DNA of 63,667 nucleotides, from the NCBI GenBank assembly GCA_016748015.1, contig JAAOMT010000479.1:647824-711490 (forward strand). Direction: 5' to 3'. Source of the DNA: Geosiphon pyriformis uo1 (lineage: Eukaryota; Fungi; Glomeromycota). Below are positions 1 through 63,667 of this stretch, in pieces; the first letter of the stretch is position 1, and every line of letters starts with the position of its first letter. A program made the position numbers and the translations under genes. The notes under the pieces are model-generated. The model was not told where the DNA came from, made no database searches, and saw only the letters and a list, made by a program, of their open reading frames with translations.

Positions 1-1075
1 CCAAACGAAACCTTCTCTCCAAACTCGACGCACCATGATGGAGCCACGGCGTCTTCTTCCTTGTCTTATGTACGCAATAAGGTTATAATGTTAACTAATC
101 TTGATCCTAACGGTTCAAGACAGGATATCCAGGTTCCCAAGATTTTATTTGTGTCAAATTTAGTGCCCTTCTTTTAAACAAAAGTTTTTCCCAAGTAGTA
201 AAGTTTTCTGTATTGATCCTTAAAATAGACAAGCTTTGAAAAACTTGATCTTGGCGTTCCCTGGGTTGATCATACTAAAGACTCTACCTGTGGTTATGTA
301 CGTTTGAAAAATCCTCTCGCACGTGAAATTTCCAATAGTTTGATGTCACAAGGTGGTCTACGAATAGGCTCTGAAATGGTTAAGTTGCGTGCTCTCGAAG
401 GTTAGCTTCTTTTTTCTCAATTTAAAACTATGAAAATTCTTAATTGAGACTCATCTATGTTTGTGATATTTAGGTGCTGAAGAGGATACCTATTGGGCAC
501 TTTTTGCAGATAGATCCTCTCATGAATCTGGAAAAAAAATACCTTATATCCACAAGTCGTTTCGGGCAAAAGTCCGATTATCCACTAGTCAATATCGTAA
601 TAGATACACTTCCATAGAAGGGGTCGAAGATAGCAAGTTATGCAATCTAAAGGTAAAAGCCCAAAAAACAGTTAGATATTTACCTTATACTAGAATGGAC
701 ATTGATAAGGGAAATGAGGCCAGGAGCAATGAAATATCAAAGAAAAAGAGGCGCAAAAAAAAAAAGAAGGTGAAGGGAATAGGTAAAAAGCGAGGAGACA
801 GAGAACAGCCACATCAACAAAAACAGGGTACATTAGATGCTATGGGGGGCTCGTCATCTTTACCTCCCGATACCATGATTTCTTCACTGGCAATAGAAAC
901 ATCAATTATGCCAGGAGATGGAGAATATCCTCTTAAAATCTCATCTGATCAGACGATCATAAATGAATTCGGTCAGGTGAACCTTAGTCGACAGCAAGGT
1001 ACAACCCAAGATATTGCTGCTGAACTGCCCGAGGACATATTAAAAAGATTCGAGAAATTATACCTTGATATTTGA
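1..1075 (+). CDS. 3' part of a La-related (La/LARP7-type) RNA-binding protein with xRRM/RRM_3-like domain; 5'-truncated by the window
   Basis: Manual splicing of exons 1-132, 229-400 and 474-1075 (GT..AG introns) gives KVIMLTNL..RQDIQTSFEKLDLGVPWVDHTKDSTCGYVRLKNP..VKLRALEGAEEDTYW. This matches the La RRM2/xRRM pattern (YVD, GYVR, LEGEEE.YW). A Lys/Arg-rich NLS-like tail follows. Confidence 0.6.
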
Positions 1076-1777
1076 ATTATATAACAGGGAATAACAGGTA
1101 AGAAAGTAAAAGGTAAGTATTTTTTATAACCCGAATCATCTATTTTAAATACATACCAATGATTATTGAAGAGGGATAGACTCGTTAATAACGGGAAAGC
1201 CTTATTTCATTGGTACATTAAATTTTAGATTTTTCGGGAAAAGATAAATGGCACAAATTCATTGATAGCTCAGCCAAACCATTTCTGATGTCCAAAATGG
1301 ATTTAAAGGCTATTAATGGTATTAGCCAATTAATTGCTTGGTCAATTGGAAGAAAGATTATATCCATTATTTATAATTCATATTCTTGTAGAAAATTCAA
1401 AGGAAAAATTGAAAACAAAAAAAATACTGTAAGTGCTCTGAATTTTATAGATTTACTGCTCATAGCATTCTCTGGTATTAAATACTTCCATTTAAATTTT
1501 AATCCATTTGTTATATAATAGATTTTCTCAAAGTTAATATTAATCCCTAAAATTATTACATCTAAACTGATCAAGGGAGAAATAATTCTCGCCCAAAACG
1601 CGCTCAAGATTCCCAACAGAACTTTGAAAATAGGAGAATTTAGTTTTATAAGAAAGATTTAATAAAAGTTCAATCAAATTTATCTCCCAAAATACATCTC
1701 GATAAAAATCCTAGAATTACTTGAGTTGCCGACAAAATGCTGTGGTACTCGATGCTCTTTTTAAGATTCTCAATAGC

Positions 1778-2795
1778 TCAGCCTTCTTCCTCTGCATCCT
1801 GAAACATTTCTTCATCAATACTATTACCCCCTTCTTTAGATGTTGGCCTCTCAATGATTGAATCAAGATAAGCCAATGAAGCCTTTAAATCATAGACTGA
1901 GAATGAGGCAATGGTTTTAAATCTTGGAAATAAAAATAGGGGAAAAGAAATTCCTCACCTTCCCTACCTCACTCAATTCTTGTTCACCACTTGAAGCGTT
2001 GGTAAACCATTGATCATCAGTATCATCATCTGGATGATGCTCTTCATTTTCGTATTCCTCATACTCCCCGTCTTGATCTCCTTGCTCCTCCATGAATTCT
2101 TTGTCAGGGTGCAAAGCAGCACATTCAGACAAAGCTTCAAAGATAGCGTCCACTAAGATTGAACGTAGAAAATTAAAACTAATAAAATTTCAATAATTGA
2201 GTGTAATTAGACAATAAATTGAAATTGATATGTACGAGCACCAATGTCATCGGGAACAAATTTGATCTCTGTTATTTGATCCTCATTCTCATCCGTATCA
2301 ACCTCCCTTTCTCCAGTTCTAAATGAGACGTCAGGTGCATCATTAGAACCCCTTAACAAAGCACTCTCCAGATTTTCACCTAATTGAATGTAAATACACG
2401 GACCGGTTCCATCTAATGCAGTATTTCGCGAGATAGCGTGTATTATTATAGTTGGATAGTCGATGGCAAGACCAGTTTGGGTCTTGTGGGAATAAAAATA
2501 TAACTTGCTAATTCAACATGTAAATTGTTAGAGAAAAAACATAGGAAAGATTACTTCAAAGCATTATTAATGTGCTGAATTTGAAAAGATACCTTTCAGA
2601 AACTAACAAGGTACCCTTTTCAAAATTAAGTTCACTGGCAGAAGAATTTATAATGCAATCAACATTGGGTTGCTCATGTCGAACAATATCCAGGATTTCA
2701 GATGTGTTGGAAGGCAAAAGTGACTCCTTATGCGGTTGAGCAGCTTCCTCACGTGTGATCACATTTGGAAGGGAGGAAATCAGTTTGATGGTCAT
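1778..2795 (-). CDS. CLNS1A: ICln/Lot5 family protein (methylosome subunit pICln, Voldacs domain)
   Basis: Four exons: ..GTLLVSE / KLYFY..GLAIDYPTIIIHAISR..PCIYIQL..EIKFVPDD / DAIFEALSECAALHPD + acidic tract / LAYLDSII..FQDAEEEG*. These are the diagnostic ICln motifs. Confidence 0.88.
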
Positions 2796-3176
2796 TGCTT
2801 ATCTTTAATTTTCCGCTAGGAAAAAATAAAAGATGGAAAGGTTTAAGTAGCAAAAGTCGTTTGAGAAATTTCAACTCTACGAACTAAGCTAATCAGGTTG
2901 CGTCACGCGTTGATGTTTTAGCTATTTTAGTAGTATAATAGAAAAATCATGTTGAATATTAAGCTGAGCAACTGACTAAACTTACAAATTAATAGTGAAG
3001 AAAAAATAATAGCCGAGTTAAATAATCAATTGTATTACAATCAGTAGTTAGTAAATAATCCTACCTTTAAGTACTCCTTTCCAAGCTTTATAAGAACAAT
3101 AAGCTCAGGGATCTATTAGTAATTATTTGTACATTTTGCTCTTAAATATTAAATAATTTAATATATTATTTTCAAT

Positions 3177-5302
3177 CTAATCCAGAATTTCTTTGGCCAC
3201 TGTTTCATCACGCATCTGTTTCAAAAATGGCATTAAGTTGGTTCCCCCAGTTCCTTTGATCAATCCATCTGTTATGAGACTTGTGGCTTTTGAAACTGTT
3301 GTCGTGATATTCGACTCAATTATATGATTTTTGAGATTTGACGTGATTGATGCGCGAGTGATAAGGGTAGAATCGTTAACGACGGGAATATTGGTAGTAT
3401 ATGCTGAAGGGGAATTGCTGTGGGTGGCGGTAGTGGAATGTATTTCTGTAAAAAGGAAAATCCGGAGATTAAAGGAATAATTATGGTCAAAAGACGAAAT
3501 TTTCAGAAAATACCTTTATTATTTGGTCCGGAAGCATTCTTGGAATTAAAATGTAAACCACCCCCTCTACGAGCTTGAATAACTATGTATACACTTACAA
3601 TCTGCAAATGCTTATTGCGAAAGTTTTTTACTTGATTTAAACATTCGTTATATGCAACGGATAAATCTATTGCACTTTGATCTTGGGGTGTTTGTTCCCC
3701 AATTTTTCCTGGGTGTGCAGCGGTAGCGATTTGAAAGAGCACGTAATTACGTAGATTGGATGTTTTAGTAAGATCTTCTAAAAACCTTCTATGAGGTCCT
3801 GGTATATTCTGCCGGATTTTATGAAGATATGGTTGTTGTGGCTTATTGGAACTAATATAACTGTTATTTTGATTTTGGTGATTGTCACTATAGGAACATC
3901 CATTGCTTAAACTACCATTAATCTCATAAAAATTCTGATCGTAAGACCCGGCAAGTGAATGTTCATTTGAGTGGTTAAAAGTGACATGAGCTTGACTTTC
4001 GGCAAAAGAAAAATTACAAGACTTGGGGGAAATTTCAATTGGATTTCTCTTATAGCCAGTTGGATAATGCTCCACATTCAGCGCAATATCAATTGCCTGA
4101 ATCAATGCACTTTGACCAGCACTACCACCAACATATTGACGATAAATTGGATTTCCAAATTCATCAGGTTCATCAACACCCTCATATATTAACCCAAGTG
4201 GCAATTTATCTTCATTTTCCCAACCAGATAGATATGGGCGAACTTTCCAATAAAAAACGTAAGGATCACATTTTTCAAACATTCGGTGTAACGTAGAATT
4301 AATCTCTGCTATAGCTGAGCTAAGTTCACGTAGAGCAGATATCAATTTTCTATTATTTTGATCCCTCACCGCTTCAAGAGCTGATACAATTGCAACGAGA
4401 GTGCGTCCTCCCAATGCCTCGATCGCAGTTGTGACAAGGTAAAACCAAGATTCATCCCCCGAATTTGAGAAGGTATTTAATGTTGCAAGATTACTGAATG
4501 GATATGGAATTGATCCTAAAGATAAATTATAAAGAATAGGGCTCAGATCCCGAAGTAGAATATTTTAAATAAATACCTTAAATCCATAGGACCATCGGGG
4601 AAAATTAATCGCCAATTCCACATCACAAGCGCTGCGTGATTACAAATCGGTGCAACATCAAGATATTCAGCAACCTTGACCCATGGTATAGATATACATG
4701 CCGGCAATGTCTTTTTCAAGATTTTTCCTGAATATTAATCATCTTTTATACCATGTCGAAATTGTGCATGTTAAAAAAATACTCACATCTGAAATTGCTT
4801 CGAATCTCCCCCACACATAACCATGAGCCAAAATTGAAAAAATCAAAAATGCACGGCGGTATTCTGCGACTGACTGAAGGCGATCAGTTGTCAATAATGG
4901 CAGCTACAAAAGAAATAAATAGGCGAAAAATATCTTTTAAAAAATAGAAGCGTTACACGCTCGCGTTTAATGTTCTAACGGGTTTGGTTAAAAATTCTCT
5001 CTCTTAGAATCAGGAGAACAGATTTTATTGAAAGGCTTAACTTCACTTAAAATTTAAACATCACACTTCTAGCCTACCTTATTAACGCATTCTCTCAAAC
5101 GACCAGCTAGCAACAGCTCATGAGAAATATCTATTAATGATTCCCAAGGAAAATAATATGGATCTGGCAAACGTTTTAAAGGAGGAGTTGAAGGAAGAAA
5201 GCCCGTCTCTGGACTAATATCATAATCTTCTAGACGCATCATTTTCACAGAAAAGTTAGAAGAAATTTCTCGCAATTGTTGGTTTTGATGATTTGGAGAC
5301 AT
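3177..5302 (-). CDS. BNA2: Indoleamine 2,3-dioxygenase
   Basis: YDISPETGFLP..LPDPYY at the N-terminus; ESWFYLVTTAIEALG; CDPYVFYWKVRPYLSGW; GGSAGQS; FRNKHLQIVSVYIV (heme-ligand His); C-terminal KGTGGTNLMPFLKQMRDET. Multi-exon with GT-AG introns. Confidence 0.95.
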
Positions 5303-5560
5303 TGAGGAAGATTAAATAAATAAAAGAAATAAAACCATACTATCAACTTAGGCCAAAGCAAGATTTATTAATGTCAGTTGTATGCCGTATCGCAAAAAAT
5401 TTTGATTTTAAGGTTATTCCGTGTAAATTCTATATGCAAGATTTTAGTGGGCTTACAAATTTGGAAACTGAATCTCGTGGATCTTTCACTAATCAAAGTG
5501 TTTGAAATAAACCCCATTTAGATAGCCCCCTCTTACAAATCGACTCTTTCGATTGTTGCA
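5303..5560. promoter_or_regulatory. Short divergent intergenic region, probable bidirectional promoter (IDO / ARP10)
   Basis: The two start codons are head-to-head, only 258 bp apart. Confidence 0.5.
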
Positions 5561-7518
5561 ATGTCAGAAAATACAGTTTTAACCTCGTCATTCAATCAAC
5601 CCTCGTTATCAGCTGATACAAGCGTAAACCTAACCAGCCAGTCCTTGGACCTTTCGCCAGCCCCATCTACTTTATTAACTACAACATTAGTTCAAGCGGT
5701 TGTTCCCTTGCCACGTCGTCATTCTATATATGGAACTGGTGAAGATAGGATTGTCTTAGATGTTGGAAGTTTATATATAAAGGCTGGTTTTAGTGGTGAA
5801 TCGCGACCCAGACATGTGGTCCCTATTTTTGCTGGAAACATGAAAGCACATTGGGAGCCTGATCTGACTGGAAGTGGAGGATTTCAAAGAGATTGTGGTG
5901 AAGGCTGCCGAATAATAGGAGGTGTAAGTTAACATTTCCTTAGCCTACGAAAAAAGGAGCCGCTTTAATTTAATCAATTATACATTTATTGTTAGTTTTC
6001 TGAATTGTTTGAATTGAACGTCGGGAGAACCTCCGAAGAGTTAGAATCTTTATATGACAAAATGGCACATTATCTCAGAGAAATTTATTTTAGGTAGGAA
6101 TGGGAAATTAATTAAATGACTACATTACTGTTAATTATTGTCATATTTTGATTAGAATATTTCAATAAGTTCAGATACCTCTTGACAGATCCCAAACAAC
6201 GCAAAGTTGTGCTTTGCGAATCACCAATGATGCCTTTGAAATTAAAGCAACTCATCGCTAAAGTATTGTTCGAAAATTTGCAGGTGATTTTTAGGTATTT
6301 AATCACAATTTCTAGATTCAATATTTATGTTTGACGATGTTAATTTTATATTAGGTTCCTTCAATTTCCTTTGCCCCATCACATATGTTGGCTTTATTGA
6401 CGACAGGATGTACGACTGGTTTAGTAGTTGATTGTGGCCATTTAGAAACATCAGTTATGCCGGTAAAGCTTTTCTACACAAATGGAAAATATTTATCTTT
6501 TTCAAAATAACTTGAATTTAAATAATAAACTTAAAATAGATCTGGTATGAAATTTCTCTTTAATTAGACTTTTAGTGCCCGTCCTTTAAACCCCTTTATT
6601 CGAACAACCCCATTAGCCGGCCGAGCTTTAACTCAACGTTTGGAGACGCTCATACGAAGATTTGGAACGATGATTGTCCATCCTACCAATGAACGGGCAA
6701 TTCCCTCAAAGTATCTCACTCCCACTGTGCTTGAAGATATAAAAACTCGGTTCCTCTTTGTAGGGCAGATGATGGTGTCCGCTGAATCTATTAGCAGCGC
6801 TGAAAAAACTTCTGAAGAAGATCAATTAAAAAAGTATGCGCCTGTGTCTTCCGCAACTGACATACATTATCCAATAACTTTGAGTAAAAATGGGAGAGAA
6901 AGACAAATGGGGACCCTTGTAGTTCCAGGATGGGTTAGAGAACGAGCAGCTGAAGTTCTATTTGAAGGAGACGAGGATGAATCAAGTGTGGTTGGGTGTT
7001 TATTGGAATGTCTACTAAAAGTATGTTCTTTAAGACAAATTTTATTCTTATTCAACTTTGTTTTTGTTAAACCATTTTTCTTAATGGCACTATCCTATTA
7101 GACCCCAATCCAATTACGCCAACCTCTAGCCTCCTCAATTCTTCTCATAGGAGGCATTACTTTACTGCCCAATTTTCAGCCAAGACTACATCAAGAGATT
7201 CTTCGCGCCTTGCACACAGATGGGCGATTTCGCACTTTGAGCGGACTTCGAGAACATATCGCATATCTGGAAGATAAAGGCAGTGGGAAAGTTTTTGTCG
7301 CAAATTCACGCGCTTGGGTTGGTGGTAAGGTTATAGAATGAAAACACATTTATGATAAACTTGAACGGTCAATTTTCTGATTTTTGTCCCTCGATTTCCT
7401 TTTGCCTAAAGGCTCGTTAATCGGATCCCTCAAGTCAACAGTGGTTGAGATAGCAAGAGAAAAATATTCGGGCAAAGTTCCAGATTGGACTACCGAGAAT
7501 ATCTCTGAAGCAATCTAA
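5561..7518 (+). CDS. ARP10: Actin-related protein 10 (dynactin Arp10/Arp11)
   Basis: RRHSIYGTGEDRIVLDVGSLYIKAGFSGESRPR; YLLTDPKQRKVVLCESP; GLVVDCGHLETSVMP; VPGWVRERAAEVLFEGDEDE; ILLIGG; AWVGGSLIGS..VPDW; stop at 7516-7518. Multi-exon. Confidence 0.88.
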
Positions 7519-8353
7519 GTCCATGTGGTTTTATGGCTATTTTCTTTAAATTATTGCATTGTATGGCTTATTAGTTCCTACTATATTCATATCTACGAAA
7601 TCGACAATTTTGAGAATATGCGATCTCAAAATGGGTTTGGAATTTTTGATGCTATTTTTAATCCTCATCTGTATAAATTCAAAATTAATATCTGAAAAGG
7701 CATAAAAACTTTCATTTCTACAAAGGTTCAATATATTTTTCCCTGAATTCATCCTTAGAAATCAAAAGAATTCCTTTTACAGGAATTGTACTATTATCCT
7801 TTAGAATGATTCAAAGCAATCTAATTGTCAATAGATTCTAATGTATGTTTTATATGGGGATTATTTTTATTTTTTAAACTCCAAAAAATTTGGGCGCTTT
7901 AATAAAAGTCATTTTGCCTTTGTCCTAGGCTGATAACAAGATAACTAGGAAAAACCTTGTTCAAATTTACCATAATAAAAACCACAATGAACATAAGTTT
8001 CCAGCCCTTTTATCTGCGGATAGGTAACCTTTGGATGAGAAAATTAAAGATTTCAATAAAAGCTTCATCTGACTTGGATTTCTTTAATGATTTCCAGCCT
8101 TTCTTGATTAACAAGCTTTGAAAATGCATTTGGACCAATGATAACTTGCTAAATTTGTATAAGATATACGTATTATTGACGGTCGGACCCTTTTATTGAT
8201 TTTTATTGTCCTAATTGTCGGGTTTTGATATTTTCCAAACAACTAGCCCCCTCCCCTCTTTCCGAGAGGCCTTCTTTTTTTCGCAGAACGTCCCCACCCC
8301 CAAAGAAACGAACCCCACTATAAAGATTCCAAAAGCATTAAAAGATTTATTCC

Positions 8354-10502
8354 ATGAAGTTGACTCGACTATTTGAGAGGTAATTTTATGTCTACGTGTG
8401 GGTTCATGATTGAAAGAAGCACTTTGCCATTGGGGCCAGCAACAAAAAGTGAGACCACTTTATTCAAGCCTCTAAGAGTTAGAAGTACAGGCTTCGATCT
8501 TTGAGATCTTTGGATATAATATTTATTTCGATGGTTCCAACTTTATAATCGTTCTTGGTTAGCATAATTCTTAATGCTCAGGAGGCACGTGACCAATTTG
8601 ACCACGGATTCGAATCAGAAGCTTTTCAGCGTCTGGAAGAGATCTCCAAAACTATTATCGTACTAAAAGATTTCAAAGCCAAATATGCGGCCCTGGTAAG
8701 GTCTTTCCACTAATTTTAGCTGATTTTGATAAACTATTTGAAAGAAAATAATTACTCATTTTTCGCTTTAATAAAACAGAATATCCGGGTATATATTTTC
8801 TCATAAATTTACTGATTTTTCATCTTGGGTATTAGTTACGTCGGCAATCGCTTTGAATGCATGATAAAATACATTTAATTATATCTTTTCTATTTATCAA
8901 AAAAGCAAATGCCCACTTCGATGGGTACCCCTGTTACTCAGTCACCCCCAACGATGCCGACCACTCCAGCTGTGACACCAACCAAAACAAATAAGGTATT
9001 TCGCCGATTTAAGTTTTGATGAAGTATACGATGAAGTGCCCAAATGATAACATTATTCATCAAACCAGAGAATTTCGACAAGTAAAATTGATAAACCCAG
9101 AAAAGTAATAAAGACCACGGCTGAAGAAGCCCCCACAATCACAAATGAAATGTATCCTGTTACTGTAAGCTTGCGCAATATCACATAAATCTCGCGTCGC
9201 TTCCACATTTTCACGTGACTTTTATTATTAAAGTACACTTCAGCTGATCTCACGCATCAGCCTCCGCCTGAGTTGACGACGGCAGATACCGTTGTACTTC
9301 CATCAGCGCCACGTACTCATACACATGCTCCGCTCGATCCTGATCTGATTGGGCGTCTTGATATCATATTTTTAAATTTCTTACAGAATATATGCTCGGA
9401 CTGTATGTTTCATTTACATTGGAAAGATTTTGCAACTTGTGAAACATAATCTAATACCTTCCTTTTGACTCTTCTTTCAAAATAGTAAATGCCACAGATT
9501 CAAAAGGAGAACAAATGTATCTCTACTTATCCTTTCAAATGCATTGTATTTCGAATTAACACTTTTAACTTGTTAACTTCGAAAACTTCCTCGTCCTTCT
9601 CAAGTCACCAAACTTTGATGGCCAAGAAAATGCAAAAACTGGATGAATCTCTTGATTTTCGTCCTTTCAAGTTTCGTATTCAAGCCTTTACTAATGCTTT
9701 TCACGAAGAACTGATTCAATCGGGATATACCGAAGAAATTTTGCCTTTGAGAAAAGTCAAAAATTATCTATGGACTCAGAGGTTCAAATACTCATCCTTC
9801 TATTTGCGTTCAATTTCCGTGGAGTCTGTAATTAACATCGTTTTTTCTAGATATATATCTCGATTCAATGAAGACGGTAAGAAGGCTAAAAGCAAAGGAA
9901 ATCACGTCTGGAATATTGAAGCTAAGAAGATCCCAACCGGAGGTTGGATATTCCGTGAGTTTACAAGAAAGATAGCCGGTGTTCCAGACAAAATAGCTTA
10001 TGTTGGGGTAAGATACACATATGCACCCCGAGTCTGGGATCCCCAAGTTAACGCAAAATGTGAGTTTTTTTAATGAGAATTTTTTCTTTATTATTGATTC
10101 ATGAATTAATATGTGTCAATAATTTTGTAAATTATACTATTATAGCAATTAATGCAGTGTTTCATTCACCAAAGCTGCCTAATTGGCTCAATTGGGAAAA
10201 TAATGTTCTCACTGGAACACCAGGTATCGATTCTCAAAGTTGCGAGATAACAGCCATTGCTAACTATTATCATGGCGACACAGTATACAAACTTGAGAAA
10301 ACGTTTCAAATTACGGTTGCTCATTATGATGCTTCCCAAGAGCATGATATGAGTCCGATCGTTAATCCTGTGGTATGTTCATGACAAAAATATTTTTCTC
10401 CAAATTCTGTACGCCAATTGGAAATTAATCCAAATGTTTTTCCTTACTATTAATCTAATTTAGGCAATGGCTGATTATCAGTTGCAGCCCCATCTTGTCT
10501 GA
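8354..10502 (+). CDS. Conserved uncharacterised fungal protein with C-terminal Ig/cadherin-like (He_PIG-type) domain
   Basis: Phase-consistent exon chain from ATG 8354 (MKLTRLFES|IILNAQEARDQF..). Core: FLNFLQNICSDLNATDSKGEQIHQTLMAKKMQKLDESLDFRPFKFRIQAFTNAF..YISRFNEDGKKAKSKGNHVWNIEAKK. Then FHSPKLPNWLNWENNVLTGTP. The last exon ends TGA at 10500-10502. Confidence 0.7.
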
Positions 10503-10849
10503 CCACATGGCAGAGCTGTAGAATACTTGATATCAGACAATTCAATCATTGAGACAGACCAAGTTGATCCTTCCCTTTCTTCGCTTATTTCCTTTCCTTT
10601 AAATGATAGAATCGATAGCACACATGAAGATAGTCCCAGTATCATGAAGCCGTTCTATAGCGACTAGTACCTTCGTTACATGTTTCTCTTATGTTATATG
10701 TTTAATATTAAATAAATGAAAATTCTTGTCATTATATTTCCACATTTGTACATTTTTACACAACTTTCATATTATTTTTTCCTTTTTTTGCGCATCTAGT
10801 ATGAATTAAAGTATTTGGGCTTATTGGGCGATATCTTACAAATTTCTAA

Positions 10850-13600
10850 TTATAAACTTCCACAGAGTTATATTAAAGCCAATTAAATAAAAAAATATTA
10901 AATTAATAAGAATAAATACATAAAATATGTTATTTAAAAAAAAAAATAAGAATTCATTTTTAATTAAAGGTTTAATATTAAACACATTATTATTTACTAA
11001 GTTTACTAATAATAAGAATAAATAACCAATGTTTAATCAAGTACATAAAATAAAAGAGATTAAAAATTTTAACATTTTTAATAGCTTAAATTAAAACCAA
11101 GTTAATAAAAAAAAGCAGTTTATTAATAAAAACTAACTTATAGTCAATTATATATATGTAAAATTTATTTGTGATATAAAAAATAAGCAATTTAACAAAG
11201 CAAACTAATATATTAAAATAATACCAAAAAAATACATAATTACAATTATAAAAACTAAATTAAAAAATCTATTAAATTATAAATTAAACCAAATTTTCAA
11301 ATGTAAAAATTTTTATATTTAAATTAAATAAAAGTTTTATAGGTAAAAAATAACAATACTTAATATTAATTTAACCAAACATATTAAGCAAAAAATATTT
11401 AATAAACTTTTAAATATTAAATTTTTATTTAAAATTAAGATAAATATATTAATTAAAAGTTTATATATATAAAAATATTAATAAAAACAAAGTAAATTAA
11501 ACATTATTTATTAATAAATTCATTTTTAAAACTGTTAATAAATACACATATATTGTAATTAATATAAATTTTAATAAAAAAATTAGTTAATAATTATTTG
11601 TAAAATAAAATTTAAATACAAAATTAAACTTAAAATAATTTTAAAAGAATTAAATTATATTTTTTTAATAATAAGTTATTTAACTTAATATTAATATATA
11701 TATATTGTTAATATATTAAAATTTTTTACTATTAATTATAAAATAATTTATATAAAAATTAAAATAAGTAATTTAATAGATTATAAATTATTAACAAAAT
11801 ATAAATATACAAATAAAATAAATAAAAGTTTAATTTTAAGAAAATTATTAATTTTTATAAAACAATTTCAAAAATAATAATTTACAAACTAAATTATATA
11901 ATTTAAAATTCAATTAGATTAAAAAATTTACTAATTTGAATAATATATAATATTAACCAAAAAAAGCTTTAAAAAATATGATATTAAAAATTAAATAATA
12001 AGTTCTACAAAAAAATTTTTTTTTTTTATTATGCTTTATGAATGAGGTCCAAATGCTACCTAGTCAAAAAATTTTTATGCTATATAAACTAAATATATAT
12101 ATATATTAAAATTTTTGGAATTTAATAAAACATAATACTTAAATATTTTAAAAAAACAAAAAAAATTAGATTTTAATATTAAAAAAACAATAAAAATAAA
12201 AAATGTAAATTTTTATACTTTAATATTTAAATTAAAATAAAAAAATACAAATCATTAATCAGAAAATTGTTTATTACAAATAAAATTATATTATAAAAAT
12301 TTTTTTTATGTTTTAATAAAGTGTTAACTATAACATAAAATTCAAAAAAAACTATTTAAAAAAGTTATTTTAAATTATTTAATTTACTATAAAAAATTAA
12401 TAATTAACTTTAATAAATAATAAACAAACTTAACAAAATTATAATAAATTAAATTAAACAAAAAAAAATTTGAAATTATTAATAAACTATTAAAATATTT
12501 AATAAATTATAAAAATGTTATTTTTTTATTAGTTTAATAAATAAAATCTATTTATTATTTATTATAATACAATTATAAAAAATTTTAAAATAAATATAAT
12601 ATATATATATATATATATTATATAATTAATTATTTAAAATAATTAAAATTATACTAAATATTTATAAAATTTAAAACATTAACAAATTTATAAAAACTAA
12701 TAAAAAGCAATTAGAAATCAAACCAAAACAAACTAATTGATTTTAAAGAAAGTCCAAATTATAAACAAAATTTTACAAACCAAAAACTATTAAATTATAT
12801 ATATTAATTAAAATAAAATGATTAATAATAATTAAACTTTATTTTTTATACTTAATTTTAAGCTTAAGATTTAGAAATCAAATATTTTTTGTAATATATA
12901 ACCAAATTTTAAACAAGATTTACAATACAAAAATTAGTCTTAATCATATTTTTTTAATGCTAAATATAACTTAATAATTAATTCTTAAAAATAAAATTTT
13001 TAATAATATTATTATATAATATTTAAAAAACTAGTAAATACACAATTAATTTGTCTAATACATTAATTTATTAATATAATAAACAGTAATAATTACTATT
13101 TTTTTAATAAAATTAAAAGAACAAAAAAAAATAATTAAAGTTTTTTATTAAATTATAATAAATACAATTTATATTAGAATACTTAAAATTATAAAACTTT
13201 TTTTCATAAAAATTAACAATTATTTATAAAATATTTTTATAAAATAAGTATAAAAACTAATTAAATAAAAATTAAAAATTAAAAATTTATTTAAATGTCA
13301 AATTAAAACAGTTTTTATTAAATTAAAATTTTTTGTTAAAAATTTATTTACAAATTTAAAAACACATTCAATTTTTTAATCAACAAAATTTATTGAATTA
13401 AATAATTATTTTATAAAATAATAAGTATTTTTAAAACTATTTTATTATTAACCAAATTATTGATGTAATTATTAATTTGATTATTAATTTTTTTTGAAAA
13501 TAAATAAATAAAACTTCTTAAAGCTTTAAAAAAACATTTATACTTAAATTATATACAGATTAATACAACAATATTAATATTTTATTTTTTTTTTACTATT
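10850..13600. other. Extremely AT-rich eroded sequence, probably relic repeats
   Basis: Almost no G/C and no ORFs; borders the transposon block. Similar tracts occur at 42150-42460, 45660-46080 and 55110-55480. Confidence 0.6.
12021..12065 (-). mobile_element. Severely 5'-truncated LINE-family 3' tail insertion (~45 bp with poly-A)
   Basis: The reverse complement CTAGGTAGCATTTGGACCTCATTCATAAAGCATAATAAAAAAA resembles the LINE 3' ends in this window. Flanked by the AAAAAATTTTT duplication (12010-12020 / 12066-12076). Confidence 0.6.
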
Positions 13601-15090
13601 TTTTTTACTTTTTTTTCTTAATTTATATAATTGTTAGTTTTTAAAGAGTATAAAAATTTCTTTTTCTCTTTTATTTTAAATTCCCAAAAAAGAGCTTAAA
13701 ATACTTGAAAAAAGTTTTTTCTGTTTTTTACTTTTGAATTTATTACTATTTCTCAAGAAACAAATCTTTTTGTTGAACTGACTGCCACTATGAGTAGTTT
13801 TGTTGCTAAAAAGAGGCCAGTCAGAGTTGTAGTCTTAAGTTTAATTAATAGAAATTTGACTTAAAGTGAATCTAAGTTTTAAAAAGTCAAAAAAGACTGC
13901 TAAACAGTTTGCTAGAATAAATACAGATGACAATATTAGTAATAAAAATAAAATCCAGTTGGACTTAAAAACAAATATTCCTAAGACCAAATAGATCAAT
14001 ACTGGTAACATAATTGGCTTCCCAATCAGTTCTTTTGATCTATAATATGAATAATGATAAAGAAGTTTTTCTCTTTTCCTGTCTTTCTATTTCTCTAGAT
14101 AAAAAATAGATTGATTTCAAAATTGTTAAGACTTAAGTTAAAGTTGTAGTTAAAAAATTATTTGTTTTGAATATTAATTTTTTGGAAGTAAAAAGTAATT
14201 TGGTAATAGCAAAAACACAAATAATCAAGAAAATTTTTTCAGTTGTTGATAGTTTTGGAAAGATCACTACTCCCTTAAAATTTGAAAAGATTATTCAATC
14301 TATCTTTATTTCTGAAGAAAGTATAAAAAAGGCCATATTATTAACCAAAAAAAAAGGAATTGTCATAAACAATAATATAAAAAAACAAGGAATGCATTAA
14401 AATTAGGCTGTAATTATTAAAAAAATTCTTATGAATATGCCAAAGAAAATAATTATTGCTGCAGTTGTTATATTTGGTCAGATTAAGTTGATTAAAATTT
14501 AACTAATTGGTATGTGGCAAAAGGTTGTAGTAGAATTCACTGAATTGGGTTAGGTTAAACAGCTTGTTTCTAAATAGTCATTCCTAATTGAAAAAAATTC
14601 AGTGCATGTAATTATGGTTGTGAAAGATTACAATACTTGAACATCTAAGGATTAATTCAAAATGCTTTTGTTTATATTGTCTGTAAAAATAACAGCTTAT
14701 GATCTTGGTACTTTTTTGGAAGAGGCTGATAGAAAAACCTGTATTATCAATAACTCATTGAAATCTGGTAACTGAGTTTACTATGTAGTGGTTGGTTTTG
14801 AATCTGATAAGAAATTGAAATCTGTATTTTGCACTAAGCTAATTTTTGGTGATGTTAATTCTTTTTGGACAAGAATGGATTTGGTTTGATGTAAAAAGTG
14901 TAAGAAGTTTGGTTATTCTGCTTTGAAATATAATACATTAACTGCATCTACTTCTAAGCTTGTAAAATTTTTTAAAAAAACTATTTTAGTTAAAAATTGT
15001 CTCTAATTGATGAGATTATATGTAAAGAAAAGTATTTTAATCTTTTATTTAGCTGTTTTTAGTGGCAAATTATGGGATTATAAAACATAT
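13600..15090 (+). mobile_element. LINE copy A, degenerate ORF1 (5' boundary approximate)
   Basis: Decayed ORF1: VIIKKI.MNMPK..IGMWQKVVVEF..KTCIIN.SL..C(K)KC(K)KFG(Y)SAL zinc knuckle..FSGKLW. Homologous to ORF1 of LINE copy C. Confidence 0.7.
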
Positions 15091-16053
15091 TATTACTTAT
15101 ATAAAGAAAGAAAACTAAAAAAACAGATAAAAAAATAGATCAATAAGAGAATAGTACTTAATACATAAGCACAATATCAGAAAACTATGATATTTTGTTT
15201 AGTAATGTGCATATTGTTAGCAAATTAGAGCATACTATTTAACAATATGAACAATAGTAGTAAATTAGAGCATACTGCTTAGCAATATTAGTAAATTAGT
15301 GCACATTGCTTAAAAAAATATGAAATTTCATAAAACAATAAATATATATATATAGTGTGAGTGTTAGAAAACAGAAAAAGACAGAATTCATCTTAGAATC
15401 CAGTTTAAAATCAGTTAATTATTCACTATCTCTCCTTTTAAAAGGTAGTTTTTTATAACTTGAAGTGAAATCCAATCACATATCAATAAAATATCAATTA
15501 TTACCTAAATTTATGTTATTGTCATTAATTAAAGAATATTAAATTGCTTATATTTTATTAACACTTCATGTTGATAAAATTCAATACTTAATCATATTGA
15601 ACCAATAGCTCTTAATTATGGCTATTAACAGAATAATAATTTCTTAATTTTTTTTAAATTTTTTTTTATTTTTTTTATTTTTTTATTTTTTTTGTTTGTT
15701 TTGTTGATTTACTAATGAATTAAAGAGATTAAATATTGAGTATTTTAATGTTAAGAATAATCTAGTAAAAAATCCAGAAATAAGAATATAGAACTTGAAA
15801 ATTAAAAATAGCTTACCAAAAAGACATAACTGTCAAAATAAACCAGCCATCACACTAAAGAAAAAAATTAATGGAATAATTATTCTAAGAGACTACTAAA
15901 ACAACCATTAAATCTCTGTTTATTATACAAAAGACTTAACTTAAAACCTTTAGATTATGAAAATTTTTAAATATTACCAACACCATCCAGCTATTAAGCA
16001 CTAAGTTATGAGTTTGTTATTTGTACTAATATTCTAAATAATTACTTGTAACA
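15091..16053 (+). repeat. 5' LTR, family A
   Basis: T(G>A)TTAC...TGTAACA termini, followed by the decayed PBS TTTAGTGTTCTCTG. Confidence 0.8.
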
Positions 16054-18869
16054 TTTAGTGTTCTCTGTAAAATATAATTCAGCAGAAAACTAGCACTAAG
16101 AACAATTACCTGAAAAAATAGCAGACCAAAAAAGTATAAAAGAAAATTATTTAGGATTTGTAAAATTCTTATTTTAACATTATCAAAGTTATTTTGGATT
16201 AACAAATAACAACTGGCCAGCTGAATCAGTTTTTAATTTTTACATTAACAAAAAAATCAAATTCTACTTAGGAGCCCAAGGAAATTTAGAAGCCATTCTC
16301 AACAACTTTAATAGTAAATTATTTCAAAGCACAATACTTCTATCAAATCATTTGTTTGTATTAACAATTACAAAAATAAATAGAAAAATTAGAAAATACA
16401 TTTAACAGAGATTTTTTATTATCTTTGCAGACAAAGAAAAATTATAAACACCAGCAGAAACATCAAAAAAAATACAACTATCTACTTGAAAAAAACCAAA
16501 AGTTGTTTTATCTATTTATCTATTATGCTATTATACACCAAGAAGTACTATCAACATAACATTAGTAAGTGCATTTACATCAATTGCAAAACCACCATTA
16601 ACCAGAATTCTATTTCAAAGTAAACAAAAAAAAGCTAAACTATTGAAAACCTATGGTAAGTATTTTGAGAGATTTAATTTATGACCAAACACACCATCAA
16701 AACTTCAATTACCACCATCACAACCAGATTTTGAAGCTACCAGTTCTTGGAAAATAACCAACTCTGAAGAAAAAAAAGACAACAATCAGAAAAATAATAA
16801 CCAAAACCCAATTATAAAAAACCCAATAATTTAAACTCCAATTGTTTAGGCTCAGCAAAACCTGAATAATCTAAATCTTACCTCTATTGTTCTCTAATAC
16901 TTACCTTCAGTAATTATAATCAATTCACTACTAGTTACACTACTGTTACAACAATTATTTTAACTATAACTATAATAACAATTGATTGTAGCATTAATAA
17001 CATATGTACTAATTACCAAATTAGAAAAATTTAATGATAAAAAAGACAATATTCAAGTTTGATTAAATGATATTACTAAAACTATCACTACCAATAATTG
17101 GGACAATGCTAAAGCTCTTTAAGCCATCTCATATTTTTTTTAAGATACTGCCAATTTATGGTATTAAAGCTTAATCCAGAAATCTCAAATCTTCAACAAA
17201 TTTAAAACTGAATTTTTAAAATACTTTAACAATAATAACAATATTAATTGCTTGACAATAACATTTACCACTATCAAACAAAGCAATGCTAAAGCAGTCA
17301 CTACTTACCTAGGACATTTTTATAAAAATTTATGTCAAATTTAAGCCATTAACACTAATTACTTTATAGTATCACAAATTCTGAATCAGTTTATTCATGG
17401 TCTATATAGTAATCTTCTACAATATATATGCTGTTACTTATAGAAATTAAAAGTATTATAATTAGAAGAATAGCCAATCAAAAGTAAGCATAGTAACAGA
17501 GGAATTCCAGAATTCCTTTAAAGGAATTGCAGGATTCTAAAATTCCAGAATTTCAGAATTTTTCACAAAGAATTGCAAGATTTTAGAATTCCAGAATTCT
17601 AGGATTTCTCTAAAAAAATTACAAAATTTCAGAAATCTTGTATAACATCAACTATATATATATAGCAGTAATATTAGAAGTAAAAAAAGACAGAATCCAG
17701 TTTTAATTAGCATTCTTTTTCTTATTTAAATAACTCTTACTTCACAGATAGTTACTATCAATTAAAGTAAATTCATCAAATTAATTTAATAAAACATACT
17801 TACTATTATTTAAATCCATGTTATTATCATTTGATTGAGAATCTTAATTACTTTTCTATTATCAACATAAAGTATTGATAATATTCAATACTTAATTACA
17901 CTAAAACAATAACTTTTGATTATGGCTATTGATGGAATACTAATTTTTTCTTTTCTTTTATTTTTATTTATTTATTTATCTTTTCTTTGTTATTTTGTTG
18001 CTTTGATTTATTAACTAATTAAAAGATTAACATATAAGATATTGACATTAAAAATAACACTAATAAAAAACCCAAAAATAAAAGTAGACACTTGAAATTA
18101 AAAAAAGCTTACTAAAAAATACTAAACATTAAGCTAAAAAAAAATTAATAGAAGAATCTTCTGGAAGACTATGAACATTAAAGCATACCAACTCAAGAGT
18201 TAAAAAAAAAGATAAAAACATCACAAAAAAATATTACTATTAAATCTTTGTTTATTATACAAAGAACTTAACTAAAACCTTTAGATATAAATAACAACAA
18301 TTATACAAGCTATTGAGTACCAAGTTATGAATTTGTTATTTATTTCAACCACCCAAATAATCACCTGTAACATTTGGTGCTTCCTATAAAATATAATCTA
18401 ACAGAAAACCAACACCAACAACAACTATCCAAAACAGTAACAGAATCAGAAGTAATAGGAACAAATTACTTGAAATTTGCAAAATCCTTATTTCAACAAT
18501 ATCACCAACAGTTAGAATTAACCAGCAATCATTGGCCAGCCAAATCAGCCTTCAATTGTTATGTCAATAACAAGATCACATACTTTCTAAAAGAACCAAC
18601 AGATACTAAATCAGTAAAAAAAAATTTCTACACCAAATTAATTCAATACAACAACTTATTATTAAATTACAACTTTGTTCTTACTATTACTAAAATCAAC
18701 CAAAGAATTGAAAGTTACACCTAACAAAAATTTTCCATTATCTATGCAGACAAAGACAAAAGAAACTACAAACTCTAATAGAAATACCAAGAAGAATACA
18801 ACCACCTACATAGAAGAAACTAAGAATTATTTTATTCATACACTTATCATATTATTATATACTTGGTAG

Positions 18870-19846
18870 TGTTACCAGACGAAATTAGAGATATTATTTA
18901 GCATGAAACTATTCTATAATTCCTATCATTAATTAGCATATATTATCGTTTCAAATTATCACTTATTACATTAGCAAAAAATGTCCGAAATTATCATTTA
19001 ATTAATAACCCAAATTGTACACAACACAAATGTAACCTAATTGCAATGATCAATCATGCAATACCCCGAACTATGTAACATTCAGAAGTTCACCGAAATT
19101 TGTAGAAATTTGCCAAAATAATTGATAGTTCACCAAAATATCTAATAGTTTGCTGAAATAACTTGTAGTTCGCCGAAATGTATCTTTAGTTCAGCAAAAT
19201 TGTAGAAAATAGCAAAGTTCAAGTTCATAGAATAGTGTTACAACAAGTTGTATAAAAAAAGAGCTTTTCTCTTCGAAAAAATGTATCTTATTTTAGATTT
19301 ATCTCTTAAAACCATTCCTATACACACAAAAAGAAATAAATATCAAATAATTCGAAAAACCAAATTCTTTAATTATTGTACTTGGAAAATCTCCAAAACC
19401 CAACTAACATTTCGAAATTGATTAGCTACCAATTTCAGTAAACTGTTAGTGACTCCAGGCCTGGATAGAAAATGTTTCCCTTGATAAGATCCTATTTCTT
19501 TTACACTTCTTTTATTTTTCTTTCTTTTCTTATTACAATCAGGGTAGCCTACAGACAAGATTCCTGTAGAAGAGTTGACTTTCACAGCAAAATAACTACA
19601 CATTTTTAGTGAGCTTCCAGATGAGCAATTTCTGGGAAAGAGTTGATGTTTACTACAACGTAACTACATAAAGCAACTGGCACGGAATTGGCCATTCCAC
19701 TCATAAGCCCAGCAAGTTCAAATTATAGGAGATAATTTGAAGATAAATTCAGTTACTGGAGGTTAAACCACATCCAGAAAACGTGAATTCACAGCAAATA
19801 AGTATCAACAACATTACAGAAAAGAGACCAAAAACCTCCGGTAACA
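18870..19846 (+). repeat. Solo LTR, family B, TSD GTAG
   Basis: TGTTACC...GGTAACA termini; GTAG on both sides; near-identical to 58599-59575. The interrupted gag frame resumes across it. Confidence 0.93.
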
Positions 19847-22800
19847 GTAGTATTATCAATATATTATCAGGAATTGTATCATCATTAGCAAAAATACTAT
19901 TAGCAAGAATAACATTCCAAAGCCAACAAAAAAAACCGATTTATTAAGAACTTATAACAATTTCTTTGAAGAATTTAAATCATAATCACTAATACCATCA
20001 AAATTTTAATTACTATTATCTCAACCCAATTTTGCTGCTAATTCTTGGAAAAAAACTGACTCAGAAAAGGAGAAAAATAAGGATCAAGAATTTAATTACC
20101 AAAACCTAATTCTAAAAAACCCAGAAATCTAAACTCTAATTATTCCAATTCAGCAAAATCAGAACAATTCAAACACTACTTCTATTGTTCCTCAAAACTT
20201 ATTTTCAGTAATTGTAATTAATCTATTACCAGTTGTACTAATCACAAAACTGCAACAACAGCTGCAACCATCACTCCAACAACAACTTCAACAACTGATC
20301 ATAGTAACAATAACATATGTACTAATTACCAAATTAAAAAAATTTAATAGCAAAGAAGACAATGCCCAAGTATGACTAAATGATATTGTAAAGACAATTA
20401 CTGCTAATAATTGGGATAATGCCAAAGTTCTACAAGTCATTTCATATTTTTTACAAGATACTGCTAATTCATGATATCAAAGCTTGATTAACAAACTCAT
20501 TATCTTTGATGCATTTAAAAATAAATTTTTAAAATATTTTAGTAATAATAACAGTATTAATTATTTAGCAAATACTTTTACTACTATCAAACAAGAAGAT
20601 ATTGAAGCTGTTATCACTTATTTGGGATGTTTTTATTGAAATTTGTGACAAATACAAGCCATTGATGTGAATTATTTTACTGTGCCACAAATCTTAAACC
20701 AATTTATTTGTGGTCTATACAGTAGTTTTCTATAACATATATGTTCACTAGATTTACAAACACTCTAAGATGTAGTCATCCACACCAGAGATTTCAAATT
20801 GGCTGAGCTGAAAGTTAATTATACTCAAGTCATCAATTTAATAATAAATAGATTATCTGACTTGAACTTCAAGTTGAAACAATTTAGTGATTCTATTAAC
20901 CAAAAATTAGAGGAATACTTAGCTAACAATCAAGCAATATATCAATCTTCATAATGTTACAACAATCCAGAAACCTTTAATCAGTTCCAAAATCAGTCAT
21001 GTCTCTTTTCATCATCAATGCATTAATTATGAGTGCAAAAAACATGTATATGCCACAATTGTAATAAACAAAGTTATTTAAGAACTGATTGTTATACCAG
21101 AATTAATAATTAATAATTGGAAAATTAATATCAAAACCCCAATCTCTAATTTCATATTCCAAATTATCAACTAAATCAAGGATCATATTAACTTTATTAT
21201 ACACCAATAATGCAACAAGCAATATACTTACCACCAATTTATCAGTTTTTAACACCAGTAATATATCAACTACAGTTACAGGTCATCTATTAATCTCAAT
21301 TATTTCAAACATTACCACAAAATTCAGTTCAAATAACACCCAGAAACCAGACACCAAGAATTACCCATACCCAACAAAATTAGAAATCAGTAATAGTTAT
21401 GCACTAACTAATTTCCAGTTCATCAAGTCAACTATCAAAATCATGCCAGTGGAATTTGGAAACTGGGTACAACCAAAACCCAAATTTTCAGAACTATTTA
21501 AGTTTTTTGGTATTTTCAAAAATCACCACACTTAATTCATTGGAATCCAATCAAACCCAACTACTTATTAATAATATTCTACTGGCAACTATTACAGAAA
21601 ATAAATTGCTTACTGCAATATTCCTTTTTGAAATAGAAGCACTATTATTCAGTAAAGCTGCTTTTAACACAAAACCAATTACCATAATATACACTAATGC
21701 TAAAGTTAATAGCCATCCTATCAAGCTAATTCTTAATAGTAAGTCAGCAGATAACATCATTACATGACAACTCATGGATCAATTAGTGACTGAGTTGATT
21801 ATATTGCCAGCATTAGAATTATTACAGCAGATAAAACAACAAAGATTTTAATTGGCAAAATCAATAACTTTCTATTTGAAGTCAATAGTATCACAACATC
21901 TATCAAAGTTTTTATTATAGAAGCCACCTAGTATTAAGCACTAGTTGATAATGACTAGCTGTTTAAAACAAATACAATACTTGATTAGACTATACAAGAA
22001 CTACAGCTCAGCCAGAATGGTTAACATATTCAAGTATCTGCCACATACAGACACTTTAAACCAAACAACAATTCAGCACTACTAATTAAATTTAGGAAAG
22101 AAAAAAACAAATTTACCTAGGAAGCTTACCAAGTTTCCTGGGCCGAAAAAAAACACAATAAATTACCATTCATACTTAGCTGGAAAAAAAAGAGAAAAAG
22201 AAAGGAAAGAGAAAAAGAAATGGTCCAAACAACTATCTTTACATATACCCTATATATTACTACCAATCAAAGACAATTAACTTATTGTTAACCCAAATTA
22301 ATTAGTGTTGATTGTGACAAAAAATTGTTAACAATAAAGAATAGCCAATAGCAACCAAATATTATTGTTACTCATGTATTCTAAAAAAGTTTGAACAACT
22401 TAAGCAATAGAAAAAATGAAATAACAAGCCTTGTTTCACATGTGGAATGATTTTTCTTGATGAAAAAATATAGAACAACATTTTTGAATAAAAAGAAATA
22501 TGTAACAAAATATGTTAATACATGATTTTAATTAACAATTGGATATAAAAAGGGACTTCAATCAATAATGCCTGAAAACAAGCATTGAAACATTTGGAAA
22601 ACTATTCACATAATGAACACAAGATCTGAAGAATAATGAGTGCTAAAGTTAAAAATATTATATTTAGTAAACTACTAAAAATCAAAAACAACTCACTATT
22701 TCTTTTTGAATCTAAATATGTCCTAAACTTCAACATCTTTAATAATGTTAAAAATGATTTAGAACAATTCCATAAATATTATCAGAATCTAACACTGACA

Positions 22801-24516
22801 AGAAAAAAACAAGAACAATAGTTAAAAGAGCTAAACATCCAACTATGTGACTATTGTTTAATACCATGTGATTTCAAGTATTATAATAAGTATGATTTTA
22901 TCTACAATCTATCATCATACATAATCTATTTGATTCTTAAAAAAAAAAAGCCAATCAACAAATGTGCAGCAGAATTGGAATTGAAATTCAAGTCTGATTC
23001 AAATTTCAATAATAACAACAACAACAGTTTTAACTCTATTTATTATGGCAACAACAATAGCAATTCAAACTCTAATTACAATCTTGAACAATATATTGTA
23101 CTTTCAGATCTATTAATAGAGCAGAAACTGAAATAATTCAGTAATAATAATAAAGATATTATGTTAAAATACATACATAATACCAATACAGAGTTTAATC
23201 TTAGATATCCAGAAAAAACTGTCATTAAATTGGAACTATATTCACATACTAATATAGACCTAAAAATAACACTAGAAGTTTTGATAACAACAATAGTTTA
23301 GTTAGCATCTAAATCTAGTTTAGTAAAAAAAGATTAATATCAGAAGAAAAATAATTAATACAGAATATGTAAAAAATATTATTGCAATATTACAAAATAA
23401 ATCAGAAAAATCATATATAATTCAACCAAACAAAAAAATAGCACAGATAATATTCCTACCTCTAATAAAAATAGCCCAATTAGTTTTAGTAGAAAAAAGG
23501 AAAGAGTTAGAAATTAAAGTAAAAGAAATTAATAGATTTGGATTCATAGGTAAAATAGATATACCAGTCAATATAACAAAGAAAAAAACTATTAATAAAG
23601 AAAAAATTATTTTTACCAATTAATCAGTTTTTATTTTACCATATAACTAGTATATATTAGTAATAGAAAAAAAAGTAAGAGACCAATCTCAGATTTTTGA
23701 AGCAGAACCAACTAATTGTAAATCAAAGAAGATTGAAATTATTAATCTTTACATACCAGCCAAGAACTGTAAACATATCAAAATTTCTATCTACAACACA
23801 ATTAAAAACACCATCAAAATACTAAGCAGTATTATCATCAGATACTTAAGCATTAAAGTTAAAAACCAACCACTAAACACTATTCCAGATTTTTCACAGC
23901 TTTGTAAATACATGAATATTATATTACAAACAATATACAGATAAGAAGAATATTATTTGCTCTAATCAGAACAATTGGATTAAATAAACTTAAGAAACTT
24001 AGACCCACTTCAATATATGTAGTTTAAAATATTACTCAACAATTTTACTGATATTTTTGCCAGTAAAAATAAGTTTGGTAGAACTGATATTATTTAGCAT
24101 CAGATTAAAACTAAAGATATTATGTCAATTAAACAATGAACATACTGAGTACTACCAGCAAGCCATGAAATCATCCAACAGAGAATCAACAAAATGTTGG
24201 ACAATGGATTAATTCAATTATTAATGAGTTTATGGTCATTATTAGTGGTACTAATTCAGAAAAAAAATAGAAAAATCCACTTTTGTGTAAATTACAAAAA
24301 GCTCAACAGTATGACTTGGAAAAACAGCTATTTGACTCCACAAATTCAAAAACTATTCAATGTATTTAAAAAAAAGAAATAATTTTCAACATTAGATCTA
24401 AACAGTAGTTACTAACAAGTAGCCATAAATTCAGTTGACAAAGAGAAACAACATTCACAACCAAAAAAAAAACTTTGAATTTAATGTTATACCATTCAGC
24501 TTAATGAATACTTCAG

Positions 24517-25274
24517 TATTACAGATGATTATTTGGGATCTCAAAGCAAATAACAAACTCATAACTTGGTGTTCAATTGATATAATGATATTGGTTTCTA
24601 AAGATTATTTATATCTAAAGATTTGATTGCCTGAAGGTTTTGGTTAAGTTCTTTGTATAATAGACAGAGATTTACTAGTGTCTTAGTAGCCTTCCAGAAT
24701 TGCAATTCTGTCAAATTTCTTTCTTAGCATGATGGCCAGTAATCTAGCAGAGATGCCCTTCTGGTAAGTTATTCTTGAATTATCAATTTTTATACCCTTT
24801 CTTTTGGAGTCTTTTACCAGACTATTTTTGATGTCAATAACTTAGTGCTTTACTCTTTAATCAATTAGTCAACAATAAGAAATAACAAAATAACATAAAA
24901 AGAAAATAAAAGAAAATAAAAAAATAAGCCAAGGCAATAAATGTTAGTATCCTGTCAATAGCTGTAATCAAAAGCTATTGTTCTAGTATAGTTAAGTATT
25001 AATTACTATCAACATAAAGTATTGATAGTGGAAAATAGATTAAGATAGTGAATAATTATTTATTGATATTTGTAAATGAAAAGATTGCTTAGATCAAATC
25101 TAAACTAAGAGGTCTATCTTTTTTTCTTCTAATACTACCACTATATATACATAATTGAGATTCCTCAATTCCTTAATTCTTCACACTAAAAATCCTAGAA
25201 TTTCATATTTACTACAGCTACTTCTGATTGGCTAATTTATATGCTAATATACTTCTTATATTCTATGAGTAATA
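24517..25274 (-). repeat. Solo LTR, family A, antisense within RT of element 2; TSD TCAG/CCAG
   Basis: Reverse-complement LTR termini. Removing it restores the RT motif F.LMN(A)PA(T)FQRLME. Confidence 0.85.
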
Positions 25275-26382
25275 CCAGCCATCTTCTAATGACTAATGGA
25301 AATTGTCTATACCAGATTACTATAAAAGTTAATAGTAGTCTATTTGGATAATACCAATATGTTTTTCAAAACATTTGATAACTATTTTCACTATTTGCAA
25401 CAAGTATTTGAAAGATTAAGAGAACTAAACTAAAGTTGAATGCTACAAAGTGTTTTTTTGACAAAACAGAACTGAAATTCTTGGAACATGTGAACAAAAA
25501 TGACATTAAAACAGATTCAAATAAGATTAAAATTGTTAAGAACTTTTTAATACCAACAAATCTTATAAAATTAAGAGTATTCTTAGAATTCACTAGATAC
25601 TATTGCTGCTTTATTCAAAACTTCTTCAAACTGGCTCAACTATTTCACCAGCTCCAAGCAAAAAATGTAAAATATAAATAGACTGAGATTTAACAAAAAG
25701 CTTTTGACATCTTGAAAAAAAAGCTTATTTAAGCACTAGTACTAATTTACTTAGATTATAGTAAACTATTTATTATTACTACTGATGTATTTGGTTAAGT
25801 CTTAAGAGCAATATTGTTACAAAGAAAACCAGATAAAAGAGAATATTCAATAGCATATGCCAGCCAAAACTTAAGCCCAGCTGAAAAAAATTATGAAACT
25901 TTAGCACTAGAATATTTAATTACATTAGACCAATAGCTCTTAATTACAACTATTAACAAGATAATAATTTCTTAATTTTCTTTTAAATTTTTTTTTATTT
26001 TTTTTATTTTTTTATTTTTTTTGTTTGTTTTATTAATTTATTAACAGATTAAAGAGATTAAGCATTGAGTATTTTAATATTAAGAATAGCTTAATAAAAA
26101 ACCCAAAAATAAGAGTATAGAACTCAAAAATTAAGAATAGCTTATTAAAAAAACACAACTGCCAAAATAAACCAGCCACTACACTGAAGAAAAAAATTGA
26201 TAGAATAATTATTCCAGAAGACTATTGAAACAACCATTGAATCTTTGTCTATTATACAAAAAACTCAACCCAAAACCTTCAGATTATTAAAACCTTTAGA
26301 TATTACTAACACTACCCAGCTATTGAGTACCAAGTTATAGGTTTGTTATTTGTACTAACACTCCAAATAATTATTTTTAATA

Positions 26383-28529
26383 ATATTAGCATAGAAGAAT
26401 TGGTTCAGATCATAAAGAAACTGCCAGATAACAAAGCTGCTGGTTTGTCTGACATTGTGAATAAGCTGTAAAAGCATTGTGGTTTTGAAGTTATGAATTG
26501 TCTTCTAGTTTTGCTGAATGTTTATTTGGTTGCTAGAACAGTTTCCATCTTGTAAAAAAGAGCATGAGTCTCCATGATTCTCAAACCATATGATTGGAAT
26601 GGAGTTTTAACTAATACAAAGCTAATTGTACTAATTAAGACTGCCAGAAAAATTTTATTTAAAATTCTTTTAGACCAGATCTTTCTGGTGTGCAGCAAGT
26701 TTAATATTCTTTAAGAGATAATTTTTTAGTGTTAAAGAGCATATTAACTCAATTTTCTGTTTTTGCAATTGGCTCAGTGGTCAAAGATGTTTTAAAAAAA
26801 AATAAAAAGCTGTAATTGGTCTTATAAAATATGTAAAAGACTTATAAATCAATGTGTTAATACCATTTAAGGAACAGTTTAAGACAAATTAAAATGTGTA
26901 ACCAGTTTATTGATTTTTTTGGCAGTATATATTAGAACAGAGTTAGCAAAATTATGACTGATTTTGGCCTCTTAAATAGTTATTACATACATGATAGACT
27001 GAATTAAGACAAAGTTTTTTTTCTTTTCCTTTGGTGTATATTTTATGATCTTTTTTTATGCAAAGTGAAAAGACATGAACATTTGTGTAGTTACTAAATT
27101 AATATAAGGTTTGTGACCACAACTGGCAGAATTAAAAACACAAATAAGAAAACATTATTTTTTGTGGTTGGTGTTTTCATTAATAACATTATCTGAATGG
27201 GGAATAGTTAGGCTTCAACTTAGTATATTTTGAATATTGTGAGTAAATTCTTCAAGATCAATAATATTTTGATTAATAATAATAAAAATGTGGCTATTCT
27301 TATTAACAAAAAAGTTAGGGTTGCTTTTTTGAATATATGTGGATGTCTTATTTTTATTGCCAAAAATGGTAAATTACACTGTTATTTAAGAATTTTTCTC
27401 TCCACTAATGGTCTCTCAAAACTTAGTTTGGCCAAAACTAATTCTGATGTCAGATTTTTTATGAATGTTGTTTTAAGAAAAGCTATTTCAGATAAGCAGT
27501 TTTGTTACTTGGTTTCTGCTGTTTTATAGCTTATAATCTGTTATTATACTCAATTTAGTTATGTTTTAGTTAATATTTATTACAAGTAGAATGTTTTGAT
27601 TAGAAAAAGATTGAAACATAAGACTAGGCTGCTTAGAGATTTTCCCAATAAATCTCTGTACCATCTGCTGTTGTACAATTTTAAATCTTTTGAACAATTG
27701 TAGGCTGAAGACAAAATGGCTTCTTTTGTGTCTTTTGTGAATTCAGAAGATATTTTTGGCTGGTTTTTTGATCATCATTTTCTGGATTTGCAGATTTTAG
27801 GCTGGGCTTTGGCTAATTCTCTGCAGTATTCTGTTAAGTTAAGAGTTAGTCCTGTAAACAATTTTCTTGCTGATATAGTTAAAATATTTCTGAACAATTT
27901 GCCTCAAGTTTTTTACAGTTTTAATAGGTTCTTGGTATCTGATATCTTGGGTGGAAAGTTGTATTATAAAGTGATGAATTCATTAAAGTGTTTTGGCATT
28001 GTATTTAAAAACAGACTTGTGAACAAGTATGATGTGTTAATCTCTTAAATAATATTTTAATGCTGAAAAAAATTGGACCCTAGGGGTTCTGCTTCTGTTT
28101 GGTTTGTTATAATGTCAAATTTTATGAAGGAATCAGCTTGTGTTGCTAAAAGTAAAGAGAATGTCTCTGATTTAGTGTCTTTAAGTGTTTTAGATTTAGT
28201 AAATTTTGGGTTGATTAAGAGTTTTTTGCATAAAGTTTGGACATATGTGTTTGATATGTACATTAATAGCTTACTGAAAAATTTGGGCTTGGTAGAAGTA
28301 ATAAGTAAAGTGGCTGCCTATTTTTCTAATATGGATATAAGTGTTGATATTAGTATTTCTGGTATAATCTCTTCTATAATGATTAAACTGCAAACTGTTG
28401 CTTTGGCTTTGGAATGTGTGTTGTTTTTTAATATTGTTGTTTTGCATCTTAACAGTCAGATAACTATCAATGTTTGTGCTTATAAACTTAGCTTAACTAA
28501 ACTGGACTTTTGCAATTATTGTTAAATAG
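26383..28529 (+). mobile_element. LINE copy A ORF2 (RT and start of RNase H), degenerate
   Basis: LPDNKAAGLS, SMILKPYDWNGVLTNT, decayed KAY.S, G(A)F(V)DD-like motif, then VAAYF..KLQTVALALECV. Continues at 38592-38790. Confidence 0.85.
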
Positions 28530-29361
28530 TGTTACTCATAAAAAGGAAAACAGATATAGGAAAATAATAGACCAATAAGAGAGTAGTAGTTAGCACATGA
28601 GCACATTGCTCAGCAATGTAGAGCAATATCAGAAATCATGGCACATGGTTCAGCAATGTGAAGCAATATTAGAAATCATGGCATATTGCTCAGCAATATA
28701 AGCATTGGTTGGGAAATTATAGCACATCATTCAAAAATGTGAGCAATCTCATAGAACCCAAATTATGTATATATAGTGATAGCATTAAAAGAAGAAAAGA
28801 GAGACCTCTCAGTTTAGATTTTATCTAAGCAACCTTCCAATTCACAAATATCAATAAATAATTATTTACTATTTCAATTGACTCTCTACTATCAACATGA
28901 AGTGTTGATAGTAATTGATACTTAACCATGTTGGAACAATAGCTCTTGATCATGGCTATTGACAAGATACTAACTTGCAATTGCTTTTGTTTATTTCTTT
29001 ATCTTCTTTTATTTTCTTTTATTTCTTTTTGTTATTTCTTTGGGGATTTACTAAATTGATTAAAAATTAAGCACTGAAATACAGATGTCATAGGGACTGG
29101 TAAAAACCCTGTGAAACAAGAGTAGAACACTCATAGATTTGAAGATAGCTTACCAAAAGAATTACCAGCCACCACGCTGAGAAAAAAATTTGATGAAACT
29201 GCAGTTTTGGGAAGCTACAGATAAAACCATTAATTAAATCTCTGTCTATTATACAAAAGACTTCATAAAAAAACCTTTAGATATCAACCCCAGAATACCA
29301 ACCAAGCACCAAGTTACAGATTTGTTATTTGATTTGAGACCCCAAATAATCATTTGTAATA
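28530..29361 (+). repeat. 5' LTR of element 3
   Basis: Collinear with 37760-38591; TG..(C>T)A termini; TATATATAG box. Confidence 0.95.
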
Positions 29362-29423
29362 TTTGGTGCTCTCTGTGAGATATAATCTTACAGAAAACCA
29401 GCACCAACAACAATTATCCAAAA

Positions 29424-32400
29424 GTGGCAGAATCCAAAAACATAGAAGCAAACCATTTAGGATTTGCCAAATCCTTGTTCTAACAGTACAGCCAACAATT
29501 AGGACTAAACAATAACCACTTTCTAGCAGAATCTGCCTTTAATTTCTACATCAATAATAAAATCACAGACTTCTTAGGAGGAACAGTTAACATTGAATCT
29601 GCAAGAGAAAATTTCTATACAGAATTATTTCAACATACCAGCTTACCAAGAAACTACAGTTTCACACCAATCATTAGGGAAATCAATCAAACCATTGAAA
29701 GATATACACAACAACAATTCCTAACACTTATGCAGACGAAGGCAAAGGAAGACTGCAAACACCAGCAGTGACGCCAAAACAAATACAACCACCTACTTGG
29801 AAGAAAACCAGAGTTGAATCACCAACAAACCCATCATATCACTATACACTTGGTAGCATCATCAATATCTTATCAACAGATGTATCCACATTACACATGA
29901 CATTAACATTTGGATGACTACCATTTTAAAGTAAACAAAAGAAAGCAGAATTACTAGAAACCTATGGCAATTATTTTGAAGGATTTAAATTGCAATTGCC
30001 AATACCATCAGAATTCTGATTACTGCCACCTTAACCAAATTTTGGAAATACGAGTCTCTAAGAGATAATGAAATCAGAAGAAAAAAAAGAAAAAAAAGAA
30101 GAAGAAGAAGAAAAAAAAAAAGAAGAAAAAGAAGAAAAAGAATCTGAAGATCAAAAATTTACTTACCAGAACCCAATTACTAGAAACCCGGAAATTGAAA
30201 CTCTGAAATTTCAAATGCAGCACAATTAGGACAATCAAAACTCCAAAACAATTAATCAGCAAAACTTATCTCCAGTAATTATTATTAATCAACTACCAAT
30301 TAAACTAATTATTGAACTGATTCAACAGCAGCCACTTTAACTGCCCCAACAATTACAACAGTCACTTCCACTGCCATAACAACAACTTTAACAACCACCA
30401 CAACAACAAATTGTAGCACCAATGGCATATGCTCCTATTGCCAAACTCAAAAAATTTACCAGCAAAGAAGACAATGCCCAAGTGTGGCTAAACGATGTGG
30501 AAAAAGCCATCACAGCCAACGAATAGAATGATGCCAGAGCCATGCAGGCCATTCCCTATTTTCTCTAGGATACCACCAATTTATGGTATCAAAGCTTGGC
30601 TAACAAACCCCAGAATTTCAATGCATTTAAGCTTGCATTCCTACAATACTTTAGCAATAATAATAGTATTAATCAGCTAGTAAATACTTTTACTACTATC
30701 AAACAAGGAGAAAATAAAGCAGTCACTACTTACCTAGGATGCTTCTATAGGAATCTGCACCAAATTCAAGCAATCCAGAATGACTATTTTACAGCATCAC
30801 AAATCTTAAACCAATTTATTAGAAATCTGCACAGTAGCATCCTCCAATGCATACATCCAATACATCCAGCAGACTTTCAAGCTACAGTTACCAATGTCAG
30901 AAATTTTGAAGCAGCTGAATTCGAAGCTAACTATGTCTAAGCCATAAATCTAGTGATGAATGAATCATCTGAATTGGATTCCAAATTGAAACAATTCAGT
31001 AATTCTATTAACTAGAAGCTTGAAAGATACTTAGCTGACAATCATGCAATTTATTAGCCACCCCAACAACGCAATAATTTAGAAATCACAAATTATACAC
31101 AAAATCAGTCATGTCCTTTATTATCATCCAATCAGCTGTGGCAGCAAGAAACATGTATCTGCCACTACTGTGGTAAACAAAAACATTTGAGAATCAATTG
31201 TTGGTTAAGAATAGAAAACCAATGATTGAGAGATCAATATCAAAACTCTGATCGCAGGTTTTCAACTCCAAGATATCAATTAAATGCAGAAATATATTAA
31301 CCAAATTACATACCTATAACACAGCCACAAATTTATCAACTGCCAATTTATCAGTCAACAGCATCTGTCATTTATTACCCACAGCCCCAACTCATTTATC
31401 AGCTATAGCTTCAGGTAATTTATCAGCCCCAACAAATTCAAACACCACTACAGAACTTACTTCAAAATGGAATTCAAAGGCTGAGACTGATACAACAAAG
31501 CTGGAGATTGTTGATGGTGGTTTATCAACTAATCTTCAGTTCCATGGCACAACCATCAAGATCTTGACAATAGAATTTAGGCACTGAGAACCTCCAAAAT
31601 AAGAATGCTTAACACTATTTAAGTCTCCTAATTATCCCAGAAGATGCCTCACCCAACAACCAGAAACCCAACCAACACAAACCACTTACCAACAATATAC
31701 TTCCAGCCACCATAACCAATAACAAATTGCTAGACACTATTTTTCTATTTGAATTTGAGGAAACCACACCAGTTCTATTATTCAATGGAGCTGTTCTTGA
31801 CACCAAACTGATTACCACCATGTACATTAATGCAAAGGTTGATGGTTATGCCATTAAACTGATACTAGACAGCAGATCAGCTGGCAGCATTATCACAAGA
31901 CAATTCATGGACCAATTAGGTCACCGAATTAATTGCACTGCCAGCACCAGGATCATAACTGCTGATGGAGCAACCAAAACTCCTATTAGTGAGATTGACA
32001 ACTTCCTCATTGAAGTTAACAGCATAATTGTACTAATCAAGGTACTAGTCATGGAAGCCACCCAATACCAAGCACTTATTGGTAACAATTGGCTGTCTAA
32101 AGTCAATGTGACACTTGATTGGAGCATGCAAGAGCTTCAACTTAGCCAGAACGGATGACATACACGCATATTTGCCATGTGTAGACACTTCAAGCCCACT
32201 ACCACACCACTAGTCCCACTTATCAAATTCGAAGAAGAAGAGAAAAAACCTACCTGAAAAGCCTACCAAGTTTTTTGGGCCGACACAGAACACAACGAGC
32301 TGCCGCCAATACCTTTGTGGAATGACAACAGCAAATGAAAGCAGAAAGAAGAACTTACTTGAAGTGCTGACCAAGACTGAAAAACCAACCACAATTCAGA

Positions 32401-35400
32401 AAAACCGACAGCTTGGGAATGAAATGAGAGGGAAAAAGAAAAAAGAAAAACGAAGGAAGTAAAGCACTACCAATTGCCATTTACACTTCTTACACATATA
32501 CACCAACACAACAATCAAGTTATCATTGACCAAAGCTGATATGCATTGATTGCAGCAAGAAATTGTCATCAATGGGTGTATGCTGTTGTGATGATGAGGA
32601 ATACCAAATGACATCCAATTTTTACTGCCATGCGTGTATCATAAAATGCTTTGGATAACTAAAACAACAAGAAAAATGGGACAATGAACCTTGTTTAGCT
32701 TGTGGGGAAACCTTACTTGACAAAAGAATGTGGAATGACATTCCTGAACAAAAAAAAATGTGTGACGCTTCGTGCCAATACACAATCTTCATCAGCAACT
32801 GGATTAAGAAAGGGACACCAATAGAAGCCGCCTGGAGAAGAACTGTACAGCAATTAGACAGTTGTTCACACAATAATGATAAGTTATGGAGAATGGCAAT
32901 AACCAAAATAGAAGAAGCATCACCTGAGGAAATCAGAAAAATCAAAAACAACCCACCAGAACTCATAGAACCTAACTGGGACCCAGAACCAGTCATAAAT
33001 TTTCTAGATTCAGAACAATTCCATGAACACTACCAGGAACTAGTGTTCACAAGAGAAGAGCAAGAGCAACACTTGGAGCAGTTAAATACTCAATTATGTC
33101 AACATTGCTTATTTCTCTGTGACTTTCAATATTGTAATGAGTGTAACCTTATTTACAATCCACCACTACGCATGATTTACATGATCCCAGAAGAAGATGA
33201 ACCAATGAGCAGCTACATATCAGAATTGGAATCAAATTTTAATCCCAATTCAAACTCCAACAATGACAACAACGAAAATAATGGCTTTAGCTCCATTCAA
33301 AATGGCAATGAAAATATCAATGATTTAGACTTCAATTCAAATCCTAAAATATACATTGCACTTCCTGATCTCTCTAAGGAACAGGAACTCAAATGGTATA
33401 GTAACAATAATGAAAGTATTATGCCAGAACATGTACATAATACTAATACAGAGTTTGATCTGAGATATTCAGGGAAAAATGCCATCAAATTGGAACCATA
33501 TTCATGCACATATATTGATCTTAAGATAGCACTGAAAATTCTAGCAACAACAATGGTCCAGTTAGCATTTAGAAGTAGTCTAGCAAAAAAAGGAATCAAC
33601 ATCAGAAGAAGAATAATTGACGCAGAATACATAGAAATATTATTACTATGCTACAAAATGATTCAGAAAAAGTATATATTATAAAGCCAAATGAAAAAAT
33701 AGCACAGGCAATATTCTTACCTCTGGTGAAAATAGCTTAGTTAGTGTCAGTAAAAAACAGAAAGGAATTAGGAATAACAGCAAGAGGAATACAAGAATTC
33801 AGATCCACAGGTAGAATAAATGTACCAGTTAATATGGCAGAGGAAGAGATTATTGACAAAGGAGAAATTATCTCAATCTGTCAATCAATCTCTATTCCAT
33901 CATATAACCAGTATATGTTAGCCATAAAAAAAGAAGTAAAGAATCAAGCTCAGTTGTTTGAAGCAGAAGCCACCATTTGCAAATTAGGAGAAATTGGATT
34001 TACTAATCTTTACATATCAGCCAAAAGCCCCAAAAACATCAAAATTTCCATCTACAACACAACGGGAAATGTTATTGAAATACCAAAAAGAACCATTATT
34101 GAATATTTAACCACTGAAGTTGAGGATCAACCACTAGACCATATTCCAAATTTTTCACAGCTTTGCAGATATGTGGACATCACATCACAAACCATCTATG
34201 GGCAAAGTAAATGTTATCTGCTCCAACCAGAACAATTGGAACAGATAAACATGGGGAATCTAGACTCACTTCAACAGATGCAACTAAAGATATTACTCAG
34301 CAATTTCAATGACATTTTTGCTAGCAAAAATAAATTTGGTCACACCAACATCATCTAATATCAGATTAAGACTGGAGATGCAATGCCAATTAAACAAAAA
34401 GCATACAGAGTACCACCAACCAGTCATGAGATCATTTGTCAAGAAATCAATCAAATGCTTAACAACAGGCTAATTCAGCCATTAATGAGTCTATGGTCAT
34501 CACCAGTAGTACTAGTCCAAAAAAAAATGGGAAAATCCACTTTTGTGTAGATTACTGGAAACTGAATGAAGTAACCAAAAGAGACAGCTACCCAATTTCA
34601 AAGATCCAAGAACTATTTAATGCTTTTGAAGAAAATAAATGGTTCTCAATACTAGATTTAGATAGTGGTTACTGGCAAATAGCCATGGATCCAGCTGACA
34701 AAAAGAAAACAGCATTTACCATAAAAGAAAGAAATTTTGAATTTGAAGTCATGCCATTTGGCTTGATAAATGCTCTAGCAACATTTCAACAGCTCATGGA
34801 AATTGTCTATACTGGACTACTGTAGAAATCAGTAGTTGTTTACTTAGATAACATAAATGTGTTCTCAAAAACATTTGATGATCATCTTTACCATCTTTAA
34901 CAAGTATTTAAAAGACTCAGACAGGCAGGATTGAAATTAAATACCAACAAATGCTTCTTTGGAAAAACAGAACTAAAATTCTTAGGACATGTTGTGAGCA
35001 AAGATGGCATCAAAACAAATACAGACAAGATTGAAGTTGTTAAGAACTTTCCAGTACCAAACAATCTTACAGAATTAAGAGCATTCTTGGGATTTGCAAA
35101 GTACTATCACCGCTTTATCAAAGACTTTTCTAAATTGACTCAGCCACTCCACCATTTACAAACCAAGAATGTAAAGTATGAATAGACAGAAGCTCAACAA
35201 GAAACATTTGACACACTAAGAAAAAAGCTTATTCAAGCTCCAGTGTTGATGTATCCAGATCACACCAAATCATTCATTATCACTACTGATACATCAGGTC
35301 AAGTGTTGGGAGCAGTACTATCACAGAAAAGACCAGATGGAAGAAAACATCCAGTAGCTTATACCAGTAGAAGTTTAAGTCCAGCTGAAAAGAATTATAG

Positions 35401-37056
35401 AATACCAGTATTAGAACACTTAGCAATCTATTGGGCAGTCATGAAATAGAAAGAATACTTGAGCCAAAAGTTTGAAATATATATGGATCACAAAGGATTG
35501 AATTCAATTCAGAAGCAAAAATTTGGAGATGACTACCATGTCAGATAGAAAATAAAACTGTCACCATTCAATTATACAGTATATTATAAAAAAGAAAAAG
35601 ACAATGGAAATGCTAATGGTTTGTCACAAATAAGACAAATCTAAAAACACTTCAACCCAAAAATATAACAAAAGATGAATATACAAAAATACCAACAACT
35701 TCAACATTATATAAATACCCAATTGTTTAAGGAGAAATTATCTCAAAAGGAACAAAACAACATAAAACAACAATCAAAATATTTTATCAATCATCAAAAT
35801 ATACTTTACCAGAAAAACAGAAGAACTCCAGACCAGCCAACAAGAATAATTACAGAACCAGAAAAAGAGACAATATTGTTCAATATGCATTTAGATTCAA
35901 CAGCAGGACATTTTCATAAAAAAACAACCATAGAAAGAACTAAAAAAAGATACTATTGGCCATCAATGTATCCAGACATCATCCAATATGTTCAAAATTG
36001 TGATGCTTGTCAGAGAAGAGGAGGAACAAAACCCAGTAAACTATTAAGACCAATCAAAATAGGACAACCATTTGATCACATTGGAATTGACTTAGTATAA
36101 CCATTAATAATCACCAACAGAGGCAACAGATATATTGCAGTAGCCATAGACTATCTCATTAAATGGCCAGAAGCAAAAGCCATTCAAAAAGCAGATGCAG
36201 AATCCGTTGCCAAATTTGTTCATTAAGATCTGATCTGTCAACATGGATGTCCAAAAGAATTATTATCAGATCAAAGAACTCACTTTGAAAATAGAACATT
36301 AGCAGAATTAAGCCAAAGATTTGGAATAAAAAGACCATTATCATCACCATACCATTTACAAACAAATGGGTTAGTGGAAAGATTTAACAAAACATTGTGT
36401 AAAACAATAGCCAAAATTAGCCAAGAAAACCAGGATAAATGGGATTTGTTTATACCATCTGTATTATTTGCTTATTGGACAATAAAACAAGATATTACAC
36501 AAGCAACATCATTTGAATTGGTATATGATAGAACAGCAACATTACCAGTTGAGATAGAGGTCAATACATATCTAATTGAACCAATAACAGAAGATAATTT
36601 CCAAGAAACATTGTTGAAAAGAACATATAACTTAATAGAAACACTAGAAAACAGATGACAAAAAGCAGCTAATAATATCCAATAGTTACAAGAAAGCAAA
36701 AAAAACAACACAATAACCAACTATCAGATAAATCAGTTGAATTTAAGATTGGAGACAAAGTACTATTACATTATATCAAAGCAGAAAAACAATGAAATAG
36801 AAAATTTGACTCCAAATAGGACAGACCATTTCACATAGAAAAAATTCTAGGAAATAGAGCTTATAAATTAAGATAAGACAACAAAATTTTAGCCAAAGCA
36901 GCACATAGTAATCGACTGAAACCATATCATTAGATAGTATCATCATCCACCAATAACATTCCACAACTGAGAGTACAAAGAATATTAGTTCAATCAGATA
37001 AGATTTCACAAGATCTGGAACCAATCATAGTTATTGAACCAATTATGTCAAATTGA
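29424..37056 (+). pseudogene. gag-pol of element 3: N-terminal domain, capsid, CCHC, protease, Cys-rich module, dUTPase, RT, RNase H, integrase with GPY/F-type C-terminus
   Basis: MAYAPIAKLKKF capsid at 30422; CHYCGKQKH..C; LILDS(R)SAG protease; HFCVDYWKLN / LDLDSGYWQ / YLD(N) RT; TDTSG RNase H; H..GHF..CDACQ, GIDLV, SDQ, VERFN integrase. Stops are mostly CGA/CAA/CAG/TGG transitions. Confidence 0.93.
33388..33815 (+). pseudogene. dut: dUTPase domain within Gypsy pol
   Basis: Five dUTPase motifs, decayed: (DAG)FDL, RSSLAKKG, IIDAEY, EKIAQ, RGIQ(G)F(G)STG. Confidence 0.9.
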
Positions 37057-37109
37057 ACAACCAAAAGTATATAAAGACACAGTATATGTGACAAAAGCAA
37101 CTAAGAAAA

Positions 37110-37745
37110 ATGGAAATACCAGATCATATTCACATTATAGCTCAACAATTGTTTTAGGCCTTAAGTCAACAACAGTTAGACATAGAAATTGTTATTAACA
37201 ACCAAATAATTTGCTATTAAAACACCCAAAGAAAGACAAAGAAGACACTATATCAGCAGCCACCAAAGAATAATAAAAACTAGACAGATAACTTAATAGA
37301 AAAAGTAAAGAACACTTTTGGGAAAATACCTATTATGGCACCAACAAAAGAGCTTACAAAAAAAAATTGGAAGCAATGAACAGAACAACTTCCAATATCA
37401 TATTGCTACTACCAGTTAGGTCAAAAGTTGAATATTCAGGAGTTGTATATCGACAAATCTAAGAAAATATTCAACCAAAACATAATACAGCAAATTGAAG
37501 AATTTATTGGAAAAAAAACAAATTTAATACTACATGTTAAAACAATGTACCAATTACACAACATATTTTGGAACTATCCAGAAATACTGTTACACTCAGA
37601 CATGGAGACCATAACCATTAATTAATGGGGAAGAATGAACAATACACAAGTAGAAGACATAAAAAACAGAGTTGAACAAACAATACTTGAAAAAGAAGTA
37701 TTAGAATTAATTCAAAATGAAGATTTTGACAGAGCTTAATATTAA
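37110..37745 (+). pseudogene. Extra ORF (ORF3, ~211 aa, unknown function) between integrase and PPT
   Basis: One indel-free frame, MEIPDHIHIIAQQLF..ELIQNEDFD..Y*. Three of its internal stops are sense codons in the second copy at 38865-39500. Confidence 0.7.
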
Positions 37746-37759
37746 AAAAGAAAGAATAA

Positions 37760-38591
37760 TATTACTTATAAAAAGAAAAACAAATATAAAAAAATAGTAA
37801 ACCAATAAGAGAGTAGTAGTTAGCACATGAGCACATTGCTCAGCAATATAGAGCAATGTCAAAAATTATGGCACATGGCTCAGCAATAGGGAGCAATATC
37901 AGAAATTATGGCACATTGCTCAGCAATATGAGCATTGCTTGGGAAATTATAACACATCACTCGAGAATGTGAGCAATCTCATAGAATCCAAATTATGTAT
38001 ATATAGTGGTAGCATTAAAAGAAAAAAAGAGAGACCTCTCAGTTTAGATTTTATCTAAGCAATCTTTCAATTCACAAATATCAATAAATAATTATTCACT
38101 ATTTCAATCCACTTTTCACTATCAACACTTTATGTTGATAGTAATTGATACTTAACCATGTTAGAACAATAGCTTTTGATTATGGCTATTGATGAGATAC
38201 TAACTTGCAATTGCTTTTGTTTATTTCTTTATTTTCTTTTATTTTCTTTTATTTCTTTTTGTTATTTTTTTGGGAATTTACTAAATTGATTAAGGATTAA
38301 GCACTGAGATACAGACATCATAGGAACTGGTAAAAGACCTGTGAAACAAAGGTAGAACACTCATAGATTTGAGGATAACTTACCAGGAAAATTACCAGCC
38401 ACTATGCTGAGAAAAAAATTTGACAAAACTGCAGTTTTGGAAAGCTATGGATAAAACCATCAATTAAATCTCTGTCCATTATACAAAGAACTCTACAACA
38501 AAACCTTCAGATATCAACTCCAGAATACCAACCAAGCACCAAGTTACAGATTTGTTATTTGATTTGAGACTCCAAATAATCATCTATAACA
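37760..38591 (+). repeat. 3' LTR of element 3
   Basis: Collinear with the 5' LTR; ends TAACA, followed by the TSD. Confidence 0.95.
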
Positions 38592-38790
38592 ATAGAGAGA
38601 TGTCATATTGCTAATTTGATAAAAGACAAGAATTTTAAGATAGTTTGGTCAAAAAGAGACATTCAAGTATTGTTGATAATAAGTATGCTAATAAACTGGC
38701 TGGAGCCACTGCTTGTTTTTCTTTGGTTCTTTTTATTGGGTTATTGAAAAAGCATTTGGTTACAAATAGCTTGTTTGTTTCTGGTAATAC
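38592..38790 (+). mobile_element. LINE copy A, remainder of RNase H
   Basis: ERCHIANLIKDKN..W...HSSIVDNKYANKLA..VSGN. Confidence 0.8.
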
Positions 38791-40461
38791 TTACTATTCT
38801 TTTATTGGTCTACTATTTTCCTATATCTGTTTTTCTTTTTATGAATAACATTATCCCCTCCTTTTTAATATTGAGCTTTATCGAAATCTTTGTTTTAAAT
38901 TAATTCTAATACTTCTTTTTCAAGTATTGTTTGTATGACTCTGTTTTTTATGTCTTTTATTTGTGTATTGTTTATTCTTCTCCATTGGTTAATGGTTATA
39001 GTCTCCATGTCTGAGTGTAATAGTATTTCTGGATAGTTCCAAAATATGTTGTGTAATCAGTACATTGTTTTAACATGTAGTGTTAAATTTGTTTTCTTTC
39101 CGATAAATTCTTCAATTTGCTGTATTAAGTCTTGATTGAATATTTTCTTGGATTTGTCGATATACAATTCCTGAATATTCAACTTTTGATCTAACTGGTA
39201 GTAACAATATGATATTGAAAGTTGTTCTGTCCATTGCTTCCAATTTTTTTTTGTAAGCTCTTTTGTTGATGTCATAATAGGTATTTTTCCAAAAGTGTTC
39301 TTCATTTTTTCTATTAAGTTATCTGTCTAGTTTTTATCATTCTTTGGTGGTTGTTGATATGGTGTCTTCTTTGTCTTTCTTTGGGTGTTTTAATAGCAAA
39401 TTATTTGGTTGTTAATAATAATTTCTATGTCTAACTGTTATTGACTTAAGGCCTAGAACAATTGTTGAGCTATAATGTGAATATGATCTGGTATTTTCAT
39501 TTTTTTTAGTTGCTTTTGTCACATGTACTGTGTTTTTATATACTTTTGGTTGTTTAATTTGATGTGTTTGGTTCAATAACTATAATTGGTTTCAGATTTC
39601 GTGAAATCTTATCTGATTGAACTAGTATTTTTTGTACTCCCAGTTGTGGAATGTTATTGGTGGATGATGATACTATCTGGTAATATGGTTTCAGTCAATC
39701 ACCATGTGCTGCTTTGGCTAAAATTTTGTTGTCTCATCTTAATTTATAAGTTCTATTTCCTAAAATTTTTTCTATGTGAAATGGTCTGTTCCATTTGGGG
39801 TCAAATTTTCCACTTTATTGTTTTTTTGCTTTGGTACAATATAATAGTACTTTGTCTCCAATTTTGAATTCAACTGGTTTATCTGATAGTTGGTTATTGT
39901 GTTGTTTTTTTTGCTTTTTTTGTGACTATTGGATGTTATTAGCTGCTTTTTGTCATTTGTTTTCTAGTGTTTCCATTAAGTCATATGTTCTTCTTAACAA
40001 TGTTTCTTGGAAATTATATTCTGTTATTGGTTTAGTTGGATATATATTAATCTCTATCTCAACTGGTAATATTGCTGTTTTACCATATACCAATTCAAAT
40101 AATGTTGCTTGTGTGGTATCTTGCTTTATTGTCCAATAAGCAAATAATACAGATGGTATAAACAAATCCCATTTGTTCTGGTTTTCTTGGCTAATTTTGG
40201 CTATTGCTTTACACAGTGTTCTGTTGAACTTTTCCACTAACCCATTTGTTTGTGGATGGTTTGGTGATAATAGTGGTCTTTTTATTCCAAATCTTTGACT
40301 TAATTCTGCTAATGTTCTATTTACAAAGTGAGTTCTTTGATCTGATAATAATTCTTTTGGACATCTGTGTCGACAAATCAGATCTTGATAAATGAATTTA
40401 GCAACAGATTCTGCATCTGCTCTTTGAATGGCTTTTGCTTCTGGCCATTTAATGAGATAGT
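38790..40461 (-). mobile_element. Inverted fragment of Gypsy family A (integrase core, ORF3, PPT, first ~60 bp of LTR)
   Basis: Reverse-complement match to ~36149-37820; intact PPT AAAAAGGAGGGGATAA abutting TGTTATTCAT. Confidence 0.92.
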
Positions 40462-42148
40462 AAAATCTTTTAGGAAGTATAGTATTGTGTTTGTAAATCA
40501 GTTTCTAGATTATCATGGCATGTGTTTCACATAGAACACTTTTTGCAGATAGAAGAAGCTGGACCCTAGAGATTCAATTCCTATCTGGTTTGTTTTTTTG
40601 GTTAAGTTTGTTGGTAAAAGTGGTTTGTTATGTAATAGATTGTTGATTTTTCAGTTTATCTCTGCAGATCTTTTTTGTAACTTTGGCTATATTTACGAGT
40701 GTTTGCTGGTTTTTGGGCTGGATTCTGTGAGTGTCTACATGAATGACTCTATCAAAGATTTGAGATTAGTTGGTGCTTGTAGAAGTGCTGTTGCTTATTT
40801 TCTGAATGTAAATGTTAGTGTAGGAATTAGAATAAGTGGATTGCTTTCTTTGACTTTGGTGAAACTGCAGACTATTACTCTTGCTTTGAAATATATGTCT
40901 ATTTCTAGATTAGTTGTCTTGTTTATAAACAGTCAAGTTTTGTTGAACATGTGCTGCTTCTACAGTAGCATGTCTGGTTTTGATTTTTATGATAAATGCT
41001 GAATTGAAAAGAAACATATTTGTAAGTTATTTCAAGAAAAAATCTGTTAGTTATATGGAATAAAGTCAAGAATTATTCTGGCAATATTGAAAATGAGCAT
41101 GCTAATTTTTATGCCAATGTCACAATTAATTTTAAGTCCTCTCTGCCTCTTATAATTCCATATTGTTTTTTTAATGTTGAAGATAGGCCTGTTTTTGAAA
41201 ATGCTTGTTACTTTGCTAAAATTTATTTAATGCAATTAATTTTGTCAAATAGAAAGCCAGATGTATTGGCAGTGCTGTAAATACAAATTTCTGTGGTGAT
41301 TTTGATATGGCTAGAACTTTTAGTGTTTGGCACTCAGATAGCAAGATACAGTCTGGTTACAGCAGCTCAGTATTAGTAATACTTTAGTCATATTTTATGA
41401 AGGCACTGCACTATTGTTTGCCAGTGGCTGAAAAAAAAAAAGTATAATCCGAGATATCCAAGTATTGCTTATATTAAATGTGAGTTGGTAGAAAACTCTG
41501 ATCACATATTCATTTGTGCTTATGACAGCAGTATTAGAAAAGGGATATTATCAAACACAGCTCTGGAATAGAATGTGTTATTAGATAATTTTGCTAAAAA
41601 AAGTGTAGTTTTTTGGTCTTTAGGTAAGACTGTTTTATTTATTGATTTGTATATGGCATTGGCTAAGAGATTTGTTTTGAGAAAATAGGTGTCTAACATG
41701 ATATACTGTTTGGATACTGATTCTGAAAATGGTACAATAATTGTTAAGTTAGTCTATTGTCTTGTTAAGAATTACAGATTTTTTATTTGACTGTCTACAG
41801 CCAAGTTAAAATCCTACTATAAAAAGCATAATTTTTTGCCATGTGACAGATTTCTTGCTCCCTTAATGTCTGAATTGTTATTCTTGTGGTCTCTTCAGAT
41901 AATTTATGGTTTTGGTATTAAGTTAGATATTTATATCTGCTTTGGCTTGTATTTTTGTTTGTCCAAATTGGACTTTGGTTTTTTAAATAATATTCCTATA
42001 GTAAGTGGTTTAAGTGTGTAGTGCTGTCTTAATTAGTTTAAGTGGCTGGTTATGTATAAAAAAAGCATGAACCACACTTAATTTAGGATCTGTTTTGATT
42101 TTATATACTTAGATAGTGATTGGGCTGTATTTATAAAACTTTAATAAA

Positions 42149-42149
<1 letters not shown>
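40462..42149 (+). mobile_element. LINE copy B, 3' part (RNase H, C-terminal Cys/His domain, 3' UTR, A/TA tail)
   Basis: KKLDPR, VYMNDS..AVAYF..KLQTITLAL, LPVAEKKK.YN..C....DHIFIC; stop at 42019-42021; AATAAAA followed by (TA)n. Confidence 0.85.
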
Positions 42150-42179
<30 letters not shown>

Positions 42180-42466
42180 ATTTATTATAACTAATTAAAT
42201 AAGATAATTTTAATTAAGATATATTTATTTAAAAAAAAAACTTTTTTATACAATTTATTATTATATTGTTTTAAATTTTTTTTTTGCTAATATTTTAACA
42301 AATTAAATATTTTGTTAAATTACAAATTATTTTAATAAACTATTAAATATTTTAGTAAATTTCTAAATATTGTAATAAATTTTTAAATACTATATAATTT
42401 AGAATAATTTATAATTTGATTATTATATTTAATAATACTTGTATATTATACAAATTAGCTTATTAA

Positions 42467-45400
42467 ATAGAATTATATTGCTTTTTGTCTCCTTAATTTT
42501 ATAATCACGACCAGAACAAAGAGTAAAAAAGCTGCACCTAATATTTTTTCTGAGATATCTAATAAAATTTCAACCAGAAAAGCTCTTTCTGTGGTAGAAA
42601 CAACTAGGCAAAACGTTTTAGAAGCCTTCCTTTTACTTAATAATTGTAAAAAGCTGTCTTTGGTAGTTACTAAAACAATTTCCTTATCTTTGGCTGGTTT
42701 TTTTTCAGTTAAAGTTCTTTTAAAGAGACACACTTGGGTTAATTTCAGTGTTGCCTTTATCTCTACTAAAAGCCCAAGAGTGTTTAATAATAGACCAGTT
42801 AACAAGCTGGTATTTTTTCTATAGCTTTAATATCTGGTGCTGCTAGCATTTTTTTTTCAAAAAAAATGGTCAAAAAAACCAAAAGTTCAGAAAAATGAGG
42901 GCAGTTACTGTTACTTATAAAAAAAAACAGATATAGAAAATAGTAGACCAATAAAAAAGTAGTAGTTAGCATGTGAACACATTGCTCAGCAATGTAGAGC
43001 AATGTCAGAAATTACAACACATTGCTTAGCAATATAGAATAATATTAGAAAATTAGAGCACATTGCTTAGCAATATGAGTATTGCTCAAAAAATCATAGC
43101 ACATTATTTGAGAATGTGAGCAATCTTGTAGAACATAAATTTATGTATATATAGCAGTAGTATTAGAAGCTAGAAAATTAGTCAATTAAGCTTAAAGTCA
43201 AGAAAACTAAGAGTCAGTAGGACTTTCAGAGTTAATTAGACTCACAAGTCATAATTATTAAATACTCTTCCTTCAAAAGATAGAATACTATAACTTGAAG
43301 TGAAATCACTTCCATATTAATGAAATTAGCCATTATCTTTAAATCTATGTTATTATTCACTACTTAACCTGCTGGCACAATAGCTCTTAATTACAGCTAT
43401 TAACAAGACACTTATTTCTTATTTTATTTTCTTTATTTCTTTATTTTCTTTTATTTTCTTTTGTTATTCACTAAATTGATTAAAAAGATTAAGCACCAAG
43501 TTACTGATGTCAGGATATAGCACTGGTAAAAGACCCAGAAATAAGGATAGACACTCTATAGAAGGATAGCTTACCAGAAGATTGCCGGCCACCATGCTAA
43601 GAAAAAAATTAACAGAATTATGATTCCGGGAGACTACAAATAAAACAACCTATGAATCTCTGTCTATTATACAAAGAGCTCAACCAAAATCTTCAGACAA
43701 ACAACACCTTCAGATATTCCCAAACATTTATATTAATTGAGCACCAAGTTATGGATTTGTTATTTGCTTTGAAATCCCAAATAATCATCTATAATATTAC
43801 TTGTTTCTGCTATTGTTATACTGAACTCTTTTATAGTTTCCAATAAGATCTTAAATGAGATTTTTATAGTATTATCCAGCATGTTATCCAAGATAGACCA
43901 AGATTAACCACTGGTTGTGTTGCCAAATATGGAGTCTTCTAGTAGATTCTTAACAGTTTTAGAAGCAAAGCAATTATCTCCTATGGTATTACCTGTTTCT
44001 GAGAACTGAACTGACCAAATAGAAACTAAATTATTTCTCTTCTGGTTTCTGGTGCTGCTGCTGATAGTGTTTGAGAAACTATTACTAGTCATCAAAAATT
44101 TGCTGGGTGGATGGCCATCACTCTAGTGCCTAGTGCTATTTTTAAGATCAAATTGGCTTATGTTAAGGCTGTTTTTTAGTCTATACATGGTTTTTTGAAT
44201 GCAAAATTTGTTTTTAAAGACAATGTGAGACTCTTTTGTGTGAAGTTTGCTTTTCTAAGTTCTTTGGATGCTGTATTTTTGGTTGAGCTTATAAACTCTG
44301 TTTGTTTTGCCTCTCTTAAAATTGCCAAGTCTTTGGTGGTTCCTGAATCTAGTTTTTTTCCTGCTGCTATTGCACTGTATGATGTGCTTTTGGGTGTGTC
44401 TGCTGTTAATATTAAGTCAGCTCTTGGTGTTTTTGGTAAAATTTCTCATGTCATGCTGAAACCTGTTAGTATTTGGCAATATGTAATTGTTTACTTTAAA
44501 AAATTGAATGCTTCTGCTTCTGCTCTCACCCACTAGTCAATTTTGGTGGACAAAAATAGTGTTTGTATTCTTCTCCTTATTAATTAAAATAAGACAATTT
44601 TGTTTTGTAATTGGTTTAAGGCCAAGTTAATCAATCTCTCTTCTGACTATACTGCCTTTGAGATTAGTAATATAATCTTCCAGGTTGGTGGCCAGACTTG
44701 TTTTATTCCTTGTTTGCCTGATTTTGGTCGTTATTTCTGGTTTGCTCTGATTATGTTTGGTTTCTAAGCTGATTTGAACTCTGCAGTTGTCAAAACTGAT
44801 ATCTTAAGAAAATGCCATATTTGATGAGAAACTCCTGGTTGTCAATACTGCTTTAGGTATCAAGAAGTGGGCCATTTGGCTGTTAACTGCAAAGTTTCTC
44901 TGTCTCCCCCTCTTAAGGCTCTCAAGATATTTAAAACATATTTTGTGAATAGTGTTTCTTATGCAAAAGCTTCTGCTTTCTTGAATTTTTCTGAGTTTTT
45001 TCTTCTGGTAGCTTCTATTTCTCTTTTTATGATTGTTAGTAATTCCTTGGTGTCTTCTCAGTTGGCTTCTTTGGAGTCTGATTTGGTCAAGCTTTCTGCT
45101 TTGGTTAAATCTATTGTTAAACCAGTTGGTTTCTTGGTCAAATTGTTCAAACAATTTATTAATGAGAATTTGGTCTCAAGCAGTAAACTTGGTCTTAAGG
45201 TCAATGAAGTTATGATACATTTGGGTTCTTTTAGTAAAATTATTGATAAGTTGGAAAGAAAAATGGTTTTTTTAAAAAAAAAGTGCTGCATAAAGGATAT
45301 TAATATGTCTGGTAATTCAGAGCACCCAGTTGGCTTAGATGATGAAGTGTTTTCTAACTTGATGTCTCTTTGAGAACATGAATCTATTAATGTTAAAGCT

Positions 45401-45650
45401 AATGTCTTGAAAACAGCCAAATGGCTGGTTGGATTGGTTCCTTGCAGTGCAATTTTGTTTCTTGTCATTCAAAAAATGTTGTCTTTGGATAAGTTTTTTT
45501 TTAGTGCATCAACATAGTATAGTTTGAACTGGCTTGAGTAGCTGGTTACATGTAGAAAATGTGTGAGTTACATCTAATTTAAGACTCTATGTAGTTATAT
45601 TGTATTAGATAGTAATTAGGTTTTGTTTATTAAACTTTAATAAAAAAAAA
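42467..45650 (+). mobile_element. Non-autonomous ORF1-only retroposon copy 1, carrying a solo LTR; TSD AAATTAGCTTATTAA
   Basis: Collinear with 52813-55100; poly-A tail; 15-bp duplication at 42452-42466 and 45648-45662. Confidence 0.85.
42909..43796 (+). repeat. Solo LTR, family A, TSD TTAC
   Basis: TGTTAC start; TTAC on both sides. The empty site is visible in the paralogue at ~53236 (GGGCAGTCACTTGTTTCT). Confidence 0.92.
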
Positions 45651-46086
45651 TTAGCTTATTAATTTAATAGTAATATTTAATAATTTAACTAAATAATAAG
45701 TAATAAATTAAAATAATATTTTAAATAATAATAAACACCATAAAAATAATTTTATATTAATTAATAATAATACCAATAAAGTGGCAATTTTAACATAAAA
45801 TATTAAATTAATAAAATAAAAAACAAATAACTTAAAAATTATTAACAACTTAAAAACTAGTTTTAATAATAATAAATAAAAAACTTAATAATTAAAAATT
45901 ATTTGTTTTAAATTTTAATACTTAAAACAATACTAATATTTAAAATTTTTTATTAAATATAATATTTTCTTAATAAATTAATATTAATAATAACTGTATT
46001 TAAATTTGTTTAAACCAAAAAATAATAATTACATATTTTAAATATTAATTGGATTTAATAATATAAAAATAAAACAAGTTTGATTA

Positions 46087-49000
46087 TTTTTTTTATTAAT
46101 TATTTTACAAGTGTAATTTAATCACTACTTAAAATCATAAAACTATACAAAATCTTATATTAAGTATGGTTTATGGTTTTTTTATACATGACCAGTTATT
46201 TGGGCCAATTAAAGAAATATTATTCACTTAAACTACTTACAACAGAGAAGTTATGCAAAAACCAAAACATACACTGAATAAATAAGAATACAAACCAAAA
46301 CAAATGTGAACACTTAATTTAAAACCAAAATTATAAATTATTTTAAAAGACTGTATAGATGCCAAATCAAATATAGCTGAAATTATAAACTTATTGTATG
46401 ACAGAAAATTATTTTTCTTATAATGCACTCTTAATTTAGTAGTCAACAATTACATAATAAATCTGTAATTTTTAACAAAACTCCAAACCAAATTAATAAC
46501 CAACAATATATTATCAGATCTGTTACTTATTCTTTCATTAGAAAACCTTTGGCCAATAACATATATAAATGATTAAAAAATTTAGTCTTATACAAGAACC
46601 AGATTACTATATTGTTAATAATACAAACACTTAACAAATTAATCTATATTTCAATAGTTTTTAAAATCAGATTTAACCTAATACAATTATTATGAACACA
46701 AAAAAATGTATGATTAGAATTTTCAATTAACTTATATTAAATACACAACACATTAGAATAATTCAAATTATATTATCTCTTTTTTTTGGTTATAAGCAAT
46801 TAGTGATATAGAGTTTTTATAAAGAAAAATTAAAACATTGCAAAGACTAAGTTAATAAAATTTAAATAAACTTAACCATTAAAATACCATAAATTAAAGA
46901 TTTTATACATATTAATCAGATCATACAAAGACTTATTTACAGCATTATTGGCATATTTGAAATTCTAACCAACAAAACTAATTGTTTTAAAAAAATATCT
47001 AATAAAATAATAAACATTTTCAGAAACAGATCTGCTTTAATAACAAAAAAGTGATATAACATTCTAACAGATAGTATGAAATTAGATATGGTAACAGCAT
47101 TAACAAAAAAATTAACATGTTCATTACCAACAATTTCAGAATAATCTTTGATTTTGTTTTAATTAACTAACAGATTTTTAAATATGATAATATAATAAAT
47201 ATGGTTTTTTTCTATCCAGTATTTATCACAAAAATTGAAACTGATATTTTTTTTAATTAAAACACTTATATCTAATTATGTTTGACTATTTATAAATAAC
47301 ACAACTAAGCTAAACACTAAAATATATTTTAAAGCAAGAATAATGGCTTACAACTTTATTAAAGTTAAAAAAAACAAGCTGTTTATCTTAATCTTTACAT
47401 TTATGTTAATGTTTAGAAAGTAGACAACAGCACTATCATAAGCATTTACAGACCCCAAACTCTTGACTGAACTATCCATATAAACAACTATACTATTAGA
47501 TTCATTTTTTAAAAAACACTTACAAACAGAACCAAATTTATTCAAATATTAAACAGAAATAGAATAAAAAGCCAGAGCACTATTATCATTCAAACTACTA
47601 TTTTTAATAAACTTGATCAATAAACTAAACAACTAAAAACTAGATTTTTAAGATCCAGTTTTTTTTACTTGCAAAATATACTCTATATAAAACACATGTC
47701 ATAATGATTCAAAAGCTGGTTTGCAAAAACAATACCAAATTTTTTCAACAAACTTACCATATTTAAATATTATTCTAAGCCCAAAACATTTACAACAACA
47801 ATGTTACTACCAGTTTAGAAAACATTAAGCAAATTATTGCTCAAAAATGATTTATATAACACAAAAGTGTTGGTTATACCAACTAAAAAGCAGTTTATGA
47901 GATTAATTAACAACATAATCAAAAAACAAAAAGGTTGTCAGGGCATCTAATTAATGGTTTGTAAATTCATAGTTCTGTGTTCAAATAATCTGTTAAGAAT
48001 GCCTTTTAAGTTAACAAAAACTACCAAATTTGCCAAAAAATTTTTGGCTTGTAATTGTTTAAATGATTTTAGACCATATAACTTAAAATAGATAATAACT
48101 TTATTGAAAAAATTCTTAGGTAAATTGGTCTTAAGTTTTAGTTTTCTTCTTAATATTTTGTCTTATTTTTCACATATTTTTGCTAAAATATAACTAAATT
48201 GTAATTTGTAGCTAATTATTGGTTGCAGAATAGCAAACACTAGATACAGAAACTGTTTGTTAAATATAGCTTTCTTTAAACCAGATTTGTGAAAAACTTA
48301 ATATCCAAGTAAGCTTTAGTAAGACTTGGTTTAAAAAGACTATTTATAGACAAAAAATGCCCAAGTATTTATGTAATTTATCTTTTTTAACTATTGAAAT
48401 GTTTGACCTATTTATTACCAAATAAAAAACTTCCACTTTTCAATTTATAGGTATAGTAACTATCTTATCTGTATTAATTTGAAAAAATTTACTAGCTATG
48501 TCCAAAATATGTTAAATAGTAGTTATGTTATTCTCAATCCAAATTGTGTTATTCATAAAAGCTCTTGCTGTCAAAAAAGCTATTATACCATTTCTGAAAT
48601 TTCATTTTTTGGTTTGTGTAAAAAATTTTGAATCCAATCTATAGCCATACAAACTTTTATGTTTTTTAACTTTACAAAACAAAGAGTTGTAGAAAATTTT
48701 TTACAGTAAAAACAAAAATATCTCACTTTGATCTAATTTATCATAAACAGTATATCTCTTCATAAGCCCAAAATTTGTTATTACTTAGTTAATTTGATTA
48801 TTATGTATATTCTCAAAAAATTTAATAAAATGAAAACACATCTTGATTTTAGTCAAACTGTTTTTCAAATAATATTATCCAACAGAATTATATGCTTTAT
48901 ATATGTCTTAAAAAACTAATCACAGCTTTTTGTTTTTTTTAATATATCTTTAATAATAGAACTAACAGCAAAAATTAAAGTTTGAATAGATGTGTCTTTT

Positions 49001-52000
49001 AAAACTAAAAAATTATTATCATGTAAAATGTCAAAATTGCTACAGACTAAAGAAATCTTATCTAAAAAAATCTTAGATAAAATTTTTCAGACTATTTTAA
49101 TTAAGATTATTGGCTTGGTATTTGTAAAAAATTTTTTTTAATCATATAGTTTTGGTATTATAAAAATTCAGACTCTTTTTTACTATATAAAAACTACACC
49201 TAACATTAAACATACATTAAAAATATTCAATAAACTATTCAAAACTTGTATATTATTATGTTTTTAGAGTTTATTAGAAATACCAAAAAAACCAGTGGCT
49301 TTTCTATTAAGTAAATTTTTGACAACTTGCAGAAATTTATCAAACTTAATATTACTCATAACTTTTGAAAAAGAATTATTATTGACATAATCTAAAAGAG
49401 CATATTGATTAGATCATCTATCAAACAGAACACTAAACACCATATATTTTTTTATTTATTCTTTTATAATTATGTTAATTATAAATTTGACTTCATGTGA
49501 ATTTAGAATCAAATTATTATTAACTATTAAATAGTCAAATACTACTTTTTTAAATGGCCAATTCAAAACATTTCTGATTATTTTTTTTTATTAGAACAGA
49601 AATTTTTTATATGTTTATTAATAACTTTTCTAATAAGATTATTCCAGACAATCTTGAATTCATAATACTTGAATTTATAGTATTTTTTTTGACTCTTAAT
49701 AGATAATATAGAATTTTCTTTAAACTTATGCCATTATTAATTATGATATGCAATCTGAAGGTCGTTTTTTTGTCAATATTAGTCTAAATATTAATAAAAC
49801 AATCAGTTTTTAAAATTTGATTTGACTCCAAATTTTTTATGATTTTGGCCATCAACAATTCCAAATTAAAAAACTTAGATAATTGCCTATTTTTTAAATA
49901 TTCAAATTTATTGAACTAAAGTCTAAAAAATATTTTATTAGCAAAGCTTACTACCATTTTTTTTAAAATTTTCTATATAGCATTTAAATTGTCACAATAT
50001 TTTGCATTATTGAATTTAGCCATTTTTTTTAAGAATTTATTTAATAAGCACTCTTTAAACTGTAATTACTTATTGATTTCAGTATTTTTAATTTGAATTT
50101 CAATCTATTTTTATTAGTCTGTTTATGATTATTATTAAAATGAACATTCAAAAGACTATTTAAGCTGACTATAATTTAAACTGCCTTGTAATTAGTATCA
50201 AAAAACTCAAACACAATGTTAATCTTATAACTAACAATTGCAAATACCAGGTTTTAGTTTATAAAAATGAAATTAATGATCTTCTCAATGTCTTTAAAAT
50301 TATTTTAAGTAGAAGTTTTGGCTAATAAATATTTATTAAATGAGTTAATTAAGCCTAAATCTACATAAAACCTAAAATTTACACTTTTTTTTAAACTGTT
50401 TTTATTGAAATTTTTATCTAATACTATAAAAGTACTAAAGTTAATAGTCTTAGCAATAAAAAAGTTAATATCCAATACCAAACCTAGTTTTAACAAAAGC
50501 ATTTGCATACAAACTCAAAATTATAACTAATAATTTACCCTTAAATAAAAGCCATACTGAAATAATTTGACCAGAGATTTTTTTTACTTTTGAGACATGA
50601 CAAATCAAAGAATTGTTTATGATAATTGCCACTTTACCACTAAGAAAGTCTTTGTTTAAACCAGATGTGAAAATTTTTATTCCATCAAACTTATTTATTA
50701 TTTATAGTCTAATACTAGATTTTAACTTTGTTTTCATAATAATAGAGATTATATTACTCAATTTTGTATGCCAACAAACTATATCCTCTTGTTTAGTAAA
50801 AATGTTGATATTGCAAATATTACATATAACAATTTTCCAGATCAAATCAGTTATTGAAATGAAACAACCACAGAAAAATCTGAGCCAGCACATAACTAAT
50901 TTAATCTTTCTAATACTAAATTAACTAAAACTTCAAGAACCACTATTTTCGATTTTAAGCTATCTATTTTGGTGATTAAAATCTTTGATTTATTCAAGCC
51001 TAAATCTAAAATCTTTTTGTTTACAACTAAAGTGAAAGAAACAGATAACATAGGTGAGTTATTTAATATTATATTCAAATTTAAATTCAAATTCAATAGT
51101 ACAGACACAGTAGAAAAGAGAGATTAAGAAATATATGTTAAAAGTACTGAATCTATAAAGCTTAATCTTTGTATAATACTAAACATTTGATTTGCTAAAA
51201 GCTTTAAGAAGTACTTTAAAAATGCCAAATAGATACTAATAAATGAATTGTTTTAAATAACCAGAAAACTTTTTTTAATATGTGATGTACCAAAAAAAAA
51301 TCAAAACCAGAATCAAAATAAGTATTATTAGAAAAAACAGTAAGTAAAACTACTTAAGCCTAATATTTGCTACCAAATACAGCAAAATAAGAAATAAAAA
51401 CACTTTTCTTAGTATACAGTCTGACCAACTAAAGACAATTTTTATTTGAAACAACTTTTTTATAAATTTTTTAGAAGACAAAACAAATATACTTGATATC
51501 TTATACTTTAAAACCAAATATTTAAAACATCTGCACTTTTTACAACAAACCAAATCTAATCTAGTCCAAAAAAGCTTTATATTACCAAAAATTGATTCTA
51601 TCTGAAAAATAGCCTTAAGTCTCTCATTTATTTTAAACCCAACTATAGCATATTGAATCTTATTGTCAATATTAAATAATTAGTTGATAACACAAGTTTT
51701 TTTACCAGCTCTCTCCAATAAAATACTTAAATTATAAGCAATAGTTTCTATTAACAAAATAAACAAAAGCATCTTAAACCAATCTTTTGACATTCAGATA
51801 TTATAATTTTTTATGGCTTTGACTATGCATACTGAATTTTTTTTAATCAAAATGACCACTTAACTGCCAATTAATTTGCCTGTGCTAATTTGACAAACTT
51901 TACTATAGTCTTCTATTATAGTCTAATTAATTATAAATAGATTGACACTATTTAACCAAACTTAAAGAGAGTTGCAATGATTATTTTTTTTGGCATATCT

Positions 52001-52790
52001 ATAAAAATTTCTTTAATAATTATGGGCTAATCTGAACAAACTTTTTATCTTTTGAGATTGGTATTTACAATAATCTCTTTTATACTAGCCAATAATACAG
52101 CTTTTTTCATGCTTTTTTCTAATGTAAATGTCAATCTGATAATCTTTTCATATTTTAAGAAAGTAATAGTCCTTCCAAAACCATTAATTGTTAAAAATAG
52201 TTTTCTAATTATTTAAGTTTTTGCTATTGCTAACTTGTTTTTTATAGCTAAAAAATTAATATTCAAAGCAAAAAATTTTTTGATGAGTATTTCTACTTGA
52301 GTTTTGGTAATTTTAGAATCAATTTATTTCTTATTTAATGAGATATTAAGAGAAGATAAAAAAAGTCTAATTTTTTATCTATATTAAAATTAAAAAAACC
52401 AAAAAAAAAGCCAAGAATTAAAGCAAGAACCACTTTTTTAGTCTTGGAAGTAATGACAGCTAAACCAAAAAAAAAACTACTATTAACATCAATTACAGAA
52501 TTACTATATTCACCATTACTAAAATTACCATCCATATTCAAAAACATATTATTACCAAAATTAGATTTGACCAAAGAGATGTTTTTTTATTAGCAGAGTG
52601 TTTAATGTTATTAAAAATAACTTTTTTTTTTGAGAAAAAAACCATTAGCAGAATCATAAAAAGTTTCTTTAAGCACTTTTTTTTAAATATATTGTCACCT
52701 GAAACAGCTTCTAAGTCCACAAAAAAAGGGTTGTTAAGTTAAAAAATATTGACAGAAACAACAAAAAAAAACAAAAAATCTTTTTTATTA
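46087..52790 (-). mobile_element. Near full-length LINE copy C: ORF1 (~52720-50860) and ORF2 APE-RT-RNase H-CCHC (~50854-46220), heavily decayed
   Basis: ORF2 starts LIWKIVICNICNIN..KQEDIVCWH..MKTKL (APE N-terminus); KAYNSVG and AFMNNTIW (RT); VYMDSSVK..LIKL (RNase H); poly-T at 46087. Confidence 0.85.
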
Positions 52791-52812
52791 AAATTATATT
52801 AAAAAAACTATG

Positions 52813-55100
52813 ACTGACTTTTTGTTTTCTTAATTTTATGACTACAACTAGAGCAAAGAGTAAAAAAGTTGCACCTGATATCTGTTCTGAGATATCTAAT
52901 AAAATTTCAACCAAAAAAGCTCTCTCTGTTGTAGAAGCAACTAGACAAAACGTTTTAGAAGTCTTTCCTTTACCCAGTAATTGTAATAAGCTACTTTTGG
53001 TAGCCACTGAAACAACTTCTTTATCTTTGGCTGGTTTCTCACCAGTCAAAGTTTTCTCAAAGAGACACACTTGGATTAGTCTCAGTGTTGTCTCCACTCC
53101 TACTAAGAGCCTAAAGGTGTTTAATAATAGACCAGTTAACAAGCTAATCTTCCCTTTTATGGTTTCTATATCTGATGCTGCTAGCACTTCCTCTTCAAAA
53201 AAAATGGTCAAAAGACCAAAAGTTCAGAAAAGTAGGGGCAGTCACTTGTTTCTACTATTGTTACACCAAACTCCTTTGTGATTCCCAATGAGATCTTAGA
53301 TGAGATCTCTGTAGCATCATCCAGCATGTCATTCAAGATGGGCCAAGATCAACCACTAGCTGTATTGCCAAATGTGGTGTCTTCTGGCAGATCATCACCA
53401 GTTCTAAAAGCAAAGCAATCTCCTTCTGGTGGGTCATCTGTTCTTGGAAACTGGGCTGATCAAATGGAAACTGAATCATCTCTTCCTCTAGTTTCTGGTG
53501 CTACTTCTGGTAGTGCTTGGGAAACTATTACTAATCATCAAAGATTTGCTGGGTGAATGGCCTCTACTCTGGTGCTTGGTACTACTTTTAAGATCAAATT
53601 GGCTCATGTTAAGGCTGTTTTTTAGTCAGTACATGGTTTTTTGGGTGCAAAGTCAGTATCAAAAGACAATGTGAAACTGTTTTGTGTGGAATTTGCTTCT
53701 TAAGTGTCTTTGGAAGCTGCATTTTTAGTTGAGCTTACAAGCTCTGTACATTTGGCTACCTTTAAAATTGCCAAGTCTTTGGTGATTTCTGAGTCTGGTT
53801 CCCCTTTTACTGCTGTTATGCTGCATGATGTGCTCTTGGATGTGTTTGCTGCTAACATTAAGACAGCTCTTAGTGTGTTTGGTAGTGTTACTCATGTTGT
53901 GCTAAAGTCTGCTGGTGTTTGGCAGTACATGATGATTTATTTTGAAAAGTTGGACTCTGCTGTGTCTGCTTTGAATCATTGGTCAGTTTTGGTGAGCAAG
54001 GATAGTATTAGAATCCTCCCTCTGGTGAATCAAAATGAGACTATTTTGTCTCATGATAAGTTTAAAACCAAGTTGGTTAATCTTTTTTCTGGATGCACAG
54101 CTTTCAAAATTAGTGATATAATTTCCCAAGTAGTGGTCAGACATGTTTTATTCTTTGTTTTCTTGAGTCTGGTTATCAGTCCTGGTTTGCTCTGATTACA
54201 TTTGGTTCACAAGCTTATTTGGATTCTGCTATTGTCAAAACTAGTACATTGAGAAAATGCCATATTTGGTGGAAAACTCCTGGTTGTTGGTGTTGTTTCA
54301 AGTGTCAAGAAATGAGCCATTTGGCTGCAGACTGTAAGATTTCTCCACCTTTCCTTCCCAAGCTTCCCAAGGTGTTTACACTATGCTTTGTTGGTCCTAA
54401 GTCTTATACCAAGGCTTCTGTTTCTTTGAGCTCTTCTGGATTTCCACCTCTGTTACTTTTTGTTTCTTCTTCTGTTGTTGTTGGTGATTCTCTGGTGCTA
54501 TCCTGATTGTCTTCTTTGGAATCTGATTTAACTAAGCTTTCTGTTTTGGTTGAGTTTATTGTTAAGCCTATTGGCTTTTTGGTTGCAATTTTTGAGCAGT
54601 TTATTAATGATAATTTGGTTTTAAGTAATGCTTTCAGTCTTAAGATCAATGAGGTTTTAGTACATATGAGTTCTTTTAGTAAGACTGTTAGTAAGTTGGA
54701 GAGGGAAGTGGTTTTTTTGAAAAAAGAATGCTGTATAGAGGACATTAATATGTTTGGTGATTTAGAGCTTTCACTTGTTGTGAGTGATAAGGTGTTTTCT
54801 AATCTAATGTCTCTTTGGGAGCATAAGTCTGTTGTTGTTAAAACTGATTCCTTTAAAACTGCCAAATGGCTGGTTGGTTTGGTTTCTTGCAGTGCAACTT
54901 TGTTTTCTGTCATTCAAAAGATGTTGTCTTTGGACAAGTTTTCTTCTGTAGCATCAGCATAGTGTGTTCTTGATTGGTCCAAGTGACTAGTCATGTGTAA
55001 AAAGTGCATAATTAACATCTAGTTTAGATTATTTCTTTGATATATAGTACTAGATTGTTTTTGGGCTGCACTCATTAAGCAAATAAAATAAAAAAAAAAA
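52813..55100 (+). mobile_element. Non-autonomous ORF1-only retroposon copy 2 (single decayed ORF 52838-54962, ~700 aa); TSD AAAAAAACTATG
   Basis: ORF with Ser/Lys-rich N-terminus, RRM-like blocks, CFKCQEMSHLAADC knuckle and coiled-coil. No RT. LINE-like 3' UTR with poly-A. Duplication at 52801-52812 and 55094-55105. Confidence 0.88.
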
Positions 55101-55480
55101 CTATGTAAAAACCAAAACATAAACTTAATATAAGCTATAAAAACTATTTATTTAAAAAATTTTAAATATTACTAATATTATTATTAAAAAACAAAAAAAA
55201 GTAATTTGGTTTTTATTTAATTAATTTAATTTTTAAAATTAAATAATTTAATAAGTTGATTAATTAAAATTATATATAAAACCATAATTTGTTTGCTTTT
55301 AAAATTGATAAAAATCAATTAAAATTTAATATATTAAATAGTATTATTCAAAAAAAACCTAAAAAAATAAATAATATTTAATTTAAATATATATTTAAAT
55401 AAAATAACAAAAAAATATGTGATTTTAAAAAGATATAAATAAAATTTAATAATATAAAATAATATAAAAAATGTAAAATA

Positions 55481-58400
55481 TTTTTATTATTATTATATGA
55501 TTTAACAAGTAAAGTCCAATTGCTATCTAGTACATAAAACCAAACTAAGTAAAACTAACTAAATGTAATTCATGCACTATTTACATATGGCTAGTTACTC
55601 AGGCCAGACAAAGCTACACTATACACCTATGTAAACACACACATTATCACCCAAACCAGAAAAAAATAACACAATTTACGTTTACCAAATTTAACAGCAA
55701 AAAAGTTCATAATACTAAGCATATAAACCATTTCATCTAATAGTACTGATCTTAAGTAGTAAGACAAACCTAACACAACACTACCATTCTTAATCAAACC
55801 AGCCCTTTCTATATTCACTCTATGCTTAGATTTAATGAATCACATCTTAATGTAATGCAACTTTATCACAAATTTAATAAATTCAACAAGAGCCAACACA
55901 GCTTTTTCTCTACCTTCAAAGACTATAATAGCTTTATTGTACCAACTTCCTAATACAAAACTCTTGCAAATAGCCATGTAAAGACTCACATCCAAGAAAC
56001 ACATTAAAAAAGACTATAAAATAGCAGAAATAGATGAACACAAAGGACCAGACAATAATATTCATTTTTTAGCAGCTTCAACCAAAATGTTCTCATGGAG
56101 ACAAGAGTCACTAGAACAAGTAAAAACATAGTCAGACAACTTCACCTTACCACAAAGCAGACATAGCATTTCAGGATAACTTTTGTCATAAAGTTTTTTC
56201 TTAACTGCAATTGGCAGCTGTCTATATACAGATTTCATCAAATATGTGTACAAATTGGCCAACTTTCTACTTGTGAACTCAGTAAGCATGTGCAAATCAG
56301 GATGCCAAACTCTTAAAATGGTATTCTAATCTATCTTCTTAATCATAGCACCTAGAACTATATCAAAACTGGGACCAGTCTCTTAATGAGCATAGCAAAT
56401 AGACCAGTACTAATTACAAACAAAATAACAAGTATTACCAAACACTACAGTATTCTCAGCAACTAAAAACCTTTTCCAAATTCCAATCAGCAAAAAAAGA
56501 GATGAGAAAGTGGATTCACTAGCTAATATATCAGCCCTAACATTACCAGATATCTTAAAATGTCCTTTAATTTTTACTTATTTAGCAGAAATATCCTTAT
56601 TCCTAAGAAGCTTGACTATGTGCAATCACTTAATCCAATACTGATTATAGAAGTCAAGCACAAAGAGAAAAGTTTCAGATATGTAAATATCAATAGCAGA
56701 CTGGCTGTTTGAGTACACAATCACAAAACATGAAGATAGAACACATTCCAAAGCCAAAGCAACAGCTTGCAGCTCAGTCAGAGTAGAAGACAGAAGCCCA
56801 GCCATCTTAATCCCAGCATTCACATCTACAGCTGGAAAGTAAACAGCCATACCACCAGCCATCTTAATAGAACCAGCACTTTTTAGGGACTCATCTGTAA
56901 AGACTTCAATACAATTGAACCAAACCTTTAGCAAACCATCACAAATATTAGAGAATCTATTAGATTCCAAAACATCCAACACAGACACTCTAGAAATAGC
57001 AGCAGTCTCATTCTCCAAAGAAGTAGACCTGATTATAAACTTAGAGGTTAAAGTAAACCAACAAGGCACAGAGCTTCTTGGGTCCAATCTCTTCTACTGC
57101 TAAAATATTTTCCAATTCATTACATTCTTTTTTTTGTCCAGAAGCCTGTTACCAAATGCAATGCCAAATTGTTTTAACAAAAGAACAAAAGTGAAATACA
57201 AAGACTAATCCAAGATACTAGACATTAGAAATCTACTAAACCCACAAAAAGCACTAGGCAAATTGTTTGCCAAAAATAGTTTATTGTTCAAAAGAATTTT
57301 CACCACTTTAGCCAAAAAATTGTTCATTGAACTAACATGCAACTTAACAAAAAATTGCAAAAAATTCATAAGAGACCACTCTACAACTTGCAAATCCAAA
57401 AATTTATGATTAAACAACCACCCAAAAATACCATAAGTGTTGGAAAAAGAGATCAGCAAAGCTAGTTTTTTCTCAGACTAAACTTGCTTAAAGAGTTTTA
57501 ACCCATACAAAAATGGATGGTGCAAAATCTCACAGAGAAAATTATACAGCAAACCAGCCTTGGCTCTAAGATTTTTTCTGATCATTACATTTCATTTGTG
57601 GCATACACCTAAAGAAACAAACCTAAATTGTCCAATAGTTAATTATAGGCTGCAAGACAGCTAAAACCAAGTAAAAAAATTGTTTATTTATAATAGTCTT
57701 TTTCAGTACCACATTAGAAAAAAACCTGACATTAAGATGAACCTAAGCCAAACTAGACTTGGAAAAATCCTCAGTGGACAAAAAAATGCCCAAGTATCTG
57801 TGTGCTTTATCTCTTTTGGCAATTGAAATCAGTAAATCATTAATTAACAGTAAAGCAGACTTAACATCCTGATTGATAAGTATAGCCACTGTCTTATCAT
57901 TGTTTATTAAAATATTATTGACCACAAAAAATTCACTAGAAATATTCAGAATATATTGTGTAGAAATCTGGCAATTCCCAACCCAAATTGTATCATCAAT
58001 AAAGGCACCAGCAGCCAAAAAAAAAAGTCATTCTACCAGTTGTTTTAACTCTGTCAGATCTCATCACAAATTTAGTGTCAATTCTGTATCCATATAAGTG
58101 CTTATGTCTTTTAATCTTACACAAGAGTGAATCATAAAAAATTCTCCAAAAGAGCAGAAAAATGACCTCACTCTAATCCAAACCATTATGTACATTATAA
58201 TCATTCAAAAATCCAAAATCTGTTATCATCTTGTTAATTTTGTTCCCATAAATGTCACCAAAAAACTTGATAAACCAATTACACATTTTAATACAATGCA
58301 AGCTAGTCTTCAAATGATGCCAGTCTATTGAATTGTAAGCCTTATGCATATCTTGTAATACCAGCCAGAATTCTCTGTTTTTTTTTAAAGCATTCTCCAC

Positions 58401-58598
58401 AACTGACCCAATGGCAAAAATAGGAAACTGAATTAAGGTCTTTTTTAACACTAAAAAGTTATTACCACTAAAAACATCAAATTTACTATAAGTTAAAGAT
58501 ATTCAATCAGAAAAGATTTTTTGGACTGTTTTGATCAAAGCAATAGGCCTAGTGTTTATTAAAACACCATTCTATTCATAAGGTTTAAGAATAATTGA
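55481..58598 (-). mobile_element. LINE copy D, ORF2 3' part (RT-RNase H-CCHC) and tail, interrupted by Gypsy family B
   Basis: LVLQDMHKAYNSIDW, AAGAFIDDTIW, HRYLGIF, VFTDESLK..TELQAVALAL..YSNSQSAI, CLLCGKVKLSDYVFTC; stop at 55627. Confidence 0.92.
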
Positions 58599-61500
58599 TG
58601 TTATCAGACGAAATTAGAGATATTATTTAACATGAAATTATCTTATAATTTTTATTATTAAATAGCACATATTATTATTCAAATGATCACTTATTACATT
58701 AGCAAAAATGTCCAAAATTATCATTTAATTAATAACCCAAATTGTACACAACACAGATGTAACCTAATTGCGATGATCAATCATGCAATACCCCGAACTA
58801 TATAACATTCAGAAGTTTGCCAAAATTTGTAGAAATTTGCCGAAATAATTGATAGTTTACCGAAATATCTAATAGTTTGCCGAAATAACTTGTAGTTTGC
58901 CGAAATGTATCTTTAGTTCAGCGAAATTGTAGAAAATAGCAAAGTTCAAGTTCATAGAATAGTGTTACAACAAGTTGTATAAAAAAAGAGCTTTTCTCTT
59001 TGAGAAAATGTATCTTATTTTAGATTTATCTCTTAAAACCGTTCCTATACACACAAAAAGAAATAAATATCAAATAAATTCGAAAAACCAAATTCTTTAA
59101 TTATTGTACTTGAAAAATCCCCAAAAACCCAACTAACATTTCGAAATTGATTAGCTACCAATTTTAGTAAACTGTTAGTGATTCCAGGCCTGGATAGAAA
59201 ACGTTTCTCTTGACAAAATTCTATTTCTTTTACATTTCTTTTATTTTTTTTTTCTTTTATTATTACAATCATTAGGGTAGCCTACAGACGAGATTCCTGT
59301 AGAAGAGTTGACTTTCACAGCAAAGTAACTATACATTTTAGTGAGCTTTCAGATGAGCAATTCCTGGAAAAGAGTTGACATTTACTACAACATAACTACA
59401 TAAAGTAACTGGCAAGGAATTGGCCATTCCACTTATAAGCCCAGCAGTTCAAATTATAGGAAATAATTTGAAGATAAATTCAGTTACTGGAGGTTCAACC
59501 ACATCCAGAAAATGTGAATTCAGCAAATAAGTATCAACAACATTACAGAAAAGAGACCAAAAACTTCTGGTAACATTTGGTGCTCTCCCACGAAAATAAC
59601 ACAGCAACAAATTCAAAGTGGCAACTGCCTCAGACATCACAACCTTAGAGTACTATCAATTGATTTACACACACTGCAAATAACAATTTGAAATATGCGA
59701 CGGAATCATAGCTTTCAAGAAAACACTTTTTCAATATATTGAAAATCAAATCAATGACTACCTCTTTGGGAACTATAACATTACAACAGTTAAAAGAGAT
59801 TTTCTTGATAATATACTACACTATTCCAACACTGATTCAGAAAACATTAGTGCTGAAGCTTGTGCTACTTATTTTGAGGAACTCGATTATAATATTATTT
59901 GATTCTGTGAAGAAAAATATCCTGCAAACGCACAATTTGCCTTTGAACTCAAATCTGAACCTGAAACCAGTAGCAACAAAAGACAAAAAGATAACTGACC
60001 TGTTCACACAACACCCAATACTCCCAAAATATCATTCAAACATTTACAAACACCTGAACAAAGAACCAGCTCAAAACTTTCACTTACTATCACACCTTTT
60101 CCAGCTTCACTTGCACAAGCCCAAACACTTAATTCACTCTTGAATCGATTTGCAAGACCAGAAGATTTTACATCACTCAGAAGTCCCACCAGACAACAAG
60201 AACCCCTTCTAACTAGTTCCAATCTCCTTGATTTTCTAGCTGAAAATCAAAATGAACACTCTGAGACAGCAGCAAATGAAGAAAACAACTCTGAAATAAC
60301 CAAAAAAGAATCAATAGACAGTGAAAACAAAGAAGACAAAATGACAACATACATTGCAAAAATCCCTGAATTCAATGGAGAAGATATTGAGACCAGTCCC
60401 CAAGAATGGCTCGACCAAGTTACTAAAGCTGGAGATGCAAATGGATGGAATGCTGCCAGAATGTTAAGAACAATTTCCTATTTTCTCAAAAAAACAGCAG
60501 GAGAATGGTTTGAAAACCTTGCCGCCCCATTCAATGATTGGAACGTTTTCAAAACAGCCTTTCTTAAACAGTTCACCGACAATAATACCTCCATCACTCT
60601 TCGCAATCGTTTTCGAAATATCAAACAAGAACTCTCCGAATCCATTATGGCTTATATTGGAAAATTCAACAAACTTCTCAGACAGATTTGCCAACTCAAG
60701 ACAAATAATTATTATTCCGATGATCAAATTTTGGATCAATTTATTGCTGGTCTAAAAGATAAACTAATTAAAAAGATTCGCCCACATGCACCAGAAGATT
60801 TAAACTCTGCCATACAGTATGTGAAAAGATACGAAATGGCCATGGAAGAGGCCAATCGTACAAAACTTGTAAATTTGGCAATTGAAGAAACCAGCTCAGC
60901 AGCTGAGAAAAAAATTGACCAACTCACAAAGAAGGTTGAAAACTATTTTACCAACCAACAACAACAACAATCCCAAAGATATCAACCACCCCAAAGACGA
61001 AATCAAAATAACTTTGTACCACTTTCCAGTAACCAGCCCCAGAATTGCCATTACTGTGGAATCTCTGGCCACTGAAAAAGAGATTGCAGAAAGTTACAGC
61101 AAGACCAACAAAACAGGGGTAATCAATATTACTCTCCACCACAGCAATCTTATTATCAACCATCACCACCAGCTTACTATCCACCAAAACCCCAATACCA
61201 AAATAACTATTATCAGCCCACTCCACAACCAATCCAACAGCAATACCAACAACCACCCACACAACATTATCAAGTACCTGCTCGAAGACTGATTACACAA
61301 AATCAATCCACACCACAAAACTGATACCAAGTAAACAACAGTAGAATCAGTTCGAACAACCAATTGGTTCCCCGAAATACCACTCAACCAAGACCCAACT
61401 ACTACTACACTCAACCCAGTTATTTAACAATGCTGGAAGAACAGGATTTTCACCATACTGTACTCTTGGAAGGTAGAACTGCAGCACAACAACAATGAAA

Positions 61501-63667
61501 CTCTTCTCATAACCACACCACTATTCCACCAGTCTGAATTGCTGAAAATGCCAATCTCTCTGATATTTTTTCTTTTGAATTTGAAGCAAATGAATCACCA
61601 TTCTTACTTAGCAATGCAGCGGCTAATGAGCAAAAAGCCATTACTGCAATGTACACAGAAGCTGAAGTAGAAGGAAAGCCAATTCGCTTGATCCTAGACA
61701 GTAGATCCACCAGAAGCATTATTACCTACCAGTTAATGCAACAATTGAAAAGAAATGTAGACCGACCAGCTCAAACAGTAATCGTCACTGCCGATAGCAT
61801 GAAAAAGACCCCAGTAGGAGAAATTGACAATTTTCCATTCACTCTTGATGGAATCACCATTCCAGTCAAAGTTCTTGTAATGGACACACCCCAGTACCAA
61901 GCTCTCATCAGAAATGATTGGCTTCAAAAAGCCAATGCTAATCTGAATTGGGAAACACAAGAGTTAACAATCTTCTACCAAGAACAACATGCCTGGATAT
62001 CTGCCATTTGTGGTACATTCAACAAACACTCTGAAAAAGCCCCGGCTTTTGAATTTGAACCAGAAGAAGAAAAACCAATAATCGAAACATTTATGGCTCT
62101 TAGATCAACGTCCAACTGGGCCGATGAAACAGAACAAAAACATTTTACCCTACACACTAAACCCGAAACCTCTGGATGGAATATACCTTACTCAAAACCC
62201 GAACCAAGAAAACAACGCCCCTATATTCCCCTTAAATGTAAGGACTGCCACAAGAAATTATCGTCAATGGAAGCCTGCATTTCACCTGAAGAAGAATATG
62301 AGAATTATACTTGTTATTACTGCAAGGCTTGCCACAGAGAGCGATGGGGCCATCTAATAAAAAGAAGCGGAAAATGGGACAACACCCCTTGTTTGACTTG
62401 TGGAAATATGCTACTGGAAGAATGCAATTGGATTGATGTAGCAATGAGAGGAGGCATCTGCGATCAGACCTGCCAATATGCTTTATCAATTCAGAAAAAG
62501 TAAAAAGAGGAACACCCTTTAATGCAGCATACAACAGTGCTCTCAACAAACTTTATCACTACCCTCATGATGCCGAGATGATTTTCGACTTAGCAATGGC
62601 ATTAATTAATGGAGCTACCAAAGAAGATGTTTGTCAAATGAAGGAAGCAGAATACATTGAATACACTATGGAATTAGCTAGATTCGATTACGAAGATGAA
62701 GTAGAAGTCTACCACCAAATTGCAAGTCACACCTACCCAACTCATGAAGCTCAAATTCAATGATTAGAGCAAATAAACATTAAGCTATGTGAAGAATGCA
62801 TTATGTCTTGCGATAAACAATGGTGTCCTGAATGCTATGCTCTTAGTATCCCCTTGCCCAGCAAAAATGATGAGAATGAAATTGAATTTAGAGAACCTGA
62901 AGAAACAGAAGAAATTAAAACAACACCCATCTACCTTATCAAAAATCAGCCTGCCTTACAACTTAAGTACTTCAACAACAATGGACAAGGAATAAAACCC
63001 GAAAAAGCACACGAAATTGATGCTGGATATGACCTAAGATATCCAGGCAAGGATACTCTTGTTCTCAAACCCAAATCTCTCACAAAAATCAATCTCAAAA
63101 TTGCACTTGAAATTCTGCCAGGAACAATGGTTCAAATCACCTTTCAGTTCTTTCTGACAAGCAAAGGAATTAATGTTAGAGGAAGAATAATCGATGTTGG
63201 ATATACTGGAGACATAACAGTGATGCTTCAAAATGAAACTGACAAATCATTCAAGATTGAACATGCTGAAAAAATTGCCCAAGCTATCTATCTACCCCTA
63301 ATCAACATTTCGGGTTTGCAACTAGTCAATCAAAGAGAGCAATTAGGAAAAAGCAATAGAGGAACCCAAGGTTTTGGTTCAACTGGACGATTCACAGTTC
63401 CAGTTAATATAGCTCTTAACACACAGAATGAATCCCACCAGATTCTCAGACTTCCACAACTGATTACTATCTCACTCTTTGGAGAACATCTGGAAATCTA
63501 CACCTGCCCAAAGCCAACAACCACACAACAAATTTTTGAGTCCAATGAACAAGTCTGCTTGGAACATAATATTTTGATCTCAAACATTTATATTCCAGAA
63601 GGAACAAAGAAAGTCCAAGTTACTTTTTACAACCCCAATAATTACCCCATAATTTTATTAAATAACT
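58599..63667 (+). mobile_element. Gypsy family B element, 5' part (LTR, gag, protease, Cys-rich module, dUTPase); runs off the window
   Basis: LTR 58599-59575; PBS TGGTGCTCTCCCACGA at 59578; capsid MTTYIAKIPEFNG; CHYCGISGH(W)KRDC; RLILDSRS; gag and protease share one frame. Confidence 0.93.
62965..63390 (+). pseudogene. dut: dUTPase domain, family B
   Basis: AHEIDAGYDL, GRIIDVGYTG, EKIAQAI, RGTQGFGSTG; motif II decayed. Confidence 0.93.

What the first reader, a model, noticed from the sequence alone, without database searches (positions are those of the whole stretch)
32540..33815. Gypsy lineage with an unknown multi-zinc Cys-rich module plus dUTPase between protease and RT
Seen in three elements of two families (~22300-23555, 32540-33815, 62237-63390): CxxC-KKLSSM-C..YCxAC..KWDNxPCLxCG..W..CDxxCQY..GTP..H, a helical stretch, then LCxxCxxxCDxQxCxEC, followed by a five-motif dUTPase. 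The Cys spacing is kept although the A and B LTRs are dissimilar and intervening residues diverge, implying selection. Known: dUTPase capture is typical of beta- and non-primate lentiviruses and ERV-L and is sporadic in LTR retrotransposons; I recognise no family for the Cys module. Inference: an accessory cassette for counter-defence, chromatin reading or ubiquitin-ligase hijack, paired with uracil avoidance, in a genome that hypermutates repeats.
Basis: partly seen in the sequence, partly recalled or inferred. Interest (0 to 1): 0.85.

Follow-up and report, generated by a model that had tools for sequence, protein, structure and literature searches.

The report
Three-zinc module beside retrotransposon dUTPase
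Jumping genes in a fungus carry an unnamed, conserved 215-residue cysteine-rich domain directly in front of a dUTP-destroying enzyme, and this predicted zinc-binding domain likely works as an adaptor that docks the enzyme where the element copies itself.

Summary
Confirmed. Three decayed Ty3/Gypsy copies carry protease, a ~215-aa Cys-rich module, dUTPase, an unnamed ~110-aa region and RT, in that order. All 240 listed homologues of two searches are Geosiphon pyriformis gene models, falling into about seven groups; one undecayed relative (P0268, unnamed ENA assembly) has the same layout. Thirteen Cys in three fixed spacings persist across groups. Between window copies B and C, synonymous sites are near saturation (pS 0.72-0.88) while pN in the Cys clusters (0.34-0.37) resembles protease and dUTPase, so the module was under purifying selection. 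No Pfam, PHROG, NCBIfam or PDB family fits. AlphaFold gives a confident helical bundle and a first finger weakly like LIM/ZZ/ClpX fingers; the module is net acidic. dUTPase between protease and RT is already known in fungal and rotifer Gypsy elements. Best guess (0.4): a protein-binding adaptor that docks the dUTPase; host-chromatin binding is the main rival. The proposed link to repeat hypermutation is not supported, because that decay hits both strands. This scan noted other Cys/His modules beside Gypsy dUTPases in other genomes; it had no look-alike of this one.

The parts
28525..29359 (+). 5' LTR of element B
   Evidence: 835-nt direct repeat of 37755-38589, 90% identical; 77 transitions, 8 transversions
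29364..29379 (+). Primer-binding-site-like TGG-led stretch after the 5' LTR; the same first ten letters follow element C's LTR
   Evidence: sequence; tRNA identity not tested
30425..31201 (+). gag: capsid, then a CCHC zinc knuckle at 31160-31201
   Evidence: Pfam Ty3_capsid and Retrotrans_gag above cutoff; knuckle read
31793..32182 (+). Aspartic protease (decayed)
   Evidence: Pfam gag-asp_proteas E 9e-8
32533..33177 (+). Cys-rich module of copy B (~215 codons, one stop at 32656)
32542..32637 (+). Site 1, C-x2-C-x24-C-x2-C; predicted treble-clef-like zinc finger
   Evidence: spacing in 16 of 16 rows with all eight Cys; model pLDDT 51-81 by block; Z 3.0-3.9 to LIM, Ada2, ClpX and RING fingers
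32692..32775 (+). Site 2, C-x2-C-x19-C-x3-C, running into the first long helix
   Evidence: fold not resolved (pLDDT under 50 at model residues 48-79)
32776..33096 (+). Helical bundle, mostly acidic towards its end
   Evidence: pLDDT 84-93 over model residues 81-140; charge by segment; best Z 5.0, generic
33097..33144 (+). Site 3, C-x2-C-x8-C-x2-C with a fifth, less conserved Cys
   Evidence: spacing in 27 of 27 rows with the four Cys; pLDDT under 50
33373..33815 (+). Trimeric-type dUTPase, decayed and frameshifted in this copy
   Evidence: Pfam dUTPase weak here (E 0.03), E 2e-19 in gene model P0002, E 2e-20 in P0268
33816..34150 (+). Unnamed ~110-aa region between dUTPase and RT
   Evidence: B vs C profiles prob 95.6; no Pfam
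34463..36930 (+). RT, RNase H, integrase with SH3-like tail; no chromodomain hit
   Evidence: Pfam RVT_1, RT_RNaseH, Integrase_H2C2, rve, weak SH3_Tf2-1
37110..37736 (+). Extra reading frame after integrase (decayed), no family
37755..38589 (+). 3' LTR of element B
22290..23555 (+). Copy A: heavily decayed module and dUTPase
62222..63390 (+). Copy C (other family; LTR at 58599-59575): module 62222-62860 and dUTPase 62959-63390

Best explanation
These Gypsy elements encode a conserved three-cluster cysteine module directly in front of their dUTPase, and the module likely binds zinc and likely acts as a protein-binding adaptor that docks the dUTPase in the particle where reverse transcription takes place. 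Shown: the domain, its fixed place in Pol, its Cys spacings, purifying selection between families, an undecayed natural example. Predicted: three zinc sites, a treble-clef-like first finger, a helical bundle. Inferred: module and dUTPase stay fused after protease cleavage; the partner is capsid, RT or integrase; the benefit is low dUTP at the site of cDNA synthesis. The window copies themselves are dead. Confidence that the domain is real and was selected is about 0.9; the figure below is for the docking mechanism.
For: Order PR-module-dUTPase-post-RT never varies in 372 of 372 proteins examined; 198 of them reach into the dUTPase (all were found through the module and most are fragments). 13 Cys kept in 29/40 to 40/41 of covering rows, exceptions mostly Tyr. 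14 of 17 B-majority Cys columns are Cys in C against 89 of 209 columns overall (Fisher p 7e-4). B vs C: pS 0.72-0.88, pN 0.34 and 0.37 in the Cys clusters, 0.50 in the helical part, 0.32 protease, 0.29 dUTPase. First finger overlays weakly on LIM, Ada2, ClpX and RING fingers, which are mostly protein-binding (recalled). Net charge -5 to -16 in 8 of 9 rows, 0 in the truncated P0285, unlike a basic nucleocapsid. Precedent: betaretroviral NC-dUTPase fusion, proposed to attach the enzyme to sites of RT synthesis and found to contact IN, capsid and NC (PMC4531489 section 9); extra Zn knuckle next to dUTPase in rotifer Juno elements (PMC5408684 passages).
Against: No direct evidence of any partner. 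Neighbourhood in a polyprotein does not show a shared job. Variable linkers of about 35-65 residues separate module and dUTPase and could hold a cleavage site. The NC precedent works through basic, nucleic-acid-binding knuckles that this module lacks. Fold matches are weak (Z under 4; Foldseek E over 1) and sites 2 and 3 are not resolved. No sister element with dUTPase but without module, or the reverse, was sampled, so co-evolution is untested.
Confidence: 0.4

Rival explanations
1. The module is a separate host-facing accessory protein: it would read chromatin, steer integration or blunt silencing, and sits beside the dUTPase only because this part of Pol tolerates inserts.
For: 215 residues with three sites is large for a tether. 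First finger resembles Ada2 and LIM fingers. The integrase tail has no chromodomain hit. The host silences or mutates repeats heavily: CpG observed/expected 0.00-0.34 in the repeat blocks against 0.71-1.03 in the first 12 kb. One row (P0285) has a sub-cutoff match to a PHD-like family (E 0.002).
Against: The PHD-like His and fifth Cys are not conserved. Pol products are made in small amounts and packaged (established knowledge). No host homologue appeared among the hits seen.
Confidence: 0.3
2. The module binds nucleic acid: fingers 1 and 2 with their following helices would recognise the element's RNA, cDNA or LTR, bringing the dUTPase along as in NC-dUTPase or regulating the element.
For: Finger 1 (+1 to +5) and helices 89-115 (0 to +3) are mildly basic; each of the first two Cys clusters runs into a helix in the model, the layout of nuclear-receptor and GATA fingers (recalled); site 3 has the spacing recalled for the RecR finger.
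Against: Net acidic overall; no GATA, nuclear-receptor or RecR entry among the listed fold or Pfam rows, which does not exclude them.
Confidence: 0.18
3. The module is a RING-like or adaptor protein that would hijack a ubiquitin ligase to destroy a host restriction factor.
For: RING and U-box chains appear among weak matches to finger 1 (IRF2BP2 Z 3.0, rmsd 2.6 over 41).
Against: No conserved His at the RING position, sites 1 and 2 are 11-20 residues apart with other spacings; the matches are no better than those to LIM or ClpX fingers.
Confidence: 0.06
4. The module is a functionless passenger or spacer carried along by copying.
For: Within families the changes are mostly the transition decay seen everywhere in these repeats; every window copy is broken.
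Against: pN far below pS between families, Cys enrichment among conserved columns, open frame with all 13 Cys in P0268, while flanking linkers cannot be aligned.
Confidence: 0.04

Closest known systems
dUTPase-bearing fungal Ty3/Gypsy elements (PosPlaTy3-5 of Postia placenta; Phanerochaete and Tuber Tmt1 elements cited there; PMC2864245, passages read)
   Same: Fungal Gypsy with a dUTPase in Pol; in PosPlaTy3-5 between PR and RT
   Different: No multi-Cys module is mentioned in the passages read; that survey concerns chromodomain-bearing elements, and element B's integrase tail gave no chromodomain hit
Juno LTR retrotransposons of bdelloid rotifers (PMC5408684, passages read)
   Same: dUTPase between PR and RT with an extra zinc motif beside it
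   Different: Juno has one Zn knuckle after the dUTPase; here three all-Cys clusters and a helical bundle lie before it
Betaretroviral NC-dUTPase fusion (MPMV, MMTV; PMC4531489 section 9 read)
   Same: A zinc-binding domain directly N-terminal to a trimeric dUTPase; model for docking the enzyme at reverse transcription
   Different: NC is Gag-derived, basic and 81-95 residues; this module lies after the protease, is acidic, about 215 residues, and the element keeps its own Gag knuckle
Treble-clef zinc fingers (LIM, Ada2 N-terminal finger, ClpX zinc-binding domain; class name recalled)
   Same: Model residues 1-46 overlay at rmsd 1.9-3.2 over 35-46 residues, Z 2.7-3.9
   Different: Ligand pattern and spacing fit none of these families; no sequence match

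Membership tests
Ty3/Gypsy (Metaviridae) LTR retrotransposon | Pol order PR-RT-RNase H-integrase | tested here: met
   Pfam hits in that order along element B
Ty3/Gypsy (Metaviridae) LTR retrotransposon | Two LTRs, primer-binding site, capsid-type gag | tested here: met
   LTRs 90% identical, TGG-led site after the LTR, Ty3_capsid; no clear target-site duplication seen
Chromovirus clade | Chromodomain at the integrase C-terminus | tested here: not met
   Tail gives only a weak SH3_Tf2-1 hit and ends about 40 codons later; tested on decayed copy B only
Homotrimeric dUTPase (PF00692) | Five conserved motifs (motif list recalled) | tested here: met
   Commonest residues in 60 B-type and 75 C-type rows; P0268 matches profile 8-129 of 129, E 2e-20; not intact in any window copy
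Homotrimeric dUTPase (PF00692) | dUTP hydrolysis | not testable with these tools
   needs an assay
LIM domain | Two fingers two residues apart, third ligand His (pattern recalled) | tested here: not met
   All-Cys ligands; 11-20 residues between sites 1 and 2
LIM / treble-clef fold | Knuckle, hairpin and helix around one zinc | tested here: inconclusive
   Site 1: Z 3.3-3.7, rmsd 2.1-2.3 over 37-39 residues to LIM chains; site 2 not resolved in the model
RING finger E3 | C3HC4 or C3H2C3 cross-brace spacing (recalled) | tested here: not met
   No conserved His among ligand columns; spacings 2-24-2 and 2-19-3; no Pfam RING hit
PHD / extended PHD finger | C4HC3 or HC5HC2H ligand pattern (recalled) | tested here: not met
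   One sub-cutoff hit in P0285 (18.8 vs 29.1 bits); the His and extra Cys are absent from P0268 and the His from B and C
Betaretroviral NC-dUTPase | Basic Gag-derived CCHC nucleocapsid fused to dUTPase | tested here: not met
   Module is all-Cys, net acidic and downstream of the protease
Betaretroviral NC-dUTPase | Fusion survives protease processing in the particle | not testable with these tools
   needs processing or particle proteomics

The most novel reading that the evidence does not exclude
The module is a new kind of retrotransposon accessory protein: a three-zinc reader built into Pol that engages host chromatin or silencing machinery in a fungus that mutates its repeats in all cytosine contexts, doing the job that chromodomains do in other fungal Gypsy elements and helping to explain the LTR expansion in Geosiphon.
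Probability: 0.25. Interest if true: 0.75.

Novelty: new variant of a known kind. Interest (0 to 1): 0.45.

Why it matters
It defines an unnamed, selected ~215-residue domain that lies behind hundreds of 'hypothetical protein' gene models in Geosiphon pyriformis (472 representative hits at E up to 0.001), and supplies an undecayed natural copy that can be expressed. The role of dUTPase in LTR retrotransposons is described as unclear (PMC2864245); a zinc module fixed beside it, echoing NC-dUTPase and Juno, makes the docking idea testable. If the partner is a host factor instead, it would be a new accessory function inside Pol.

Tried and rejected
Known families for the module: no Pfam hit above cutoff in 23 of 23 rows of A1 or in the module part of P0268 and P0285; none in PHROGs or NCBIfam for the module in 5 proteins; PDB sequences best E 0.25. 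Folds: model 1 (decayed P0162, pLDDT 58.7) gave no Foldseek match at E up to 0.001 in PDB or BFVD and best Z 6.0 to unrelated helical proteins; model 2 best Z 5.0. Sites 2 and 3 were barely tested by these searches, so absence of a match does not show a new fold. Relatives elsewhere: none in phage records, JGI metagenomes or IMG/VR by module or dUTPase patterns; the P0268 module found only itself among 93 candidates of 585-1862 aa. The 322 profile hits below rank 150 were not seen, so distant homologues (for example in Ambispora) are not excluded. Idea that the region after the dUTPase is a degenerate second dUTPase: not supported by shallow profile comparisons (prob under 1), not folded. Idea that sites 1-3 are internal repeats: not supported (prob up to 3). 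Binding of module to dUTPase: no prediction is available, so it stays open. ESM Atlas: no result. No whole genome was held, so copy number and youngest copies were not measured; no RNA holder listed. Translation of 22900-23180 minus showed nothing relevant. The Geosiphon genome paper was not held; it and its supplements may mention these domains. PMC3248453 passages had no mention of dUTP or zinc.

Full report
Observation. Element B is full length: LTRs at 28525-29359 and 37755-38589 (90% identical), gag, protease, the module (32533-33177), dUTPase (33373-33815), an unnamed region, RT, RNase H and integrase (Pfam). Copy A is a more decayed relative of B (66-70% DNA identity; 10 stops in 22330-22920). 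Copy C belongs to another family with no DNA-level match to B. Every window copy is broken, and none has an intact five-motif dUTPase; the five motifs (list recalled) are the commonest residues in 60 B-type and 75 C-type gene models.

Host and spread. The B module found 136 proteins among 227 candidates and the C module 236 among 334; all 120 listed in each search are Geosiphon pyriformis gene models. A 23-row profile hit 472 of 1.84 billion representatives at E up to 0.001; 150 were listed and 322 not seen. Of 19 newly listed hits looked up, chosen mostly for divergence, 18 are Geosiphon and one, P0268, is an unnamed protein from an ENA assembly. P0268 (1064 aa) reads protease, module, dUTPase, post-dUTPase region and the start of RT without a break and without the decay pattern. 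The 372 proteins fall into about seven Geosiphon groups whose representatives are 30-54% identical in the module (two C groups 82%), with P0268 at 33-49%; in a 25-row tree P0268 is sister to the C groups (99/96). A published survey reports striking LTR expansions in Geosiphonaceae and Ambisporaceae (PMC11952901, passages). No relatives were found in phages, IMG/VR or JGI metagenomes.

Anatomy. Three Cys clusters have fixed spacings: C-x2-C-x24-C-x2-C and C-x2-C-x19-C-x3-C in 16 of 16 rows with all eight Cys, and C-x2-C-x8-C-x2-C in 27 of 27 rows with those four. In the 57 rows aligned to P0268, the 13 Cys columns are kept in 29 of 40 to 40 of 41 covering rows, and most exceptions are Tyr, the product of a single G-to-A change. 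The domain order never varies in 372 of 372 proteins; 198 include dUTPase and 113 protease (all were found through the module, most are fragments of mis-spliced gene models). AlphaFold on the P0268 module with 58 rows gave mean pLDDT 69.2, a confident helical bundle (residues 81-140), a moderately confident first finger and unresolved sites 2 and 3. Foldseek found nothing at E up to 0.001. Residues 1-46 overlay on an Ada2/Gcn5 chain (Z 3.9, rmsd 3.1, 46 residues), LIM domains (Z 3.3-3.7, rmsd 2.1-2.3, 37-39), the ClpX zinc-binding domain (Z 3.2, rmsd 3.2, 39) and a RING (Z 3.0, rmsd 2.6, 41); that these are treble-clef fingers is recalled. The helical part reaches only Z 5.0 with unrelated proteins. 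The module is net acidic, -5 to -16 in 8 of 9 rows, with a mildly basic first finger.

Selection. Between window copies B and C, synonymous differences are near saturation (pS 0.72-0.88 over protease, module and dUTPase) while pN is 0.34 for sites 1-2 (85 codons), 0.37 for site 3 (28), 0.50 for the helical part (95), 0.32 for protease (119) and 0.29 for dUTPase (144). Post-insertion decay inflates pN, so this is conservative. Fourteen of 17 B-majority Cys columns are also Cys in C against 89 of 209 columns overall (p 7e-4). Within a family the variation is mostly decay and says little; dN/dS among young copies could not be measured.

Decay and the dUTPase. LTR and inverted-copy pairs differ by transitions at 7 to 34 per transversion; the C/T-variable share is 0.66 for CpG, 0.38 after T, 0.17-0.28 after other bases. 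Contigs of one run laid on 32500-33900 differ at 297 places, 262 of them transitions, split 143 purine and 119 pyrimidine (this run may be the source sample). Both strands are hit, which points to change in integrated DNA.

Mechanism. I commit to an adaptor that docks the dUTPase in the particle (0.4). Shown: a selected domain fixed in front of the enzyme. Predicted: zinc sites, a protein-binding type of finger, acidic surface. Inferred: the fusion persists and binds capsid, RT or integrase. The precedent is the betaretroviral NC-dUTPase, which contacts IN, capsid and NC and is proposed to hydrolyse dUTP at the site of RT synthesis (PMC4531489 section 9). Against it: no partner evidence, a linker that may be cut, and a size more like a stand-alone accessory protein. 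Rivals: host chromatin or anti-silencing factor (0.3; no chromodomain hit on the integrase tail), nucleic-acid binder (0.18), ligase hijack (0.06), passenger (0.04).

What is known. dUTPase between PR and RT is in print for Postia PosPlaTy3-5, with Phanerochaete and Tuber elements cited (PMC2864245 passages), and for rotifer Juno, Vesta and TelKA, Juno with an extra Zn knuckle after it (PMC5408684 passages). I found no description of this module: searches for Geosiphon with dUTPase gave 0 papers, Glomeromycota with LTR retrotransposon and dUTPase gave only PMC2864245, and searches listed nothing on it by title or abstract start. The Geosiphon genome paper was not held and no supplements were read. 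Earlier notes of this scan describe other Cys/His modules beside Gypsy dUTPases in other genomes; look-ups by sequence found no look-alike of this one. Those notes are unchecked leads; they moved me towards the docking reading.

Verdict. A real, selected, unnamed domain in a known kind of element: new variant of a known kind, interest 0.45. The most novel reading not excluded, a Pol-embedded reader of host chromatin or silencing, has probability about 0.25 and would merit 0.75.

Noticed in passing
window 12000-63667 (repeat blocks): Transition-rich decay in all cytosine contexts with CpG highest and a TpC bias, on both strands. A preprint passage says RIP signatures were not detected in Gigaspora margarita or Mucoromycotina (10.1101/2021.03.30.436303), so a RIP-like or methylation-driven process in Geosiphon deserves a genome-wide look.
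   Followed up: partly
window 37110-37736 (+) and 38874-39500 (-): An extra ~209-codon frame between integrase and 3' LTR, 87% identical in an inverted second copy; no Pfam family above cutoff.
   Followed up: partly
window 33816-34150 and 63385-63666: Unnamed ~110-aa region between dUTPase and RT, shared by B, C and P0268; weaker constraint (pN 0.47, pS 0.68); not shown to be a second dUTPase.
   Followed up: partly
window 18870-19846: An LTR of family C (93% identical to 58599-59575) lies among the A-type element pieces and is not followed by the primer-site motif, like a solo LTR.
   Followed up: no
window 36150-37818 and 38792-40461: The 3' part of a B-family element lies inverted right after B's 3' LTR, 91% identical.
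   Followed up: no
window 3503-4561 (-): Host gene piece with an indoleamine 2,3-dioxygenase match (Pfam E 4e-71) in the CpG-retaining first 12 kb.
   Followed up: no
window 42446-45650 and 52785-55098; 26433-27898, 48186-49302, 57283-58598: Further repeat families with no match to the Gypsy queries used; not identified.
   Followed up: no
P0268 residues 604-737: The best PDB sequence match of the undecayed dUTPase is the 1f7d/1dut entry (E 4e-17; recalled as feline immunodeficiency virus), ahead of other viral and cellular enzymes (E 1e-12 or weaker); no tree was built.
   Followed up: no
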